NCBI GenBank assembly: GCA_944321725.1
Contig: CALUMI010000008.1
Location: 641 to 64,640 of the forward strand
Reading direction: 5' to 3'
Source of the DNA: an uncultured Muribaculaceae bacterium
GTDB taxonomy: Bacteria > Bacteroidota > Bacteroidia > Bacteroidales > Muribaculaceae
DNA length: 64,000 bases
A program made the position numbers and the translations under genes. This document shows, piece by piece, positions 1 to 64,000 of the stretch (within the stretch, counting starts at the first letter, position 1; the number at the start of each line of letters is the position of its first letter). The notes beneath the pieces were generated by a model, which was not told the origin of the DNA, made no database searches, and saw nothing but the letters and a program-made list of their open reading frames with translations.

Positions 1-232
1 ACATGCCTACTTCTGTGCATTCGCCGTTGAAGTGTGCGTTGAGGTCTTTAATCATTTCTTCGTCGCAACCTTTAGCAACGCCGATTACGTGTTCTGTTAC
101 GAACTGAAGAGCCTCTGATTCAACCAATTCTTTGAACTTGCTTGCCGGTACGCCGCATTGCGGGCATTTTTCAGGAGCAGCATCGCCTTCGTAAACATAA
201 CCACAAACTGTACAAATAAATTTCTTTGCCAT
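1..232 (-). CDS. rubrerythrin-family protein with N-terminal rubredoxin-like domain (reverse rubrerythrin). Only the 5' part is present; the gene continues beyond the window start.
   Basis: Own translation of the minus strand from the ATG at 230-232 gives MAKKFICTVCGYVYEGDAAPEKCPQCGVPASKFKEL...NAHFNGECTEVGM. It has two CxxC pairs followed by the start of a ferritin-like helix. Confidence 0.8.
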   Translation of the reverse strand, partial: MAKKFICTVCGYVYEGDAAPEKCPQCGVPASKFKELVESEALQFVTEHVIGVAKGCDEEMIKDLNAHFNGECTEVGM

Positions 233-281
233 AATTGTAAGGATTTAATTAGTTAGTATATCGTTAATAAAAAATGTCGTT

Positions 282-692
282 TCAACACCGTTTTGCCATG
301 CAGTCGCAACAGTATCCTTTATAATAGACCTCCGCCTCATCGATGGTGAAATCGTGGCTTGTCTGATTCTGATCGACTTTCTGTAAAGGCATATCAATTA
401 TCTTGCCGCAACTTTTGCACATAAAATGGGAGTGAGGTGCTGTCATTCCGTCGTAGTGCGCAGTTTTTTTGTCGATTGTAAGCTCGATGATTGCATCGTG
501 CTCTTCGAGCAATTTCAAAGTGTTGTAAATTGTAGTCTTCGATAATGTAGGCATTTTGCAGACAAGATCGTTGTAGATTGTATCGACGGTAGGGTGCGTT
601 CTGTGTGTCAGCAAATATTCCATTATTGAAATTCGCTGGGCGGACGGCCTTATATTGTGCGATACTAATCTGTCTATTGCCTCTTTTGTCAT
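282..692 (-). CDS. Fur-family transcriptional regulator (PerR-like)
   Basis: 136-aa ORF with an N-terminal winged-helix region, HSHFMCKSCG and a C-terminal CCDC metal-site pattern. It lies directly upstream of the rubrerythrin gene on the same strand. Confidence 0.85.
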   Translation of the reverse strand: MTKEAIDRLVSHNIRPSAQRISIMEYLLTHRTHPTVDTIYNDLVCKMPTLSKTTIYNTLKLLEEHDAIIELTIDKKTAHYDGMTAPHSHFMCKSCGKIIDMPLQKVDQNQTSHDFTIDEAEVYYKGYCCDCMAKRC

Positions 693-843
693 AATTGATA
701 TTGATACGTTTTTGAAATCGTTACAAAATTAATATCTGTTTTTGTTATATGCAAATATTTTTCGGATTATTTTTGCATGTATTTTTGTTGTTAGGAGTAA
801 TTGATTGTTTATAAGAATATTATGTTGTTATTATTAGTATCTG

Positions 844-1095
844 TCAGGATAATATTATCAGTGCTATCAGGCAGAGCATGGCTGTGATGAAAAAGCATCC
901 GGCCATTATGCGTAGAAGTCGTTTGAGCTGTGGCCGGATGTTTCTGCCACCAAAGAAGTAAAGATATGCGGCCATGAAGACAAAAAAGTCGTCGATATAG
1001 CCATACCACCCGGACTTGTCCATGTCGTACGGAATGACAATGTAGGCTATTGCGAGAATAAGGACGGCAATTCCTGTGATGTTTGAGTGTTTCAT
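844..1095 (-). CDS. small integral membrane protein, family not recognised
   Basis: ORF 844..1122 trimmed to the MKHSN start, which removes overlap with the upstream gene. It has two hydrophobic segments. Confidence 0.35.
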   Translation of the reverse strand: MKHSNITGIAVLILAIAYIVIPYDMDKSGWYGYIDDFFVFMAAYLYFFGGRNIRPQLKRLLRIMAGCFFITAMLCLIALIILS

Positions 1096-1100
1096 ATTGG

Positions 1101-1472
1101 CTATTTTTCGAGTTGGCGCCAACCTGTTTGGAAATATTCCTGATTGAAGTCGCGCTCACGTATTATATTTCCGTTCCAGATTATAATGTCGAGATCCATG
1201 GGGATTTCTCCTGTTTGCTTGCTCAAAGGAGTTCGACCGCAGACGGTTTCATAGTCTTTTAATTTTTTGTTGATTTCTTCGTATGATTCCTTGCATTTGG
1301 CTTTCATTACGGCATTGAGGTAGTCCGGATCAGTTCCGTTGGATGCGGCGCTGTTATAGATAGAAGAGTGGGATGTGCTGTTTAGATTGTCTTTAAGCCA
1401 TTTCAGGCAGTTGGTTATCTGCCATTCCCGGTCTTTGCTGTTGCTGCCTATTGATATAATTAAATTATTCAT
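1101..1472 (-). CDS. folK: HPPK-like protein (2-amino-4-hydroxy-6-hydroxymethyldihydropteridine diphosphokinase family, short form)
   Basis: IISIGSN near the N-terminus, PDYLNAV and DLDIII blocks match HPPK signature positions. At 123 aa it is shorter than E. coli FolK. Confidence 0.55.
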   Translation of the reverse strand: MNNLIISIGSNSKDREWQITNCLKWLKDNLNSTSHSSIYNSAASNGTDPDYLNAVMKAKCKESYEEINKKLKDYETVCGRTPLSKQTGEIPMDLDIIIWNGNIIRERDFNQEYFQTGWRQLEK

Positions 1473-1478
1473 ATTTTG

Positions 1479-3602
1479 TCAGTTTGTTTCTTTCATCGAC
1501 AGAGATAGCCTGCGGCGTTGTGTATCGATATTTTTGATTTTTACTTTTACGTGTTGATGCAGTTTCACCACATCAGCCGGTGACGATATAAAATGATTGC
1601 ATATTTCGGATATATGGACTAATCCGTTTTCTTTTATCCCTATATCAACGAATACACCGAATTGCGTTATATTGGTTATGATGCCATTTACTATGATTCC
1701 TTCTCTCAGATCATTGAATGATTTTATATTGCTGTCAAAATTCACAATACCGGTTGTTGTACGCGGATCTCTGCCCGGTTTGTCAAGCTCTTCCATGATG
1801 TCGGTGAGAGTGGGGATGCCTGTGTTGTCGGTTACATAACGGTTTATGTCGATGTCGGCTCTTTTTGCTTTGTCGTTTATAAGTTCATTTATGGAACAAC
1901 CGCAGTCGGATGCCATTTTTTCTACAGTTTTGTAGTTCTCCGGATGCACGGCTGTGTTGTCAAGAGGGTTTTCGCTGTCGGGTATTCTTAAGAACCCGGC
2001 GCACTGCTCGAAAGCCTTATTGCCTAATCGTGGCACATTCAACAGCTCTTTCCTGTTTTTGAAATTTCCGTTGGCGGCACGATATTCCACAATGTTTTGG
2101 GCTAATTGTACTCCCAATCCGGATATGTAGGTCAGCAGTTCTTTCGACGCTGTATTGAGATTTACTCCTACTTTATTTACACAGCTCTCGACAGTGAATT
2201 CCAATGCCTGTTTCAACTTTGTCTGGTCAACATCGTGCTGATATTGTCCTACACCGATTGACTTCGGGTCGATTTTTACTAATTCGGCCAAAGGGTCGAG
2301 CAGACGTCGTCCGATGGAAATGGCACCACGTACTGTTACATCTTTGTCAGGAAATTCCTCTCGAGCAAGTTTTGATGCGGAATAGACAGATGCACCGTCT
2401 TCACTGACGATGTATATATGAATGTCGCGGTTGTAGTACAGTGATTTCAGAAAGTCTTCTGTTTCGCGGCATGCCGTCCCGTTTCCAAGCGCTATCGTGT
2501 CGATTTTATAGGCTTCAATCAGATTGTGTAATTTTTTTGCCGACAGGGATATTTCTTTGCGTGGCGGGGTGGGATAGATAGTGTCGTTATGCAACAGGTT
2601 TCCTTGCTCGTCGAGGCATACGAGTTTGCAGCCCGTCCGGTAGCCCGGATCGATGGCGAGTATTCGTTTTTTGCCAAGTGGAGGAGCAAAGAGCAGTTGG
2701 CGGGCATTGTCGGCAAACAGGGCAATGGCTTGGTCGTCGGCGGCAGTTTTGCTTGATGCCGCAAATTCATTTTCTATCAATGGTTTGATATAGCGTTTGT
2801 AGCTGTTGACTACTGCTTTTTTTACGAGTAATGCCGATTCGGATTTGTTTTTCAGAAATCGGTGCGAGATTTTTTCTGTGATTTTATCAGGGTCGATGTC
2901 GATTGATGTGCGTAAAAACCCTTCATCTTTCCCTCTGCGGATTGCGAGTATCTGATGCGATTTGCATCGTTTTAGCGGAGTTGAGAAATCGAAATAATTT
3001 TGGAAATTTGCCGCGTCTGTTTCTTTTCCTTTTATTACTTTGCAATTTAGCACAGCCTCGTGGAAAAATGTTTTGCGTACCAACTCGCGCACGCCTGTGT
3101 TCTCGGCTATCCACTCTTCTATTATGTTGAGAGCTCCGTCGACAGCCATATTTTGGTCTGTAATTGTGCTGTTAATGAAACGGGATGCCGCGTGATAGAT
3201 GTCGGTCGCATTCTGGGCCATTATTATTTTTGCAAGCGGTTCAAGTCCGTTTTTGCGCGCAACATCAGCTTTAGTTGATTTTTTTTGTTTATAAGGCAGA
3301 TATATATCTTCAAGAATGGTGCCGTTTCGGCAATCTTCGATTTTCTTTCTCAGCTCATCTGTCAGTTTCCCTTGTTGTGCAATTATGTCAATGATGAAGT
3401 TTTTGCGTTTTTCCAATTCCTTTGCTTTTTCGTAGCAAATGGAAACAGCTTGGATTTGCACCTCGTCAAGGCCTTGTGTGCGCTCTTTTCTATATCGGCT
3501 GATGAACGGGATGCTTGCTCCTTCGTCAAGCAGTTTGATTGTGGCCTCTGCTTGTTGTCGGGATATGCCTGTTTCTTCTGCTATTAGAGATGCGTATTCC
3601 AT
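1479..3602 (-). CDS. tex: Tex-like transcription accessory protein (S1 RNA-binding domain protein)
   Basis: ORF 1479..3863 trimmed to the internal start MEYASLIAEETGISRQQAEATIKLLDEGASIPFISRYRKE at 3602. The C-terminal S1 motif is GIITNITQFGVFVDIG. Confidence 0.9.
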   Translation of the reverse strand: MEYASLIAEETGISRQQAEATIKLLDEGASIPFISRYRKERTQGLDEVQIQAVSICYEKAKELEKRKNFIIDIIAQQGKLTDELRKKIEDCRNGTILEDIYLPYKQKKSTKADVARKNGLEPLAKIIMAQNATDIYHAASRFINSTITDQNMAVDGALNIIEEWIAENTGVRELVRKTFFHEAVLNCKVIKGKETDAANFQNYFDFSTPLKRCKSHQILAIRRGKDEGFLRTSIDIDPDKITEKISHRFLKNKSESALLVKKAVVNSYKRYIKPLIENEFAASSKTAADDQAIALFADNARQLLFAPPLGKKRILAIDPGYRTGCKLVCLDEQGNLLHNDTIYPTPPRKEISLSAKKLHNLIEAYKIDTIALGNGTACRETEDFLKSLYYNRDIHIYIVSEDGASVYSASKLAREEFPDKDVTVRGAISIGRRLLDPLAELVKIDPKSIGVGQYQHDVDQTKLKQALEFTVESCVNKVGVNLNTASKELLTYISGLGVQLAQNIVEYRAANGNFKNRKELLNVPRLGNKAFEQCAGFLRIPDSENPLDNTAVHPENYKTVEKMASDCGCSINELINDKAKRADIDINRYVTDNTGIPTLTDIMEELDKPGRDPRTTTGIVNFDSNIKSFNDLREGIIVNGIITNITQFGVFVDIGIKENGLVHISEICNHFISSPADVVKLHQHVKVKIKNIDTQRRRLSLSMKETN

Positions 3603-3604
3603 TG

Positions 3605-4795
3605 TTATCGTTCTGTGTGTTTTAGCTTTATCAGGGTTATCTCCGGTTTTGCACCGATGCGCATCGGTATTCCCACTTCTCCCATGCCTATGTTCACATA
3701 AAGGAGCTGCTTGCCGTGTTCGTATAGTCCTTGCCAATGCTGATAGCGCAGTGACGATGGCGAATATTTTTTTGAGCCGACAGACAGCATCATCTGCATT
3801 GCGTGGGTATGTCCGGAAAGAGTGAGGTCGATGTCTGTTTTTTTGTCTACCTCCATTTCCCAATGTTTTGGATTATGTGAAAGCAAAATCTTGAACCCTT
3901 TGTAATCGTCTTTTGGCATTGCGGCTTTTAAGTCGCCGTGTGTGGTAAATGGAGGTTCTCCCCAATTTTCAACGCCGAGTATTAATAACGAGTCTTTGTC
4001 ATGTTTGATATATGTATGTTGGTTAAGAAGGAGTTGCCATTTCAATGTGTCTCTTTGTATTGCGATGAGATTGGATAAGTTGTTTTGTTTGTCGGCTTCG
4101 GTTTTCCATTTTTTATAGTCACCGTAATCATGATTTCCTAAAATGGAAATTACTCCATCTTTGGATTTCATTTTTCGGAGTTCATCGATAAACGGATATA
4201 ACTCTGATGAGGAGTTGTTTACAATATCGCCTGTGAATACTATCAAGTCAGGATTTAAAGCGTTTATGTTTGCCACCATGTTGCTTATGACAGCAGTGTT
4301 GTCGCCGAATGTGCCTGTATGCAAGTCGGAGAATTGCACGATTTTGTATCCGTCGAAAGATTCCGGCAGATTGTCAGACTCAATGTTTATCTCGTTTATT
4401 TGAATTTGTCTTGTCGTCACTAATGCTCCCCACCATATCGTTATGAAAAGCAGGTACCCGATTATTGTCCCTGCTTTTGCCATGTATTTGACAGGTTTTC
4501 GCTTGAACAGCCGCGGGATGTTTGACAGCAACAAGAACACGGCATAAAATGTTTTTGGCAGGAAGACCGAAGCGCATGTGAATAAGGCCCACATGGCATA
4601 TTGCATTATGTGTGTGCCTGTATGCCTGAAAGACAATACGACAGGGACGCTTATAAGCAAAAGATATATTGCTGTAGAAATGACAACATGTGCGGTGCGC
4701 AACCTCTTATGTTTGTGCAGTCTTTTATATATTACAAAATCGGTGGCGATACAGATAATCGCAAATACTATCGATACTGCAAGCGAGAATCTCAT
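3605..4795 (-). CDS. membrane-anchored metallophosphoesterase (calcineurin-like)
   Basis: N-terminal multi-TM region, then the motifs FSDLHTG, FTGDIVN, GNHDY and SGHTHAMQ. Confidence 0.85.
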   Translation of the reverse strand: MRFSLAVSIVFAIICIATDFVIYKRLHKHKRLRTAHVVISTAIYLLLISVPVVLSFRHTGTHIMQYAMWALFTCASVFLPKTFYAVFLLLSNIPRLFKRKPVKYMAKAGTIIGYLLFITIWWGALVTTRQIQINEINIESDNLPESFDGYKIVQFSDLHTGTFGDNTAVISNMVANINALNPDLIVFTGDIVNNSSSELYPFIDELRKMKSKDGVISILGNHDYGDYKKWKTEADKQNNLSNLIAIQRDTLKWQLLLNQHTYIKHDKDSLLILGVENWGEPPFTTHGDLKAAMPKDDYKGFKILLSHNPKHWEMEVDKKTDIDLTLSGHTHAMQMMLSVGSKKYSPSSLRYQHWQGLYEHGKQLLYVNIGMGEVGIPMRIGAKPEITLIKLKHTER

Positions 4796-4805
4796 AATGC
4801 TGTTT

Positions 4806-5990
4806 TTACATCATACCGGTAGCCGTCAGTTGGTTGACCAACGGGTTTGAATACATCACGAGCATCAGGCTGTGCATATATTCCCTTTCATCGTTGTTGA
4901 TTTCAAAATCAACTTCGTTTTGCACTTTGTCAAGTTGTTTGTTGATATATGTGTTGAACTTGTCTATGTCGTCGCTATTGTAATGTGATTTGAACCTTTC
5001 TGTTTGGAATCTTTCATCATAGGCGATAAAGTTTCCAGGATATATCCTATAGTTTTTGTGTATTTGCGTGTCGATTATCTTGCAAATGCCGTTTAGCTGC
5101 TCTTTCTTGTCCGCGTTGCGGAGTCTTTCTATCTGATTGTTGATGCAGCCTGTGAATGTGAAATGCACTTTGCCTTTGTTTTGAAGCAAACCGGTTTCCA
5201 TGCTGAACAGGTCGTCGCGTTTGGTCTTTTTGAAATCAGGATTTTTCTTTTTCAAAAGAAATTCGCGGGCTTTCAGATAATCGTTGGGATCGAACTCATA
5301 GCTTATTGCCACAGGCATGATGTTGAGCTCAAGGATATTGTCCAAGAAACTTTTTCCTCCCGCAATCGAAAGCATTTTCACAAGACTTTCCTGTGTTTCG
5401 TCGCTGCTGTCTTTCGCTCTTCCCTGTCTTTGTGCAATCCATACAGATTCGTTTTTCTGTGTTATGGCAAAATGTATGTAGCCTGACAGTTGCTCGGCCG
5501 CTTCGAGCGCATGGCGCATGCCAACATCGCGTTTTACGATTATGCTTTTGTTGAGGCGGACAAGTGTTTCTATCCATTCATATATCAGCAGGTTGTCGCC
5601 GATAGCCACTTCCGTTGTCCTTGACTTGTGGCGAAGCAGGGCAAGATTGAGAAACGACGCGTCGAGCACAATGTCGCGGTGGTTGGTCAGCATGGTATAT
5701 GCTTTGTCGTATTCCACATTGTCTTCCACTCCGCAGTCGGAGATGCCATCGGTTGTTTTTGCCGCCAGCATTTCCAAGAACGGGAACATGACCTTATATT
5801 GGAAGTCTTTTTTATTGTCAATCAGCAGCAGCTGTTTGCAGAAAGCGTCATAGTCGATGTCGGGCATAACCCATGTGACGGCGTGTTTAAAACCATCTTC
5901 CGTAACCATTTTTTCCATCTTTGAATGGAATTCGCCGTCAGAGAACGGGCAGATGTCGCTATATTCTTTTGGTGTAACCAATTCGTCCAT
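4806..5990 (-). CDS. phospholipid/glycerol acyltransferase-family protein
   Basis: 394-aa ORF. The NHRDIVLD block resembles the acyltransferase HX4D region, although the spacing is not canonical. Overall it resembles Bacteroidota PlsC-domain proteins as I recall them. Confidence 0.5.
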   Translation of the reverse strand: MDELVTPKEYSDICPFSDGEFHSKMEKMVTEDGFKHAVTWVMPDIDYDAFCKQLLLIDNKKDFQYKVMFPFLEMLAAKTTDGISDCGVEDNVEYDKAYTMLTNHRDIVLDASFLNLALLRHKSRTTEVAIGDNLLIYEWIETLVRLNKSIIVKRDVGMRHALEAAEQLSGYIHFAITQKNESVWIAQRQGRAKDSSDETQESLVKMLSIAGGKSFLDNILELNIMPVAISYEFDPNDYLKAREFLLKKKNPDFKKTKRDDLFSMETGLLQNKGKVHFTFTGCINNQIERLRNADKKEQLNGICKIIDTQIHKNYRIYPGNFIAYDERFQTERFKSHYNSDDIDKFNTYINKQLDKVQNEVDFEINNDEREYMHSLMLVMYSNPLVNQLTATGMM

Positions 5991-6165
5991 ATTTGTTGTT
6001 TTAGGCTTATATTCAAGTTTCTGTTATGAGCATTATGTTTAACTTTGCTAAAGAATAAAACTTCGGCAAATTACCATATTACTCTTTACAAAGATAAGGA
6101 TTGCAAAACGTTGAAACAAGTATTAGCAATATTATTTTTTGTGAAAACCGACTATTGAATGGATT

Positions 6166-7239
6166 TTAGCGTGCTGTGGAATAATATTCCTCCCATTTTT
6201 TTATGAGCGATTCGATGTCGGATGGCATTTCGCTGTTGAAAAACATCTCTTTTCCTGTGGTTGGATGCACGAAACCGAGCGTTTTGGCGTGCAGGGCTTG
6301 GCGTGGACACGTCTTAAAACAGTTTTGTACGAACTGTGTGTATTTGGATGTCGCTATTCCCCGCAGAATTTTGTCGCCGCCATATCTGGCGTCGTTAAAA
6401 AGCGGATGGCCTATATGCTTCATGTGTACGCGGATTTGGTGTGTGCGCCCTGTTTCCAATTGGCATTCAACGACAGCTACATGCGCAAGATTTTCTATTA
6501 CTTTGTAGTGTGTGACGGCGTGTTTGCCATAGTCGCCTTCCGGAAATACCGACATTTGCAGCCTGTCTTTCAGGCTTCGTCCTATATTCCCTTCTATTGT
6601 GCCGCTATCTTCTTTGAATTGCCCCCAAACGACTGCTATGTATTGGCGGTGCGTTGTTTTGTTGAAAAATTGTTTCCCGAGATTTGTTTTTGCGTCGGGC
6701 GTTTTTGCGATGACCAACAGCCCCGACGTGTCTTTGTCGATGCGGTGAACCAAGCCTAACCGGGGGTCGCTGACATCGTAGTCCGGATTGTCTTTGAAAT
6801 GATATGCGAGAGCATTGACAAGTGTGCCGCTGTAGTTGCCATGTCCGGGATGGACCACTAACCCTGCCGGTTTGTTGACCACAAGCAAATCGTTGTCCTC
6901 ATAGACTATATCGAGCGGTATGTCTTCCGGTATTATTTCAAGTTCGTATTTGGGGCGGTCCATCACCAATGATACCACGTCGAAAGGTTTTACCCTGTAG
7001 TTCGATTTTACGGGTTTGCCGTTTACTATAATGCAGCCGGCATCTGCTGCCTGTTGTATTCTGTTGCGCGAAGTCTTGTCGATGTGCGACACCAAAAATT
7101 TATCGACACGGAGTAGTGCCTGTCCTTTCTCTGCGGTAAATCGATAATGTTCCCACAGTTCGCGGTTGCTCCCGTCGATTATGGTGCCATCTTCCGGCTC
7201 TTCGTCGAAAGTTGATAAAAAGTCATTATCCTTTTCCAT
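6166..7239 (-). CDS. rluD: RluA-family 23S rRNA pseudouridine synthase (RluD-like)
   Basis: S4-like N-terminal domain, catalytic HRIDKDTSGLLV motif and the GRTHQIRVH block. Confidence 0.9.
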   Translation of the reverse strand: MEKDNDFLSTFDEEPEDGTIIDGSNRELWEHYRFTAEKGQALLRVDKFLVSHIDKTSRNRIQQAADAGCIIVNGKPVKSNYRVKPFDVVSLVMDRPKYELEIIPEDIPLDIVYEDNDLLVVNKPAGLVVHPGHGNYSGTLVNALAYHFKDNPDYDVSDPRLGLVHRIDKDTSGLLVIAKTPDAKTNLGKQFFNKTTHRQYIAVVWGQFKEDSGTIEGNIGRSLKDRLQMSVFPEGDYGKHAVTHYKVIENLAHVAVVECQLETGRTHQIRVHMKHIGHPLFNDARYGGDKILRGIATSKYTQFVQNCFKTCPRQALHAKTLGFVHPTTGKEMFFNSEMPSDIESLIKKWEEYYSTAR

Positions 7240-7249
7240 TACTGATTTC

Positions 7250-7894
7250 TTAATATTCGTTTCCGGATTCGGGATAAGTGTCGGCAGCGTCCATCACAGC
7301 CTCGTTGTAGTCGTCGAGAATGGCGGAGTCGGCTTGTTGCAGAAGACCGTCGCCCACCACTATTGTAAGCCTTGCGTTTATCGGTATTTTGTCGCCGGCT
7401 GATAATGGAAGCCCGTTCATTTTCAATTCATATATTAGATCTGAAAATTCGGAAGGTATTTTTTCCACTGTGATATTTTTGAATCCTGCGGCTTGCAGCA
7501 TCGACATGCCTTGCCGCAATGACAGGTCTACAATATATGGTATTGATACTTGCTGCGTTGAGAATGAGCGTATTGTCACATATATTGTGCGGTTGTTTTT
7601 GATTTTCGAGCCGGCTTTGGGGGTTTGGGTGATTATGCTGCCCGGAGATGTGTTCGCCTCAAATATTGAATCGGAAATTTCCAGCACAAGGTTGTTTTGC
7701 CGTAATTTCATGGCGGCTTCTTCCACATACATGCCTTTAAGTTCGGGCACTATTTGATATTGGTTGTGGTTTGTGAACCATCCTAATCCGAAATATGCCG
7801 CGATTAGCAAAGCAATGTCTACAATAATTATCAAAAATATGGTAGATAGGACAGGGTGCTTTTTTATGAATTTCAGAAAATTGTTTTCAGCCAT
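7250..7894 (-). CDS. PASTA-domain membrane protein
   Basis: One N-terminal TM helix followed by three roughly 65-aa PASTA-like repeats. Its position next to rluD is typical in Bacteroidales as I recall. Confidence 0.55.
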   Translation of the reverse strand: MAENNFLKFIKKHPVLSTIFLIIIVDIALLIAAYFGLGWFTNHNQYQIVPELKGMYVEEAAMKLRQNNLVLEISDSIFEANTSPGSIITQTPKAGSKIKNNRTIYVTIRSFSTQQVSIPYIVDLSLRQGMSMLQAAGFKNITVEKIPSEFSDLIYELKMNGLPLSAGDKIPINARLTIVVGDGLLQQADSAILDDYNEAVMDAADTYPESGNEY

Positions 7895-7990
7895 ATTGAG
7901 ATATGCGTAAATGTTTTTGCAAATTTACGTAATTTATGCGGAACGGCATTGCAAAGTTATGGTTTTGTTGTCTGATTATAAATTGATGGT

Positions 7991-8326
7991 TTAATCAGGA
8001 TTGTGGTTAAAGATATTGTAGTTGTATTTTTTCATGTCTACATAGTTGTTGCTTTTAAATTCCACGCCTTCCGCTTGAAGCCTTTCGGCTTGTTCTTTCC
8101 AATATGGGGCAGTCCTTCCTTTACAATTTACCACACGGTGGCAAGGTATGCCGGAAGGGGCTCCATGCAGCAACTTGCCTACGAGTCTGGAGTTGCGCGG
8201 TTTTTCTGCAAGCCATGCGATTTGACCATAAGTAAGAACTTTGCCGTAAGGAATTGATTTTACGATGCTGTACACTGTGTTTTTGAAACTTTCCACGTCG
8301 GTCATAGTTTTGCATATTTTCCGCAA
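7991..8326 (-). CDS. MGMT-family protein (methylated-DNA-protein-cysteine methyltransferase DNA-binding domain only)
   Basis: 111 aa with the active-site motif IPCHRVV. Confidence 0.8.
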   Translation of the reverse strand: MRKICKTMTDVESFKNTVYSIVKSIPYGKVLTYGQIAWLAEKPRNSRLVGKLLHGAPSGIPCHRVVNCKGRTAPYWKEQAERLQAEGVEFKSNNYVDMKKYNYNIFNHNPD

Positions 8327-8388
8327 ATTTAAAAATATTGATTGTAATTGTGTGGTAATGGAATGATTTTTAGTGTTACCTTTGCCGT

Positions 8389-8925
8389 ATGGATTTTGGC
8401 GATGTTTCGGACAAGGTATGGTTTGCTTTAAGGGTTACTTATAATAGAGAAATTAAAGTTAAATCGGAGTTGGATGGCATGGGGATAGAAAGTTTTATTC
8501 CTATGTGCTATAAGGATTTTGTGCGGGATGGGAGGAAGCAGCGTAAATTGGTTCCGTCCATACACAATCTTATATTTGTAAAAATGACATCCGACGGCAT
8601 GAAGAAATACAAGGCTGAAACATCATTGCCGATACGCTACATTATGGATAAGTCAAGCCGGAAGCCGATTATAGTTCCTGAATATCAGATGCGGAATTTT
8701 ATGGCTGTGGCCGGCACGAACGACGAGGGGCTGATATATTTTAGCCCGGAAGAATTGCAGGCTAAAAAGGGCGACAGGGTGAGAATAACGGGAGGTATAT
8801 TTGAAGGATGTGAAGGCACTTTTATGCGGTTGAAAGGAGATAGGAGAGTAGTGGTGTCGATACCGGGTGTGGTTGCCGTGGCAACTGCTTTCGTCCACCC
8901 CTCACTGATAGAGAAAATAAATTGA
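8389..8925 (+). CDS. UpxY-family (NusG-like) transcription antiterminator
   Basis: WFALRVTYNREIKVKSEL...SFIPM NGN-like N-terminus and a KOW-like C-terminus (GDRVRITGGIFEGCEGTF). Confidence 0.75.
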   Translation: MDFGDVSDKVWFALRVTYNREIKVKSELDGMGIESFIPMCYKDFVRDGRKQRKLVPSIHNLIFVKMTSDGMKKYKAETSLPIRYIMDKSSRKPIIVPEYQMRNFMAVAGTNDEGLIYFSPEELQAKKGDRVRITGGIFEGCEGTFMRLKGDRRVVVSIPGVVAVATAFVHPSLIEKIN

Positions 8926-8941
8926 AAAAATAGAATAAATA

Positions 8942-10252
8942 ATGAAGATAGCTATTGTTGGTTCGGGTTATGTCGGCTTGGTTTCCGGCGCATGTTTTTC
9001 GGAAATGGGCGTTGACGTAACTTGTGTGGATATCGACGAGCGTAAAATCGCTAATTTGAAATCCGGCGTTATACCTATTTATGAGCCGGGGCTGGATGAA
9101 TTGGTGGCACGGAATGCCGATGCGGGAAGGCTTCACTTTACCACATCGTTGGAAAGTGTGTTGGATGATGTTGAGGTAGTGTTCAGCGCGGTAGGCACTC
9201 CTCCCGATGAGGATGGCAGCGCGGATTTGCAATATGTGTTGGAGGTGGCAAGAACATTTGGCAAAAATATTAATAAATATACGTTGCTGGTCACTAAAAG
9301 CACTGTTCCTGTAGGCACTTCCGTTAAGATAAAGCAAGTCATCAAAGAGGAACTTGCCCGTAGGGGGAAAGATGTGCCTTTTGAGGTTGCATCAAATCCG
9401 GAATTTTTGAAAGAGGGGGCAGCCATAAAGGATTTTATGTCGCCCGACAGAGTCGTAATAGGTATTGAAAGCGACTATGCCCGAAAAGTAATGGAACGTC
9501 TTTATCGCCCGTTCCTTTTGAATAATTTCCGGGTTATATTCATGGATATAGCTTCTGCCGAGATGACAAAATATGCTGCTAATTCGATGTTGGCAACTCG
9601 TATCTCATTTATGAATGATATTGCCAATTTGTGCGAATTGGTTGGGGCGGATGTCAATATGGTGCGTAAAGGAATAGGTTCTGACGCAAGGATTGGCAAC
9701 AAATTTCTATACGCCGGATGTGGTTATGGCGGCTCGTGTTTTCCTAAGGATGTTAAAGCGTTGATACATACGGGAAAAGAAAATGGTTATGATATGCGTG
9801 TCATTGAGGCGGTGGAATGTGTAAATGAAGCTCAGAAAGGTATTGTGTTCAGAAAATTGGGCAATGCTTTGGGCGACTTAAATGGAAAGAAAATAGCCGT
9901 ATGGGGACTTGCTTTCAAACCGGAAACTGATGACATGCGTGAGGCTCCTTCGTTGGTAGTGATTGAAAAATTGTTGAAATCAGGGGCAAATGTGGTTGTG
10001 TATGATCCTGTGGCAATGGATGAGTGCCGGCGACGTTTGGGCGACAGGGTTGCTTATGCCAAAGATAAGTATGACGCGGTTGTTGATGCCGACGCGTTGG
10101 CCATGCTGACGGAATGGAAAGAGTTCCGTTTGCCTTCATGGAATGTAATCAGAAAAGCGATGAAGGGGAATGTGATTGTTGACGGCAGAAATATATATGA
10201 CCCTTCAGAGTTGGCTGAACTTGGGTTTGAGTATCATTGCATCGGGATGTGA
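8942..10252 (+). CDS. ugd: UDP-glucose 6-dehydrogenase
   Basis: MKIAIVGSGYVGLV Rossmann start, catalytic GGSCFPKDV and 436 aa length. Confidence 0.9.
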   Translation: MKIAIVGSGYVGLVSGACFSEMGVDVTCVDIDERKIANLKSGVIPIYEPGLDELVARNADAGRLHFTTSLESVLDDVEVVFSAVGTPPDEDGSADLQYVLEVARTFGKNINKYTLLVTKSTVPVGTSVKIKQVIKEELARRGKDVPFEVASNPEFLKEGAAIKDFMSPDRVVIGIESDYARKVMERLYRPFLLNNFRVIFMDIASAEMTKYAANSMLATRISFMNDIANLCELVGADVNMVRKGIGSDARIGNKFLYAGCGYGGSCFPKDVKALIHTGKENGYDMRVIEAVECVNEAQKGIVFRKLGNALGDLNGKKIAVWGLAFKPETDDMREAPSLVVIEKLLKSGANVVVYDPVAMDECRRRLGDRVAYAKDKYDAVVDADALAMLTEWKEFRLPSWNVIRKAMKGNVIVDGRNIYDPSELAELGFEYHCIGM

Positions 10253-10272
10253 TTGAAAATTGTGGCATAAAA

Positions 10273-10306
10273 AAGGCTGACGTATGGAATCAACATCGTC
10301 AGCCTT
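10273..10306. terminator. bidirectional intrinsic terminator between convergent genes
   Basis: AAGGCTGACG ... CGTCAGCCTT, a 10-bp perfect stem flanked by an A-run and a T-rich tract. Confidence 0.7.
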
Positions 10307-10328
10307 CTTTGTTTTGTTTGATGATTGG

Positions 10329-10871
10329 TTATTTCATTGCAAGGTTTGCGTTTGCGGCATATTCCTGATATGCCATTACTCCTGCTTGGGAAAGCTCTAC
10401 CACCTTAAATTCTCCATTTGCGGCAGGAACTTTGACGTGGGTGTCGTCAACAAAAGTAAGGAACGGCACATCACCTTCCGGTGTTGTGACCGACCATGTT
10501 TTTTCCTCTTCATTGAAGTTAAGCTCAACTACAGATTTGTCGGCTTCGTTGGTGATAGTGTATCCATCTTTGTTCCATTCAACCAAGTAGCGTCCGTCTT
10601 CACCATTGATTACTTTTTGTCCGGCTACGATTGGATTGCTGCCCGACCAGAACTCAACACTGTTGATTACAATCACATCGGCAAGCATTGAAATCTCATA
10701 GACAGGAAGAATCCAAAATCCGATAAACACGAGCTCATTAACAAATTTGTTACTGATTTGCTGGTTCCAAGAAAGAACTTTATTGCTCAAACCGAAACTT
10801 CCGATGCACGATGAAAAAAGCATCGAACTTGCAAGTACAATCGCACAAATAGGCAGTAATTTCTTCTTCAT
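10329..10871 (-). CDS. DUF3332-like lipoprotein
   Basis: Lipobox LFSSC. The GSFGLSNKVLSWNQ...NKFVNELVF...PVYEISMLADVIVINSVEFWSG pattern matches my recollection of DUF3332. Confidence 0.6.
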   Translation of the reverse strand: MKKKLLPICAIVLASSMLFSSCIGSFGLSNKVLSWNQQISNKFVNELVFIGFWILPVYEISMLADVIVINSVEFWSGSNPIVAGQKVINGEDGRYLVEWNKDGYTITNEADKSVVELNFNEEEKTWSVTTPEGDVPFLTFVDDTHVKVPAANGEFKVVELSQAGVMAYQEYAANANLAMK

Positions 10872-10987
10872 AATTGTAAATTATTATTTTAATATCTACA
10901 AATGTACGAAATGTTTTCTGTAAAATGTGTCGAAAACGACAGAAAAATATGCAATTTGATGAATTTTATTATCTATTTTGCCGATTG

Positions 10988-12370
10988 TCAATATCTTTTG
11001 TAAAGATGATATATGCGCAGCACTTCTGACACATATTTTACAGTCTGCCGTCCCCTGAAATAACCGTATTTGCAAACTTCGTCGTTGTAGTATTCCGGAT
11101 ATGCTTTCATCAACAGTGCCTCGCTTACGTTTCCGTCCCATATCTGCGGGTCTTTACCAAATTTTTTGGCCAATGATATTGCGTCGTAGATGTGCGCTAT
11201 TCCGGAATTATATGCGGCAAGTATGAATTTTTTGCGCTCTTCTGTGTCGGGCACATACTTTTGCAGCGTTTTGTCTAAGCTCAGAATAAGTTTTACGGCT
11301 GCCTGTATATTGCTTTCAGGGTCTTCTATGTTGTTGTCCGACAATCCCAACGTCCGGGCGGTTGCGGGCATAAGCTGCATAATCCCTCTTGCACCTGCCC
11401 ATGATACAGCCTGTGGATTGAAATTGGATTCTATGTAGGCTTGCGCCGCAAGCAATTTCCAATCCCAGCCCAATGTGCCGGAATGGAATTTGAAGAGGTT
11501 GTCGTAAGGCGATATTATTCCACGCTTGAGGAGCCGGATGTTGATTTCTGCCTCTGAGAATGTTTTGTTTGTTTCAAAGTAATGTCTGAACAGGCTTTGT
11601 CCTGCCTCTATTACGTTTTTTTGTCCGGCCCATTTGTTGATTGAGTCGGCAAGCCATTTGTCCGATTTTCTTACAGCCCAAGAGGAGCGTTGCGGAAAAC
11701 TTATCTCCAAACTTATGTCGATATTCGGATAATATGAATGATCAAGATGCGCGATGTCGCTGTCAACTATGGTGAGCGGAATTTCACCATCGGCGACCAT
11801 CTCAATGAGGTCCTCCTGCATGAGTGTGTCACGTGAGATAGTGTGTATTTTTATCCCTCCGCCTATCTCATTGTTCAGATTTAATAACCGGGCCTCATAT
11901 TTGGAGCCTTTTTCCACATAAATGTCTTTTCCTGATAATTGTGTTACGTCGGTTATGCCGCGTTTGCCGTTTTTAGTAGGTTGTACAAGCACTTGTTTGG
12001 TAATGTTGTCTAATCCGCAATGCTCGATTTTTTGGTTATACTCGGCTGTTATCGGGATATTGTACGCGATGATGTCGATTTTTGCGGAATCTAATTTTTC
12101 TATCAGGGAGGGCATGTTTCGCATGATTTCGAATTTTGCGACAATATTCTTGTCTTTTGCGAATTTCATAATCAAATCATAGTGATATCCCATTATGTCG
12201 CCTTTGTATAGAAAATAGGACGTCGGGCTGTAGAGTGTCCCTACAACAAGCGTGTCAGGCAACGGTTTGTTTATTGCGGTTTTGGTTTCTGTCTTTTTAC
12301 TGCATCTTGCCATCCCCAATATTAAAAATATCAGAATCACAGGCAGGTGTATGTAAGACAGTCTGCGCAT
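10988..12370 (-). CDS. mltF: membrane-bound lytic murein transglycosylase F-like
   Basis: N-terminal periplasmic solute-binding-like domain plus a C-terminal SLT domain (AQAYIESNFNPQAVSWAGARGIMQLMP, AYNSG). Confidence 0.85.
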   Translation of the reverse strand: MRRLSYIHLPVILIFLILGMARCSKKTETKTAINKPLPDTLVVGTLYSPTSYFLYKGDIMGYHYDLIMKFAKDKNIVAKFEIMRNMPSLIEKLDSAKIDIIAYNIPITAEYNQKIEHCGLDNITKQVLVQPTKNGKRGITDVTQLSGKDIYVEKGSKYEARLLNLNNEIGGGIKIHTISRDTLMQEDLIEMVADGEIPLTIVDSDIAHLDHSYYPNIDISLEISFPQRSSWAVRKSDKWLADSINKWAGQKNVIEAGQSLFRHYFETNKTFSEAEINIRLLKRGIISPYDNLFKFHSGTLGWDWKLLAAQAYIESNFNPQAVSWAGARGIMQLMPATARTLGLSDNNIEDPESNIQAAVKLILSLDKTLQKYVPDTEERKKFILAAYNSGIAHIYDAISLAKKFGKDPQIWDGNVSEALLMKAYPEYYNDEVCKYGYFRGRQTVKYVSEVLRIYHLYKRY

Positions 12371-12372
12371 GT

Positions 12373-13542
12373 TTAATATTCAAAGCAGCCGTATTCGGAT
12401 TTGATAGTGAGATGATTTGTCTTGGCGTTCTCCACTCTTCCGACAATACGTGCCTCAACACCATAACTGCCGGAAATCTCCATTATGCGCTCGGCATTTT
12501 CAGGCGCGGAATATATTTCCATTCTGTGCCCCATGTTGAACACCTTGTACATCTCTTTCCATTCCGTGTTTGATTGCTCTTTTATGATTCTGAACAATGG
12601 CGGTATGGGGAATAGGTTGTCTTTTATCACATGCTTGTTTTCTACGAAATGCATGATTTTTGTTTGTGCGCCGCCGGAGCAGTGTACCATACCGTGTATT
12701 GCCGGACGCATCTCGTCTAAGATGCTTTTGATTATGGGTGCGTAAGTGCGGGTGGGCGACAATACAAGTTTGCCTGCTGTCAGTCCTGTTTCCGGTACAA
12801 TGTCGGTAAGCTTGAGCTTTCCGGAATAGATTAACTCTTCTGGAACATTTTTATCATAACTTTCCGGATATTTCTCGGCTATGTATTTTGCGAACACGTC
12901 ATGTCGGGCTGATGTCAGGCCGTTGCTTCCCATTCCGCCGTTATACTCATCCTCGTATGTGGCTTTTCCTGATGACGACAGGCCTATTATGACATCGCCG
13001 GCCTCAATGTTTGCGTTGTTGATGACATCCGAGCGTTTCATTCTGCAAGTGACAGTGCTGTCTACAATTATGGTGCGCACAAGATCTCCAACATCTGCTG
13101 TTTCTCCTCCTGTGCTGTAGATACCTATCCCCAATTTTCGCAGATCGGCGAGCAGCTCTTCTGTCCCGTTGATAATTGCGGCGATTACCTCTCCCGGTAT
13201 TAACAATTTGTTGCGTCCGATAGTTGATGAAAGCAATATGTTGTCGGTGGCTCCTACGCACAGCAAATCGTCGATGTTCATTATCAAGGAATCTTGGGCG
13301 ATTCCTTTCCATACGCTTAGGTCGCCGGTTTCTTTCCAGTAGATGTAGGCGAGTGATGATTTTGTGCCGGCTCCATCCGCGTGCATTATATTGCAATAGT
13401 TGTCGTCGCCGCCCAATATGTCAGGGATTATTTTGCAGAATGCTTTTGGATAAAGCCCTTTGTCTACATTCTTTATTGCGTTGTGTACGTCTTCTTTTGA
13501 CGCGGAAACTCCGCGAAGGTCATATCTTTGGTTATTGCCCAT
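12373..13542 (-). CDS. purM: AIR synthase (phosphoribosylformylglycinamidine cyclo-ligase)
   Basis: ORF 12373..13746 trimmed to MGNNQRYDLRGVSASKEDVH at 13542, which is 11 nt after the cdsA stop. It carries the HADGAGTK and DDLLCVGA blocks. Confidence 0.85.
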   Translation of the reverse strand: MGNNQRYDLRGVSASKEDVHNAIKNVDKGLYPKAFCKIIPDILGGDDNYCNIMHADGAGTKSSLAYIYWKETGDLSVWKGIAQDSLIMNIDDLLCVGATDNILLSSTIGRNKLLIPGEVIAAIINGTEELLADLRKLGIGIYSTGGETADVGDLVRTIIVDSTVTCRMKRSDVINNANIEAGDVIIGLSSSGKATYEDEYNGGMGSNGLTSARHDVFAKYIAEKYPESYDKNVPEELIYSGKLKLTDIVPETGLTAGKLVLSPTRTYAPIIKSILDEMRPAIHGMVHCSGGAQTKIMHFVENKHVIKDNLFPIPPLFRIIKEQSNTEWKEMYKVFNMGHRMEIYSAPENAERIMEISGSYGVEARIVGRVENAKTNHLTIKSEYGCFEY

Positions 13543-13553
13543 TGTTGAATTTT

Positions 13554-14402
13554 TTATAGTGTGAAATAAAGGAAAAACAGAGATGCGGGAGTTACGAGTA
13601 ACAAGCTGTCTATGCGGTCGAGCACACCTCCGTGCCCCGGTAGAATATGTCCTGAATCTTTTGCTCCGACACTGCGTTTTATGGAAGATTCCACCAAATC
13701 TCCCATTGTGGCGAAGATGGTGACTGCTATTGCGAATGATGTCCATTCCACAATAGAGAAGTCAGCCGCTATGTCAAAAAAGTAGCAATATATGATGAGT
13801 GCTGCTATTATGTTGAAAAATAGTCCTCCAAAAAATCCTTCCCATGATTTTTTTGGTGAAATTCTTTCAAACAGGCGGTGCTTGCCAAGCAATGAGCCTA
13901 TGCAGAACGCTCCTGTGTCGTTTATCCAAATGAAAATAAGGCATAGGAGCAATAAATGCGGTGCCTTGAAATACAGGTGGTTAAGCATTGTCATTGACAG
14001 TGCGATGTAGATTTGCGACATGGCCGAAGTTTTGAGGCACTCCATAGAGTTATGCCCTTTAATGTAGAGCTGCACGACAGGCCGTATTACAAGATACGGT
14101 ATATAATAGATTATCGGGCTTGTTTCTTCTCCTGTTTTATATGTAAAAAATGTGGATAAGAAAAGAGTCAGTCCTCCCAAAACGTCAACGGCTGTACATA
14201 GCCATTTGTGTGGTGTGCCATTCGCGTAAAGTTTGGAGAATTCTATTATTCCTGCCGCTAAAATCAGACTGAAAATTATGGCAAAATATGTGTCGCCGCA
14301 CACTGTCGCGATAACAAGCAGAGCCACATATACGATGCCGGTTATTGTTCGTTGTAGTATATTTTTCACAATCGACCCCAATTTTTTGCAAAAGTAATTC
14401 AT
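13554..14402 (-). CDS. cdsA: phosphatidate cytidylyltransferase
   Basis: Polytopic membrane protein with the signature SSIKRSVGAKDSGHILPGHGGVLDRIDS. Confidence 0.9.
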   Translation of the reverse strand: MNYFCKKLGSIVKNILQRTITGIVYVALLVIATVCGDTYFAIIFSLILAAGIIEFSKLYANGTPHKWLCTAVDVLGGLTLFLSTFFTYKTGEETSPIIYYIPYLVIRPVVQLYIKGHNSMECLKTSAMSQIYIALSMTMLNHLYFKAPHLLLLCLIFIWINDTGAFCIGSLLGKHRLFERISPKKSWEGFFGGLFFNIIAALIIYCYFFDIAADFSIVEWTSFAIAVTIFATMGDLVESSIKRSVGAKDSGHILPGHGGVLDRIDSLLLVTPASLFFLYFTL

Positions 14403-14473
14403 TTTATCTACAGATTAAAGCCCGGCGGATAAAATTTAAAAATATAGTAGTTTTTTTAATATATTAAAAATAT

Positions 14474-14481
14474 TACCTTTG
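14474..14481 (+). promoter_or_regulatory. Bacteroidota -7 promoter element (TAnnTTTG) upstream of fabI
   Basis: TACCTTTG lies 39 nt upstream of the ATG. Confidence 0.5.
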
Positions 14482-14519
14482 CGGCTGAAAAAGATTGTAT
14501 AACCTAAAAACATTAAAGA

Positions 14520-15377
14520 ATGGGTTTTAATTTATTGAAAGGAAAGCGCGGCGTTATTTTTGGCGCACTTAATTCTAACAGTATAGCGTGGAAAGTAGCG
14601 GAGAGGGCTGTGGAGGAAGGCGCGGTAATAACACTTTCCAATACGCCTGTTGCCGTGAGAATGGGCGACGTGTCTGTCTTGGGAGAGAAATTGAATGCCG
14701 AGATTTTACCTGCTGATGCCACTAATTGCGAGGATTTGGAAATGGTTTTTCAGAAATCTGTTGAAATACTCGGTGGAAAAATAGACTTTGTGCTGCATTC
14801 AATCGGAATGTCGCCCAATGTGCGGAAAAAGCGTCTTTATGATGATTTGGATTATGATTTGCTGAACAAGACGCTTGATATTTCTGCCATATCATTCCAT
14901 AAAATGATACAAACGGCGAAAAAACTTGACGCAATAAATGAATACGGAAGCATTGTGGCTCTCTCTTATGTGGCTGCGCAGCGCACGTTGTTCGGCTATA
15001 ACGATATGGCTGACGCAAAAGCGTTGCTTGAGTCGATAGCGCGCAGCTTTGGTTATATATACGGACGTGAGAAGCATGTCAGAATAAACACAATCTCGCA
15101 ATCTCCTACGATGACCACTGCCGGCAGCGGGGTTAAAGGCATGGAGTCGCTAATGGACTTTGCCAATCGCATGTCGCCACTTGGAAATGCCGACGCTGCG
15201 GAGTGTGCCGATTATTGCATAGTCATGTTCAGCGATCTCACCCGTAAGGTGACAATGCAAAATCTTTATCATGACGGCGGATTCTCAAGTATGGGAATGA
15301 GCTTGAGGGCTATGGACCAATATGAGAAAAGTTTCGATAAATATCGCAATCCGGATGGCACAATACAGTATGGATAG
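14520..15377 (+). CDS. fabI: enoyl-ACP reductase FabI
   Basis: 285 aa with SIAWKVA, YVAAQRT...Y...MADAK and an SDR-like FabI pattern. Confidence 0.9.
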   Translation: MGFNLLKGKRGVIFGALNSNSIAWKVAERAVEEGAVITLSNTPVAVRMGDVSVLGEKLNAEILPADATNCEDLEMVFQKSVEILGGKIDFVLHSIGMSPNVRKKRLYDDLDYDLLNKTLDISAISFHKMIQTAKKLDAINEYGSIVALSYVAAQRTLFGYNDMADAKALLESIARSFGYIYGREKHVRINTISQSPTMTTAGSGVKGMESLMDFANRMSPLGNADAAECADYCIVMFSDLTRKVTMQNLYHDGGFSSMGMSLRAMDQYEKSFDKYRNPDGTIQYG

Positions 15378-15399
15378 AATTTGCCGTATTCTGGTTATA

Positions 15400-15440
15400 A
15401 ATTCGGCTGCTAATTTATTGGCAGCCGAATTTTGTTATTT
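15400..15440 (+). terminator. intrinsic terminator after fabI
   Basis: AATTCGGCTGC ... GCAGCCGAATT, an 11-bp stem followed by TTTGTTATTTT. Confidence 0.75.
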
Positions 15441-15566
15441 TAACGTTGTAGTGTTAATCAAAGTCGGCACGTTGTTTGTTATTTATTCACGTAATCGGCA
15501 TGAGGTTTTGCCGGGTGAAACTGAAATATGAATTATTACATGTTTTTGTTTTCGCTTGCCTTATAC

Positions 15567-15574
15567 TATCTTTG
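15567..15574 (+). promoter_or_regulatory. Bacteroidota -7 promoter element upstream of rsfS-ftsH
   Basis: TATCTTTG lies 30 nt upstream of the rsfS ATG. Confidence 0.5.
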
Positions 15575-15603
15575 CCGACAAATATAAATTTTATTTTCAT
15601 TGA

Positions 15604-15960
15604 ATGAATAACGAAGAATTATTTAAAACGATTATTGAGGGTATACAAGAGCGTAAAGGAAGAAAAATCACACATGTGGACTTGAGCGCGTTGGAGCATG
15701 TATCAACGGAGCATTTTTTGATATGTCAAGGTACATCGACAATGCAAGTTGCGGCTATCGCGGATTCCATACGCGAGCATGTGCAGGAGAAAATTGGCGT
15801 CAAGCCGTTTAATTACGACGGTTATCGTAATTCTCAATGGATTGTGATTGATTATGGGAATATCTATGTGCATGTGTTTTTGCCTGAGTTCAGAGAGTAT
15901 TATAATCTTGAGCAGTTATGGAACGACGCTAAAATAACAGAAATTCCTGATTTGGATTAA
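15604..15960 (+). CDS. rsfS: ribosome silencing factor RsfS
   Basis: 118 aa with the characteristic WIVIDYGNIYVHVFLPEFREYYNLEQLW. Confidence 0.85.
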   Translation: MNNEELFKTIIEGIQERKGRKITHVDLSALEHVSTEHFLICQGTSTMQVAAIADSIREHVQEKIGVKPFNYDGYRNSQWIVIDYGNIYVHVFLPEFREYYNLEQLWNDAKITEIPDLD

Positions 15961-15970
15961 GAACATTATT

Positions 15971-18001
15971 ATGGACAATAATATCAATAAAAATAAGAAA
16001 GGCGGCTTCCGGTTCTTTAATATTTTCTGGATGTATGCAATCATCGGATTGGCGCTGATTGGATTATTTTATTTCCAAAACTCCGGATTTGAAAAAGAGG
16101 TAGGCTGGTCTGACTTTGAAAAATATGTGCAGACAAAAGGTGTGACCAAGATTGTTGTTTATCCGCAAGAGGGTAGGATTAACGCATATCTGAACGATTC
16201 GCTTGCCCATGAGATTTTTAAGGATTTGCAGCCAAAAGGCGTATCCAAGAGGGTCAAGATTACTGTCATGGCTCCTTCTAATGTTGACGACAAGATAGAG
16301 GAGTGGAAAGCACAAGGCGTATTTAATGGTGATGTTACTTATGAGCAGTCAAGCAATATTTCCGGTTTTTTATGGTCATTCGGTCCGATATTGCTGTTGA
16401 TTGTGTTTTGGTTTATAATCATGCGCCGGATGTCGAGAGGAGGAGATGCCGGCGGTGGCGGTGTGTTCAATGTTGGAAAGTCAAAAGCGCAACTTTTTGA
16501 CAAAGAGAATGGCACTAATGTGACATTCAAAGATGTCGCCGGTCTGCATGAGGCCAAGACGGAGATAGAGGAGATTGTTGAATTTTTGAAGAATCCTAAA
16601 CGGTATACCGATTTGGGCGGCAAGATTCCAAAGGGCGCATTGCTTGTCGGCCCTCCGGGAACGGGAAAGACTCTGCTTGCCAAAGCTGTGGCGGGCGAGG
16701 CTAATGTGCCGTTCTTTTCTCTTTCCGGTTCTGATTTTGTGGAGATGTTTGTCGGAGTCGGAGCATCGCGTGTGAGAGATTTGTTCAGAAAGGCAAAAGA
16801 TAAAGCTCCGTGTATCATTTTTATAGATGAGATAGATGCTGTTGGACGTGCGCGTGGGCGCAATCCGAACATGGGTGCCAATGATGAGCGGGAGAACACG
16901 CTTAATCAGCTCCTTACTGAAATGGACGGATTTGGGACAAACAGCGGAATAATTGTGCTCGCGGCAACCAACCGCGCTGATATTCTCGACAAAGCATTGT
17001 TGCGTGCCGGACGGTTTGACAGGCAGATTTATGTGGATTTGCCTGATTTGAACGACCGACGTGAGATTTTCCTTGTGCATTTGCGCAATGTGAAAATCGA
17101 TGACAGTGTGGATGTCGATTTGCTTGCGCGCCAAACTCCGGGATTTTCCGGTGCGGATATTGCCAATGTGTGCAATGAGGCAGCTTTGATTGCGGCGCGT
17201 AGAAACAAGAAAGCGGTTGAAAAGCAGGATTTTATGGATGCAGTCGACCGTATTGTCGGCGGTTTGGAAAAGCGTTCGAAAGTGACTACAGAGGAAGAGC
17301 GTGAGGCGATTGCCATTCATGAGGCCGGACACGCCACAATCAGTTGGTTCTTGAAATATGCAAATCCGTTGATAAAGGTTACGATAGTTCCGCGCGGAAA
17401 AGCGCTTGGTGCGGCTTGGTATCTTCCGGAAGAGCGTCAAATCACGCCTGAGCAGGCTATTCTCGACGAGATGTGCGCTACGCTTGGCGGACGTGCGGCT
17501 GAGGAATTGTTCATCGGACATATTTCGACAGGGGCTGCCAATGATTTGGAGCGCGTGACTAAGCAGGCTTATTCCATGGTGGCATATTTCGGCATGAGCG
17601 AGGCTTTGCCAAATGTTTGCTATTATGATTCAACAGGGCAGGATTATGGATTCTCAAAGCCTTATAGCGAGGATCGTGCGCGGTTGATTGACAAGGAAGT
17701 GTCGAGGATAATAGCCGAGCAATATGCCCGTGCTAAGGCTTTGCTTAATGAACATGCGGATGGACATCATAGGCTGAAATCTTTGCTTCTTGAAAGAGAG
17801 GTGATTTATACGGAGGACGTGGAAAAGATTTTTGGCAAACGTCAATGGTCTTCGCGTACAGAAGAAATTATCCGTGTTAATGAGGAGCTTGAAAAACAGC
17901 GTGAGGCTGAAGAGGCTGAAAAGAAAAAAGAAAATCCTGAAGAGGGAAGCGCGTCTGCCACTCCTCCGCCTGTCCCCGATGATATAAAGAACGGAAAATA
18001 G
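15971..18001 (+). CDS. ftsH: ATP-dependent zinc metalloprotease FtsH
   Basis: Walker A GPPGTGKT, second region of homology, and the HEAGH zinc motif. Confidence 0.95.
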
Positions 18002-18004
18002 AGA

Positions 18005-18030
18005 AAAAGCCGCTTTTGCGGCTTTTTTTG
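18005..18030 (+). terminator. intrinsic terminator after ftsH
   Basis: AGCCGC TTTT GCGGCT followed by a T7 run. Confidence 0.75.
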
Positions 18031-18125
18031 TGTTGACAGTGGAATGATCATTATGACATTCTTTCCAAACAGTTTCAGTAGGGCTTGGTTGTTCTGCAAC
18101 AGATTTGTATCTTTGAGAGTATAAA

Positions 18126-19175
18126 ATGTTATTTATGAAAACTCGTTTTTTATACTCCTTGCCATTGGTCTTGTTTATCATGTCTTGTGATGACAGTGCG
18201 GAAGGCGTATTGTCAGGATTCGTTTCCGGAGAAAACGCGGTATTTGAGATTGGCCATGAAGGCGGAGATATTTGCTCTGTGGAATTTGAAACTACAGGAG
18301 CGTGGTATGTTTTGGTTAATTATAAATCCGATGACATTGATTGGATTGATGTCAGCCCGGAAATGGGCAATGCAGGGAGAAATGTGTTGAGTATACAGGT
18401 GCATAAAAATGCCACAGAGGTTGATCGGGAGGCCGACATAGCGGTGAAATGCGGCAACAATGAGTTGGTTTATACCGTCATGCAAGGTCATGAGGAAAAA
18501 GAGGAGCCTCCGGTTGTGCCGGAAGGCGGTCTTGATTTGATAGAGTCTGTTGTGATTAATAATTATAAGCCTTATAATATTCTTGTAGGAACTGTTGAGG
18601 TGGATTTTGATTATGACGATGATTTGCTTATTGCATCTGCTGTTATTAAAAAAGACGGAGTTGAAAATATTGTCGGGTTGTCGTATGGTTCAGGTTTTAT
18701 TGAGTATGTGTATTCTGAGCCTGTGGAGGCAACTTTGAAAGATGGGCTGATTAATGTTTTGGCCGGTACGGAATTGACTTATTATGATAGCCGTTTGAAA
18801 TCGTTTGGCGACTTTGCGGTTACATGGCGTGGCGATAATATTTCCGCGCTGAGTGGCGGCAATTTTCTGATAAATGTTGCGTCGGATGAAAAATACCGGA
18901 TGTCGGGGAACTTGTATTTGGATTTGATGCTTGTTTGTGGTTCTATACATGAAAATGTGGAAGATTTGTTGCCGATGTTGCAGACCGGTTATTTGGGCAT
19001 ACCGTCGGCATCAATGCCTTCTGCCATTACAGTGAATGGTGTCCGGTATATGTATATCTACGCGTTGGATGGCAACGGTCGCATCGTGGAAATCCACGAA
19101 TTTGAAGACACGGATATAGATTTGTCATCCATCCCGATACATCGTATATATTATATTTCATACTTATATAGATAG
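18126..19175 (+). CDS. hypothetical lipoprotein with BACON-like N-terminal domain
   Basis: Lipobox LFIMSC. Residues of about 30-115 (FEIGHEGGD...[20 protein letters not shown]...[12 protein letters not shown]) resemble BACON-type Ig-like domains. Confidence 0.45.
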
Positions 19176-20144
19176 TTCGTTGAGCACTTCTATAAGGCTT
19201 TTGTCAAGAGGCTTGTCACCTTTTATGGCTTCTATGAAAGGAATATATACAATTTCATTATCATGTATTCCGATTAGCACATTCCGCTGTCCTTCTAATA
19301 GAGCTTGAATGGCGCCAACGCCAAGTCTGCTTGCCAAAATTCTGTCGAATGCGCTTGGAGAGCCTCCACGTTGCAAATGCCCTAAGATAGAAACTCTTAC
19401 CTCGTATTGAGGATATTCCTTTTTTATACGTTCTGCATAGTGCATTGCGCCTCCATCTTTCTGACTTTCAGAAACTATGACGATACAGCTGTTTTTAGTT
19501 TTTCTAAAACCTCTGTTTATGAATTGCTCTAACTGGTCTGCATCTGTTCGGTCCTCCGGTATTATTGCGGCTTCAGCCCCGGATGCGATTGCGCTGTTTT
19601 GTGCAAGGAACCCGGCATCGCGTCCCATTACTTCTACGAAAAAGATGCGGTCATGCGAAGTAGCTGTATCGCGTATCTTGTCTACACATTCTACTATCGT
19701 GTTCAGAGCAGTGTCATAACCTATTGTGGAATCAGTTCCGTACAAATCATTATCAATGGTTCCGGGCAGGCCGATACATACGATGTCAGCGTATGTATTG
19801 GCGAAAGTGTAAGCGCCCGATAAAGATCCGTTTCCCCCTATAATTATTAATGCCGATATTTTCTCTTTTTTGAGGGTTTCGTATGCTTTCTGCCTTCCGG
19901 CTTCTGTCATGAAATCTTTAGAGCGCGCGGTTTTCAATATTGTCCCGCCTCTTTGTATGGTATTGCTGACTGTTTCTGTAGTCAATTCTTTAACTTCTCC
20001 TGCAATCAATCCTTCATATCCCCGATATATTCCTTTGACTTTGAATCCGTTGCAAATTGCACTTCTTGTCACGGCGCGTATTGCTGCGTTCATTCCGGGA
20101 GCATCGCCTCCGGAACAAAGAACTCCTATATATTTCTCTTCCAT
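19164..20144 (-). CDS. pfkA: ATP-dependent 6-phosphofructokinase
   Basis: [30 protein letters not shown] and MGR motifs. Confidence 0.9.
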
Positions 20145-20226
20145 TTTGTGTCCTTGTTTTGTGTGTTGGTTTAAGAATATGCCGGAAATGGAAAAATTCT
20201 TCCCGGCATATCTTTAAAACATGTTG

Positions 20227-20658
20227 CTACTTTACTTCTATAATTTTCTTTTGTTTGTCTGCATCGTTTTCTTTTGTTTTAGGAATTTCGATTGACAGAA
20301 CACCATTGTCCATTTTTGCGGATATTTTGTCCTTATCTACATTTTCCGGAAGCAAAATGGATTGCTCGAATTTTGAGTAAGAGAATTCCCGGCGCAGATA
20401 TTTCTTCTTATCCTTGCTTTCTTCTTTAGTTTCGTTTTTCTTTTCCATTTCGATTGACAAATTGTTGTCTTTGTCGATTGTGACTTTGAAATCCTCTTTT
20501 GTCATGCCGGGAGCGGCAATTTCAACTGTGTAGTCTTTCTCATTGTCAATCACATTGATTGCCGGAGCTGTCGCATTGGCTTTTAAAATACAGTTGTTGT
20601 CGAGGAAATCGTTGAAAATACTCGGCAGCCATTCTTGGTTTCTTTTTGCAGGTGTCAT
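20227..20658 (-). CDS. Hsp20/alpha-crystallin small heat-shock protein
   Basis: 143 aa with an alpha-crystallin domain (YTVEIAAPGMTKEDFKV...REFSYSKFEQSILLPENVD...NGVLSIEIPK). Confidence 0.9.
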   Translation of the reverse strand: MTPAKRNQEWLPSIFNDFLDNNCILKANATAPAINVIDNEKDYTVEIAAPGMTKEDFKVTIDKDNNLSIEMEKKNETKEESKDKKKYLRREFSYSKFEQSILLPENVDKDKISAKMDNGVLSIEIPKTKENDADKQKKIIEVK

Positions 20659-20662
20659 ATAA

Positions 20663-20670
20663 ACCTCCTT
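20663..20670 (-). promoter_or_regulatory. canonical Shine-Dalgarno sequence AAGGAGGT, 4 nt upstream of the hsp20 ATG
   Basis: The plus strand reads ACCTCCTT at 20663-20670. The start codon complement is at 20656-20658. Confidence 0.6.
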
Positions 20671-20816
20671 GTTTTTTGGTAGTTAATAGTTTGTATTAAT
20701 AAAATTATCCTGCGCAGGATTTTTAATTGGCGTAAAAGATTGTGTGTTTTGTTTTTAAACGCATCAATAATGTCGTTGTGTGCTCGTACTTCATGATTTG
20801 AGCAAGTAGATTTGTC

Positions 20817-21305
20817 TTATGGTTGATAAGGCAGGTCTGTGCTGTTTATGAACTCGGACGGAAGTCTGTGCTTCCATTCGTAGGCAAATAGTCTAAGCAG
20901 CTCAAGAAAAATATCGCTTATACGGGTTTCATGTTCATATATGCGTATTACATGTGTGGCGAAATATATGTTGTCAGAATTCTCGGCCAGCACGAGAAAC
21001 GACTGTATTTGTTTTTCCATATATCTCTCATGCTCGAGAAGTGTGTTTAATGCTATCAACGGGCTTCTCCAATTATGTGGGCTGCACGTAAAGCGTTGTA
21101 GAGAAAGAGAGCCTCCGCATTTGAGCAAAATGCGTGAAAGTCTGTAAAACCTTTCCATTTTGATTTTTATTTGCGCGTCAAGCCATGATGCAAACATTGG
21201 CAGCTTTTCTACTTCAAGATAGTTTTGTAGCTCGATGTGCAGGCTTGATGACCAAAGCTCTGTATTCAGCATCTCGTTTGTGGCGGTTTCTGTCAATTTG
21301 TCCAT
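20817..21305 (-). CDS. ferritin-like protein with divergent (apparently degenerate) ferroxidase-site residues
   Basis: ELWSS, FASW, GG, P..W.SPL and LEHER blocks are collinear with bacterial non-haem ferritin. The EExxH position reads KIKMER. Confidence 0.55.
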   Translation of the reverse strand: MDKLTETATNEMLNTELWSSSLHIELQNYLEVEKLPMFASWLDAQIKIKMERFYRLSRILLKCGGSLSLQRFTCSPHNWRSPLIALNTLLEHERYMEKQIQSFLVLAENSDNIYFATHVIRIYEHETRISDIFLELLRLFAYEWKHRLPSEFINSTDLPYQP

Positions 21306-21390
21306 TCGTGTAATTTTTTATGGGTTGCAAGGTTTGATTGTATATATATGGAGATATTTTGTCATTTTCTGACATATTGTCATAGATTTA

Positions 21391-21404
21391 TGATAGTATT
21401 ATCA
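21391..21404. promoter_or_regulatory. Fur-box-like palindrome TGATAGTATTATCA upstream of the ferritin-like gene
   Basis: Inverted TGATA/TATCA arms lie 86 nt upstream of the start at 21305. A second GATA/TATC-rich site lies at 21412-21427. Confidence 0.35.
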
Positions 21405-21566
21405 AAATGCGTTGATATTATCTATCAGGTATACTGTTTGTGTTATAAACAGCACAATAGTTTGTGCAAAGTGATAAATTTGATAAGAAGCATATATGCT
21501 TTTTAATTTCTATATAATTAATGGCTGTGTGTTCCCCTTGAAACAGCATTTAATATAAAAGGTTAA

Positions 21567-21641
21567 GCGTGGGGGACTTTAGTATTGCCTGTTCAGAAGT
21601 ATCCCCATACTTGAAAGCAGCAATACTTAAAGCCCCCACGC
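21567..21641. other. 75-nt near-perfect hairpin (candidate small structured RNA or palindromic element)
   Basis: GCGTGGGGGACTTTAGTATTGC...AAGTAT CCCC ATACTT...GCAATACTTAAAGCCCCCACGC. The arms are complementary apart from a few bulges, and there is no ORF. Confidence 0.3.
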
Positions 21642-21907
21642 CTATTATATCATTATGATCAGAGTATAATTATATATAGCGTGAAACGCTTTGTATTATC
21701 CACTGCTTTCGTTTTCGAAAATTGGGGATTTCCTGAACGTTGGATAATGCTAAACGCTTATTTAGTTCTTTCTTCTTTAAGAACGATGCAAATATAGTGA
21801 AAGTTGCGAGTGATGCAAAAGAATTTTTATAGTTTTATTTACTGTGCGTAAACGTATCTTGATTATTTTTATGTCATCTGTGGTGGAGATGAACCGCATT
21901 AGTCCGG

Positions 21908-21937
21908 AAAAAATAAAAAGCAGACCGGTTGGCCTGC
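21908..21937 (-). terminator. intrinsic terminator downstream of tRNA-Thr
   Basis: On the minus strand, a GCAGGCC AACC GGTCTGC stem (one mismatch) is followed by CTTTTTATTTTTT. Confidence 0.6.
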
Positions 21938-21943
21938 CTTATG

Positions 21944-22016
21944 AGCCTGAAAAGGGACTCGAACCCTTGACCTTTTCGTTACGAATGAAATGCTCTACCG
22001 ACTGAGCTATTCAGGC
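21944..22016 (-). tRNA. tRNA-Thr (anticodon CGT)
   Basis: Hand-folded cloverleaf: acceptor GCCTGAA/TTCAGGC, D arm GCTC-AGTCGGTA-GAGC, anticodon loop TTCGTAA, T arm AAGGG-TTCGAGT-CCCTT. Confidence 0.9.
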
Positions 22017-22035
22017 TTGATGCCGTTAAGCGGCA

Positions 22036-22043
22036 CAAAGGTA
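22036..22043 (-). promoter_or_regulatory. Bacteroidota -7 promoter element upstream of tRNA-Thr
   Basis: The minus strand reads TACCTTTG, 19 nt upstream of the tRNA 5' end. Confidence 0.5.
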
Positions 22044-22070
22044 GGAATAATTTTTTATTCTATACCATTG

Positions 22071-23474
22071 TCAGAAGTCTTTTTTTGAGAAAGTGGCTAT
22101 AATTTTCGCTTTCCCAATATCAATGCGTGCCATAGCCGGTGAAGAAACCATTGGCGTAACTGTCAGCACTTTCTGCTCTGTCGATGTTTGATAGTATGAA
22201 GAGCTCGATGTTTCGAATGTCATATCGACCGGTATAAGGCTGATTGTTTCGTCGTCCCGGTTTGCCTCTTTGTTGTTGTCGATAAATTGTTTTACATATT
22301 CACGAATGTAGAAGGTATATGTTTCTGTAGAGCTGTTGTATTCGGAATATATATAATTAATGCCGTCAGTCACTTTTTTGTTGTTGAAAAAGTCGTCCTT
22401 CTCGTTTGACTTTACGAAGAGCAGATATGGCGGAACACCGATTTTCTTGCCGTTTGTTATCTCATGCGCCGGCACTGTGAATGAAACTTGGTTGAGTACT
22501 GTTTGTCCGCTTTCGCTAAGTTCATAGTACCTGTCAAGTATTTTGCTGATTGGAATATTTATTTTTGCCTCATATCCGGTAGGAGCTTGAACCACCACAT
22601 CGCCTCCTGCTATTAATGATTTAATATTTTCGGAAGGTTCCAGCCTTATGCAGTTGTTGGTTCTTATTTCGGGAGAAACACCATAATATTGTCCTACCTG
22701 ATTTATTATTGTGTCGTTGCCTTCGTCGTTGACTGTCTTTTTCTTATAGTACAGGTTGATTTGTGTCCCTCCTATATTTATTACGCGCCCGTTGCCATAA
22801 CTCGTTGTGGCATATACTCCCGGAAAGAATTTGTTAAATAATTCAGGGTCTTGATACGACGCGGGATTTGTGATGTACTCATTGAAAAAACTGCGGCCCA
22901 ATTCGATTGGCAGTTTTATGTCTACAGCCCGATAGTAGATATATGAGCCGGTAGATGAATTGTATGTGTATAGCGAGTCCGTTTGCCCGAGCATGGTCAT
23001 CGTGTATGTTGTCGAGCCAAGCAGGTCATTCTTGGAATAGTAGCCTGTAGGATCGAAATCACTGTAGAGATCATTGTCTGTCAGGTTTTTGTTTAACCTG
23101 TACACACTTACGCGCATCGGGGTTATTGAGTCGCCCGTATAGCTGCCCATCGATATAAGGAAGTGCATCTTTATCGAGTCTATGTCGTTGACTGTTACAC
23201 CGGCAGTGTCGATTTCGCTCACCGGCATAAATTCTGTCACTATGTCGGATTGCAGAGTTCCATATTCTTCCGCATATAAGCGTCCGAGCAGTTGCGATAT
23301 CGTGCGCGACTTGATTCTTGTGTTTTCAACAGATTCTCCGCTGACGGTAAATGCCGAGTCGACAATAAGGTGAGAATCTGTTTCTATTATTGAATTACCT
23401 ATTAAATTTTCGTCGCATGCCACTGTTGCTGCCGATAGGGCAGCGGAACATAACAGCAGATTGAGAAATTTCAT
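22071..23474 (-). CDS. DUF4270-like lipoprotein
   Basis: ORF 22071..23513 trimmed to MKFLNLLLCSAALSAATVAC (lipobox). Its position downstream of the short glycogen-synthase-like gene matches the usual Bacteroidales arrangement as I recall it. Confidence 0.55.
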   Translation of the reverse strand: MKFLNLLLCSAALSAATVACDENLIGNSIIETDSHLIVDSAFTVSGESVENTRIKSRTISQLLGRLYAEEYGTLQSDIVTEFMPVSEIDTAGVTVNDIDSIKMHFLISMGSYTGDSITPMRVSVYRLNKNLTDNDLYSDFDPTGYYSKNDLLGSTTYTMTMLGQTDSLYTYNSSTGSYIYYRAVDIKLPIELGRSFFNEYITNPASYQDPELFNKFFPGVYATTSYGNGRVINIGGTQINLYYKKKTVNDEGNDTIINQVGQYYGVSPEIRTNNCIRLEPSENIKSLIAGGDVVVQAPTGYEAKINIPISKILDRYYELSESGQTVLNQVSFTVPAHEITNGKKIGVPPYLLFVKSNEKDDFFNNKKVTDGINYIYSEYNSSTETYTFYIREYVKQFIDNNKEANRDDETISLIPVDMTFETSSSSYYQTSTEQKVLTVTPMVSSPAMARIDIGKAKIIATFSKKDF

Positions 23475-23487
23475 TTTATATATGTTT

Positions 23488-24294
23488 TTATAGCGTTTTG
23501 TAAAATTCCGCACATTTGGTTGCTATATCGTCATCTTTGGTAAGAACAAGACTTGGAATTTTTGTTTGTTCTATGAATTTGAGAAGTTCCGGCGCAATTT
23601 CGTCTGTATGGATAACCACCCCGTCGGAATGTGCAAGGGCAAGTTGTGCGAGGCTGTTGAAGTCTACCGGTTTGCCTGCTATTGGTGCAAGATCCTCATC
23701 TGTGAATCCGTCCATTCGGAGTTTCTCCTCAAATCTTTGGTCAAGCAAGCCTTTAAAAGATGAACCGAACAGGGAGTACACTATTTTTGAGCCGCGGAAC
23801 GACGGGTCGTCAGAATAGATTTTCTTTATGTAGAGTGGGGCAAGAGCTGATATCCAACCTTGACAGTGTACTATGTTGGCTTCCCAACGTAATTTTTTAA
23901 CAGTTTCGATGGTTCCTCTTACGAAAAACATGCATCTTTCGTCGTTTAATTCGGGACTCAGATCAGTCTCAAGCCCTTTATCCGGATTCTTTTGGAAATA
24001 ATCGTCGTTGTAGATGAAATATACCTGCATCCTTGCCGGCTGCAGTGTGGCTACTTTTATTATAAGTTGATGGTCGGTATCGTCTATAATCAGATTCATG
24101 CCGGAAAGGCGGATGACTTCATGAAGTTGATTTCTTCTTTCATTGATGCAGCCGTATTTTGGCATGAAAGTTCTCACCTCATATCCCTTTTCTTGCATAC
24201 ATTGGGGCATGTCATGCCCCATGACTGCCATTTCGGATTCCGGTAGATATGGAGTGATTTCCTGACTTATAAATAAAACCTTACCGTTGCTCAT
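23488..24294 (-). CDS. glycogen/starch synthase-like protein (short, N-terminal catalytic-domain type)
   Basis: 268 aa. VLFISQEITPY...E, the FMPKYG block and HCQGW resemble the starch synthase catalytic domain. Confidence 0.65.
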   Translation of the reverse strand: MSNGKVLFISQEITPYLPESEMAVMGHDMPQCMQEKGYEVRTFMPKYGCINERRNQLHEVIRLSGMNLIIDDTDHQLIIKVATLQPARMQVYFIYNDDYFQKNPDKGLETDLSPELNDERCMFFVRGTIETVKKLRWEANIVHCQGWISALAPLYIKKIYSDDPSFRGSKIVYSLFGSSFKGLLDQRFEEKLRMDGFTDEDLAPIAGKPVDFNSLAQLALAHSDGVVIHTDEIAPELLKFIEQTKIPSLVLTKDDDIATKCAEFYKTL

Positions 24295-24509
24295 AACTCA
24301 TTATTATATATGATTTTCTGCAAAGTTACAAAAATTTCTTTTAATATGGAAATTAAAAAGCTCATATTGGCGGCAAAAAGGAAGTAGGCGGCGGAAATGC
24401 CGATTACTGCAGGTTTGCTGTGGTGAATGTGACAGTTTGTGAAAAACTAAATTTGAACGTTGTGTATTTCGCTATTTGATAAATATTTATTTCCTTTGCA
24501 CCGTTTTAT

Positions 24510-25364
24510 TTGACAATTATGAGAATCGTTAAAACAATTCCTGAGTTAAAGTCCTTTATTTCAGAATGTAAAGGTGAGGGAAAAACCATAGGTCTTGTCC
24601 CTACCATGGGGGCGCTTCACAATGGGCATCTTTCGTTGGTGGAGCGTGCAAGAAAAGACAACGACATTGTCGTTGTAAGTGTATTTGTCAATCCTACACA
24701 ATTCAACAACAAGGAGGATTTGCGCACATATCCGCGCACTGAGAAACGCGATTGTGAGTTGCTTGAAAGCGCGGGTTGTGATGTGGCCTTTATTCCGTCG
24801 GTTGAGGAAATCTATCCCGAGCCCGACACGCGTGTGTTCGACTTGGGTAAAGTCGCAGAGGTGATGGAAGGCAAGCACCGTCCTGGCCATTTCAACGGAG
24901 TGGCTCAGATTGTCAGCAAGTTGTTTGCCATTGTTGAGCCTTACAGGGCTTATTTCGGAGAAAAGGATTTTCAGCAGATAGCTGTTATCCGCCGTATGGT
25001 TGAGCTGGAAGGTTTCGATCTTGAGGTTGTGGCTTGCCCGATAGTTCGTGAGGCCGACGGGTTGGCTTTAAGCAGTCGCAACGTGCGCCTTACGGAGGAG
25101 CAGCGTGCTGTTGCTCCAAATATAGCCAAGACGCTGATGGAAAGTCTGAATTTTGCAAAATCGCATACGGTTGCCGACACTGTGAAATTCGTTGTTGACA
25201 AAATAAACAGTTATCCGGATTTGGAGGTGGAGTACTATGAGATAGTCAACGGCCATGACATGCAGGCAATCGGTGACTGGGGCGATTCGGATTATGTTGT
25301 CGGTTGTGTCACTGTCTATTGCGGCGACGTAAGACTTATTGATAATATTGCGTATAAAAAATAA
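24510..25364 (+). CDS. panC: pantoate-beta-alanine ligase
   Basis: [27 protein letters not shown] and FGEKDFQQ motifs. The start could instead be the ATG at 24519. Confidence 0.9.
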
Positions 25365-25371
25365 ACAGGCG

Positions 25372-25725
25372 ATGCAGATTGAAGTATTGAAGTCGAAAAT
25401 CCACCGTGCTACGGTTACGGCTGCCGATTTGAATTATATAGGAAGCATCACTATCGATGAGGACTTGATGGATGCCGCCGGCATAATTGCCAACGAGCGT
25501 GTTTATATCGTGGACAATAATAACGGCGAGCGTATCGACACTTATGTGATACCCGGAAAGCGAGGAGCGGGAGATATTTGTCTTAACGGGGCTGCAGCTC
25601 GTAAAGTCTACCCGGGAGATGTGGTGATAATTATGTCGTATGCTCTCATGGACAGTGATGAGGCTAAGACGTTTAAGCCTAAAGTTGTTTTTCCGGAGCC
25701 GGGGACTAACAGGCTTGTGAAATAG
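25372..25725 (+). CDS. panD: aspartate 1-decarboxylase
   Basis: ORF 25339.. trimmed to [32 protein letters not shown]. The GS self-processing site is present. Confidence 0.9.
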
Positions 25726-25754
25726 TAAAAAAACGAAAAAAGAGTATATATCAG

Positions 25755-27080
25755 ATGTTTGAGAATTTAAGTGAAAGACTTGAGCGTTCATTTAAGCTGC
25801 TGAAAGGGCAGGGGAAGATTACGGAAATCAATGTTGCGGAAACATTGAAAGATGTGCGCCGCGCATTGCTTGATGCCGATGTCAATTATAATGTAGCCAA
25901 GCAGTTTACCGATACAGTAAAGCAGAAAGCGTTGGGACAGAACGTGATAACGTCTGTCAAGCCGGGCGAGTTGATGGTGAAAATCGTGCATGACGAGCTC
26001 GCTCTCCTTATGGGAGGAGAAACGGCCGATGTCAATCTGTCTGCCAATCCTTCTGTCATTTTGATGTCGGGTTTGCAGGGGTCAGGTAAGACCACATTTT
26101 CAGGTAAATTGGCGAAGAAATATAAAAGCGAAAAGGGCAAACGTCCGCTGCTTGTGGCTTGCGACGTTTATCGTCCAGCCGCCATTGAGCAGTTGAAAGT
26201 GCTTGGAGAGCAAATCAATGTGCCTGTATATACCGAGCCGGATTCCAAAAATCCTGTTGAAATAGCGTTGAATGCCATTAAATATGCCAAATCGCAAAAC
26301 AATGATTTGGTAATCGTCGATACCGCCGGACGTCTTGCAGTCGATGAGGAGATGATGAATGAGATTGAGGCAATCAAAAATGCCATAAATCCGCAGGAAA
26401 CATTGTTTGTCGTCGACTCGATGACAGGTCAGGATGCTGTCAATACGGCTCGCGAGTTTAATGAGCGTTTGGATTTCGATGGAGTGGTTCTCACGAAACT
26501 TGATGGTGACACGCGTGGTGGAGCCGCTCTTTCTATTCGCACGGTTGTCAATAAGCCTATTAAGTTTGTCGGTACGGGTGAGAAACTTGAGGCAATCGAT
26601 TTGTTTCATCCGGCGCGTATGGCCGACCGCATACTTGGTATGGGCGATATCGTTTCTTTGGTTGAGCGTGCGCAACAGCAGTACGACGAGGAAGAGGCAC
26701 GCCGTTTGCAGAAGAAAATAGCCAAAAATCAATTTGATTTCAATGATTTTCTTGCTCAAATAGGCCAGATTAAAAAAATGGGCAATCTGAAAGACCTTGC
26801 ATCGATGATTCCGGGTGTCGGAAAAGCGATAAAAGACATTGATATCGACGACGACGCTTTCAAGGGCATAGAGGCCATAATCCATTCCATGACTCCTGAA
26901 GAACGCCGTAATCCGGAAATAATCACCGGCAGCCGCCGTCAGCGCATAGCAAAGGGCAGTGGCACGACGGTGCAGGAAGTCAATCGCTTGCTGAAACAGT
27001 TTGACAGCACACGTAAGATGATGAAGATGGCGTCATCATTTAAACCGGGCAAAATGATGCGCGGCATGCGCCGCCGTTGA
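25755..27080 (+). CDS. ffh: signal recognition particle protein Ffh
   Basis: NG domain (GLQGSGKTT, DTAGR, TKLDGD) plus a Met-rich M domain. Confidence 0.95.
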   Translation: MFENLSERLERSFKLLKGQGKITEINVAETLKDVRRALLDADVNYNVAKQFTDTVKQKALGQNVITSVKPGELMVKIVHDELALLMGGETADVNLSANPSVILMSGLQGSGKTTFSGKLAKKYKSEKGKRPLLVACDVYRPAAIEQLKVLGEQINVPVYTEPDSKNPVEIALNAIKYAKSQNNDLVIVDTAGRLAVDEEMMNEIEAIKNAINPQETLFVVDSMTGQDAVNTAREFNERLDFDGVVLTKLDGDTRGGAALSIRTVVNKPIKFVGTGEKLEAIDLFHPARMADRILGMGDIVSLVERAQQQYDEEEARRLQKKIAKNQFDFNDFLAQIGQIKKMGNLKDLASMIPGVGKAIKDIDIDDDAFKGIEAIIHSMTPEERRNPEIITGSRRQRIAKGSGTTVQEVNRLLKQFDSTRKMMKMASSFKPGKMMRGMRRR

Positions 27081-27129
27081 TTCGCGTGTGGAAAGGTATG
27101 ATTTATAACATTGCGGAAATATTTGATTT

Positions 27130-28011
27130 ATGGAACTGATAGACGGAAAGAAAATAGCTGACGCTATTAAGCAGGAAATTGCGGCGGAGGTGGCGCAAAT
27201 GGTTGCCGCCGGCGGAAAAAAGCCGCACTTGGCAGCGGTGTTGGTAGGTCACGACGGAGGAAGTGAAACATATGTGGCTCATAAAGTCAAGGCTTGTGAG
27301 CAGTGTGGTTTCAACTCTACTGTGGTGCGCTTTGAGGACAATGTGACGGAGGAAGAGCTGCTTGCTACAATAGAAAAACTCAATAACGATACGGATATCG
27401 ACGGTTTTATAGTGCAGTTGCCGCTCCCAAAACATATAGATGAGCAGAAAATTATAGAAGCTATCGACTATCGCAAGGATGTTGACGGATTTCACCCTGT
27501 AAATGTGGGGCGCATGTCGATAGGACTTCCATGTTTCGTTTCTGCCACTCCGCAAGGCATAATGGAGTTGCTTAAACGTTATGAAATCAATACGAAAGGA
27601 GCTGATTGCGTGGTTTTGGGGCGCAGCAATATCGTTGGAAAGCCTGTGGCTTCGTTGATGATGCAAAAAGCCATGCCGGGCGATGCAACTGTGACTGTGT
27701 GCCACAGCCGCACTAAAGATATTAAGGAATATTGCCGTCGTGCAGACATTATAATAGCGGCTCTTGGTTCTCCGGGATTTGTCACGGAGGATATGGTGAA
27801 AGACGGTGTCGTTATCATCGATGTTGGCACAACGCGTGTCCCGTCGAAAGAAACAAAGAGCGGCTTCCGGCTGAAAGGCGATGTGGATTTTGAGCATGTG
27901 GCTCCTAAATGCTCTTATATCACTCCGGTGCCGGGTGGAGTAGGGCCGATGACCATAGTTTCATTGATGAAAAACACTCTTCTCGCGGCGCAGCATAAGA
28001 TTTATAAATAA
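27130..28011 (+). CDS. folD: bifunctional methylenetetrahydrofolate dehydrogenase/cyclohydrolase
   Basis: [31 protein letters not shown] and [10 protein letters not shown]. Confidence 0.95.
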
Positions 28012-28023
28012 ACGACAGCGACG

Positions 28024-29145
28024 ATGCACACTTTGTTCTGCCTGTTATCGCTACTGCAATATCTTACGGCGGCCAACGATGTTACGTTGGTTTTTGCCGG
28101 CGACGCGATGCAGCATGACAGGCAGATTCTCGCTGCACAGCGTGACGATGGAGAATATGATTATTCTGGATGTTTCGACAATGTGGCTGATTATATCGCG
28201 AGTGCCGACTATGCCGTCGTAAATCTTGAATGCTCGCTTGGTGGGAAGCCCTACACGGGCTATCCGTGCTTCAGTGCCCCCGACGACTTTGCGGAAGCTC
28301 TGAAAAATGCCGGATTCGATTTGTTTCTCCATGCCAATAATCATTGTCTTGACCGTCGGGATGCCGGACTGTTGAGGACACTTGATGTGCTCGACACTAA
28401 AGGTATTGCCCATACAGGCACGTATAGAAACCAATCCGAGCGTGATTCTGTCGCTCCCTATATGGCTGTGGTCAAGGGTCTGAAAATTGCTTTTCTCAAT
28501 TACACATACGGCACAAACGGAATAGTTGTGCAGAAAGATGTGGTGGTTGACTATATCGACAAGGCTAAAATACGCGCTGATATTCGTAGGGCGAGAGAGC
28601 GTGGCGCGGAATTGATTGTAGCGTGTATGCATTGGGGCGTGGAATATAAGTTGCTGCCTAACAAAGAGCAGGAACAGCTTGCCGGCTTTTTGGAAGAAGA
28701 GGGTGTCGATTTAATTATAGGCGGTCATCCGCATGTGGTGCAGCCAATGACGCTGCACCACAATGCCCGGCATGGCAAGAAAGTGCTGACAGCGTATTCT
28801 TTGGGAAATTTTATATCAGCAATGCGTACTGCCGACACACGGGGAGGGGTGGTGCTGCGTGTAATTGTCGGGCGAAGTGAAGGCAAGCCTTACATAAAAG
28901 ACGCTGATTACAGATTGGTATTTGTGAACCCTCCATCTTCAGGCAATGATAATTTCCGGCTTGTGACAAAAAAAGAAAGAGGAATGTTGGATTTGTCAGC
29001 CCGACAGCTTTTCGACTCGTTCATGGATGGAGCGGAAAATATATTTATGAGATATAACATTGGTGTAATGCCGGAAACTGAGATTGATGTGTTGAGAGCT
29101 GACAGGGTAATTAATGAGTATGATGCTGCGGAATTGATGCAATGA
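28024..29145 (+). CDS. CapA-family (PGA_cap) metallophosphatase-like protein
   Basis: FAGDAMQHD, ANNHCLD, MHWGVEY and GGHPHVVQ blocks. Confidence 0.75.
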   Translation: MHTLFCLLSLLQYLTAANDVTLVFAGDAMQHDRQILAAQRDDGEYDYSGCFDNVADYIASADYAVVNLECSLGGKPYTGYPCFSAPDDFAEALKNAGFDLFLHANNHCLDRRDAGLLRTLDVLDTKGIAHTGTYRNQSERDSVAPYMAVVKGLKIAFLNYTYGTNGIVVQKDVVVDYIDKAKIRADIRRARERGAELIVACMHWGVEYKLLPNKEQEQLAGFLEEEGVDLIIGGHPHVVQPMTLHHNARHGKKVLTAYSLGNFISAMRTADTRGGVVLRVIVGRSEGKPYIKDADYRLVFVNPPSSGNDNFRLVTKKERGMLDLSARQLFDSFMDGAENIFMRYNIGVMPETEIDVLRADRVINEYDAAELMQ

Positions 29146-29235
29146 TTACCGAAAAAGTGGTGGCCGAAAAGAGTATGAGATATAAAAATGTTGATAAAAA
29201 ATTGAAATCCGCTTGCTCAATTCAGAAAAACTGTA

Positions 29236-29243
29236 TATCTTTG
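29236..29243 (+). promoter_or_regulatory. Bacteroidota -7 promoter element upstream of tRNA-His
   Basis: TATCTTTG lies 18 nt upstream of the tRNA. Confidence 0.5.
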
Positions 29244-29260
29244 CACCCGTAAATACAGAT

Positions 29261-29335
29261 GGTGAGGGTAGCTCAGTTGGTTAGAGCATCGGATTGTGGT
29301 TCCGAGGGTCGAGGGTTCGAGCCCCTTTCTTCACC
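29261..29335 (+). tRNA. tRNA-His (anticodon GTG) with encoded G-1
   Basis: Hand-folded. An extra 5' G can pair with discriminator C. Acceptor GTGAGGG/TCTTCAC, anticodon loop TTGTGGT, T loop TTCGAGC. Confidence 0.9.
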
Positions 29336-29340
29336 CTAAA

Positions 29341-29371
29341 GGCAGGATTAAGTTGATTTCCTGCCTTTTTT
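29341..29371 (+). terminator. intrinsic terminator after tRNA-His
   Basis: GGCAGGA ... TCCTGCC stem followed by TTTTTTG. Confidence 0.75.
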
Positions 29372-29542
29372 GTGTTTTACATGTTGCATATTTTTTATCG
29401 AGAGAGGCTTGTTATTAATTATTTGATTGCAAAAATGGTTAAGATTTACAAAAACAGCAATCAATATGTCGTTTTTTCGTATTTTTGTGTACTTGTTGAT
29501 AAATCATATATGATAAGACATTAAAGAGAAACAGACTTTTAT

Positions 29543-29752
29543 ATGGAGAATAACGAGAATAAAACGCCACATATCATGAGAATTTTATTTGGTATATTGA
29601 TGGTTCTTATATATTTGGGTATGGGTGTACTGATGCTGCTCAATTTTTTCAATTGGAGTGAGCCGGCTTTATACTATCCTATAGGCGTTCTTTTGGTGGT
29701 ATATGGGATATATAGAGGCTATCGCCAATATAAAGGTCTTGATTATAATTAA
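29543..29752 (+). CDS. small two-TM membrane protein
   Basis: 69 aa with two hydrophobic helices. It ends 12 nt before the next gene. Confidence 0.35.
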   Translation: MENNENKTPHIMRILFGILMVLIYLGMGVLMLLNFFNWSEPALYYPIGVLLVVYGIYRGYRQYKGLDYN

Positions 29753-29764
29753 AAATATACAATT

Positions 29765-30766
29765 ATGCGTTGTAGATTGTCAATGTTTTTAATGATTGCG
29801 GCAGCGGTTGCGCTGACAGCCGTTTCTTGCGACCGCAATAAGCCGACCGATTCAAGTACAAGCGGGTTGGCGTCGCTTGTTTGTGATGAAAGTTTTGAGA
29901 ATATATTGAATCAGGAAGTCGATGTGTTTGAATACAGCTATCCGAACGCGAATATCATTCCTTATTATGCAAGTGAGAGCGCAGCTGTAGATTCTTTATT
30001 GCAGTTGAAAACGAGCATGATAATCGTTCCGCGTGAACTGACTGCCGAGCAAGTGGAATATCTGAACAGCAAAAAGAAGAATGTCAAAAGCAGAAAAATC
30101 GCTGTCGACGCCATTGCCATAATCGCAAATAATGAAAATCCGATAGAGGAGCTTTCCATTGAAGAGCTTAAGAATATATTAATCGGAAAATATACCGATT
30201 GGAACGACATATCTCCTAATAAATCGGGAGAAATTATGATTGTGTTTGACAATCAAGGTTCCAGCACTGTCAAATATATGCGTGATTCTGTCACGGGCGG
30301 GCAGCTTTTCGGTAAAAATGTCTACGCGCAAAATAGCAATAAAGAAGTGTTTGAGGTGGTTAAACGCAAGAAGAACGCGTTGGGGATAATCGGAGTGACT
30401 TGGCTTAATGCGGATCTTGACGGAGGCACGGCAAACGGAGTGGATATCAAGTCGAAAGTGGAGAAATTGGAAAGAAACGACACTACGGAGCTTGCCAGCG
30501 AATACAACAACAATTTTGCCAAAGATTTGAAAGTCGTGGCAATCAGGCGCAATGATAATCCGATTGCCTACAAACCTTATCAATATTACATATATACCGG
30601 CGATTATCCGTTCTACAGAAGTGTGTATGTGATTTCTACCGCTCCGGGCGGCAGTCTTGCCAACGGTTTTTATTCATTTCTTACGGGAGTAATAAGCCAA
30701 AAGATAATATTGGGTACGGGAATCTTGCCGGCTATGATGCCGCAACGCAATGTATCGCTTGAATAA
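29765..30766 (+). CDS. PstS-family (PBP-like) substrate-binding lipoprotein
   Basis: Signal peptide plus Cys (AVSC), and periplasmic-binding-protein-like architecture resembling Bacteroidota PstS-like proteins. Confidence 0.55.
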   Translation: MRCRLSMFLMIAAAVALTAVSCDRNKPTDSSTSGLASLVCDESFENILNQEVDVFEYSYPNANIIPYYASESAAVDSLLQLKTSMIIVPRELTAEQVEYLNSKKKNVKSRKIAVDAIAIIANNENPIEELSIEELKNILIGKYTDWNDISPNKSGEIMIVFDNQGSSTVKYMRDSVTGGQLFGKNVYAQNSNKEVFEVVKRKKNALGIIGVTWLNADLDGGTANGVDIKSKVEKLERNDTTELASEYNNNFAKDLKVVAIRRNDNPIAYKPYQYYIYTGDYPFYRSVYVISTAPGGSLANGFYSFLTGVISQKIILGTGILPAMMPQRNVSLE

Positions 30767-30793
30767 TAACTAAAACAAATAAAACAGTAAAAA

Positions 30794-32464
30794 TTGATTA
30801 AAATGAAATTGAAATTTATTTTAACAGCTATTTTGATTAGCGGGGCGGCTTTCATAAGCCGTGCTGACGGCTACAAGGACGGTGTTGAATACTATCAGGC
30901 CGGACAAGAGAAAAATGCGGAAATCGTTTTACAAGAAACACTCAATGACCCTCAGACAGATAAAGCGGAGGCTTATTATTATCTTGGGTGCATCACATTG
31001 CATAAAGGTGATAACGCGTTGGCCGACAAATATTTCGATCAGGGAATACAAGCCAATGCCGAATATGCCTATAACTATATAGGAAAAGGTGCTGTGGCTT
31101 TGAAGAACAACAACAAAGACGCAGCCGAGGACTATTTTAAGCAGGCTGAGAAAATCAACAAGAAAGATGCCAAAGTGAAAGTTGATATCGCGCGGGCTTA
31201 TTATGATGCTGATAAGGTGAAATATAACAAGGAGTGGAATAAAGCATTGAAAGACGCAAAGAAAAAAGACAAAACAGAGGCGTCGATTTATATTTTCGAG
31301 GGTGATGTATATGCCGACGAGCAGAAATACGGTGATTCAGCCGGATATTATGAAATGGCAATTATGTATGATGCTGAGCGTCCTATCGCCTACGTGAAAT
31401 ATGCCAATACTTATTTCCACATCAATCCGACTGTGGCAATTCAGAAACTTGAGGAGATAGTAAACAAAAATCCTAACTCCGCTTTGGCGCAACGTGAGCT
31501 TGCAGAGAAATATTATGAGAATAACCAATGGACAAAGGCAGCCGCACAATATAAGTTTGTGATTGACAATCCGAACCATTTTCCTTCGGATGACGAGCGT
31601 TATGTAGTGCTTCTTTATTTTGGTGAGAAATATGCGGAGTCACTCGCTTATGCGCAGGCTCAGTTGCAAAAAAATCCGAAATCTTTCCAAATGCTTCGCA
31701 TGCAATTCCTGAATGCCGCAGCTTTGGAAAAATATGAGGATGCCGCAAAATATGCCGCTGATTTCTTTGCATTGCAAGGTCAGGACCATTTGTATACATC
31801 CAATGACTATAACACTTACGGAATGGTTCTTGAGAAAGTTGGACGGCTTGACGAGGCTGTGAAAGCGTATGAAAAATCGGTGGCAGTCAATCCCGATAAG
31901 ATTGAGTTGCTTAAAGATTTGAGTAATGCTTATGCGTCTGTTGCCGGAGAGGAAACTGATTCTGTGAAACGCACTGATTTGTATTCTAAATCGGCTGACG
32001 CTTTCCAAAAATTTGTGGATAAGGGCAATTATGTGACTAACGACCTTTATGTGCTTGCAGGTAAATATCAGAATGTGATTGTGACGGCTGTTGATTCTGT
32101 TAAGCGTGAAGAAGCCTATAAAAAAGCTATTTGCACAATCGACACTGTAATAGCAAAAGCTCCTACAGACTATCGCGTATATCGTCGCAAAGCGTTGATT
32201 AACTTCAACATGGAAAATATGAATCCTAAAACGGGTCTTGCCCTTGACGCATATCTCAAAGTTGAGGAGCTTGTGAATAATGACGCGGAAATGGATCAGG
32301 CCGCTAAAAAGGATATTCTTAATGAGGTTTATTTGTATGTGGCTTCTTATTATCTTTATAATGATGATGCCGCAACAGCCAAGGCTTATTATGAGAAGAT
32401 GCTTGCGCTTGACCCGTCGAACACAGCGTTGCGCGATTATATAAGCAAGATGAAAGTGGATTAA
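30794..32464 (+). CDS. tetratricopeptide-repeat protein (secreted)
   Basis: Signal peptide, then multiple TPR-like A/Y/L periodic helices (e.g. AEAYYYLGCITLHKGDNALADKYFDQGIQ). Confidence 0.75.
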   Translation: MIKMKLKFILTAILISGAAFISRADGYKDGVEYYQAGQEKNAEIVLQETLNDPQTDKAEAYYYLGCITLHKGDNALADKYFDQGIQANAEYAYNYIGKGAVALKNNNKDAAEDYFKQAEKINKKDAKVKVDIARAYYDADKVKYNKEWNKALKDAKKKDKTEASIYIFEGDVYADEQKYGDSAGYYEMAIMYDAERPIAYVKYANTYFHINPTVAIQKLEEIVNKNPNSALAQRELAEKYYENNQWTKAAAQYKFVIDNPNHFPSDDERYVVLLYFGEKYAESLAYAQAQLQKNPKSFQMLRMQFLNAAALEKYEDAAKYAADFFALQGQDHLYTSNDYNTYGMVLEKVGRLDEAVKAYEKSVAVNPDKIELLKDLSNAYASVAGEETDSVKRTDLYSKSADAFQKFVDKGNYVTNDLYVLAGKYQNVIVTAVDSVKREEAYKKAICTIDTVIAKAPTDYRVYRRKALINFNMENMNPKTGLALDAYLKVEELVNNDAEMDQAAKKDILNEVYLYVASYYLYNDDAATAKAYYEKMLALDPSNTALRDYISKMKVD

Positions 32465-32489
32465 ACATATTGAATGTGTACAGCTGAGG

Positions 32490-32522
32490 GCGGCTTCTCT
32501 TTGCGGGAAGCCGCTTTTTTTT
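32490..32522 (+). terminator. intrinsic terminator after the TPR gene
   Basis: GCGGCTTC ... GAAGCCGC stem followed by a T8 run. Confidence 0.8.
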
Positions 32523-32586
32523 GTCATAAAGTTTTGTGTTTTAGTATTATATTGGTTAGATTTGCGAATGCCTAACATGATTTTGT

Positions 32587-33339
32587 ATGCGCCCTTACAT
32601 AAAACTGTTGATATTATTGTTTTCTGCTTTCATCGTGATGACTGTATTCTCGGAATTAAGCGAGGTGCGTTTGTTTGGCCATAAAATTGTTACCATGCAA
32701 AGCTTTCTAACTCATGATACGATTAATGATTCTGTTGAGTTTTGCGATGTCGATACCACAAATGATGTGATTGCTAACGACACATTGCCGCGTGTGCTGC
32801 TTTTTGTAGGCGATTCCATGGTAGAGGGGTTGAGCAGTCGTTTGGGGGCTTACGCTTATCATAACGGACATAAGCTATATACTGTGATTTGGTATGGCTC
32901 TTCTACCGAGAAATGGGCAGAAAGTGGAAAATTATCAATGTATATTGAATCTTACAAACCTGATTATGTATTTATATGTTTGGGTGGGAATGAGCTGTTT
33001 GTCAGAAATGCGGACGAACGGAGAAAATACGTGAGAAGCATTGTGTCGGAAATTGACTCGTTACCTTTTATATGGATAGGTCCGCCAAATTGGAAAGATG
33101 ATACGGGGATAAATGAGGTCATCAGGTCGGAAATCGGAGATAAAAGATTTTTTCTGTCGAAGGGTATGCGCTTTGACAGGGCGGCTGATGGTATGCACCC
33201 AACGGAAAAGTCGTCATGCGAATGGATGGACAGTGTAGTTTGTTGGATGAAACGGCAGATGCCTCATCCGAAAATGGAAATTCCTGCAGAGAAGGTAAGA
33301 AAACCGTATAAGACAATAGTATTGACTCCGGATGATTGA
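32587..33339 (+). CDS. SGNH/GDSL-family hydrolase/acyl-esterase, membrane-anchored
   Basis: N-terminal TM helix; block I FVGDSM, block II LGGNE, block V DGMHP. Confidence 0.7.
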   Translation: MRPYIKLLILLFSAFIVMTVFSELSEVRLFGHKIVTMQSFLTHDTINDSVEFCDVDTTNDVIANDTLPRVLLFVGDSMVEGLSSRLGAYAYHNGHKLYTVIWYGSSTEKWAESGKLSMYIESYKPDYVFICLGGNELFVRNADERRKYVRSIVSEIDSLPFIWIGPPNWKDDTGINEVIRSEIGDKRFFLSKGMRFDRAADGMHPTEKSSCEWMDSVVCWMKRQMPHPKMEIPAEKVRKPYKTIVLTPDD

Positions 33340-34789
33340 GCGGTTGTTTGACATATTATTATATCATCCGGACTGTCCTTTAATGTTCAACAGCCGGCAG
33401 TTTTGGCTGTTTTTCATGCTGTTTATTCCGGTTTACGGACTGTTTGCAATGTGGCGCAGGCGCACAGCCATGTTAGTCTTTGTTGTGCTTGTCAGTTTGT
33501 TTTTCTATTATAAGTCGAGCGGATTGTATGTACTGTTGCTTGTGGCGAGGGCTTTGTTTGATTATTATATAGTCCGCATCATGGACGACAACCCTAATCC
33601 TCGCTGTCGCAAGGCTTTGTTGTTGCTGTCGTTGATTTCTTCTGTTGGTGTGCTTGCGTACTTTAAATACACTAATTTTTTTGCGCTTAATCTTAGTGAG
33701 ATTGTAGGCGGAAATTTTCAGCCTCTTGATATTGTATTGCCTGTGGGAATATCATTTTACTCATTTCAGTCGATAAGCTATGTGGTGGATGTCTATAAGC
33801 GGAGAACAAAAAGAGCCGGGTCGTTGCTCGATTATTTGTTTTATTTGTCTTTTTTCCCTTATGTGGCTGCAGGACCGATAGTAAGGGCAGCATCTTTTTT
33901 GTCTCAAATACGCCGGCATAAGAAGATAACGGATAAAATGGTATTCAGCGGGTTGTGGCTCGTAATGACAGGACTTGTCAAAAAGGCTGTCGTGGCTGAT
34001 TATCTTGCGCAATACAACGATTTGGTGTTTTCAATGCCGGCTGGATATAGCGGGTTTGAGTGCATGATGGGCGTATTGGGATATTCCATTCAAATTTTTT
34101 GTGATTTTTCAGGCTATTCTGACATTGCCATAGGAATCGCAAGGATAATGGGATTTGATTTGGGTATAAATTTTCGCTCTCCATATAAATCACTCAATGT
34201 AACTGAATTTTGGCATCGGTGGCATATATCCTTGTCGACATGGCTGAGAGATTATGTGTATATCCCTCTTGGCGGAAATCGAAAGGGAAGTTTACGCACG
34301 TATATCAATTTGATGGCAACCATGCTTATTGGAGGCATTTGGCATGGCGCCGGTTGGAACTTCGTTATATGGGGAGGGTTGCATGGTTCAGGGTTGATAG
34401 CCCATAAAATATATTGTAGCCATTATCATGGAAGGAATGTGTCTGCCAAGTTCTTGCCGTGGCTGCTTACTTTTGCTTTTGTCACATTTCTTTGGATATT
34501 TTTCAGGGCGGAGAACCTAAATGGCGCAATGATGATTTTGGACAATATTTTCACAGACTTCCGTCCGGATATGGTTTTGCCTTTTGTGCAGACACGTATA
34601 GGGTGGGTGGCTGTTTGTTTCTTGTCGCTTGTGGCAATTCTTGTCCCCGTAAAGTTTTATTCTTTTCTTGAGTCTGAATTTATCGCGTCACGTCTGTGGA
34701 TAAAAATTATAGTTTTTATATGCGTAGTGCAGCTTGTTCTTGAGTTTTCAAGCTCGGATATTTCACCATTTATTTATTTCCAATTTTGA
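33332..34789 (+). CDS. MBOAT-family O-acyltransferase (AlgI/DltB/PatA-like)
   Basis: Polytopic protein with FWHRWHISLSTWLRDYVYIPLGGNR and the conserved His (IWHGAGWNF). Confidence 0.85.
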   Translation: MIERLFDILLYHPDCPLMFNSRQFWLFFMLFIPVYGLFAMWRRRTAMLVFVVLVSLFFYYKSSGLYVLLLVARALFDYYIVRIMDDNPNPRCRKALLLLSLISSVGVLAYFKYTNFFALNLSEIVGGNFQPLDIVLPVGISFYSFQSISYVVDVYKRRTKRAGSLLDYLFYLSFFPYVAAGPIVRAASFLSQIRRHKKITDKMVFSGLWLVMTGLVKKAVVADYLAQYNDLVFSMPAGYSGFECMMGVLGYSIQIFCDFSGYSDIAIGIARIMGFDLGINFRSPYKSLNVTEFWHRWHISLSTWLRDYVYIPLGGNRKGSLRTYINLMATMLIGGIWHGAGWNFVIWGGLHGSGLIAHKIYCSHYHGRNVSAKFLPWLLTFAFVTFLWIFFRAENLNGAMMILDNIFTDFRPDMVLPFVQTRIGWVAVCFLSLVAILVPVKFYSFLESEFIASRLWIKIIVFICVVQLVLEFSSSDISPFIYFQF

Positions 34790-34809
34790 ATAAGTAGTAT
34801 CTTTGTGAT

Positions 34810-36675
34810 ATGAAATCATATCTGCAAATTGAAAATCTTACTAAATCGTTTGGCGACAGACTGCTTTTCGCAGATGTCACTTTAGGCATATTTGAGGGTG
34901 ACAAGATAGGTCTTATTGCCAAGAATGGAAATGGGAAAACCACATTACTGCGAATAATAGCGGGTGATGAGCCGTGCGATTCCGGAAATATCGTTTTTCG
35001 TAACGGGCTGAAAGTGGCATATCTTCGTCAATCGCCTGAGTTTGACGCTAATATGACAGTGATAGACGCTTGTTTCTCCAATAACGGTGAACTCTCTAAG
35101 GCTATCGATGCCTATGAGAAAGCCATTGCCGGATCAGAACCATCTGAGGTCGATAGGGCAATGCGAGATATGGATGCCGTTGGGGGATGGGACTATGAGA
35201 GCCGCATGAAGCAGGTCTTGTCGCAGTTGAAGATTACCGATATAAATCAAAAAATGGGAGAATTGTCAGGCGGACAGGTTAAGAGGGTGGCTTTGGCCCA
35301 AGCTATAATCAGCGAGCCGGAATTTTTGATTTTGGACGAGCCGACAAACCATTTGGATATAGATATGGTCGAATGGCTGGAAGATTATCTAAAGCGTAGC
35401 CGTATGACTTTGTTGATGGTGACGCACGACCGTTATTTCCTTGACCGTGTATGCACAAAGATAATTGAGATAGATGATAAGCAAATTTATTCATACAATG
35501 GAAATTATGATTATTATTTGTCGAAGAGGGAAGAGCGTATCAATTCTCAGAATGCGGAATTGGCAAAAGTAAAGAACTTATTGCGGACTGAGTTGGACTG
35601 GATGCGTCGTCAACCGCAGGCACGAGCCACAAAAGCCAGATATCGTATTGACGCTTTCTATGATCTCAGTGAGCGTTCGAAATATAAAAGGGATGATTCT
35701 GCGGTCAAATTGAATGTAGGCTCCTCATATATCGGCAATAAAATTTTTGAGGCAAAAGATGTTTGTAAAAAATTCGGGGATAATATTATACTCAAAGATT
35801 TTAACTATGTTTTTGCAAGATATGACAAATTGGGAATAATTGGCAACAATGGAGTTGGCAAATCTACTTTTATCAAATTACTGTTGGGCATAGAGCCTGT
35901 CGACTGTGGCTGTTTTGATGTTGGCGAAACTGTAAGGTTCGGATATTATAGTCAGGACGGGATAAAATTTGATGAGAACGAAAAAGTGATAGATGCAGTC
36001 AGGAAAATAGCGGAAGTAATATATTTCGATGAAAAAACTAAATATACGGCATCGCAGTTCTTGCAATTTTTCCTGTTTTCTCCATCGGCGCAGCAGGATT
36101 ATATCTCAAAATTGAGCGGTGGCGAGAAGCGCAGGCTTTATTTGGCCACTGTGTTGATGAAGAATCCTAATTTTTTGATACTTGATGAGCCTACGAATGA
36201 TTTGGATATTGTGACGTTAGGAATTTTGGAGGATTATTTGTCAAAATTCAAGGGATGCTTAATCATTGTTTCTCATGACCGTTTCTTTATGGACCGTACT
36301 GTCGACCATTTGTTTGTGTTTGAGGGGAATGGTAAAATAAAGGATTTTCCGGGCAATTATTCAGACTATAGAGAATGGAAATTGCAGTTGAGAGAGGAGC
36401 AACAAAAAGTATGCAAGCCTGTTGTTGAAAAAGAAAATAAAGTCAAAAGGCAATATTCAAATAAATTGACGTTTAAGGAGCGCAAGGAGTTTGAGGCATT
36501 GTCTGCTGAAATAAAATCGCTTGAAGACGAGAAGAAACAGCTTGAGTCGGAGCTGTCGTCAGGAGAAATCGCGGATTATGAAATGATTGCGATTAAATCA
36601 AATAGAATTTCTGAGATAATAGGATTGTTGGACGATAAGGAAATGCGTTGGTTAGAATTGTCGGAGAGAGAATAG
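34810..36675 (+). CDS. ABC-F family ATPase (Uup/EttA-like)
   Basis: Two ABC cassettes (GKNGNGKTT / LSGGQ; GNNGVGKST / LSGGEKRR) with a linker and a C-terminal coiled coil. Confidence 0.9.
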   Translation: MKSYLQIENLTKSFGDRLLFADVTLGIFEGDKIGLIAKNGNGKTTLLRIIAGDEPCDSGNIVFRNGLKVAYLRQSPEFDANMTVIDACFSNNGELSKAIDAYEKAIAGSEPSEVDRAMRDMDAVGGWDYESRMKQVLSQLKITDINQKMGELSGGQVKRVALAQAIISEPEFLILDEPTNHLDIDMVEWLEDYLKRSRMTLLMVTHDRYFLDRVCTKIIEIDDKQIYSYNGNYDYYLSKREERINSQNAELAKVKNLLRTELDWMRRQPQARATKARYRIDAFYDLSERSKYKRDDSAVKLNVGSSYIGNKIFEAKDVCKKFGDNIILKDFNYVFARYDKLGIIGNNGVGKSTFIKLLLGIEPVDCGCFDVGETVRFGYYSQDGIKFDENEKVIDAVRKIAEVIYFDEKTKYTASQFLQFFLFSPSAQQDYISKLSGGEKRRLYLATVLMKNPNFLILDEPTNDLDIVTLGILEDYLSKFKGCLIIVSHDRFFMDRTVDHLFVFEGNGKIKDFPGNYSDYREWKLQLREEQQKVCKPVVEKENKVKRQYSNKLTFKERKEFEALSAEIKSLEDEKKQLESELSSGEIADYEMIAIKSNRISEIIGLLDDKEMRWLELSERE

Positions 36676-36678
36676 GCT

Positions 36679-37200
36679 CTACAAAATCTTTTGGAATACT
36701 ATGGTATCGCGGTATGTTTTTCCTGAGCGTATCCAATCTTTCAGTCTGCCTGTTTCTGTGAAGTCGAGTTTTTTGAATAAGTGTATGCTTGCGGTGTTGT
36801 CGCATGGAATATTCACGGCAAGTTGATGCAGGCCTATGAAATCTTTTGCGTAGTTTATCATTGAAATCATGGCTTCATATCCATACCCCTTTTGTTGATG
36901 TTGAGAGTCGATTAATATCCCTATGAATGCACGTGAGTGAAACGGATTAAAATCGAAAAGGTCGATCATTCCTACCTGATTATTTGTCGCCTTTTCAATA
37001 ATCATTAACCGCAGTTGCAGGTCTTTGAAGATGTCGGCGGTATAATTTTTAAGGTATTCGATTATTTGATGTTTGGAATAAGGCGCGACGGTAGAGCCGT
37101 ATTTCCATATATCCGTATCGTTTTCCCATTTGAAAATGGCATCTAAGTCGGTTGGCTCTAACGCCCGGAGCATGATGTTGGTATTTTCCAATAATTTCAT
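36679..37200 (-). CDS. GNAT-family N-acetyltransferase (RimJ/RimL-like)
   Basis: 173 aa with the GNAT core ([19 protein letters not shown]). Confidence 0.75.
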
Positions 37201-37826
37201 TTTGTGCTTTTAAAACTGTCGGTAAATAAAGTGCGGTTGATTATAGAGCGCCCTAAGGTCACTTCATCTGTATATTCTATTTCATTTCCAATGGCCACGC
37301 CTCTTGCGAGAATGGTGATTTTCACGTCGAATGGCGATAATTTCCGGAATATGTAGAAATTGGTTGTGTCGCCTTCCATTGTTGCGCTAAGCGCCAATAT
37401 AACTTCTTTAATGCTTCCGTTGCCGACACGCGTGATTAGACTGTCTATTTCAATATCTTGCGGACCTATTCCGTCCATGGGTGATATTAATCCGCCCAGC
37501 ACGTGGTATAGCCCGTTGAATTGGTGTGTGCTTTCAATTATCATAACGTCTTTCACGTTTTCCACAACACATATCGTCGACGGATCTCTCGACGGGTTAT
37601 TGCAAATCGGACATATTTCGGTTTCCGATATGTTATGGCATATTCTACAATATCTGATCTCTTTTCTCAACTTGATAATGGCTTCTCCCAACGATATGGC
37701 AACATCCTCATTCTCACGGAGTAAATGCAGAATAAGGCGTAAAGATGTCTTTCTTCCGATGCCGGGCAGTTTTGCAAATTCTGTTACGGCATTTTCAAGA
37801 AGTGTGGATGCAAATTCTTTTTCCAT
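37197..37826 (-). CDS. recR: recombination protein RecR
   Basis: Hh[14 protein letters not shown]4 zinc finger CRICHN...CPICNN and a Toprim domain. Confidence 0.9.
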
Positions 37827-37897
37827 ACTGCAAATTTAGTCGTAAAAAATTTATGGTTTAACCAAATTGTAGTATTTTTGAATATTTTCTTAAAACT

Positions 37898-38512
37898 ATG
37901 GTTATAAAAGAAGCTAAATTCGTGATAAGCAATGCCGATGTACGCAAATGTCCGGAAACAAATCTGCCGGAATATGCGTTTATCGGACGTTCGAATGTCG
38001 GTAAATCATCGCTTATAAATATGTTGACAGGCAAGAAAAATCTTGCGATGACATCTTCTAATCCGGGTAAAACGATGCTTATCAATCATTTCCTGATAAA
38101 TAACGAGTGGTATCTTGTCGATTTGCCGGGATACGGATATGCGCGGCGAGGGAAAGAGGCGCGCGACATGTTGGCCAAAATGATAAAGTCTTACATATTG
38201 TGCCGCAGGCAAATGACTAATTTGTTTGTGCTTGTCGATTCTCGCCATAAGCCGCAGAAAATAGACATGGAATTTATCGAATGGCTGGGTGTAAATGGGG
38301 TGCCGTTCAGTATAGTGTTTACCAAGTTGGATAAGCTCGGAGTTAATGCCGGGAAAGAGAATATGGAATTATATAAACGGGAATTACTCTCTTTTTGGGA
38401 GGAATTACCGCCTGTATTTGCCACATCGAGCGTAGACAGACGTGGACGCGATGAAATTCTTGACTATATCGAAGAAATTAATCGCTCGATGTCAAGTTCA
38501 AAAAATGAATAA
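37898..38512 (+). CDS. engB: ribosome biogenesis GTPase YsxC/EngB
   Basis: [20 protein letters not shown] and TKLDK motifs. Confidence 0.9.
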
Positions 38513-38520
38513 TATCTTTG
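38513..38520 (+). promoter_or_regulatory. Bacteroidota -7 promoter element upstream of the LRR gene
   Basis: TATCTTTG lies 25 nt upstream of the ATG. Confidence 0.45.
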
Positions 38521-38544
38521 TAGAAATTATAAAAGAATTCAGAT

Positions 38545-39573
38545 ATGGGCAGGATTTATAAATTATTGGTTTTGGCTTTGTTGCCAACCTCTTTGTTCGC
38601 GAATGAGCAATTTGAATACCGTTATAAGGACGGTAGCTTTACAGTGGCATATTTAACGTGTGAGGTTAATTCTGAAGAAGATAAGACAGTTACATTAGTT
38701 AATTTCAAATATAATGATAAAGAATTCCCTGACTTTAAAATGCCGGATATGGTAGAGTATAATGGTGAGGAGTATCTGATAACTGTTATTGGTGAACGTG
38801 CATTTGAAAATGATTTAGGGGATAATTTTGCATTGCGGAATTTAACATTGCCTTCTGGTATCGTAGAAATTGGAGATTATGCTTTCTATGAGATGAGTAA
38901 TATTGAAACAATAATATTGCCTTCTGCTTTGGAAACAATAGGCGACTATGCTTTTTGCCATTGTGATGAATTGAAGCAAATACTTTTGCCTGAATCTTTG
39001 TTGAATATAGGGGAATATGCGTTTAGATCTTGTGGAGAATTAAGTGAAATAACAATTCCGGATAGTGTGTCTTATATTTCGTATGGAATATTTATGTTTT
39101 GTCACCAGTTGGGAAAAGCATATTTGGGAAATGATGTTCATGTGATTGAGGAAGGTGCATTTGGGCAATGTCCTTTGTTGTCAGAATTATATATAAAGAC
39201 GATTATACCGCCTACTGTGACATCGAAAATAACAGATGTGGACAATATTACAGTTTATGTTCCAAAAGGAACTGAAACGGATTATCAGGTTGAATGGCAA
39301 AATGTTTTTAAAAATGCCCAATATGTTGGATATTACGATGCTGAGGGCAGTGGAGAAACAGCCGGAATAGAGTCGGTAGATAATTCAGAATTGCAAGTTA
39401 CTGTCACCGGCAATACTATTTTTGTTCGGAATATTGACGGAAATTTGCAGATATATTCTGTGGCGGGAGTTAAAGCAGCGGAAACATCCGATGCCTCATT
39501 TTCTGTGACTTTACCTGATGGAATATATATTCTTAAAACACCGGACACTGTTAGAAAAGTGATTTTACGCTGA
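38545..39573 (+). CDS. BspA-type leucine-rich-repeat surface protein with T9SS C-terminal sorting domain
   Basis: Signal peptide; repeated IGDYAF/IGEYAF/IEEGAF LRR units; C-terminal LQIYSVAGVKAAE...GIYILKT...KVILR. Confidence 0.75.
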   Translation: MGRIYKLLVLALLPTSLFANEQFEYRYKDGSFTVAYLTCEVNSEEDKTVTLVNFKYNDKEFPDFKMPDMVEYNGEEYLITVIGERAFENDLGDNFALRNLTLPSGIVEIGDYAFYEMSNIETIILPSALETIGDYAFCHCDELKQILLPESLLNIGEYAFRSCGELSEITIPDSVSYISYGIFMFCHQLGKAYLGNDVHVIEEGAFGQCPLLSELYIKTIIPPTVTSKITDVDNITVYVPKGTETDYQVEWQNVFKNAQYVGYYDAEGSGETAGIESVDNSELQVTVTGNTIFVRNIDGNLQIYSVAGVKAAETSDASFSVTLPDGIYILKTPDTVRKVILR

Positions 39574-39624
39574 TTTATAAACGGGTGCTTCGCAGAATGT
39601 TCAACTGCGGAGCACGCATTTTTA

Positions 39625-41646
39625 TTGCTTGATGATATGAAAAATAAATCTATGTCTATATTAATTGTCATATTTTGTTTGTTTATTTCTTTTGCGGTTT
39701 CTTCGCAAATGATTTCTCCTATAAAATGGGATATAAGACTTGAAAAGGCGACTAAAACCGAAGGAGCGGTTGTTTTTAAAGCCGATATTGAAAAAGGTTG
39801 GCATTTATATTCCACTGACATGCCCGATGGTGGGCCGATTCCCACGTCTGTGAAATGGACGGAGTTGAAAAATGTGGAGCTTGTCGGGGATTTGGTTTCA
39901 AATACAGCCACTCATAAAGAGAATGATGTGAATTATGGTATGGAATTGGAGTGGTGGACAGGTCATGCCGAGTTGCGGCAAAACGTGAAGTTTATTGCAA
40001 ATGACGACTATAAAATATCAGGGTCTGTCAAGTTTATGGCTTGTAATGATAAAACATGCCTGTCGCCAAAGAATGAGGATTTTAATTTCGTGAAATCTGT
40101 TGCGCCGGTTGCCGATGGGGCAGAAGCGGAGGAAAATATGATTGACTCGCCTGTGGTGACAGATTCCATGTTGTTGACCGGAAAAATTTCCGCTGAAACC
40201 AATGTAGCGGAAGAAACTGATTTTTGGAAGCCTGTCAAGTTTGATGAAAATAATTCCTCAGTTTCTCAAAGATCGTTTTGGTATATATTCATAGGCGGAT
40301 TCTTGGGAGGATTGCTTGCGTTGTTTACTCCGTGTGTTTGGCCTATGATACCATTGACTGTCAGCTTTTTCTTGAAAAAGCATGGCAATAAGCGCAACGC
40401 AATACGTGATGCTTTCATTTACGGATTGTCGATTGTGGTGATTTATCTTTTGGTTGGAATCGTGATAACATTGGCATTCGGTCCCGGAAAACTCAATGAG
40501 TTGGCTACAAATGCTGTGTTCAATATCATATTTTTCTTGTTGCTGGTGGTATTTGCCATATCGTTTTTCGGCGCATTTGAAATAACATTGCCGAGCAAAT
40601 GGACAAATAAAATGGATTCAACTGCGGAACGGACCACGGGGCTTGTCAGCATATTTTTCATGGCTTTTACATTGATACTTGTGTCTTTCTCTTGCACGGG
40701 ACCTATTATCGGCACTTTGCTTGTCGAGGCTGTGAGCCTTGGTGATCTTACGGGGCCGATAATCGGAATGGGAGCCTTTGCGCTGGCTTTGGCGATTCCG
40801 TTTACTTTGTTTGCGATATTCCCGTCATGGTTGAAAGATTTGCCTAAGTCGGGCGGATGGATGAATACGGTGAAAGTTGTACTTGGCTTTGTTGAGCTTG
40901 CTTTGTCTTTAAAGTTTTTGTCTGTGGCCGACTTGGCTTATGGATGGCATATTCTCGACAGAGAAGTGTTCCTTGTGCTGTGGATAGCTATTTTTGTGCT
41001 GCTTGGAATGTATCTTCTGGGCAAAATACGTTTTACTTATGATGCCAAAACAGAGAGCATAGGTGTGACAAGGTTCTTCCTTGCGCTTATATCACTGTCG
41101 TTTGCGATTTATCTTTTGCCGGGACTTTGGGGCGCTCCGTTGAGAGGCGTAAGCGCGTTTCTTCCGCCATTGTCGACACAGGATTTTAATTTGTATCAGA
41201 ATGAGTCGTCTAAGGTATATGCGGATTTTGACGAAGGAATGGAGGCGGCTTTAAACAGCGGAAAACCTGTGTTCCTTGAGTTTTCAGGATATGGATGTGT
41301 AAATTGCCGTAAGATGGAAGCGGCCGTTATTGACAAGGAATCGGTAAGAAATTATATAAAAGACAATTTTGTCACTATAAAACTTATGACCGACGACCGC
41401 AAAGAGTTGGATGCCCCTGTGAAAGTGGTCGACAATGGAAAGACTGTTGAATTAACCACTTACGGCGATTTATGGAGCTATTTGCAGCGATATAAGTTTG
41501 GCGCAAATTCTTTGCCTTACTATGTTGTGCTGAATAATGAGGGGAAATTGCTGTCGGGGCCTGCTTATTATGATGAGGATGTGGATAAATTTATGAATTT
41601 TTTAATTTCCGGAACGGATAAATATAAATCGACTGACAATGAGTAA
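39625..41646 (+). CDS. dsbD: DsbD-like thiol:disulfide interchange protein
   Basis: N-terminal periplasmic domain, CcdA-like TM core (FTPCVWP, FSCTGP) and a C-terminal thioredoxin fold (GYGCVNC). The start could be at 39637. Confidence 0.8.
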   Translation: MLDDMKNKSMSILIVIFCLFISFAVSSQMISPIKWDIRLEKATKTEGAVVFKADIEKGWHLYSTDMPDGGPIPTSVKWTELKNVELVGDLVSNTATHKENDVNYGMELEWWTGHAELRQNVKFIANDDYKISGSVKFMACNDKTCLSPKNEDFNFVKSVAPVADGAEAEENMIDSPVVTDSMLLTGKISAETNVAEETDFWKPVKFDENNSSVSQRSFWYIFIGGFLGGLLALFTPCVWPMIPLTVSFFLKKHGNKRNAIRDAFIYGLSIVVIYLLVGIVITLAFGPGKLNELATNAVFNIIFFLLLVVFAISFFGAFEITLPSKWTNKMDSTAERTTGLVSIFFMAFTLILVSFSCTGPIIGTLLVEAVSLGDLTGPIIGMGAFALALAIPFTLFAIFPSWLKDLPKSGGWMNTVKVVLGFVELALSLKFLSVADLAYGWHILDREVFLVLWIAIFVLLGMYLLGKIRFTYDAKTESIGVTRFFLALISLSFAIYLLPGLWGAPLRGVSAFLPPLSTQDFNLYQNESSKVYADFDEGMEAALNSGKPVFLEFSGYGCVNCRKMEAAVIDKESVRNYIKDNFVTIKLMTDDRKELDAPVKVVDNGKTVELTTYGDLWSYLQRYKFGANSLPYYVVLNNEGKLLSGPAYYDEDVDKFMNFLISGTDKYKSTDNE

Positions 41647-42439
41647 TTCAAAAGAATATAAATTAGAGGCGTTCTCCAAACTCCTTGATGTGCTTGATGA
41701 GCTTAGGACCAAATGCCCATGGGACAGGAAGCAGACCAACGAAAGTTTGCGTTGCAATACGATAGAGGAAGTGTACGAGTTGAGCAACGCGCTGTTGGAG
41801 AATGATGTGGATGATATTCGTAAAGAACTTGGCGATGTGTTGCTGCATATAATCTTTTATGCGAAAATAGCCGATGAAAAGCGGCAATTCGACATAGCCG
41901 ATGTCTGCGACTCTTTGCGCGAAAAACTGATATTCCGCCATCCCCATGTTTTTGGCACCGTAAATGTGAAAGACTCATCAGATGTTGAGCATAATTGGGA
42001 AGCCATAAAATTAAAAGAAAAAGGAGGGAACCGGACCATACTTGGCGGAGTGCCGGAAACATTGCCGTCGGTAATAAAAGCAGAGCGTATACAAGAAAAG
42101 GCATCGAATGCCGGATTTGATTGGCAACAGCCTTCTGATGTTTGGGAAAAAGTGAAAGAGGAAATAGAAGAGGTGGAAACTGAAATCAAAAGAGGTAACG
42201 ACAAACTCTCGCTTGAAAATGAGTTCGGTGATTTGCTTTTCAGTGTGATAAATGCGGCACGGTTGTATAAAGTCAATGCGGATAATGCTTTGGAAGCCGC
42301 AAATAAAAAATTTATCAGGCGGTTTAACTTCGTGGAAAAACAAGCCTTGAAAGAAAATAAAACCCTTTCTTCGATGACTCTTGACGAAATGGACAGCCTG
42401 TGGAATAAGGCAAAGGAACTCGAAAAGCAGGCAGAATAG
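41639..42439 (+). CDS. mazG: nucleoside triphosphate pyrophosphohydrolase MazG
   Basis: CPWDRKQT, EEVYEL, ELGDVLL and a second EFGDLLF repeat. Confidence 0.85.
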   Translation: MSNSKEYKLEAFSKLLDVLDELRTKCPWDRKQTNESLRCNTIEEVYELSNALLENDVDDIRKELGDVLLHIIFYAKIADEKRQFDIADVCDSLREKLIFRHPHVFGTVNVKDSSDVEHNWEAIKLKEKGGNRTILGGVPETLPSVIKAERIQEKASNAGFDWQQPSDVWEKVKEEIEEVETEIKRGNDKLSLENEFGDLLFSVINAARLYKVNADNALEAANKKFIRRFNFVEKQALKENKTLSSMTLDEMDSLWNKAKELEKQAE

Positions 42440-42441
42440 AA

Positions 42442-44472
42442 ATGATTGTTTGCATAACGGAGAAGCCGAGTGTCGCTAAAGATATTGCGTCTATATTAGG
42501 TGCAAATGTCAGGCGAGATGGATATTTTGAGGGCAATGGATATATGGTCACATGGACTTTCGGGCATCTGTGTATGCTCAAAGAGCCTCAGGATTATACG
42601 GAGCGGTGGAAGCAGTGGAGTCTTGGGGCATTGCCCATGATTCCTCCTAAGTTCGGAATAAAATTGATTCAGGATAAGGGGATTGAGAAGCAGTTTAAAG
42701 TAATAGAGTCGCTGATAAGTAAGTCGGATGGCGTGATTAATTGTGGCGATGCCGGGCAGGAGGGTGAACTGATACAGCGTTGGGTTATGCAAAAGGCCGA
42801 ATGCAAAAAGCCTGTTAAAAGGCTATGGATTTCTTCTCTCACCGATGAGAGCATCTCGGAGGGATTCAAGCATCTGCGTCCGCAGTCGGATTTCGACAGC
42901 CTTTATTATGCCGGCCTTTCGAGAGCAATCGGAGATTGGATACTTGGCATGAATGCTACCCGCCTTTACACTCTCATGTATTCAAAAAACAGAAATGTCT
43001 TGTCGATAGGGCGGGTTCAAACTCCTACGTTGGCATTGATTGTCGCCCGCCAGAAGGAGATAGATAATTTTGTGGCTGAAGATTATTGGGAGATAAAGAC
43101 TATATACCGTGATGTGGCATTTAATGCTGTAAAGTGCAGATATAAAACGGAGAAAGAGGCTGAAGAGGTGGTTGGGAAAATCAAACAACTGCCTCTGAAA
43201 ATCGAATCGTATTCTACCAAAAAAGGAAAAGAGGCTCCTCCACGCCTGTTTGACCTTACATCGCTGCAGGTTGAATGCAATAAGCGATATGGATATTCTG
43301 CCGATATGACGTTAAAATTGATACAATCGCTTTATGAAAAGAAATTTACTACATATCCTCGTGTTGACACAACTTATCTGAGCGATGATATTTATCAAAA
43401 AGTGCCGGGTATTCTTAAGGCGTTAGTGCCATATTCCAAGTTTACTCAATGCTTGTTGGAAAAGAAATTGCCAAAATCTAAGAAAGTGTTTGATAATTCC
43501 AAAGTAACCGACCATCATGCCATAATACCCACGAATGTCACTCCGGCATCATACCTGTCGATAGAAGAGAAAAGGGTATATGATATGGTGGCAAGGCGGT
43601 TTATTGCGGCATTTTATCCCGATTGTCAGTTTAACCAGACAACGGTTCTCGCTAAGGCTGGAGATATGGAGTTTAAGGCTGCGGGCAAACAAATCATAGT
43701 TGATGGGTGGCGTGAGCTGTATGCTTCTAATCAGGAAAATTCCTCTAATTCCGATGATAATATAATGCCGGTGTTTGTCGAGGGTGAAACAGGCTCGCAT
43801 GAGCCTTCTGCCGTTAAGAAAACCACACAGCCGCCTAAATATTATACGGAAGGCACGTTGCTTCGTGCTATGGAAACTGCCGGCAAGTTGGTGGAGGATG
43901 AGGAACTGCGTGAGGCGATGAAAGAAAACGGTATAGGGCGGCCTTCTACGCGTGCGGCTATCATAGAAACATTGTTTAAGAGAAAATACATCATTAAGGA
44001 TAAAAAGAATCTGAAAGCCACATCAGCTGGCATTGCTCTTATAGAAACGATAAAAACTGATTTGTTGAAATCGGCGAAACTGACGGGGTTATGGGAGAAT
44101 AAACTGCGTAAAATTGAAAGTAAAGAATACGACGCCGCGCAATTTATAGGAGAATTGAAAGAGCTTATCGGTGACATTGTTTTGGAGGTGCTGAGTGATA
44201 ACAGCGGAAATAAAATATTGGTTTCGGATGATGACTCCAAAAAGAAAAATCTTCAGCAATCCAAGCCTAAAAGAAATCCGCCGATAAGGAAATTAGAGCA
44301 GATTAGTTGCCCTATATGTGGCAAAGGACATATAATTAAAGGAAAAACCGCTTACGGATGTAGCGAATTCCGAAACGGATGTAATTTCAGGCTTGCGTTC
44401 GGGGATTATCCGGATACGCTTACTCCGGCACAGCTAAACAAACGTATAAATGCTGAATATAAGAAAAGATGA
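42442..44472 (+). CDS. topB: DNA topoisomerase III
   Basis: Toprim start MIVCITEKPSVA, DAGQEGE, GRVQTPTL and TYPRVD (catalytic Tyr region), plus C-terminal Cys zinc-ribbon motifs. Confidence 0.9.
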   Translation: MIVCITEKPSVAKDIASILGANVRRDGYFEGNGYMVTWTFGHLCMLKEPQDYTERWKQWSLGALPMIPPKFGIKLIQDKGIEKQFKVIESLISKSDGVINCGDAGQEGELIQRWVMQKAECKKPVKRLWISSLTDESISEGFKHLRPQSDFDSLYYAGLSRAIGDWILGMNATRLYTLMYSKNRNVLSIGRVQTPTLALIVARQKEIDNFVAEDYWEIKTIYRDVAFNAVKCRYKTEKEAEEVVGKIKQLPLKIESYSTKKGKEAPPRLFDLTSLQVECNKRYGYSADMTLKLIQSLYEKKFTTYPRVDTTYLSDDIYQKVPGILKALVPYSKFTQCLLEKKLPKSKKVFDNSKVTDHHAIIPTNVTPASYLSIEEKRVYDMVARRFIAAFYPDCQFNQTTVLAKAGDMEFKAAGKQIIVDGWRELYASNQENSSNSDDNIMPVFVEGETGSHEPSAVKKTTQPPKYYTEGTLLRAMETAGKLVEDEELREAMKENGIGRPSTRAAIIETLFKRKYIIKDKKNLKATSAGIALIETIKTDLLKSAKLTGLWENKLRKIESKEYDAAQFIGELKELIGDIVLEVLSDNSGNKILVSDDDSKKKNLQQSKPKRNPPIRKLEQISCPICGKGHIIKGKTAYGCSEFRNGCNFRLAFGDYPDTLTPAQLNKRINAEYKKR

Positions 44473-44993
44473 TAAAAGAATTGTTTCCTGTATTAAATGA
44501 ACTCGGAGAAATAACGGGATCCGCCACTCGCGAAGAGTGCCATTCAGGCTCTTTTCTGTTGCACCCTGTAGTCCACTTGCATGTATTTGATAAAAACGGA
44601 CGGTTATTTCTGCAACATCGCTCTCCATGCAAAGACATACAGCCGGATAAATGGGACACGTCTGTCGGCGGGCATGTTGACTATGGAGAAACCGTAGAAG
44701 ATGCGTTGTTGAGAGAGGCGAGGGAAGAACTTGGTCTGGATTCCATACAGGCGAGATTTTTGTACTCATATAAATTTAGAAGCGACAAGGAATACGAGTA
44801 TGTAAATACATATTTTACTGTCTGCGACCAGTCAGATGTCCGAATTGATTTCAATGAAATCGATGATGGCAGATTTTTCGATTTTAATGAAATCGAGTCT
44901 TTGCTTGGAAAGAATTTTTTCACTCCTAATTTTGAATTTGAATTTAAAAAATTAAAAGATGCCGGCTTTACAGTGAACGATTTTATTTTATAG
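44469..44993 (+). CDS. NUDIX hydrolase
   Basis: Nudix box GGHVDYGETVEDALLREAREELGL. There is a 4-nt ATGA overlap with topB. Confidence 0.8.
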   Translation: MIKELFPVLNELGEITGSATREECHSGSFLLHPVVHLHVFDKNGRLFLQHRSPCKDIQPDKWDTSVGGHVDYGETVEDALLREAREELGLDSIQARFLYSYKFRSDKEYEYVNTYFTVCDQSDVRIDFNEIDDGRFFDFNEIESLLGKNFFTPNFEFEFKKLKDAGFTVNDFIL

Positions 44994-45014
44994 GCGTTTA
45001 CTTATAAAAACACG

Positions 45015-45212
45015 ATGAGCTTGATAGTGCAATACATTATTATAGGAATTATTTTTCTTATAATTATTTTCCTTATAATTAGGTCTTTGGTGAAACGTTC
45101 CAAAAAAGTTGGCAGTGCATCTTGCTGCGGATGCTCTTGCGGTGGAAAGAGCCATTGTCCTCTTTCCGGTTACGATAAATGCAAAGAAAAGAGCAACACA
45201 GAAAATAATTGA
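45015..45212 (+). CDS. FeoB-associated Cys-rich small membrane protein family
   Basis: 65 aa with one TM helix followed by SCCGCSCGG...HC. This matches the family pattern as I recall it. Confidence 0.5.
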   Translation: MSLIVQYIIIGIIFLIIIFLIIRSLVKRSKKVGSASCCGCSCGGKSHCPLSGYDKCKEKSNTENN

Positions 45213-45448
45213 CATATCATAAAACTTTTTTTCAGTTCCGAAATGGCGGCGGTATCGCCGTATTCGATAGCCTTTTTCAAATAATCGAGTGCGATTTCTT
45301 TTAGATAAGAATCAAGAGAAACTTTATCCATGAGGTAGCGGTACACAAAATAATTCGCGGGTGCGTATCTATAACGGTATGCCATTTTGGAGCATAAAAA
45401 AGTTGTAAAAAATATTTGTAAAAAATTGCATGATTGAGAAAGAGCTTG

Positions 45449-45456
45449 TACCTTTG
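45449..45456 (+). promoter_or_regulatory. Bacteroidota -7 promoter element upstream of tRNA-Gln
   Basis: TACCTTTG lies 20 nt upstream of the tRNA. Confidence 0.5.
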
Positions 45457-45476
45457 CACTGTCGAAAGACAAAAAT

Positions 45477-45547
45477 TGTCCAGTGGTGTAATGGTAGCAC
45501 TTCGGATTCTGGTTCCGCCTGTGAGGGTTCGAGTCCTTCCTGGACAA
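45477..45547 (+). tRNA. tRNA-Gln (anticodon CTG)
   Basis: Hand-folded: acceptor TGTCCAG/CTGGACA (U1-A72), anticodon loop TTCTGGT, T arm GAGGG-TTCGAGT-CCTTC. Confidence 0.85.
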
Positions 45548-45552
45548 CAAGG

Positions 45553-45592
45553 ATAATCGCCAACTTTTTAAGTTGGCGATTATTATTTTTTT
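45553..45592 (+). terminator. intrinsic terminator after tRNA-Gln
   Basis: ATAATCGCCAACT ... AGTTGGCGATTAT, a 13-bp stem followed by a T-run. Confidence 0.8.
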
Positions 45593-45768
45593 CTGTCTAA
45601 ATGTAAATTTGTATCATAGAATTGTCTGATTTACTGTCAATCACATATCTATTTCGCTCTTCTGCTTAGAAAATAATACCGCATGTATATGGTTTTAAAA
45701 TATAGTCTTTATATTTGTAGTACATAAAATCATATAACACGTGGACTGTTACGGGTACCAACGGAGCT

Positions 45769-47823
45769 ATGGTAGGCGGTATTGCCGGAATAAATAAAGG
45801 AGAAAACAGTGTGATACGTAATTGTTACAACACTGCAAAGGTGTTTTCTGATTCCTACAGAGGGGAAATTTGTCCGGCGGAAGAGAATCTCGGCTCTGTC
45901 GATAATTGCTATTTCGATATGCAGACGGCGTCGGTCAGTGGCTCGGAGGGATATGCCACATTGACGCGCGATATGGTTTCCGCTGCCGGATTGGATGGAT
46001 TTGACGCGGAAAAATGGGTGTTTGCCGACGGCCTTTATCCTCGTTTGAAAGGTCTTGAAAATATTCCGGGGGCTAAATTGATGGCATCGGCCGTAATTTG
46101 CTACGCGAATGAGTATGGCGACAATTTCGACCGTCTGTCGTTCATCACATCCGATTTCAAGCTCGGTGCTGCCGATGGTGTGGTTTGGAGTTCCGACAAT
46201 GCGGCCGTGGCGATTGACGGTGGTGATGCCGTTGTGACTCGTTCCGTTGATGGCGATATCGATGTGTCGCTTACGGCGGAAGTTGAAGGCTTGCGTAAAA
46301 TTATTCCGGTTGTGATTGTAGCCGACTTGAAAGGTACTGGGACGGAAACAGACCCGTTCCTGATTGAAAACCAAAATCAACTCAGGTATATTTCGTCTTC
46401 AGTCGCTTCAGGCGTAACATACAAGGGGCAATATATAAAACTTGTGAATGATGTGGATTTGGGCGGCGAGGATAATCCTTTTTCGCCTATCGGTACTAAT
46501 GACGGATATTATTTCTTTGAAGGTAATTTTGACGGAAATGGCAAGACTGTCTATAATCTTTACATAAATCTCCCTAACGATATGTATGTCGGCTTGTTCG
46601 GACGGTTGGGAGAAACGGCTGTGGTTAAGAATCTGATTGTCGGTTCAGGCTATGTGAATGGCAGTGGAAATGTCGGTGCCGTTGTCGGACAGTCTGCCGG
46701 ACAGGTATATAATTGCGGCAATTATGCGGAGGTTACCGGAACATCCATTGTCGGTGGTGTTGTCGGTGCTGTCAGCTATGGCGCGACAGGCGAATTGTCT
46801 AACTGTTTCAATGTAGGTAATGTTTCTTCGCATCGTGGCAGTGTCGGCGGAATTGCAGGAACTGTCAGCTACATCTCAAAAATAACCCATTGCTTCAACT
46901 CCGGGAAAGTTACGGATCTTGCGACAGGAAATACGCCGGGACAGACAGGCGGTATAGTTGCATATACGACCGTACCCGTTGAGTACTGTTATAATGCCGG
47001 AATCGTTTCCGATTTGTCCACAGATGAAAGTCGTTCTATGGCGGGTGGCATCGCAGGCCGTACTCTCGGCTCGGCGGACGTGCCTGTGATAATCGACAAT
47101 TGCATCAATACCGGAACTGTGATGACCTCTACAGGGCTGCAGTGCAATCCGATTGTCGGCGTGGTTGACAATGAAGGTGACGAGATAAGTGCAAGCTATT
47201 ACGACTCTCAGGCAATGCCGGGAGAATATGAAAACGGTTTGGCTGTCGCTACTAAAGACTTTACAGACGCTTCGGCTGTCAGTGAATTGTCGTCTGAGCA
47301 ATGGACGGTATGTAGCGATTCTTATCCCGTATTGAAATGTTTTGAAGGCATGGATGTCGCAAAATTCGCGTCAGCGGCTTTGTTCCTTTCTGACGGTGAT
47401 GATTACACTTCTGTTAAAAACAATTTCAGTTTGACCGGAATTGACGGTGTAAATTGGGTTGTTTCTCCGTATTATGCTTTAGAAGCGCAGGGCACGGAAG
47501 TCACTGTCAATCGCAGGGCGGAAGATACAGAGTGCCGTATAGGGGCTTTCTTTGGAGATGCTGCCGTGAAAGAATTCAACATTTTGTTGAAAGCCGCTGA
47601 AGGCGGTGTATGCTCTTTGTCGGATGACGCTGTTTCTGTTACAGTGTCGGGTAATAATCTGATTATAAGGAATGCTATGGGTGCTGCGGTTTCGATATAC
47701 GATCTTTCCGGGCGTTGTATCTCGTCATTTGAGGCCGGCAGTAATGCGGAAGTCGTAACTATGAACGTGAAAGGCGTATTTATAGTAAAATGCGGTGACT
47801 ATGTGACAAAAGTAGTTTTGTAA
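45769..47823 (+). CDS. GLUG-repeat protein with T9SS C-terminal sorting domain, apparently 5'-truncated (no signal peptide)
   Basis: Repeated GG(I/V)(A/V)G...NC(Y/F)N.G.V units. C-terminal VSIYDLSGRCISSF...GVFIVKCGDYVTKVVL. The open frame extends only to the stop at 45718-45720 and already encodes repeat-like sequence. Confidence 0.6.
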   Translation: MVGGIAGINKGENSVIRNCYNTAKVFSDSYRGEICPAEENLGSVDNCYFDMQTASVSGSEGYATLTRDMVSAAGLDGFDAEKWVFADGLYPRLKGLENIPGAKLMASAVICYANEYGDNFDRLSFITSDFKLGAADGVVWSSDNAAVAIDGGDAVVTRSVDGDIDVSLTAEVEGLRKIIPVVIVADLKGTGTETDPFLIENQNQLRYISSSVASGVTYKGQYIKLVNDVDLGGEDNPFSPIGTNDGYYFFEGNFDGNGKTVYNLYINLPNDMYVGLFGRLGETAVVKNLIVGSGYVNGSGNVGAVVGQSAGQVYNCGNYAEVTGTSIVGGVVGAVSYGATGELSNCFNVGNVSSHRGSVGGIAGTVSYISKITHCFNSGKVTDLATGNTPGQTGGIVAYTTVPVEYCYNAGIVSDLSTDESRSMAGGIAGRTLGSADVPVIIDNCINTGTVMTSTGLQCNPIVGVVDNEGDEISASYYDSQAMPGEYENGLAVATKDFTDASAVSELSSEQWTVCSDSYPVLKCFEGMDVAKFASAALFLSDGDDYTSVKNNFSLTGIDGVNWVVSPYYALEAQGTEVTVNRRAEDTECRIGAFFGDAAVKEFNILLKAAEGGVCSLSDDAVSVTVSGNNLIIRNAMGAAVSIYDLSGRCISSFEAGSNAEVVTMNVKGVFIVKCGDYVTKVVL

Positions 47824-47924
47824 GATTTTATAAATGGAAAAAGTGACCGACTAAAAGTCAAGTGACTTGCAGCCGGTTTCTTTTTTGTATTGGAGTTTTT
47901 CTCTCGAAATCACGTATAAAAGCA

Positions 47925-47957
47925 GATGGCGGCTAAAATATGATTTTAGTCGCCATC
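47925..47957 (-). terminator. hairpin terminator downstream of the CAT-anticodon tRNA
   Basis: GATGGCGGCTAAAAT ATG ATTTTAGTCGCCATC, 15-bp arms with one mismatch. Confidence 0.6.
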
Positions 47958-47963
47958 TTGCTG

Positions 47964-48037
47964 TAGCGGGATCGAGAATTGAACTCGAGACCTCCGGGTT
48001 ATGAATCCGACGCTCTGACCAACTGAGCTATCCCGCC
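47964..48037 (-). tRNA. tRNA with CAT anticodon (elongator Met, or Ile2 if lysidine-modified)
   Basis: Hand-folded: acceptor GGCGGGA/TCCCGCT, D arm GCTC-AGTTGGTCA-GAGC, anticodon loop TTCATAA, T arm TCGAG-TTCAATT-CTCGA. It lacks initiator features. Confidence 0.8.
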
Positions 48038-48048
48038 GTTTGCGAGTG

Positions 48049-48056
48049 CAAAGGTA
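48049..48056 (-). promoter_or_regulatory. Bacteroidota -7 promoter element upstream of the CAT tRNA
   Basis: The minus strand reads TACCTTTG, 11 nt upstream of the tRNA 5' end. Confidence 0.5.
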
Positions 48057-48139
48057 AAACCAATATTTGAAATGTGCAAGCCGAAGCGCAATAATTTTTC
48101 TCAGAAAAATTCTGTAATTTTGTAATTGTAAATAAAAGG

Positions 48140-49846
48140 TTGGTTCACAAAATAAGACATAAATTGGAAACTACAAGCAAAGAGGCGTGCAACATCTTGA
48201 TTGATGTGTTGATAGCTCATGGTGTCAGGAGGGTGGTTCTCTCTCCCGGTTCCCGCAATGCTCCGTTATTGGTGGCATTGTCAAGACGCCGGGAGGTTGA
48301 AAAATATGTAATCGTCGATGAGCGCAGCGCGGCGTTTGCGGCTTTGGGGATGGCCGGGCAGTTAAGCGGGCCTGTCGCGCTTGTGTGTACATCGGGAACA
48401 GCCTTATTGAATTATGCTCCTGCCGTAGCCGAGGCTTATTATCAGAAAATTCCGCTTGTGGTAATTTCAGCCGACCGTCCCAAAGAGTGGATTGATCAGG
48501 ATGACAGCCAGACAATAAGACAGTTCGAAGCTTTGTCGCAATTCGTAAAGAAAAGCTATGACATTCCGGCTCGGTGTGATGACGACACCGCGCGATGGTA
48601 TGTCAACAGGATTGCCAACGATGCGATGATTGAGGCAAATTCGGGTCGTAGAGCTCCTGTGCATATAAATGTGCAGCTTGACGAGCCGCTTGCGCGGTTG
48701 GCGGAGTATAGTAACAAGCAGCGCGTGATTGAGATAACGTTGCCGTCGCAATCTGTTTCCGGCAGTGATATGGAAACTTTGCTCCGAGAGGCTGAAGGCA
48801 AGAATGTTTTGGTGATTTCCGGATTTGGTGAGAAAGGCCCCGATTTGGAGTATGGTTTAAACAAACTTGCGTCATTGCCTAATGTGGCTGTCTTGACAGA
48901 AACCATATCAAATTTGCATTCTCCGAAATTTATACAGGCAATCGACCGCACACTGCTCGCAATGGAGCGTGGCGCGGAGGACTGTTACAAGCCTGATTTG
49001 CTTATAACGGTTGGCGGAGCGATTATTTCAAGAATTGTGAAAACTTTCTTGAGAAAATATAGGGCTGCCTGCCAATGGTATGTGGGTATTGCCGAAACTA
49101 CGGTTGATTGTATGCAGACGCTTACAAGGCGTATTCAGGTTGAGCCGGGCGCATTCTTCCGACAATTCGCAAATTCATACGCCGAAAAGACGTCATCCGA
49201 ATCTGATTTTGCGGGAAAATGGCTTAAATTATACGAGAAAGGCAGAAAACGGCATGAATTGTATTTGGAGTCAATCGAATGGAGTGACATGAGGGCTTTC
49301 TCAACAATAATTCCGTCATTGCCTGATAATTGCCGCGTGCAGTTGTCGAATGGCACGACGATACGTTATGCCCAACTGTTTGGCGACATGTTGAGTCAAG
49401 ACAGTTTTTGCAACAGGGGAGTGTCGGGCATCGACGGCTCCACATCGACAGCGTTGGGTGCGTCGTTGGCTTACGATGGCACTACAGTGCTGATTACCGG
49501 CGACATGAGTTTCAGCTACGACTTGTCTGGTTTGGCCTCGCAATACAATTCCGGCAGGTTTAAAATCATAGTCATGTGTAATGGCGGGGGAGGTATTTTC
49601 CGTTTTGTAAAGGCCACTTCCGATTTGCCTGAATTGGAGCGGTATTTTGAGGTTAAGCGGGATATTCCGGTTGACAGGTATGCGACGGCTTTCGGATTTG
49701 AGTATTTTGAGGCATGTTCGGAGGATGGGCTTAGGAATGTTTTGCCTGAATTTTGGAATAGTGAAAAGGCTTCTATCCTCGCCGTGAAAACCGATAATAT
49801 TGTGAGCGCGGAAACATTGAGAAATTATTTTAAAAGAGATAAATAA
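48140..49846 (+). CDS. menD: SEPHCHC synthase (2-succinyl-5-enolpyruvyl-6-hydroxy-3-cyclohexene-1-carboxylate synthase)
   Basis: ThDP-enzyme pattern with VLSPGSRNAPL and GDMSFSYD...N. The start is TTG, because no in-frame ATG exists upstream of the conserved N-terminus. Confidence 0.9.
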   Translation: MVHKIRHKLETTSKEACNILIDVLIAHGVRRVVLSPGSRNAPLLVALSRRREVEKYVIVDERSAAFAALGMAGQLSGPVALVCTSGTALLNYAPAVAEAYYQKIPLVVISADRPKEWIDQDDSQTIRQFEALSQFVKKSYDIPARCDDDTARWYVNRIANDAMIEANSGRRAPVHINVQLDEPLARLAEYSNKQRVIEITLPSQSVSGSDMETLLREAEGKNVLVISGFGEKGPDLEYGLNKLASLPNVAVLTETISNLHSPKFIQAIDRTLLAMERGAEDCYKPDLLITVGGAIISRIVKTFLRKYRAACQWYVGIAETTVDCMQTLTRRIQVEPGAFFRQFANSYAEKTSSESDFAGKWLKLYEKGRKRHELYLESIEWSDMRAFSTIIPSLPDNCRVQLSNGTTIRYAQLFGDMLSQDSFCNRGVSGIDGSTSTALGASLAYDGTTVLITGDMSFSYDLSGLASQYNSGRFKIIVMCNGGGGIFRFVKATSDLPELERYFEVKRDIPVDRYATAFGFEYFEACSEDGLRNVLPEFWNSEKASILAVKTDNIVSAETLRNYFKRDK

Positions 49847-49858
49847 GTATATACCAAC

Positions 49859-50683
49859 ATGGAGAAAAGAGATTGGAGGACAATAAAAGAATATACGGAT
49901 ATTCTTTTCGAGCAATACAAAGGCATAGCGAAAATCACGATTAACCGCCCGGAGGTCTACAATGCTTTCCGTCCGTTGACAAACACTGAGATGCTCGACG
50001 CTTTCGGCATTTGCCGCGAGCGCGGAGATATCAGGGTGATAGTGTTGACGGGAGCGGGCGACAAAGCTTTTTGTTCAGGCGGCGACCAAAACTACAAGAC
50101 GCAGGGCGGTTATCGTGACAGCGACGGCACCCCGCGCTTGAATGTGCTCGATTTGCATAAAATGATACGCTCAATCCCAAAGCCTGTCATTGCGATGGTC
50201 AACGGCTATGCCATAGGCGGAGGAAACGTGCTTAATGTGGTGTGCGATTTGTCGATAGCGTCTGAAAACGCGCGTTTCGGCCAGACAGGGCCGAAAGTCG
50301 GCAGTTTCGACGGTGGTTTCGGCTCTTCTTATTTGGCGCGATGCGTGGGGCAGAAAAAGACGCGTGAGATTTGGTACTTATGCCGTCAATACACAGCGAA
50401 AGAAGCGGAGCAAATGGGTATGATTAATAAAGTGGTGCCATTCGAGCGGTTGGAGGACGAGACTGTGGAATGGTGCGAAACGATTATGAAGCGCAGCCCG
50501 TTTGCTATCCGTATGATTAAGCGTTGCCTGAACGCCGAGCTCGACGGGCAGCGCGGATTGATGGAATTGGCGGGCGACGCCACGCTGATGTACTATCTTA
50601 TGGATGAGGCCCAAGAGGGCAAAAATGCTTTCTTGGAGAAGCGCGACCCTGATTTTGATCAGTTTCCTAAATTTCCGGGATAG
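49859..50683 (+). CDS. menB: 1,4-dihydroxy-2-naphthoyl-CoA synthase
   Basis: Crotonase fold with [16 protein letters not shown] and a C-terminal [11 protein letters not shown]. Confidence 0.95.
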
Positions 50684-50686
50684 GCG

Positions 50687-51733
50687 ATGAAAGCTAATTA
50701 TTGCCGGTATGTGCTGAAATTCAAGCAACCGGCAGGCACATCGCGCGGTGTGCTTCACGAAAAGGAAACCTATTTCTTGCGTTTGGAGGATGAGAGTGCG
50801 CCCGGCGTGTACGGTATCGGCGAGTGTGCCGTGTTTCGCGGACTTTCGGCCGACGACGTGCCGGAATATGAGGACAAACTTAAGGAGCTTTGCGCGAACA
50901 TCGGGCGTGGTGAGGCTACTGATTTACAAAGTTATCCTTCTATTCAATTCGGCTTGGAAACAGCCATATATGATATCGCAAACGGTGGACGCAGACAGCC
51001 TTTTCCTTCGGCTTTCACAGAAGGCATGGTGGGAATACCTATCAACGGACTTGTGTGGATGGGCAGTAAGGAAGAGATGCTGTCGCGGATAAAAGAGAAG
51101 ATAGAGGCGGGATTTACGACTATAAAGCTAAAGGTAGGTGCAATCAACTTTGAGAGCGAGTTGGAAATGGTGAAATTCATTCGTTCCTGTTATTCCGCCG
51201 ACACGCTGACAATACGTCTTGATGCCAATGGCGGTTTTACGCCTGCCGACGCGCCGCAACGGCTTTCGGAATTTGCCAAATACGGCATTCATTCCATTGA
51301 GCAGCCCATAAAGGCCGGGCAATGGGAGGAGATGCGCCGTTTGTGTGCCGGCTCGCCGATCGACATTGCATTGGATGAGGAGCTTATAGGAATATTCACT
51401 CCTGAGAAAATGGGTGAGATGCTCGATGCGGTGCGCCCCAAGTATATAATACTGAAGCCGGCGTTGGTGGGAGGATTCTCCGGCTCGCAGATGTGGATGC
51501 AACAGGCTGCCGTGCGCGGTATCGGCGGATGGATTACGTCGGCTTTGGAGTCGAATGTTGGGCTGAACGCCATAGCGCAGTGGACGGCTCGTATGGGTGC
51601 CGACATGCCGCAAGGATTGGGTACAGGAGCGTTGTATGTCAACAATATCGGCTCGCCGCTTTCCGTTGTTGGCGATTCACTCCGCTACGACCCGTCTGCC
51701 GCATGGAGCTTCCCCGCCCTCGAATGGCAATGA
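50687..51733 (+). CDS. menC: o-succinylbenzoate synthase (enolase superfamily)
   Basis: TIKLKVG, IRLDANGGF, IEQP and ALDEEL metal-ligand blocks. Confidence 0.85.
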   Translation: MKANYCRYVLKFKQPAGTSRGVLHEKETYFLRLEDESAPGVYGIGECAVFRGLSADDVPEYEDKLKELCANIGRGEATDLQSYPSIQFGLETAIYDIANGGRRQPFPSAFTEGMVGIPINGLVWMGSKEEMLSRIKEKIEAGFTTIKLKVGAINFESELEMVKFIRSCYSADTLTIRLDANGGFTPADAPQRLSEFAKYGIHSIEQPIKAGQWEEMRRLCAGSPIDIALDEELIGIFTPEKMGEMLDAVRPKYIILKPALVGGFSGSQMWMQQAAVRGIGGWITSALESNVGLNAIAQWTARMGADMPQGLGTGALYVNNIGSPLSVVGDSLRYDPSAAWSFPALEWQ

Positions 51734-52103
51734 TGCTACGACTTTCGAATTCTGTGGATGCTTGTATGTGTGTGGTTTGCGATACGTATCAACAGCTCCG
51801 ACGAGGCTGACATCACGGCATGTCATCCTCTGTTTGCGGAGCCTGCGGCGGAGCAAATAGGGGAGGTGGGTCGAAGACCCGGAGGGGTTTGGTATCACAG
51901 ATGAGGCAGGTTACGGGTTTAATTTGGTTATAAGTTTATATGGTTAGGGGCTTATAGTCAGCCGCGCAGTAGTGGCACTCCAGAGATCTTGCGGTAAGCG
52001 AAGCGCAGAGAGTTTTGAAAATTTTTCATTGGGGATTTCGCTATATCGTGGAAATTAGCTATTTTTGAAAATGACATAAGTTCGATATAAGAGTTGACAG
52101 GAC

Positions 52104-52117
52104 ATTGACATGTCAAT
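52104..52117. promoter_or_regulatory. perfect 14-bp palindrome ATTGACATGTCAAT (candidate operator)
   Basis: Self-complementary sequence, preceded by another TTGACA at 52094-52099. Confidence 0.3.
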
Positions 52118-52499
52118 ATATTGTTATATGTAGAGTCTGTTGGCAGGCAACCTGCGGCTAAAGCCGTCGGTTATCGGAACAAAGAGGTTGTGTCAAAGCT
52201 AAAATGGCAACTTTGAAAAATTATAAATTGTAAGTGTGTTATTGGACTTAGCCCTATGAAAACGGGAACAGATTTTCAGAATAAGAGAGCCTCGTGGAGG
52301 CTCCGGGTCGGTAACCCCATGCAAGCGTAGCTATGCGGAGCGCAGCTTGTGGTAGGTGACGGTTATGGAGGCCGATGATTTTGTATGCCTGTTTTCCACG
52401 GATAAGGCCGTGGGTTACGCTACAACAACCCACGGGGTTGGCATCGCCGGCAAATAATAGAGTTTAGATACACTCTCTACTGCCTGTCAAGCTGTTATG

Positions 52500-52510
52500 T
52501 TGACGGTCAA
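52500..52510. promoter_or_regulatory. palindrome TTGAC-G-GTCAA, 47 nt upstream of the CHAT gene start (candidate operator)
   Basis: It has the same TTGAC/GTCAA half-sites as 52104-52117. An extra GTCAA lies at 52486-52490. Confidence 0.25.
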
Positions 52511-52557
52511 TTTGCAAATAAACTTAATTAGATAATTACGTTTTAAATCAATTTATT

Positions 52558-55500
52558 ATGAGGCGCATTATTTTCGGTATGATATTGGTAGGGATTGCGG
52601 TTTCCGCTGTGGCGCAGATGCTTACGCAGCCGTCGGCGGAGTCGGACGCGCTGTTTGCCGCCGGTGTTGATTTGTACAACAAGGGGAAATACCGCGAGGC
52701 GATACCGCTATTCGCAAAATCCGACAGCCTCGACAATGCGCAAATCGACCCAACAAGCAATCGCCGTGACTATTCCTCAATGTGGCTTGCATCGTGTTTT
52801 TACAAATTGGGCGACACTGCCACTGCCGCAGGTATTGATGCCAACTACCGTTTCGCTCCTGTCGACCGCCGCCTTACGGCCAAGTCCGACTCATTGTCGC
52901 AAATCGGAATGGAATATTTCAATCAAGGCGACTACGCAAAAGCCCTCGAATACCTCACTCAATGTGCCGAAATAGAAAAATCGGTATTGGGCGAAAACCA
53001 TATCTTTTATGGAAATTCAATATCATGGATTACCGATTGCTATTTCCAATTGGGTGACTCTGCAAATTTTTTGAAATATCAGAAACTCAAAGTTGATGTG
53101 CTTCGCTACACTGATGGTAAATGTTCAGAAAAATATATTGCAGCTATAACTGACTTAGGCATTCTATATAGCCAAATGTCATTATATAAAGATGCTTTAA
53201 TCAGTTTGCTTGAGGCATACGATTTGTCGGAAAAGTTGGACAAGGATAGGACATATTTGTCTTTTTACATAGCGTGTGACTATACTTCTATAGCCAAGAG
53301 TGGTTCAAGTGGCGATCCTTTGGACTGTCTGATGAAATCCCGTTCTTACTTGGAAGAAACTTTTAAAAGCGCAAATTCCACAGATTCCATAATCAACTCG
53401 TTAGCGCAGTCATTGTATGTTGATGTCGAGCAACTGATAGCTTCGTCACTTTTAAAAAAAGCGGATGATTTAGGCAATGACGGTAATTATAAAGAAGCAT
53501 TGAATTTAAGTGCGGAGGCTTTGTCCATTTGTGAAAAAGTGTTGGGTAAAGAAAACGTTGGATATGTCACATCATTAGGCTATTTGGCAAAATATAACCA
53601 TTTATTGGGGTATAATACAGAAGCCGTGCGTTTAGGCACGGAGGCTTTAGGCATAGCCGGGACAGTATTGGGAAAGGACAGTCCCGGTTACGCATTAATT
53701 CTTAATGATTTGTCGTTTTATCACCATGCTTTAGGCAATGATGATGAAGCTATACCTCTCATTAAGGAGGCATTAGTCATTCGAGAAAAAGTATATGGGA
53801 AAGAACATACCTCATATTGTACGGCCTTGAGTAATTTGGCATCATATTATGCTTCGTCTGAAAATTATTCGGAAGCAATCCGTATAGGAACAGAAGCTGT
53901 GGGGCTATGTGAAAAGTCATTTGGAAAAGAAAGTCCGGTTTATGCGACATTACTTAACGATTTGTCGACATGGTATAAATCATCAGGAGATTATGATAAT
54001 GCAATACGACTTGTTTCTGAGGCTTTGGATATTCGGGAACGGATATTTGGGAAAGAGTCGCCTGCTTATTCTGCATCGTTATATAATTTAGCATCATATT
54101 ATAATTTGTCAGGTAATTATAAGGAAGCTGTTCGATTAGGTGCGGAAATGTTGAGTTTAGATGAAAAATTATATGGCAATAGAACTCTTAGTTATGCAGC
54201 TTCTTTAAATAATTTGGCTTTATATAATGCCAATCTTAGGAATTATTCGGAGGCGATACGTTTGGTGTCAGAATCTTTAAATATTCAGAAAGATTTGGTA
54301 GGTAAAGAACATCCTGATTATGCCATTTCTTTGGCAAACTTGGCATCTTATAATTCGTATCTTGGTAATTATACAGAAGCAAAACATTTAGTTTCTGAGG
54401 CCTTGACTGTGTTTGAAAAAGTCTACGGTAAAGAATCTTCTGAGTATTCAACATTTTTGATTAGTTTGTCATCGTATGAATTTTCATTAGGAAATTATTC
54501 AGAAGCAATGCGGTTAACGTATGAGGCTTTAGCTCTTCAGGAAAAATTATTTGGAAAAGAATCTCCTGCATACGCAACTGCATTGGCAAACTTGGCTTCT
54601 AGAAATTTCCAACTTGGAAATTATTTAGAGGCCTTTCGTATTGATTTGCAGGTGATAGATATACGAGAAAAGATGTTAGGTAAAAATCATCCATATTATG
54701 CATTATCATTGTACAGATTGGCGCAAGATTATTTTGTTATGGGCAATTATAACAACGCTTTGCATTTAGTAAAAAATGCTTTGAAAATTGACGAAATGGC
54801 AAATGGAAGGGATCATCCTGATTCAGACTATTTGAATCTTTTAGCAGCATGTTATGCATATTCGGGGAATTATGAGGAAGCGATACGTGTTGGAAAAGAA
54901 GCATTAGATATTGAAGAACAAATAGTTGGCAAAGGACATGTTAACACGTCTACATATTTAAATAATTTAGCATTTTACAACTCCTTAGTGGGGAATTATT
55001 CTGAGGCTGTACAACTTGGGACTGAAGCATTGAAAATAAGAGAGAAAGCGTATGGAAAAAAGTCCATTGATTACGCGACTTCTTTAAACAATCTTGGGAA
55101 ATATAATTACTATTTAAGGAACTATTCTGAGGCAATACGTTTGGGAAGTGAAGCATTGATTCTCACAGCAAATTCGGTTGGTAAAAATCATCCTTATACC
55201 GCTAAGGCATTGGAAAACTTGGCCACATATAATTGGAAGATTGGCTATGCTGACGCTACGAAGTATTGCGTTGAGGCAACAGAAGTGTTGAAAGGGATTG
55301 TGCGGCGGACTTTTGCAGATTTGACAGCGAAGGAGAGAAATTTGTTTTGGGAACAATATAAGGCATGGTTTGAGGGGACAATCCATTCGATTGCCTACGA
55401 TATGCCGTCGGACTCGTTGACGGAGAACGGCTACAACGGCGCGCTGATGGCGAAAGGGCTGTTGCTCAACAGCGAAATGGAGCTAAGCACGCTGCTCAAA

Positions 55501-56997
55501 GAAAGCGGTGATGAGGAGGTTGCGAATATCTACAGCAATCTGAAAAATTTGCGTCTGCAAATCAACAAACTGTATGAGATGTCCATAGAGAATCGTCCGC
55601 TCGATGTTGACTCGCTTGAGCGGGTGGCGCAAGGCTTGGAGCGACAGCTGGTGCAACGCTCGAAAGCATACGGCGACTATACCGCCAATCTCGTCATCGA
55701 TTGGAAGCAGGTGAGGCAGCGGCTTGGCGACGGCGAAATGGCCGTTGAGTTCGTGTCGTTTCCGCTGCGTGGTGACAGCGTGATGTATGCCGCCTACTGT
55801 CTGCGTGGCGATATGGCCTCGCCGAAGATGGTGCCGCTGTTCGAGGAGCGGCAACTGACGGACATGGACAAGAATTTCTACCTGTCGTCACCGATGCTCT
55901 ACGACCTTGTATGGAAACCGTTGGAGGGGGAGATGGAGGGTGTGAGCACTGTATATTTCTCACCTTCGGGAGAGCTCTACAACATCCCGATAGAAAACCT
56001 TCCGGCCAACGACAGTATCTACAACTCCGACATCCGCGACTACCGGCGGCTGTCGTCGACCCGGCAGCTGGCTTTGCGCAGGGACGCCGTAGATGTGCGG
56101 CAGGCGGCAGTGTACGGCGGACTGAGGTATGACGCCGATACCACAGTGATAGTCAACAACAGCCGCAAGTACCGCGCGGAGGAGACCGGCCTGTGGAAGG
56201 AGGAAAGCCGCGCCGTTGCCGACAGCCTCAACCTGCGCGACGGCGTGAAATATCTGCCCGGCACAAAAACGGAGGCTGAGGACATCGACATGGCTTTGGT
56301 GACGGCAAGGATAAACACAGAGCTGTACACCGACACAACAGGCACGGAGGCGTCGTTCAAAGCCCTGTCGGGCAAGGGGGTCAACGCCATGCACATAGCC
56401 ACGCACGGCTTCTATTGGACGGAGCGCGAAGCGGCGCGGCTCGACAACCTCGTTTTTCTCGGCGACGACATGCCGGCGGCCGTGGCTGAGGACAAGGCTC
56501 TGACACGCTCCGGGCTGCTGTTCTCCGGAGCAAACACGGCGTTGCGAGGACTGCCGCTGCCCGACGGCGTGGACGACGGCATTCTGACGGCCAAAGAAAT
56601 ATCGGCGTTGGACTTGCGCGGCCTCGACTTGGTGGCGTTGTCGGCCTGCCAGACCGGACTTGGCGAGATTTCGGGCGACGGGGTGTTCGGGCTGCAGCGC
56701 GGCTTCAAGAAAGCCGGAGCCAACACGCTGCTGATGAGCCTGTGGAAGGTGGACGACAACGCCACTCGGCTGCTGATGACGCGGTTCTACGGCAACCTGC
56801 TTTCCGGAATGGACAAATACGGAGCTTTGCATGAGGCGCAGCGATATTTGCGGGAATTGGATGTGGAGAGAAGAATAGAGTACACCCCAGCCCAACAGAA
56901 ATATGACGACAAGCCCGCCTTCGAGATTGTCCGCGAGAAAAAATACGCCAATCCCTACTATTGGGCGGCATTCGTGCTGCTCGACGGCGTGAATTGA
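52558..56997 (+). CDS. secreted TPR-repeat CHAT-domain (caspase-like) protein
   Basis: 1479 aa. Signal peptide MRRIIFGMILVGIAVSAVA-Q. 14 kinesin-light-chain-type 42-aa TPR units. The C-terminal CHAT domain has MHIATHGF (His1283, codon 56404-56406) and LSACQTGLGE (Cys1364, codon 56647-56649). Confidence 0.85.
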   Translation: MRRIIFGMILVGIAVSAVAQMLTQPSAESDALFAAGVDLYNKGKYREAIPLFAKSDSLDNAQIDPTSNRRDYSSMWLASCFYKLGDTATAAGIDANYRFAPVDRRLTAKSDSLSQIGMEYFNQGDYAKALEYLTQCAEIEKSVLGENHIFYGNSISWITDCYFQLGDSANFLKYQKLKVDVLRYTDGKCSEKYIAAITDLGILYSQMSLYKDALISLLEAYDLSEKLDKDRTYLSFYIACDYTSIAKSGSSGDPLDCLMKSRSYLEETFKSANSTDSIINSLAQSLYVDVEQLIASSLLKKADDLGNDGNYKEALNLSAEALSICEKVLGKENVGYVTSLGYLAKYNHLLGYNTEAVRLGTEALGIAGTVLGKDSPGYALILNDLSFYHHALGNDDEAIPLIKEALVIREKVYGKEHTSYCTALSNLASYYASSENYSEAIRIGTEAVGLCEKSFGKESPVYATLLNDLSTWYKSSGDYDNAIRLVSEALDIRERIFGKESPAYSASLYNLASYYNLSGNYKEAVRLGAEMLSLDEKLYGNRTLSYAASLNNLALYNANLRNYSEAIRLVSESLNIQKDLVGKEHPDYAISLANLASYNSYLGNYTEAKHLVSEALTVFEKVYGKESSEYSTFLISLSSYEFSLGNYSEAMRLTYEALALQEKLFGKESPAYATALANLASRNFQLGNYLEAFRIDLQVIDIREKMLGKNHPYYALSLYRLAQDYFVMGNYNNALHLVKNALKIDEMANGRDHPDSDYLNLLAACYAYSGNYEEAIRVGKEALDIEEQIVGKGHVNTSTYLNNLAFYNSLVGNYSEAVQLGTEALKIREKAYGKKSIDYATSLNNLGKYNYYLRNYSEAIRLGSEALILTANSVGKNHPYTAKALENLATYNWKIGYADATKYCVEATEVLKGIVRRTFADLTAKERNLFWEQYKAWFEGTIHSIAYDMPSDSLTENGYNGALMAKGLLLNSEMELSTLLKESGDEEVANIYSNLKNLRLQINKLYEMSIENRPLDVDSLERVAQGLERQLVQRSKAYGDYTANLVIDWKQVRQRLGDGEMAVEFVSFPLRGDSVMYAAYCLRGDMASPKMVPLFEERQLTDMDKNFYLSSPMLYDLVWKPLEGEMEGVSTVYFSPSGELYNIPIENLPANDSIYNSDIRDYRRLSSTRQLALRRDAVDVRQAAVYGGLRYDADTTVIVNNSRKYRAEETGLWKEESRAVADSLNLRDGVKYLPGTKTEAEDIDMALVTARINTELYTDTTGTEASFKALSGKGVNAMHIATHGFYWTEREAARLDNLVFLGDDMPAAVAEDKALTRSGLLFSGANTALRGLPLPDGVDDGILTAKEISALDLRGLDLVALSACQTGLGEISGDGVFGLQRGFKKAGANTLLMSLWKVDDNATRLLMTRFYGNLLSGMDKYGALHEAQRYLRELDVERRIEYTPAQQKYDDKPAFEIVREKKYANPYYWAAFVLLDGVN
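53470..55260 (+). repeat. 14 diverged tandem repeats of about 126 nt (42-aa TPR units) inside the CHAT ORF
   Basis: Recurring ...NYSEAIRLG.EAL.I.EK..GKE.P.YA..LNNLA.Y... units. The copies are diverged at the DNA level, not identical. Confidence 0.8.
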
Positions 56998-57004
56998 CAA
57001 AGGA

Positions 57005-58024
57005 ATGGAACTGAGGATAAACAATAGGATATGCAGGAATGCGGAGGAGGCAAAAGGAGTGGCATCATCCGCATTTTGCGGTTTTCTTGAGAGTTGGTTT
57101 GATGCCGGTGATTTTGTGATAGGGCATACTTCCGGCTCTACGGGCAAGCCGAAAGAGATACATTTGCTGAAAAGCGACATGCTGCAGTCGGCACGGGCAA
57201 CCAACAATTTTTTCGGTCTTGACGGCGGCAGCCGTTTGCTGCTTTGCTTGTCGCCTGATTATATAGCCGGCAAGATGATGATTGTCCGGGCAATAGAGGC
57301 GGGCGCGGAGATTGTGGAAGAGCGGCCTTCCAACCGTCCGCTTGAAGGATACTCCGGACAGCCTTTCGACTTTGTCGCCGTAGTGCCGTCGCAAGCCCGT
57401 TATTTGGTTGGGCATAGCGACAGATTGCAATATGTGAGGACAATGATTGTCGGAGGCGGAGCTGTGACTGACAGCTTGAGATTGGCGCTTGCCGACAGTG
57501 GAGTCGACGCTTATTCCACGTATGGAATGACCGAAACCTGCTCGCATGTGGCTCTTGCTAAAATCGACAAGGAATTGCGCCCGTTCAGGTCTTTGCCGTC
57601 ATTCTCTTTTTCAACGGATGAGAGGGGATGCCTCGTAATCGACGCTCCGCAAATGTCGTTCCGCCGCATTGTCACCAACGACATTGTGGAACTCCTTGAT
57701 TCCACGTCTTTCTATTGGAAAGGAAGATATGACAATGTGATAAACACAGGCGGCATAAAGGTGTTTCCGGAAGAGATAGAACAAAAAATCGCGCCGCTGT
57801 TGGATTGCAGGTTTTATATCGCTTCGCGGCGGTCGGAGAAATGGGGAGAAGAAATCATATTGGTGATTGAGAAGGGCGGAATTTCCCAAGAGGAGAAATA
57901 TTCGCTTTTGGCGCGGCTGAAAAATATTCTTCCGGCCTATAGCGTGCCTAAGGATATAATTGCCGTGCCATTGCTCAAGATGACTACCTCCGGCAAGATA
58001 ATACGGGAGCGTCTTGTTAAATAA
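57005..58024 (+). CDS. menE: o-succinylbenzoate-CoA ligase (short AMP-binding enzyme)
   Basis: AMP-binding motifs GHTSGSTGKPK, YGMTET and GGIKVFPEEIE. It lies in men-gene context. Confidence 0.8.
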   Translation: MELRINNRICRNAEEAKGVASSAFCGFLESWFDAGDFVIGHTSGSTGKPKEIHLLKSDMLQSARATNNFFGLDGGSRLLLCLSPDYIAGKMMIVRAIEAGAEIVEERPSNRPLEGYSGQPFDFVAVVPSQARYLVGHSDRLQYVRTMIVGGGAVTDSLRLALADSGVDAYSTYGMTETCSHVALAKIDKELRPFRSLPSFSFSTDERGCLVIDAPQMSFRRIVTNDIVELLDSTSFYWKGRYDNVINTGGIKVFPEEIEQKIAPLLDCRFYIASRRSEKWGEEIILVIEKGGISQEEKYSLLARLKNILPAYSVPKDIIAVPLLKMTTSGKIIRERLVK

Positions 58025-58116
58025 TGTTATTGTTTGGACTGATTCCAAAGAAAGCAGCCCATATATTTTCATAAACGGAGGCATATTGTTTCCTTTGCAC
58101 TTGAAAAGATTAGTGT

Positions 58117-60549
58117 ATGAGGTTATCTGATTTGAAAACCGGCGAAACCGGTGTCATTGTTAAAATATTGGGTCACGGCTCTTTCCGCAAGCGTGTCATG
58201 GAAATGGGGTTTGTGAAAGGAAAGAAAATTTTGGTGGAGCTCAACGCGCCGCTTCGCGACCCCATAAAATATAAGATTCTGGACTATGAGATTTCTTTGC
58301 GCCGAGCGGAGGCAGATTTGATAGAGGTGATAAAAGAGCCTGCCGACGGGGATTTCACTCCTCCTCAGGATGTGGCTTTTATCAGCGAGGATGGCGACGG
58401 TTTCATCAACACTTTCGACAAGGAGCGACGCACTATCAACGTCGCGCTGATAGGCAATCCTAATTGCGGCAAGACCTCTCTTTTCAATTTCGCGTCGGGT
58501 TCCAAAGAGCATGTGGGCAACTATAGCGGTGTGACTGTTGACGCGAAGACCGGAACGATGAGATATAAGGGGTATTTGTTCAATATCGTTGATTTGCCCG
58601 GCACATACTCGCTGTCGGCCTATTCTCCGGAAGAATTATATGTAAGACGCTATCTTCACGACGAAGTTCCCGATGTGATAATCAACGTTGTTGACTCATC
58701 TAATCTCGAACGCAATTTTTACCTTACGACAGAGCTTATCGACATGGATCGCAGCATGGTCATCGCTTTGAATATGTATGACGAACTTGAGCGCAGCAAG
58801 GTGGAATTTGATTATGAGAGTTTGTCGAGGATGATAGGTGTGCCGATGGTGCCTACCGTGTCGAAAACCGGAAGAGGAATACATGAGCTGTTCGACACAA
58901 TAATCGAGGTTTATGAGGGACGCAATGAGGTTGTAAGGCATGTGCATATCGGTTTTGGCAACGATATAGAATCTGCGGTAAAAGAGATACAGACCGCATT
59001 GAAAAAGGAGAATGAGCTTGACATGCACTTCTCCGCCCGCTATCTTTCCATAAAATTGCTTGAAGACGACAAGGAAGTAGTGTCGATGCTGTGCAAACTA
59101 CCTCATTACAAAGAGATAAGGAAACTGCGCGACGAGCTTGTGGCGCGTATTGAGGAAACGCATAAAGAAGACATCGCCACTACGATCGCGAGCTCGAAGT
59201 ATGGGTTTGTTTCCGGTGCGTTGCGCGAAACTCTTAAAGAGTCGGAGAAAGAAGAGTCAAAGACTACTTCAATGATAGATTCTGTGGTGACAAGCCGTAT
59301 TTTCGGTTTTCCGATATTCATATTCCTTATGTGGCTGATGTTTTGGGCGACATTTGAGGTTGGACAGTATCCTATGGACTGGATAGACGCGCTTGTCGGG
59401 TGGATTGGCGACATGATAGGTACATATTTGCCAGACGGACCGGTTAAGGACATGCTTGTGGATGGAGTAATCGGAGGTGTGGGAGGCGTTATTGTGTTTC
59501 TTCCGAATATACTGATACTTTATTTTTTCATCTCTTTTATGGAGGATTCCGGATATATGGCCCGCGCGGCTTTTATCATGGACAAGATTATGCACAAAAT
59601 AGGGCTTCACGGCAAATCGTTCATTCCGATGATTATGGGATTTGGCTGCAACGTGCCTGCCATTATCGCCACCCGCACCATAGAAAGCAAAAGCAGCCGG
59701 CTGATTACCATATTGATTAACCCTTTCATGTCGTGCGGTGCGCGGTTGCCTATCTATCTGCTTTTGGTGGGAGCCTTTTTCCCGAACCATGCGAGTTTGG
59801 TGTTGCTGGGGCTGTATGCTTTGGGAGTGATTGTTGCCGTGATTACGGCAAAATTGTTGCGCAAGTTCCATTTCAAGAAAGATGAAACGCCTTTTGTAAT
59901 GGAGTTGCCGCCTTACCGTATCCCCACAATGAAAGCCACAATGCGCCACATGTGGGCTAAAGGCCAACAGTATTTGAAAAAAATGGGTGGGGTTATTCTT
60001 GTCGCAAGCCTTATAATTTGGCTGTTGAGCTATTTTCCGCGTCCTAATGCAGAGCAGATAGAAGAAAGCCGCGTGGAATATGCGCAAACTCATGTTTCCG
60101 GTAATTTGGACGACGCTGCAATAGAAAAAATAGCCGCTACGGAAAATTCTTATCTCGGGCGGATAGGCAAGTTCATACAGCCTGTATTCGAACCGCTTGG
60201 CTTCAATTGGAAGATGACCATCTCTCTGCTTTCCGGAACTGTGGCAAAAGAAACGGTGGTGTCGACGATAGGAGTGCTTTACAGTGGCGATGATGCTGCC
60301 GATGAAGCGGCTTTGGCTGAACGGATACAGGAGGTTAATCCCCGTACAGGACAACCGGATTTTACACCGTTGGTGGCATTCTGCTTCTTGGTGTTTGTGC
60401 TTCTTTATGTGCCGTGTATCGCCACTGTGACAGCGATAGTGAAAGAAACGGGGAGTTGGAAATACGGGGTGTTCACCCTCTGCTATAATACGTTTGTGGC
60501 ATGGTTGTTCGCGTTTGTCATTTATCAGATAGGCTCTTTATTTATTTAG
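58117..60549 (+). CDS. feoB: ferrous iron transporter FeoB with fused N-terminal FeoA domain
   Basis: FeoA-like SH3 N-terminus (LSDLKTGETGVIVKI), G domain GNPNCGKTSLFN / DLPGTYS, and a polytopic C-terminus. Confidence 0.9.
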   Translation: MRLSDLKTGETGVIVKILGHGSFRKRVMEMGFVKGKKILVELNAPLRDPIKYKILDYEISLRRAEADLIEVIKEPADGDFTPPQDVAFISEDGDGFINTFDKERRTINVALIGNPNCGKTSLFNFASGSKEHVGNYSGVTVDAKTGTMRYKGYLFNIVDLPGTYSLSAYSPEELYVRRYLHDEVPDVIINVVDSSNLERNFYLTTELIDMDRSMVIALNMYDELERSKVEFDYESLSRMIGVPMVPTVSKTGRGIHELFDTIIEVYEGRNEVVRHVHIGFGNDIESAVKEIQTALKKENELDMHFSARYLSIKLLEDDKEVVSMLCKLPHYKEIRKLRDELVARIEETHKEDIATTIASSKYGFVSGALRETLKESEKEESKTTSMIDSVVTSRIFGFPIFIFLMWLMFWATFEVGQYPMDWIDALVGWIGDMIGTYLPDGPVKDMLVDGVIGGVGGVIVFLPNILILYFFISFMEDSGYMARAAFIMDKIMHKIGLHGKSFIPMIMGFGCNVPAIIATRTIESKSSRLITILINPFMSCGARLPIYLLLVGAFFPNHASLVLLGLYALGVIVAVITAKLLRKFHFKKDETPFVMELPPYRIPTMKATMRHMWAKGQQYLKKMGGVILVASLIIWLLSYFPRPNAEQIEESRVEYAQTHVSGNLDDAAIEKIAATENSYLGRIGKFIQPVFEPLGFNWKMTISLLSGTVAKETVVSTIGVLYSGDDAADEAALAERIQEVNPRTGQPDFTPLVAFCFLVFVLLYVPCIATVTAIVKETGSWKYGVFTLCYNTFVAWLFAFVIYQIGSLFI

Positions 60550-60568
60550 CAAATTGAATATAAATAGT

Positions 60569-60576
60569 TAACTTTG
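60569..60576 (+). promoter_or_regulatory. Bacteroidota -7 promoter element upstream of metG
   Basis: TAACTTTG abuts the feoB terminator stem. Confidence 0.4.
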
Positions 60577-60607
60577 CGGTTGCTTGTCGTCAGGCAACCG
60601 CTTTTTG
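60576..60607 (+). terminator. intrinsic terminator after feoB
   Basis: GCGGTTGC ... GCAACCGC stem followed by TTTTTG. Confidence 0.7.
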
Positions 60608-60617
60608 TTGAAATAAA

Positions 60618-62669
60618 ATGAAAATAAATATGGAGAAGAAATTCAAACGCACATTAGTAACAACGGCTTTGCCATACGCTAACGGGCCTGTTCACATAGG
60701 ACATTTGGCCGGTGTCTATGTTCCGGCTGACATTTATACCAGATATTTGCGTCTTAAAGGTGAGGATGTCATTATGATAGGAGGCTCGGATGAGCATGGA
60801 GTCCCCATCACAATCAAGGCGAAAAAGGAGGGGGTAACTCCGCAGAATATAGTTGACCGTTATCATAAGATTATAAAGGACTCATTCGAGGAGTTCGGAA
60901 TATCATTTGATATTTATTCACGTACCACCTCTAAAATTCATTGTAAGACCGCAAGCGACTTTTTCCGTGAATTATATGATAAAGGCGAGTTCATAGAAAA
61001 GACATCGATGCAATATTATGACGAGGAGGCTCATCAGTTCCTTGCCGACCGTTATATTGTGGGGACATGTCCGCATTGCAAGAATGACCACGCCTATGGC
61101 GATCAATGCGAGGCGTGCGGAACATCGTTGAACGCTACCGACTTGATAGATCCGCATTCTGCTATAACAGGCAACAAACCGGTGTTGAGAGAAACGAAGC
61201 ATTGGTATCTTCCTTTGGATAAATGGGAACCAAAATTGCGTAAATGGATTCTTGAGGAGCATAAAGAATGGAAGCCCAACGTTTACGGGCAATGCAAATC
61301 ATGGCTTGATATGGGATTGCAGCCGCGTGCCGTCAGCCGCGACTTGGATTGGGGTGTGCCTGTTCCTGTGGAAGGAGCGGAAGGCAAAGTGCTGTATGTG
61401 TGGTTTGACGCTCCTATAGGATATATCTCAAACACAAAAGAGCTTTTGCCTGACACATGGGAAAAATATTGGAAAAGCGAGGATACCCGTATAATCAATT
61501 TTATAGGTAAAGACAATATCGTATTCCATTGCATTGTTTTTCCGGCTATGCTTATGGCGGAAGGCTCGTATCAGTTGCCGGAAAATGTCCCCGCAAATGA
61601 GTTCTTGAATCTTGAGGGGGATAAAATATCCACATCGCGTAATTGGGCTGTATGGCTGCATGAATATTTGCGCGACTTGCCCGGCAAACAGGACGTTTTG
61701 CGCTATGTATTGACAGCTAACGCTCCTGAAACTAAAGACAATGATTTTACGTGGAAAGATTTTCAGGCTCGCAATAACAATGAGCTTGTCGCAATATTGG
61801 GTAATTTCGTGAACCGCACGATAGTGCTTACTCATAAGTATTATAACGGGGTAGTGCCGAATGCGGGTGAATTTACTGATTATGATTATGCTACGTTGAA
61901 AGAGTTCGCGGATGTAAAGCAGAATCTTGAAAAATATCTCGACACATTCCGTTTCCGTGACGCTTTGAAGGAGGCGATGAATCTTGCCCGTATCGGAAAC
62001 AAATATCTTGCGGATACTGAGCCGTGGAAAATTGCCAAGACAGATATGGCGAGGGTAGACACAATTCTTAACATTGCGATGCAAATCACGGCAAATCTTG
62101 CTATCGCGTTTGAGCCGTTTTTGCCGTTTATGTCGAAGCGTTTGCGCGGTATGCTGAACATGGAGGCGTGCGATTGGAACCGTTTGGGAGATGTCGACAT
62201 AATAGCTTCCGGACAAACGATAAACAAGGCGGAGCTGTTGTTTGAAAAGATAGAGGACGATGTGATTGAGGCGCAGATAAAAAAACTTCACGACACGAAA
62301 GAGGCCAATAAACTGAATGACTTCAAGCCGGCTCCTGTTGCGGAGAACATTCCGTATGATGATTTCTTGAAACTTGACATCCGTGTCGGTAAAGTGTTGG
62401 AATGCGCGAAAGTCCCGAAAGCGGATAAATTGCTTCAATTTAAAATTGATGACGGAATGGGGGGACGTACCATAGTTTCCGGCATAGCCAAGTATTATAA
62501 GCCTGAGGATTTGATTGGAAAGGAGCTCTGTTTTATTGCTAATTTTGAGCCCCGTAAGCTGAAAGGGGTAATGTCGGAAGGAATGATTTTGTCGGCGGAG
62601 AATCCAGACGGATCATTAGTCGTAATCGGTCCACAGGGTGAGGTTAAACCGGGTTGTCAGGTGAGATAA
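60618..62669 (+). CDS. metG: methionyl-tRNA synthetase with C-terminal tRNA-binding domain
   Basis: HIGH motif ([12 protein letters not shown]), zinc knuckle CPHC...C..CG and the KMSKS equivalent (KISTSR). The start could be at 60630. Confidence 0.95.
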
Positions 62670-62697
62670 AATAATATATTCTGCACCGGATTTGCTT

Positions 62698-62705
62698 TAT
62701 CTTTG
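62698..62705 (+). promoter_or_regulatory. Bacteroidota -7 promoter element upstream of ruvA
   Basis: TATCTTTG lies 21 nt upstream of the ATG. Confidence 0.45.
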
Positions 62706-62726
62706 TTGCGATATATTTGATATCTT

Positions 62727-63308
62727 ATGTTGGAATATATAAAAGGCGATGTGGCGGAGATTACGCCGGCATACATGGTGGTCGATTGCAACGGAATCGG
62801 CTATATGCTTAACATCTCATTAAACACATATACGGCATTGCAGAATCAGAGGAATGTCAAAGTGTTTGTATATGAGGCAATAAGGGAAGACGCTTATGTG
62901 CTATATGGCTTCTCCGACAAAATTGAGCGGGAAATGTTTATGCTGCTGATTTCGGTTTCCGGAGTAGGGCCGAACACTGCCCGGATGATTTTGTCCTCAC
63001 TGTCGGCCGATGATTTGCAGGCGGTGATAGCCTCAGGCAATGTCAATCAGCTGAAATTGGTTAAAGGCATCGGCGCAAAAACGGCGCAAAGAATAATTGT
63101 AGATTTGAAAGATAAAATAAAATCAGGTAATAATACGTTATTAGTACAATTAGAAGGAAGTTCGGAAACTTTCGACGAGGCTGTGGCAGCTCTTGTCATG
63201 TTGGGCTTTCCACGCCCGGCTGTGCAGAAAGCAGTTGGCAAATTGCTGAAAGACAAGCCTCTGATGAAAGTGGAGGACGCCATAAAAATGGCATTGAAAA
63301 TATTATAG
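62727..63308 (+). CDS. ruvA: Holliday junction DNA helicase subunit RuvA
   Basis: MLEYIKGDV..., HhH pairs ([26 protein letters not shown]). Confidence 0.9.
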
Positions 63309-63313
63309 CCTGA

Positions 63314-64000
63314 ATGAGTAAATTTTATCTCGGAAAATATGTTTTGCCTATTGCAGCGGGGGCAGTGTGCCTCTTTTGCAGTTTTTTCGGATATGCCCAA
63401 TACAAAAAGTCCGAAATAGCTCCACCGCCTTCTGTTTTTGCGGGAAAGAGCAGCGAACATGGCGATACTTCTGCAATGCCTTATGGCGTAAGGCCTACAA
63501 TTACACCCGGATATGATGAGCTGTTGGGTAGCGGCAGGCAGGCTATAGATTTGAAAGACCCCTCGAATATAACGACAGAGGCTGTCTATGACAGTGAAAC
63601 TAATTGTTACATAATTCATACAAAAATCGGAGATCGCGAGATAAGCACACCTTTCATATTGTCTGCCGACGATTACAATAATCTTGAACTGCGAAAATCG
63701 ATGATGGATTATTATCGTCAGAAAAATGCGGAATTATATGAAAACAAGGGGAAAGAAAAATTCAACATTTTTGATATGAAGTTTTCTCTCGGCCCACTTG
63801 AGAAGGTTTTCGGGCCGGGTGGTGTGCAACTTAAAACGCAAGGTTCGGTGCAGGTGCAAATGGGAATCAAGTCGAATAAGACCGACAATCCGGCTTTGCC
63901 CGCGAGCGCGCGCAGAAAAACCTACTTTGATTTTGACCAAAAAATACAGGCGACTATTGACGCGTCGGTAGGCGACAAGTTGAAATTCAACATGTCGTAT
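63314..64000 (+). CDS. sprA: T9SS translocon protein SprA, N-terminal part (continues beyond the window end)
   Basis: Own translation from the ATG at 63314 stays open to the window end: MSKFYLGKYVLP...GPGGVQLKTQGSVQVQMGIKSNKTDNPALP...YFDFDQKIQATIDASVGDKLKFNMSY. This matches the SprA N-terminal pattern, and the position after ruvA is typical. Confidence 0.75.
   Translation, partial: MSKFYLGKYVLPIAAGAVCLFCSFFGYAQYKKSEIAPPPSVFAGKSSEHGDTSAMPYGVRPTITPGYDELLGSGRQAIDLKDPSNITTEAVYDSETNCYIIHTKIGDREISTPFILSADDYNNLELRKSMMDYYRQKNAELYENKGKEKFNIFDMKFSLGPLEKVFGPGGVQLKTQGSVQVQMGIKSNKTDNPALPASARRKTYFDFDQKIQATIDASVGDKLKFNMSY

Follow-up and report, generated by a model that had tools for sequence, protein, structure and literature searches.

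In a 64,000-nt stretch of DNA from an uncultured Muribaculaceae bacterium (the window), a gene encoding a TPR-CHAT protein lies between menC and menE. We consider it likely that this block goes back to one old insertion event, specific to a lineage, that brought a member of a multi-copy TPR-CHAT gene family to the menC/menE junction; a role of its product in menaquinone synthesis is not supported, and menE is most likely co-transcribed with it. The family encodes exported, caspase-like (clan CD) proteins. The recipient would have been an ancestral menDBCE(-feoAB) operon, and the event would date to the common ancestor of those uncultured gut Bacteroidales that form a Candidatus Limisoma-like clade. 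About 0.5 kb of the gene's own upstream leader, comprising a promoter box and structured hairpins, would have come along with it.

Distribution of the TPR-CHAT gene at men loci

Every coordinate given in the preliminary description of this locus was confirmed: menD-menB-menC, an 824-nt stretch, the TPR-CHAT ORF and menE follow one another on the + strand (Table 1). The homologs of MenD, MenB, MenC and MenE form one co-directional cluster (the classical o-succinylbenzoate branch), and the neighbors of the block in the window are men, feoAB, metG and further housekeeping genes. MenD and MenB passed the NCBIfam equivalog cut-offs and MenC scored just under its own (126.6 versus 130.55). For the 339-aa MenE, the menE models were the best match at 100.9 versus a cut-off of 330, a score far below the threshold because this is the short Bacteroidales form; the full set of family-invariant motifs was found. 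Its identity as menE, assigned from sequence, is based on this best match and on the menD-menB-menC-menE order, which is conserved in about 80 Bacteroidales loci. A candidate -7 box for menD is located in the tRNA-Met/menD intergenic region.

Table 1. Features of the interrupted men locus (positions in the window)
Feature	Position	Strand	Basis or remark
Candidate menD promoter -7 box TAATTTTG	48115..48122	+	17 nt upstream of menD ORF start; exact TAnnTTTG; putative function
menD-menB-menC, upstream part of ancestral menDBCE operon	48140..51733	+	ORFs, Pfam, NCBIfam
menD	48140-49846	+	
menB	49859-50683	+	12-nt gap after menD
menC	50687-51733	+	3-nt gap after menB
Proximal part of spacer, without counterpart in the relatives examined	51734..52012	+	
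Conserved leader accompanying the TPR-CHAT gene	52013..52557	+	
Candidate distal CHAT promoter: TTTC, 20-nt spacer, TATTTTTG (52060-52067)	52036..52067	+	putative
Perfect 12-bp palindrome TTGACATGTCAA, possible operator	52105..52116	.	
GC-rich hairpin cluster	52286..52435	+	
Hairpin AGCCTCGTGGAGGCT	52288-52302	+	
Hairpin CCACGGATAAGGCCGTGG	52396-52413	+	
Hairpin CCGTGGGTT/AACCCACGG	52408-52435	+	
Candidate proximal promoter box TCAATTTG	52507..52514	+	one mismatch to TAnnTTTG; 43 nt before ATG; putative
TPR-CHAT gene, intact, 1479 aa	52558..56997	+	ORF, Pfam
Signal peptide MRRIIFGMILVGIAVSAVA, followed by Q	52558..52617	+	read by eye and hydrophobicity; 20 aa
TPR array, 42-aa / 126-nt units	52888..55257	+	Pfam TPR_10/TPR_12; GC3 0.23-0.41
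Conserved helical linker, TPR array to CHAT domain	55258..55896	+	
Tract of putative recombination, diverged from near-identical genome L084 (CHAT 3' half, menE, first ~500 nt of feoAB)	55400..58600	+	
CHAT (caspase-like) domain	55897..56979	+	Pfam PF12770; GC3 0.71-0.81
Catalytic dyad residue His1283	56404-56406	+	
Catalytic dyad residue Cys1364	56647-56649	+	
CHAT/menE junction, 7 nt (CAAAGGA)	56998..57004	+	context TGA-CAAAGGA-ATG
menE, short Bacteroidales-type o-succinylbenzoate-CoA ligase, parted from menC by the insertion	57005..58024	+	

The preliminary description had offered an insertion event as one reading of this arrangement and had proposed a comparison of men-locus synteny. We carried out this comparison on 79 MenE-anchored loci from GTDB species representatives, which covered Muribaculaceae, Barnesiella, Coprobacter, Butyricimonas and Odoribacter among others. 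In 76 of these Bacteroidales loci menC and menE abut, with an estimated gap of -125 to +55 nt. The nearest outgroups (L005, L033 and L095) have kept the menDBC-menE-feoB(-metG) order with menC and menE abutting (gap of 6 nt in L095). A CHAT gene at the menC/menE junction was found only in the Candidatus Limisoma-like clade, which comprises the window, L002-L004 (L004 being Ca. Limisoma gallistercoris), L084/85, L091-94 and L096; none of the other men loci has one within 10 kb. The gene lies directly upstream of menE in each recovered clade member (window, L084/85, L091/92, L094, L002, L003 and L004; the upstream sequence of L093 is too short to place it), and menC is also visible upstream of it in L002, L004 and L096. 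The clade genomes are ~20% apart in housekeeping DNA (species about 80% identical). Thus, a CHAT gene occupies the junction in close relatives and is absent from it in distant ones, which bears out the insertion reading: the ancestral menDBCE operon did not include the block, and the insertion is old and clade-specific. A recent insertion in the window genome only was rejected, since clade relatives carry the same junction gene.

The limits of the inserted module are visible in a copy that is not linked to men. In L001, the leader and ORF are found between IMPDH and tsaD; homology to the window module ends at the CHAT stop codon, and identity between this copy and the men-linked alleles in L002-L004 is 88-90%. 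Family members in L086, L089 and L090 also occupy contexts unrelated to men. No transposase or integrase gene was found in or near the block, and no target-site duplication marks the insertion at the level of direct repeats of at least 30 nt, none of which flanks the block in the window; hallmarks of a mobile genetic element (IS, transposon or integrative element) are thus not visible. A hairpin element of ~65 nt is present on both flanks of the gene in L002, and the window is without the copy on the 3' side.

The CHAT ORF appears split or frameshifted in L002 (178 + 1037 aa) and L003 (519 + 596 aa), and stays open in L096, whose locus is of the L002 type. Some strains may be able to do without the protein, or the splits may be errors in repeat-rich MAG assemblies; in L003, the altered upstream context might stem from a chimeric assembly. 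An assembly error at a repeated gene with many copies might even have joined the CHAT gene to the men locus as such, given that the family is multi-copy and repeat-rich and that many short clade contigs (L084, L085, L091, L092 and L094) stop inside the gene. We regard this as extremely improbable: independent assemblies, made from different samples and with different assemblers, show the order menC-leader-CHAT-menE in the window, in L002, in L004 (a GenBank MAG) and in L096 (on a contig of 184 kb), unique sequence on either side is continuous with the ends of the CHAT ORF, and a tight CHAT-menE junction of 7-8 nt is common to three lineages and seven independent contigs.

The leader and the transcription of menE

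The 824-nt stretch between menC and the TPR-CHAT gene had been described as ORF-free. Indeed, no ORF longer than 59 aa occurs in 51734-52557; the stretch nevertheless has features of its own, and its last 545 nt make up the conserved leader. A scan of the JGI metagenome collection with the leader block added one locus, of the L002 type, to those compared. The leader is homologous to the region upstream of the CHAT gene in L002, L004 and L096 and in the non-men copy of L001. The proximal part (51734..52012) had no blastn match in any fetched locus. Neither a six-frame ORF listing nor tblastn of neighboring proteins revealed a gene or protein remnant in the spacer, and an Rfam scan of 44000-60000 (E <= 1) returned two tRNAs only, none of them in the spacer. 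The RNA fold of the leader was more stable than those of shuffled sequences (z = -2.9).

Promoters of Bacteroidetes have the -7 consensus TAnnTTTG, and the median 5' UTR in Bacteroides is 32 nt (PMC7366714). Two candidate promoters for the CHAT gene can be recognized in the leader. The distal box, TATTTTTG, matches the -7 consensus exactly and lies inside the most conserved block of the leader, and AATTAGCTAnnTTTGA is invariant in the four leader copies; initiation at this candidate would yield a 5' UTR of ~485 nt. The proximal box, TCAATTTG, is invariant among the four aligned leaders, and its spacing would give a 5' UTR of ~35 nt, typical of Bacteroides. A sigma-70 promoter scan produced an 11/12 match at 52094-52122 that overlaps the palindrome TTGACATGTCAA; it is probably irrelevant and was set aside because the Bacteroidetes consensus differs. 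The palindrome itself is possibly an operator; a similar imperfect repeat is present in L002 and L096 and absent from L001 and L004. An invertible promoter (inverton), which would be flanked by inverted repeats of about 10-30 bp, was likewise rejected: the inverted repeats are weak or short, and none brackets the conserved promoter block.

Each of the three leader hairpins occurs once in the 64-kb window. According to the leader alignment, pairing of the second stem is preserved by a two-sided change (CCCACCGC...GCGGTGGG in L001 versus CCCACGGC...GCCGTGGG in L004). A genome-wide REP element was considered and dropped, since the hairpins are present in single copies in the window and, in clade loci, only beside CHAT genes.

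Following the insertion, menE, parted from menC, would have come to lie at its present position 7 nt past the CHAT stop codon. The gap and its sequence are identical in L084 and L085; it measures 8 nt in L091-L094 and has been widened to 190-266 nt in L002-L004 by a hairpin element of the same type as the leader cluster. The preliminary description held that menE must be transcribed through the CHAT gene or from within it, which is plausible. No exact TAnnTTTG box occurs over the final ~1.9 kb of the CHAT ORF. Boxes with one mismatch are present inside the 3' end of CHAT, among them GATATTTG at 56841-56848, and could serve as separate promoters of menE. At the CHAT/menE junction we found no terminator-like hairpin with a T-run, and after menC no strong one. 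Moreover, CHAT, menE and feoAB are linked in L003 although menDBC is no longer upstream. We infer that menE is probably co-transcribed with the CHAT gene; it would most likely lie distally in a CHAT-menE(-feoAB) message started at the leader promoter, possibly with some read-through from the menD promoter. menE is intact, and its dN/dS of 0.13-0.15 indicates purifying selection. Relaxed selection as the source of the high divergence of MenE was rejected in view of the low dN/dS (about 0.14) and of a rise in dS of about 7-fold.

The TPR-CHAT protein and its variability

An exact look-up of the 1479-aa protein of the window returned no record. Pfam recognizes about 12 TPR_10/TPR_12 units in the ORF and a nearly complete CHAT domain (PF12770, E = 2.6e-55, 188 bits versus a cut-off of 24, profile positions 7-286 of 289). 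The residues of the dyad, His1283 (ATHGF) and Cys1364 (LSACQTG), are invariant in an alignment of 40 sequences. The N-terminus is signal-peptide-like, with TPRs beginning right after it, and 30 of 37 near-full-length homologs have an N-terminus of the same type. The linker between TPR array and CHAT domain is the best-conserved part of the protein (85-91% identical to clade copies) and is helical in the AF2 model (pLDDT 84.9, pTM 0.85). A sequence search of the PDB gave no match, and matches were obtained by fold search alone: Foldseek returned Csx29, DdvA, separase and SAVED-CHAT (probability 1.0) as well as gingipains (0.8-1.0), at TM-scores of just 0.3-0.5, which are low because the domain arrangement differs. 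The model thus predicts a caspase/separase-like alpha/beta fold for the CHAT domain. As judged from its sequence, the protein is most likely a cysteine protease that is exported by Sec and resides in the periplasm or is secreted; a partner protein or substrate would be bound by its long TPR superhelix and cleaved by the His1283-Cys1364 dyad. The C-terminal half of the TPR-CHAT gene product is under purifying selection (dN/dS 0.11-0.17). The family is multi-copy, with more than 4400 homologs of typically about 1000 aa, and, as far as we could find, this large Bacteroidales TPR-CHAT family is uncharacterised.

Besides insertion, the preliminary description had suggested a functional coupling of a caspase-like protein to quinone synthesis. 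The TPR-CHAT protein would then act in or regulate menaquinone biosynthesis or the adjacent feoAB iron uptake, its position being kept for co-regulation. The CHAT-menE-feoAB linkage is indeed found throughout the clade, across about 20% DNA divergence, and survives in L003, from which menDBC has moved away; spacing to menE is operon-like (7-8 nt), and purifying selection acts on both genes. However, a dependence of menE on an upstream promoter explains the kept linkage equally well. The signal peptide would place the protein outside the cytoplasm, away from the cytoplasmic enzymes MenD, MenB, MenC and MenE, and about 76 other Bacteroidales men loci do without a CHAT gene. In answer to the earlier question whether homologs are men-linked, the distant members examined occupy unrelated contexts, as does the paralog-like L001 copy (88-90% identical). 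Furthermore, CHAT looks disrupted in two relatives in which menE is intact. We consequently find coupling unsupported and rate it as quite improbable. Despite the look of a functional link, the menaquinone question matters little: what we see is an insertion, confined to one clade, of a common exported TPR-CHAT gene, and for annotators adjacency to men genes is no ground for a quinone-related role.

The CHAT locus is hypervariable among strains, TPR arrays being replaced and a diverged tract running through menE. The window and L084 are 99-100% identical from 58600 to 64000 versus 90-96% in 55400..58600, where dS reaches 0.21-0.27 versus 0.03 in metG; upstream, their TPR arrays are similar at the repeat level only. 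Within Ca. L. gallistercoris, FeoAB are 99.6-99.9% identical, MenE 88-94% and CHAT 89%. Array DNA in the window has a 126-nt periodicity with units 60-75% identical, and L084, unlike the window, has near-identical units. A recent tandem duplication behind the extra TPRs of the window was rejected, since units diverged to this extent indicate an old array. GC3 also splits sharply inside the ORF, from 0.23-0.29 (up to 0.41) in the TPR array to 0.71-0.81 in the CHAT half.

This variability bears on the possibility, which we regard as doubtful though worth considering, that the TPR-CHAT protein is an extracytoplasmic sensor-protease under diversifying selection by phage, competitor or host proteins, whose position in men is incidental and whose flanks, menE included, hitch-hike. 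Such a reading extends the preferred explanation more than it excludes it. The divergence of the arrays between genomes so similar downstream, the raised dS of the CHAT-menE-feoA tract and the same pattern in Ca. L. gallistercoris would be expected from it, although repeat arrays turn over fast by slippage and recombination without selection too, and these are only two within-species comparisons, all on MAG or metagenome contigs. Several copies are present in one sample (L001 and L086, both from ERZ16268075), and the protein structurally matches DdvA, the only characterised periplasmic TPR-CHAT protein and a proposed sensor of phage-derived signals (PMC11506125). On the other hand, no defence genes adjoin the CHAT gene in the window, and PADLOC gave no defence-model match save a weak TPR one. 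Less likely still, though not far-fetched, is a multi-copy, strain-hypervariable, exported TPR-CHAT receptor-protease system of gut Bacteroidales in which the AT-rich array is swapped wholesale among genomes that are identical elsewhere and the GC-rich protease half kept, and of which one Limisoma-clade copy has become the obligatory promoter donor of menE, a gene of an essential pathway. If so, the system would serve extracytoplasmic recognition of phage, competitor or host proteins by a logic like that of NLR- or Avs-type sensors but in the periplasm, and the need of menE for a promoter would lock a hypervariable CHAT locus into the genome. Alongside the insertion that we favor, wholesale TPR-array replacement, the recombination tract extending into neighboring genes and the intragenic GC3 split are side observations that could matter more than the menaquinone question, and all three are cheaply testable at scale with existing genome collections.

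Comparison with known systems

The window protein shares with the Bacteroidales CHAT proteins (PF12770, clan CD; 'CHAT domain-containing protein' of Prevotellaceae and others) a TPR_10/TPR_12 array followed by a C-terminal CHAT domain, the invariant His-Cys dyad and the signal-peptide N-terminus, and is 45-79% identical to thousands of them. About 10 extra TPR units make it longer than the family norm (1479 aa versus about 1000 aa), and the gene of the window clade lies inside a men operon, as does no other family member examined. To our knowledge, no member of this Bacteroidales TPR-CHAT subfamily has been studied experimentally.

The best structural matches were to Csx29/TPR-CHAT of type III-E CRISPR-Cas (Craspase; Foldseek E about 1e-9, TM 0.34-0.52), which has the same TPR-then-CHAT order. 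Csx29 is a cytoplasmic protein that binds Cas7-11 (gRAMP), and its gene lies in a CRISPR locus beside cas7-11/gRAMP, csx30/31 and a CRISPR array, whereas the window protein has a putative signal peptide. Csx29 membership was rejected: the neighbors are housekeeping genes, no cas genes were found in the examined part of the window or in the loci, and PADLOC gave no CHAT or Cas match.

DdvA of Myxococcus xanthus (PDB 8ROT/8RW5; Foldseek E about 1e-6) is likewise an extracytoplasmic TPR-CHAT protein with a His-Cys dyad (PMC11506125). It is a transmembrane anti-sigma factor and a proposed signal-sensing protease, possesses a transmembrane helix and, at its N-terminus, a cytoplasmic anti-sigma domain that binds zinc, is encoded beside its ECF sigma factor and lacks a three-helix motif of the active site (PMC11506125). 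In contrast, the window protein has only a putative cleavable signal peptide of 20 aa followed by TPRs, has no sigma factor gene nearby and is about 11-12% identical to DdvA; a DdvA-type anti-sigma factor was therefore rejected.

Finally, the locus can be compared with lineage-specific operon interruptions. It differs from them in that no mobile-element hallmarks are visible and in that the inserted gene is a paralog-like copy from within the lineage, rather than an obvious inter-phylum transfer. As in other such interruptions, a foreign co-directional gene with its own putative promoter stands between pathway genes, and the downstream gene is kept and constrained. It thus provides a tidy natural case of an interrupted operon: menE, downstream, has persisted under purifying selection, probably by way of the transcription of the inserted gene.

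Layout of the men locus

The gene order, spacers and shared direction given in the preliminary description were reproduced exactly by the ORF map: menD through metG all lie on the forward strand, and a large ORF coding for a TPR-CHAT protein (the CHAT gene) separates menC from menE. Between menC and this ORF, every ORF of the six-frame listing, on both strands, is 59 aa or shorter. MenD and MenB pass their NCBIfam equivalog cut-offs (356 bits against 244 and 467 against 380, respectively), MenC falls slightly below its own (126.6 against 130.55), and the short AMP-binding protein encoded after the CHAT gene scores far below cut-off (100.9 against 330) with its best match, the menE models. Its identification as MenE relies on this best match together with adenylate-forming motifs that are intact and invariant in a 23-sequence alignment and with the menDBC-E synteny that tblastn mapping recovers in about 80 Bacteroidales genomes. 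The Bacteroidales MenE is a short form: its length is about 315-350 aa, and that of the models about 440-480 aa. It lies far below every NCBIfam menE cut-off; automated annotation would probably give only "AMP-binding protein". On the 5' side of menD, a GLUG-motif protein gene flanked by two tRNA genes codes for 684 aa in the window and for 1000 aa in two relatives, the metagenome contig L002 and the 184-kb contig L096, with 91% identity over the shared part. Synteny with L002 is broken just upstream of this gene (window 32462 to 45426).

Features of the men locus in the window and of CHAT genes and associated elements in comparison loci
Feature	Locus	Position	Strand	Remarks
tRNA-Gln	window	45477-45548	+	flanks GLUG-motif gene
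GLUG-motif protein gene	window	45769-47823		684 aa
GLUG-motif protein gene	L002	2007-5009		1000 aa
tRNA-Met	window	47963-48037	-	flanks GLUG-motif gene
menD	window	48140-49846	+	ORF map; NCBIfam
menB	window	49859-50683	+	12-nt gap after menD; ORF map; NCBIfam
menC	window	50687-51733	+	3-nt gap after menB; ORF map; NCBIfam
ORF-free stretch	window	51734-52557		824 nt; six-frame ORF listing
Candidate -7 box	window	52060-52067		TATTTTTG; exact TAnnTTTG match
12-bp palindrome	window	52105-52116		TTGACATGTCAA; perfect
One-mismatch -7 box	window	52507-52514		TCAATTTG
TPR-CHAT ORF	window	52558-56997	+	1479 aa; ORF map; Pfam; GC3 split
menE	window	57005-58024	+	339 aa; 7 nt after CHAT stop (TGA-CAAAGGA-ATG)
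feoAB	window	58117-60549	+
metG	window	60618-62669	+
CHAT gene	L001	10001-13018		GC3 split
CHAT gene	L002	10001-13114		GC3 split
CHAT gene	L004	6074-9742		GC3 split
CHAT gene	L084	3-3017		GC3 split
Multi-hairpin element	L002	9325-9391; 13226-13284		both sides of CHAT gene
Multi-hairpin element	L003	about 10700-10860		fills CHAT-menE gap
Multi-hairpin element	L004	about 9840-9990		fills CHAT-menE gap

The menC-menE junction across Bacteroidales

A graded alignment of MenE homologs was used to retrieve 80 MenE-anchored loci from species-representative genomes, and the window proteins were placed on them by tblastn. menC and menE abut in 76 of the 79 loci that have both genes (estimated gap -125 to +55 nt); the abutting loci cover Muribaculaceae, Barnesiella, Coprobacter, Butyricimonas, Odoribacter, Sanguibacteroides and others. 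The CHAT gene occupies the menE junction throughout a single shallow clade, that of the window and its Candidatus Limisoma-like relatives, a genus placed by NCBI under Bacteroidales incertae sedis. The carriers are L084 and L085 (MenE 94% identical to the window), L091-L093 and L094 (72%), the metagenome contigs L002 and L003, L096, and L004, a Candidatus Limisoma gallistercoris MAG in which the gene is intact (1222 aa). Within the MenE-anchored set, no CHAT homolog occurs within 10 kb of any men locus outside this clade. The nearest outgroups lack the gene at their men loci: two of them (L005 and L033) have the order menDBC-menE-feoB-metG, with 62-65% identity for MenE, 83-84% for FeoB and 89-90% for MetG, and the third (L095; MenE 60%) reads menDBC-menE-feoB up to the contig end. 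The sole non-clade locus with a sizeable menC-menE gap is L012 (1100-1798), where about 696 nt of AT-rich DNA intervene.

Housekeeping DNA of the window differs by about 20% from that of L002 and L004. Because carriers are this divergent and the outgroups lack the gene, the insertion is old within the clade and common to several of its species, and does not extend beyond it; one acquisition explains this distribution far more parsimoniously than a long series of losses. The preliminary description had proposed either an insertion or a functional link between a caspase-like protein and quinone biosynthesis. The former is supported, the event being old and confined to the clade. The latter is not: the non-clade men loci do without a CHAT gene, and family members reside elsewhere in unrelated contexts (in distant members, with PIF1 helicase and Kdo transferase genes in L086, beside a CHASE2 gene in L089 and among unannotated genes in L090). 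A literature search found no report connecting CHAT genes with men loci.

The extent of the insertion could be read from L001, where a closely related copy lies between IMPDH and tsaD without any tie to men. Since the homology between the window and L001 includes the last 545 nt of the ORF-free stretch (the leader, 52013-52557) and stops at the CHAT stop codon, the inserted unit consists of leader plus ORF. The leader is likewise homologous to the CHAT-upstream sequence of L002, L004 and L096, and the first 280 nt or so of the spacer (51734-52012) have no counterpart in the loci compared. No transposase, integrase or long flanking repeat was found in the block; the simplest guess for the route is ectopic recombination or duplication of a resident paralog.

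Apparently disrupted copies were seen in two relatives. In L002 (9468-13114) the gene is predicted as two ORFs, of 178 and 1037 aa, that overlap by 4 nt in the manner of a frameshift, which may be a one-strain pseudogene or a sequencing error; its L096 equivalent is open to the locus end. In L003 (6371-10673) the gene is split (519 and 596 aa) and adjoins, across a 9-nt gap, an EngB-like GTPase gene (compare window 37898-38512 and 52552 onward). L003 lacks about 14 kb of the window sequence, comprising the LRR protein, DsbD, MazG, topoisomerase, tRNA-Gln, GLUG protein, tRNA-Met, menDBC and leader. The arrangement could be genuine or the product of a chimeric assembly.

The leader and transcription of menE

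The Bacteroidetes -7 consensus is TAnnTTTG (PMC7366714), and the candidate box that matches it lies in a highly conserved block of the leader. Just 3' of this promoter-like block is the palindrome, which may be a regulator binding site; an imperfect repeat resembling it is present in L002 and L096 and none in L001 or L004. Further 3' is a cluster of GC-rich hairpins, and in one of these, as read from the leader alignment, pairing is kept in L001 through a two-sided substitution. The one-mismatch box belongs to a second invariant block just before the ATG, a position from which transcripts would carry a UTR of typical length, about 35 nt. Folding of the leader is more stable than that of shuffled controls (z = -2.9); the leader matches no Rfam family, and inverton-like inverted repeats are absent from it.

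The preliminary description also held that menE must be transcribed through the CHAT gene or from inside it, a dependence that is plausible. A tight junction of 7-8 nt is common to three lineages (window/L084/L085, L091-L093 and L094), and in L002-L004 it is widened to 190-266 nt by a multi-hairpin element. Since L094 (tight) and L002/L004 (expanded) are one species by FeoAB (99.6-99.9% identity), junction type varies within species. The element, AGCCTCGTAGAGGCT..CCCACGGCTnnAGCCGTGGG..CGGCTTCGTAGATGCCG..CAGCCTTTATAAGGCTG, is clade-specific and, in the loci examined, was seen only beside CHAT genes; it also occurs 5' of the CHAT gene, as a direct repeat in L002 (89-94% identity), and could be MITE-like, RNA-stabilising or terminator-like. 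A motif scan of the CHAT ORF found no exact TAnnTTTG in its final 1.9 kb, and from menC to menE the only terminator-like hairpin with a T-run is a weak candidate of 5 bp at 52360. The menE reading frame is intact and shows purifying selection (dN/dS 0.13-0.15). In L003, CHAT, menE and feoAB are still together with menDBC and the leader gone from upstream, an order that, in this single contig with its split CHAT gene, fits a need of menE for transcription through the CHAT gene. Together, the tight junction, the lack of an exact -7 box and of a strong terminator, the intact menE and the L003 linkage make co-transcription of menE with the CHAT gene most likely. One-mismatch boxes are present within the CHAT 3' end and may serve as menE promoters.

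Allelic turnover and the TPR-CHAT protein

Between the window and L084, identity is 99-100% over 58600-64000 and only 90-96% over 55400-58600 (the CHAT 3' half, menE and the first 500 nt or so of feoAB); their TPR arrays resemble each other no more than repeats do, with identity not above 68% for DNA and, between units, not above 62% for protein. Since dS in the 55400-58600 tract is raised to 0.21-0.27, against 0.03 in metG, while dN/dS stays low, the divergence points to imported diverged alleles rather than to relaxed constraint. The pattern recurs within Ca. L. gallistercoris (L002, L004, L094), where MenE is only 88-94% identical against 99.6-99.9% for FeoAB, and the non-men copy of L001 is 88-90% identical to the men-linked alleles of L002-L004, equal to their mutual identity. 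Most short clade contigs end inside the CHAT gene. In L084 (3-1283) the TPR units are nearly identical to each other (GKEHPDYATSLSNLAGYNSSLGNY repeated), which implies recent intragenic amplification or homogenisation; the window units are old, diverged and unlike those of L084.

In the window, the TPR array has a GC3 of 0.23-0.29 at its core (0.23-0.41 over the whole array) and the CHAT half one of 0.71-0.81 (0.64-0.81 with the clade copies), and neighbouring genes have 0.45-0.61. The same split is found in L001, L002, L004 and L084 and is less marked in L089 and L090, which are distant homologs, irrespective of their genomic background. It might reflect differing recombination or mutation regimes of the two halves, or exchange of the array from an AT-rich pool. 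Of all the findings at this locus, it is the GC3 split and the turnover of the array between strains that deserve further work.

The ORF codes for some 12 TPR_10/TPR_12 units, followed at the C-terminus by a CHAT domain (Pfam, E = 2.6e-55). With the C-terminal 599 aa as query, more than 4400 homologs were found, mostly of about 1000 aa; those that carry a name in their source are listed as "CHAT domain-containing protein" of Prevotella or Prevotellaceae. An alignment of 40 sequences shows His1283 and Cys1364 unchanged in all of them. In kind, the CHAT gene adds a new member to an established protein family, in an unusual place in the genome. In L089 (10096-11340), and possibly L090 (9573-10763), the TPR-CHAT gene is immediately followed by a gene for a CHASE2-domain membrane protein and a small ORF; this pairing, on which nothing was found in the literature, may be conserved in distant homologs and is absent from the window.

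Little is known of TPR-CHAT proteins generally (PMC11506125). A PDB sequence-level search gave no match, and PADLOC no defence match save a weak TPR one. The AlphaFold2 model of residues 881-1479 is confident (pLDDT 84.9, pTM 0.85), and its best PDB fold matches, all clan CD folds, are Csx29, the periplasmic TPR-CHAT of DdvA, separase, SAVED-CHAT and gingipains, at modest TM-scores of 0.3-0.5 and about 12% identity. Since the N-terminus (MRRIIFGMILVGIAVSAVA followed by Q) resembles a signal-peptidase-I signal peptide, and since 30 of the 37 near-full-length homologs begin in the same way, the family is predicted to be exported. Export would set it apart from the type III-E TPR-CHAT protein Csx29, which is cytoplasmic; the anti-sigma factor DdvA is different again in having a transmembrane helix together with an anti-sigma domain on the cytoplasmic side (PMC11506125).
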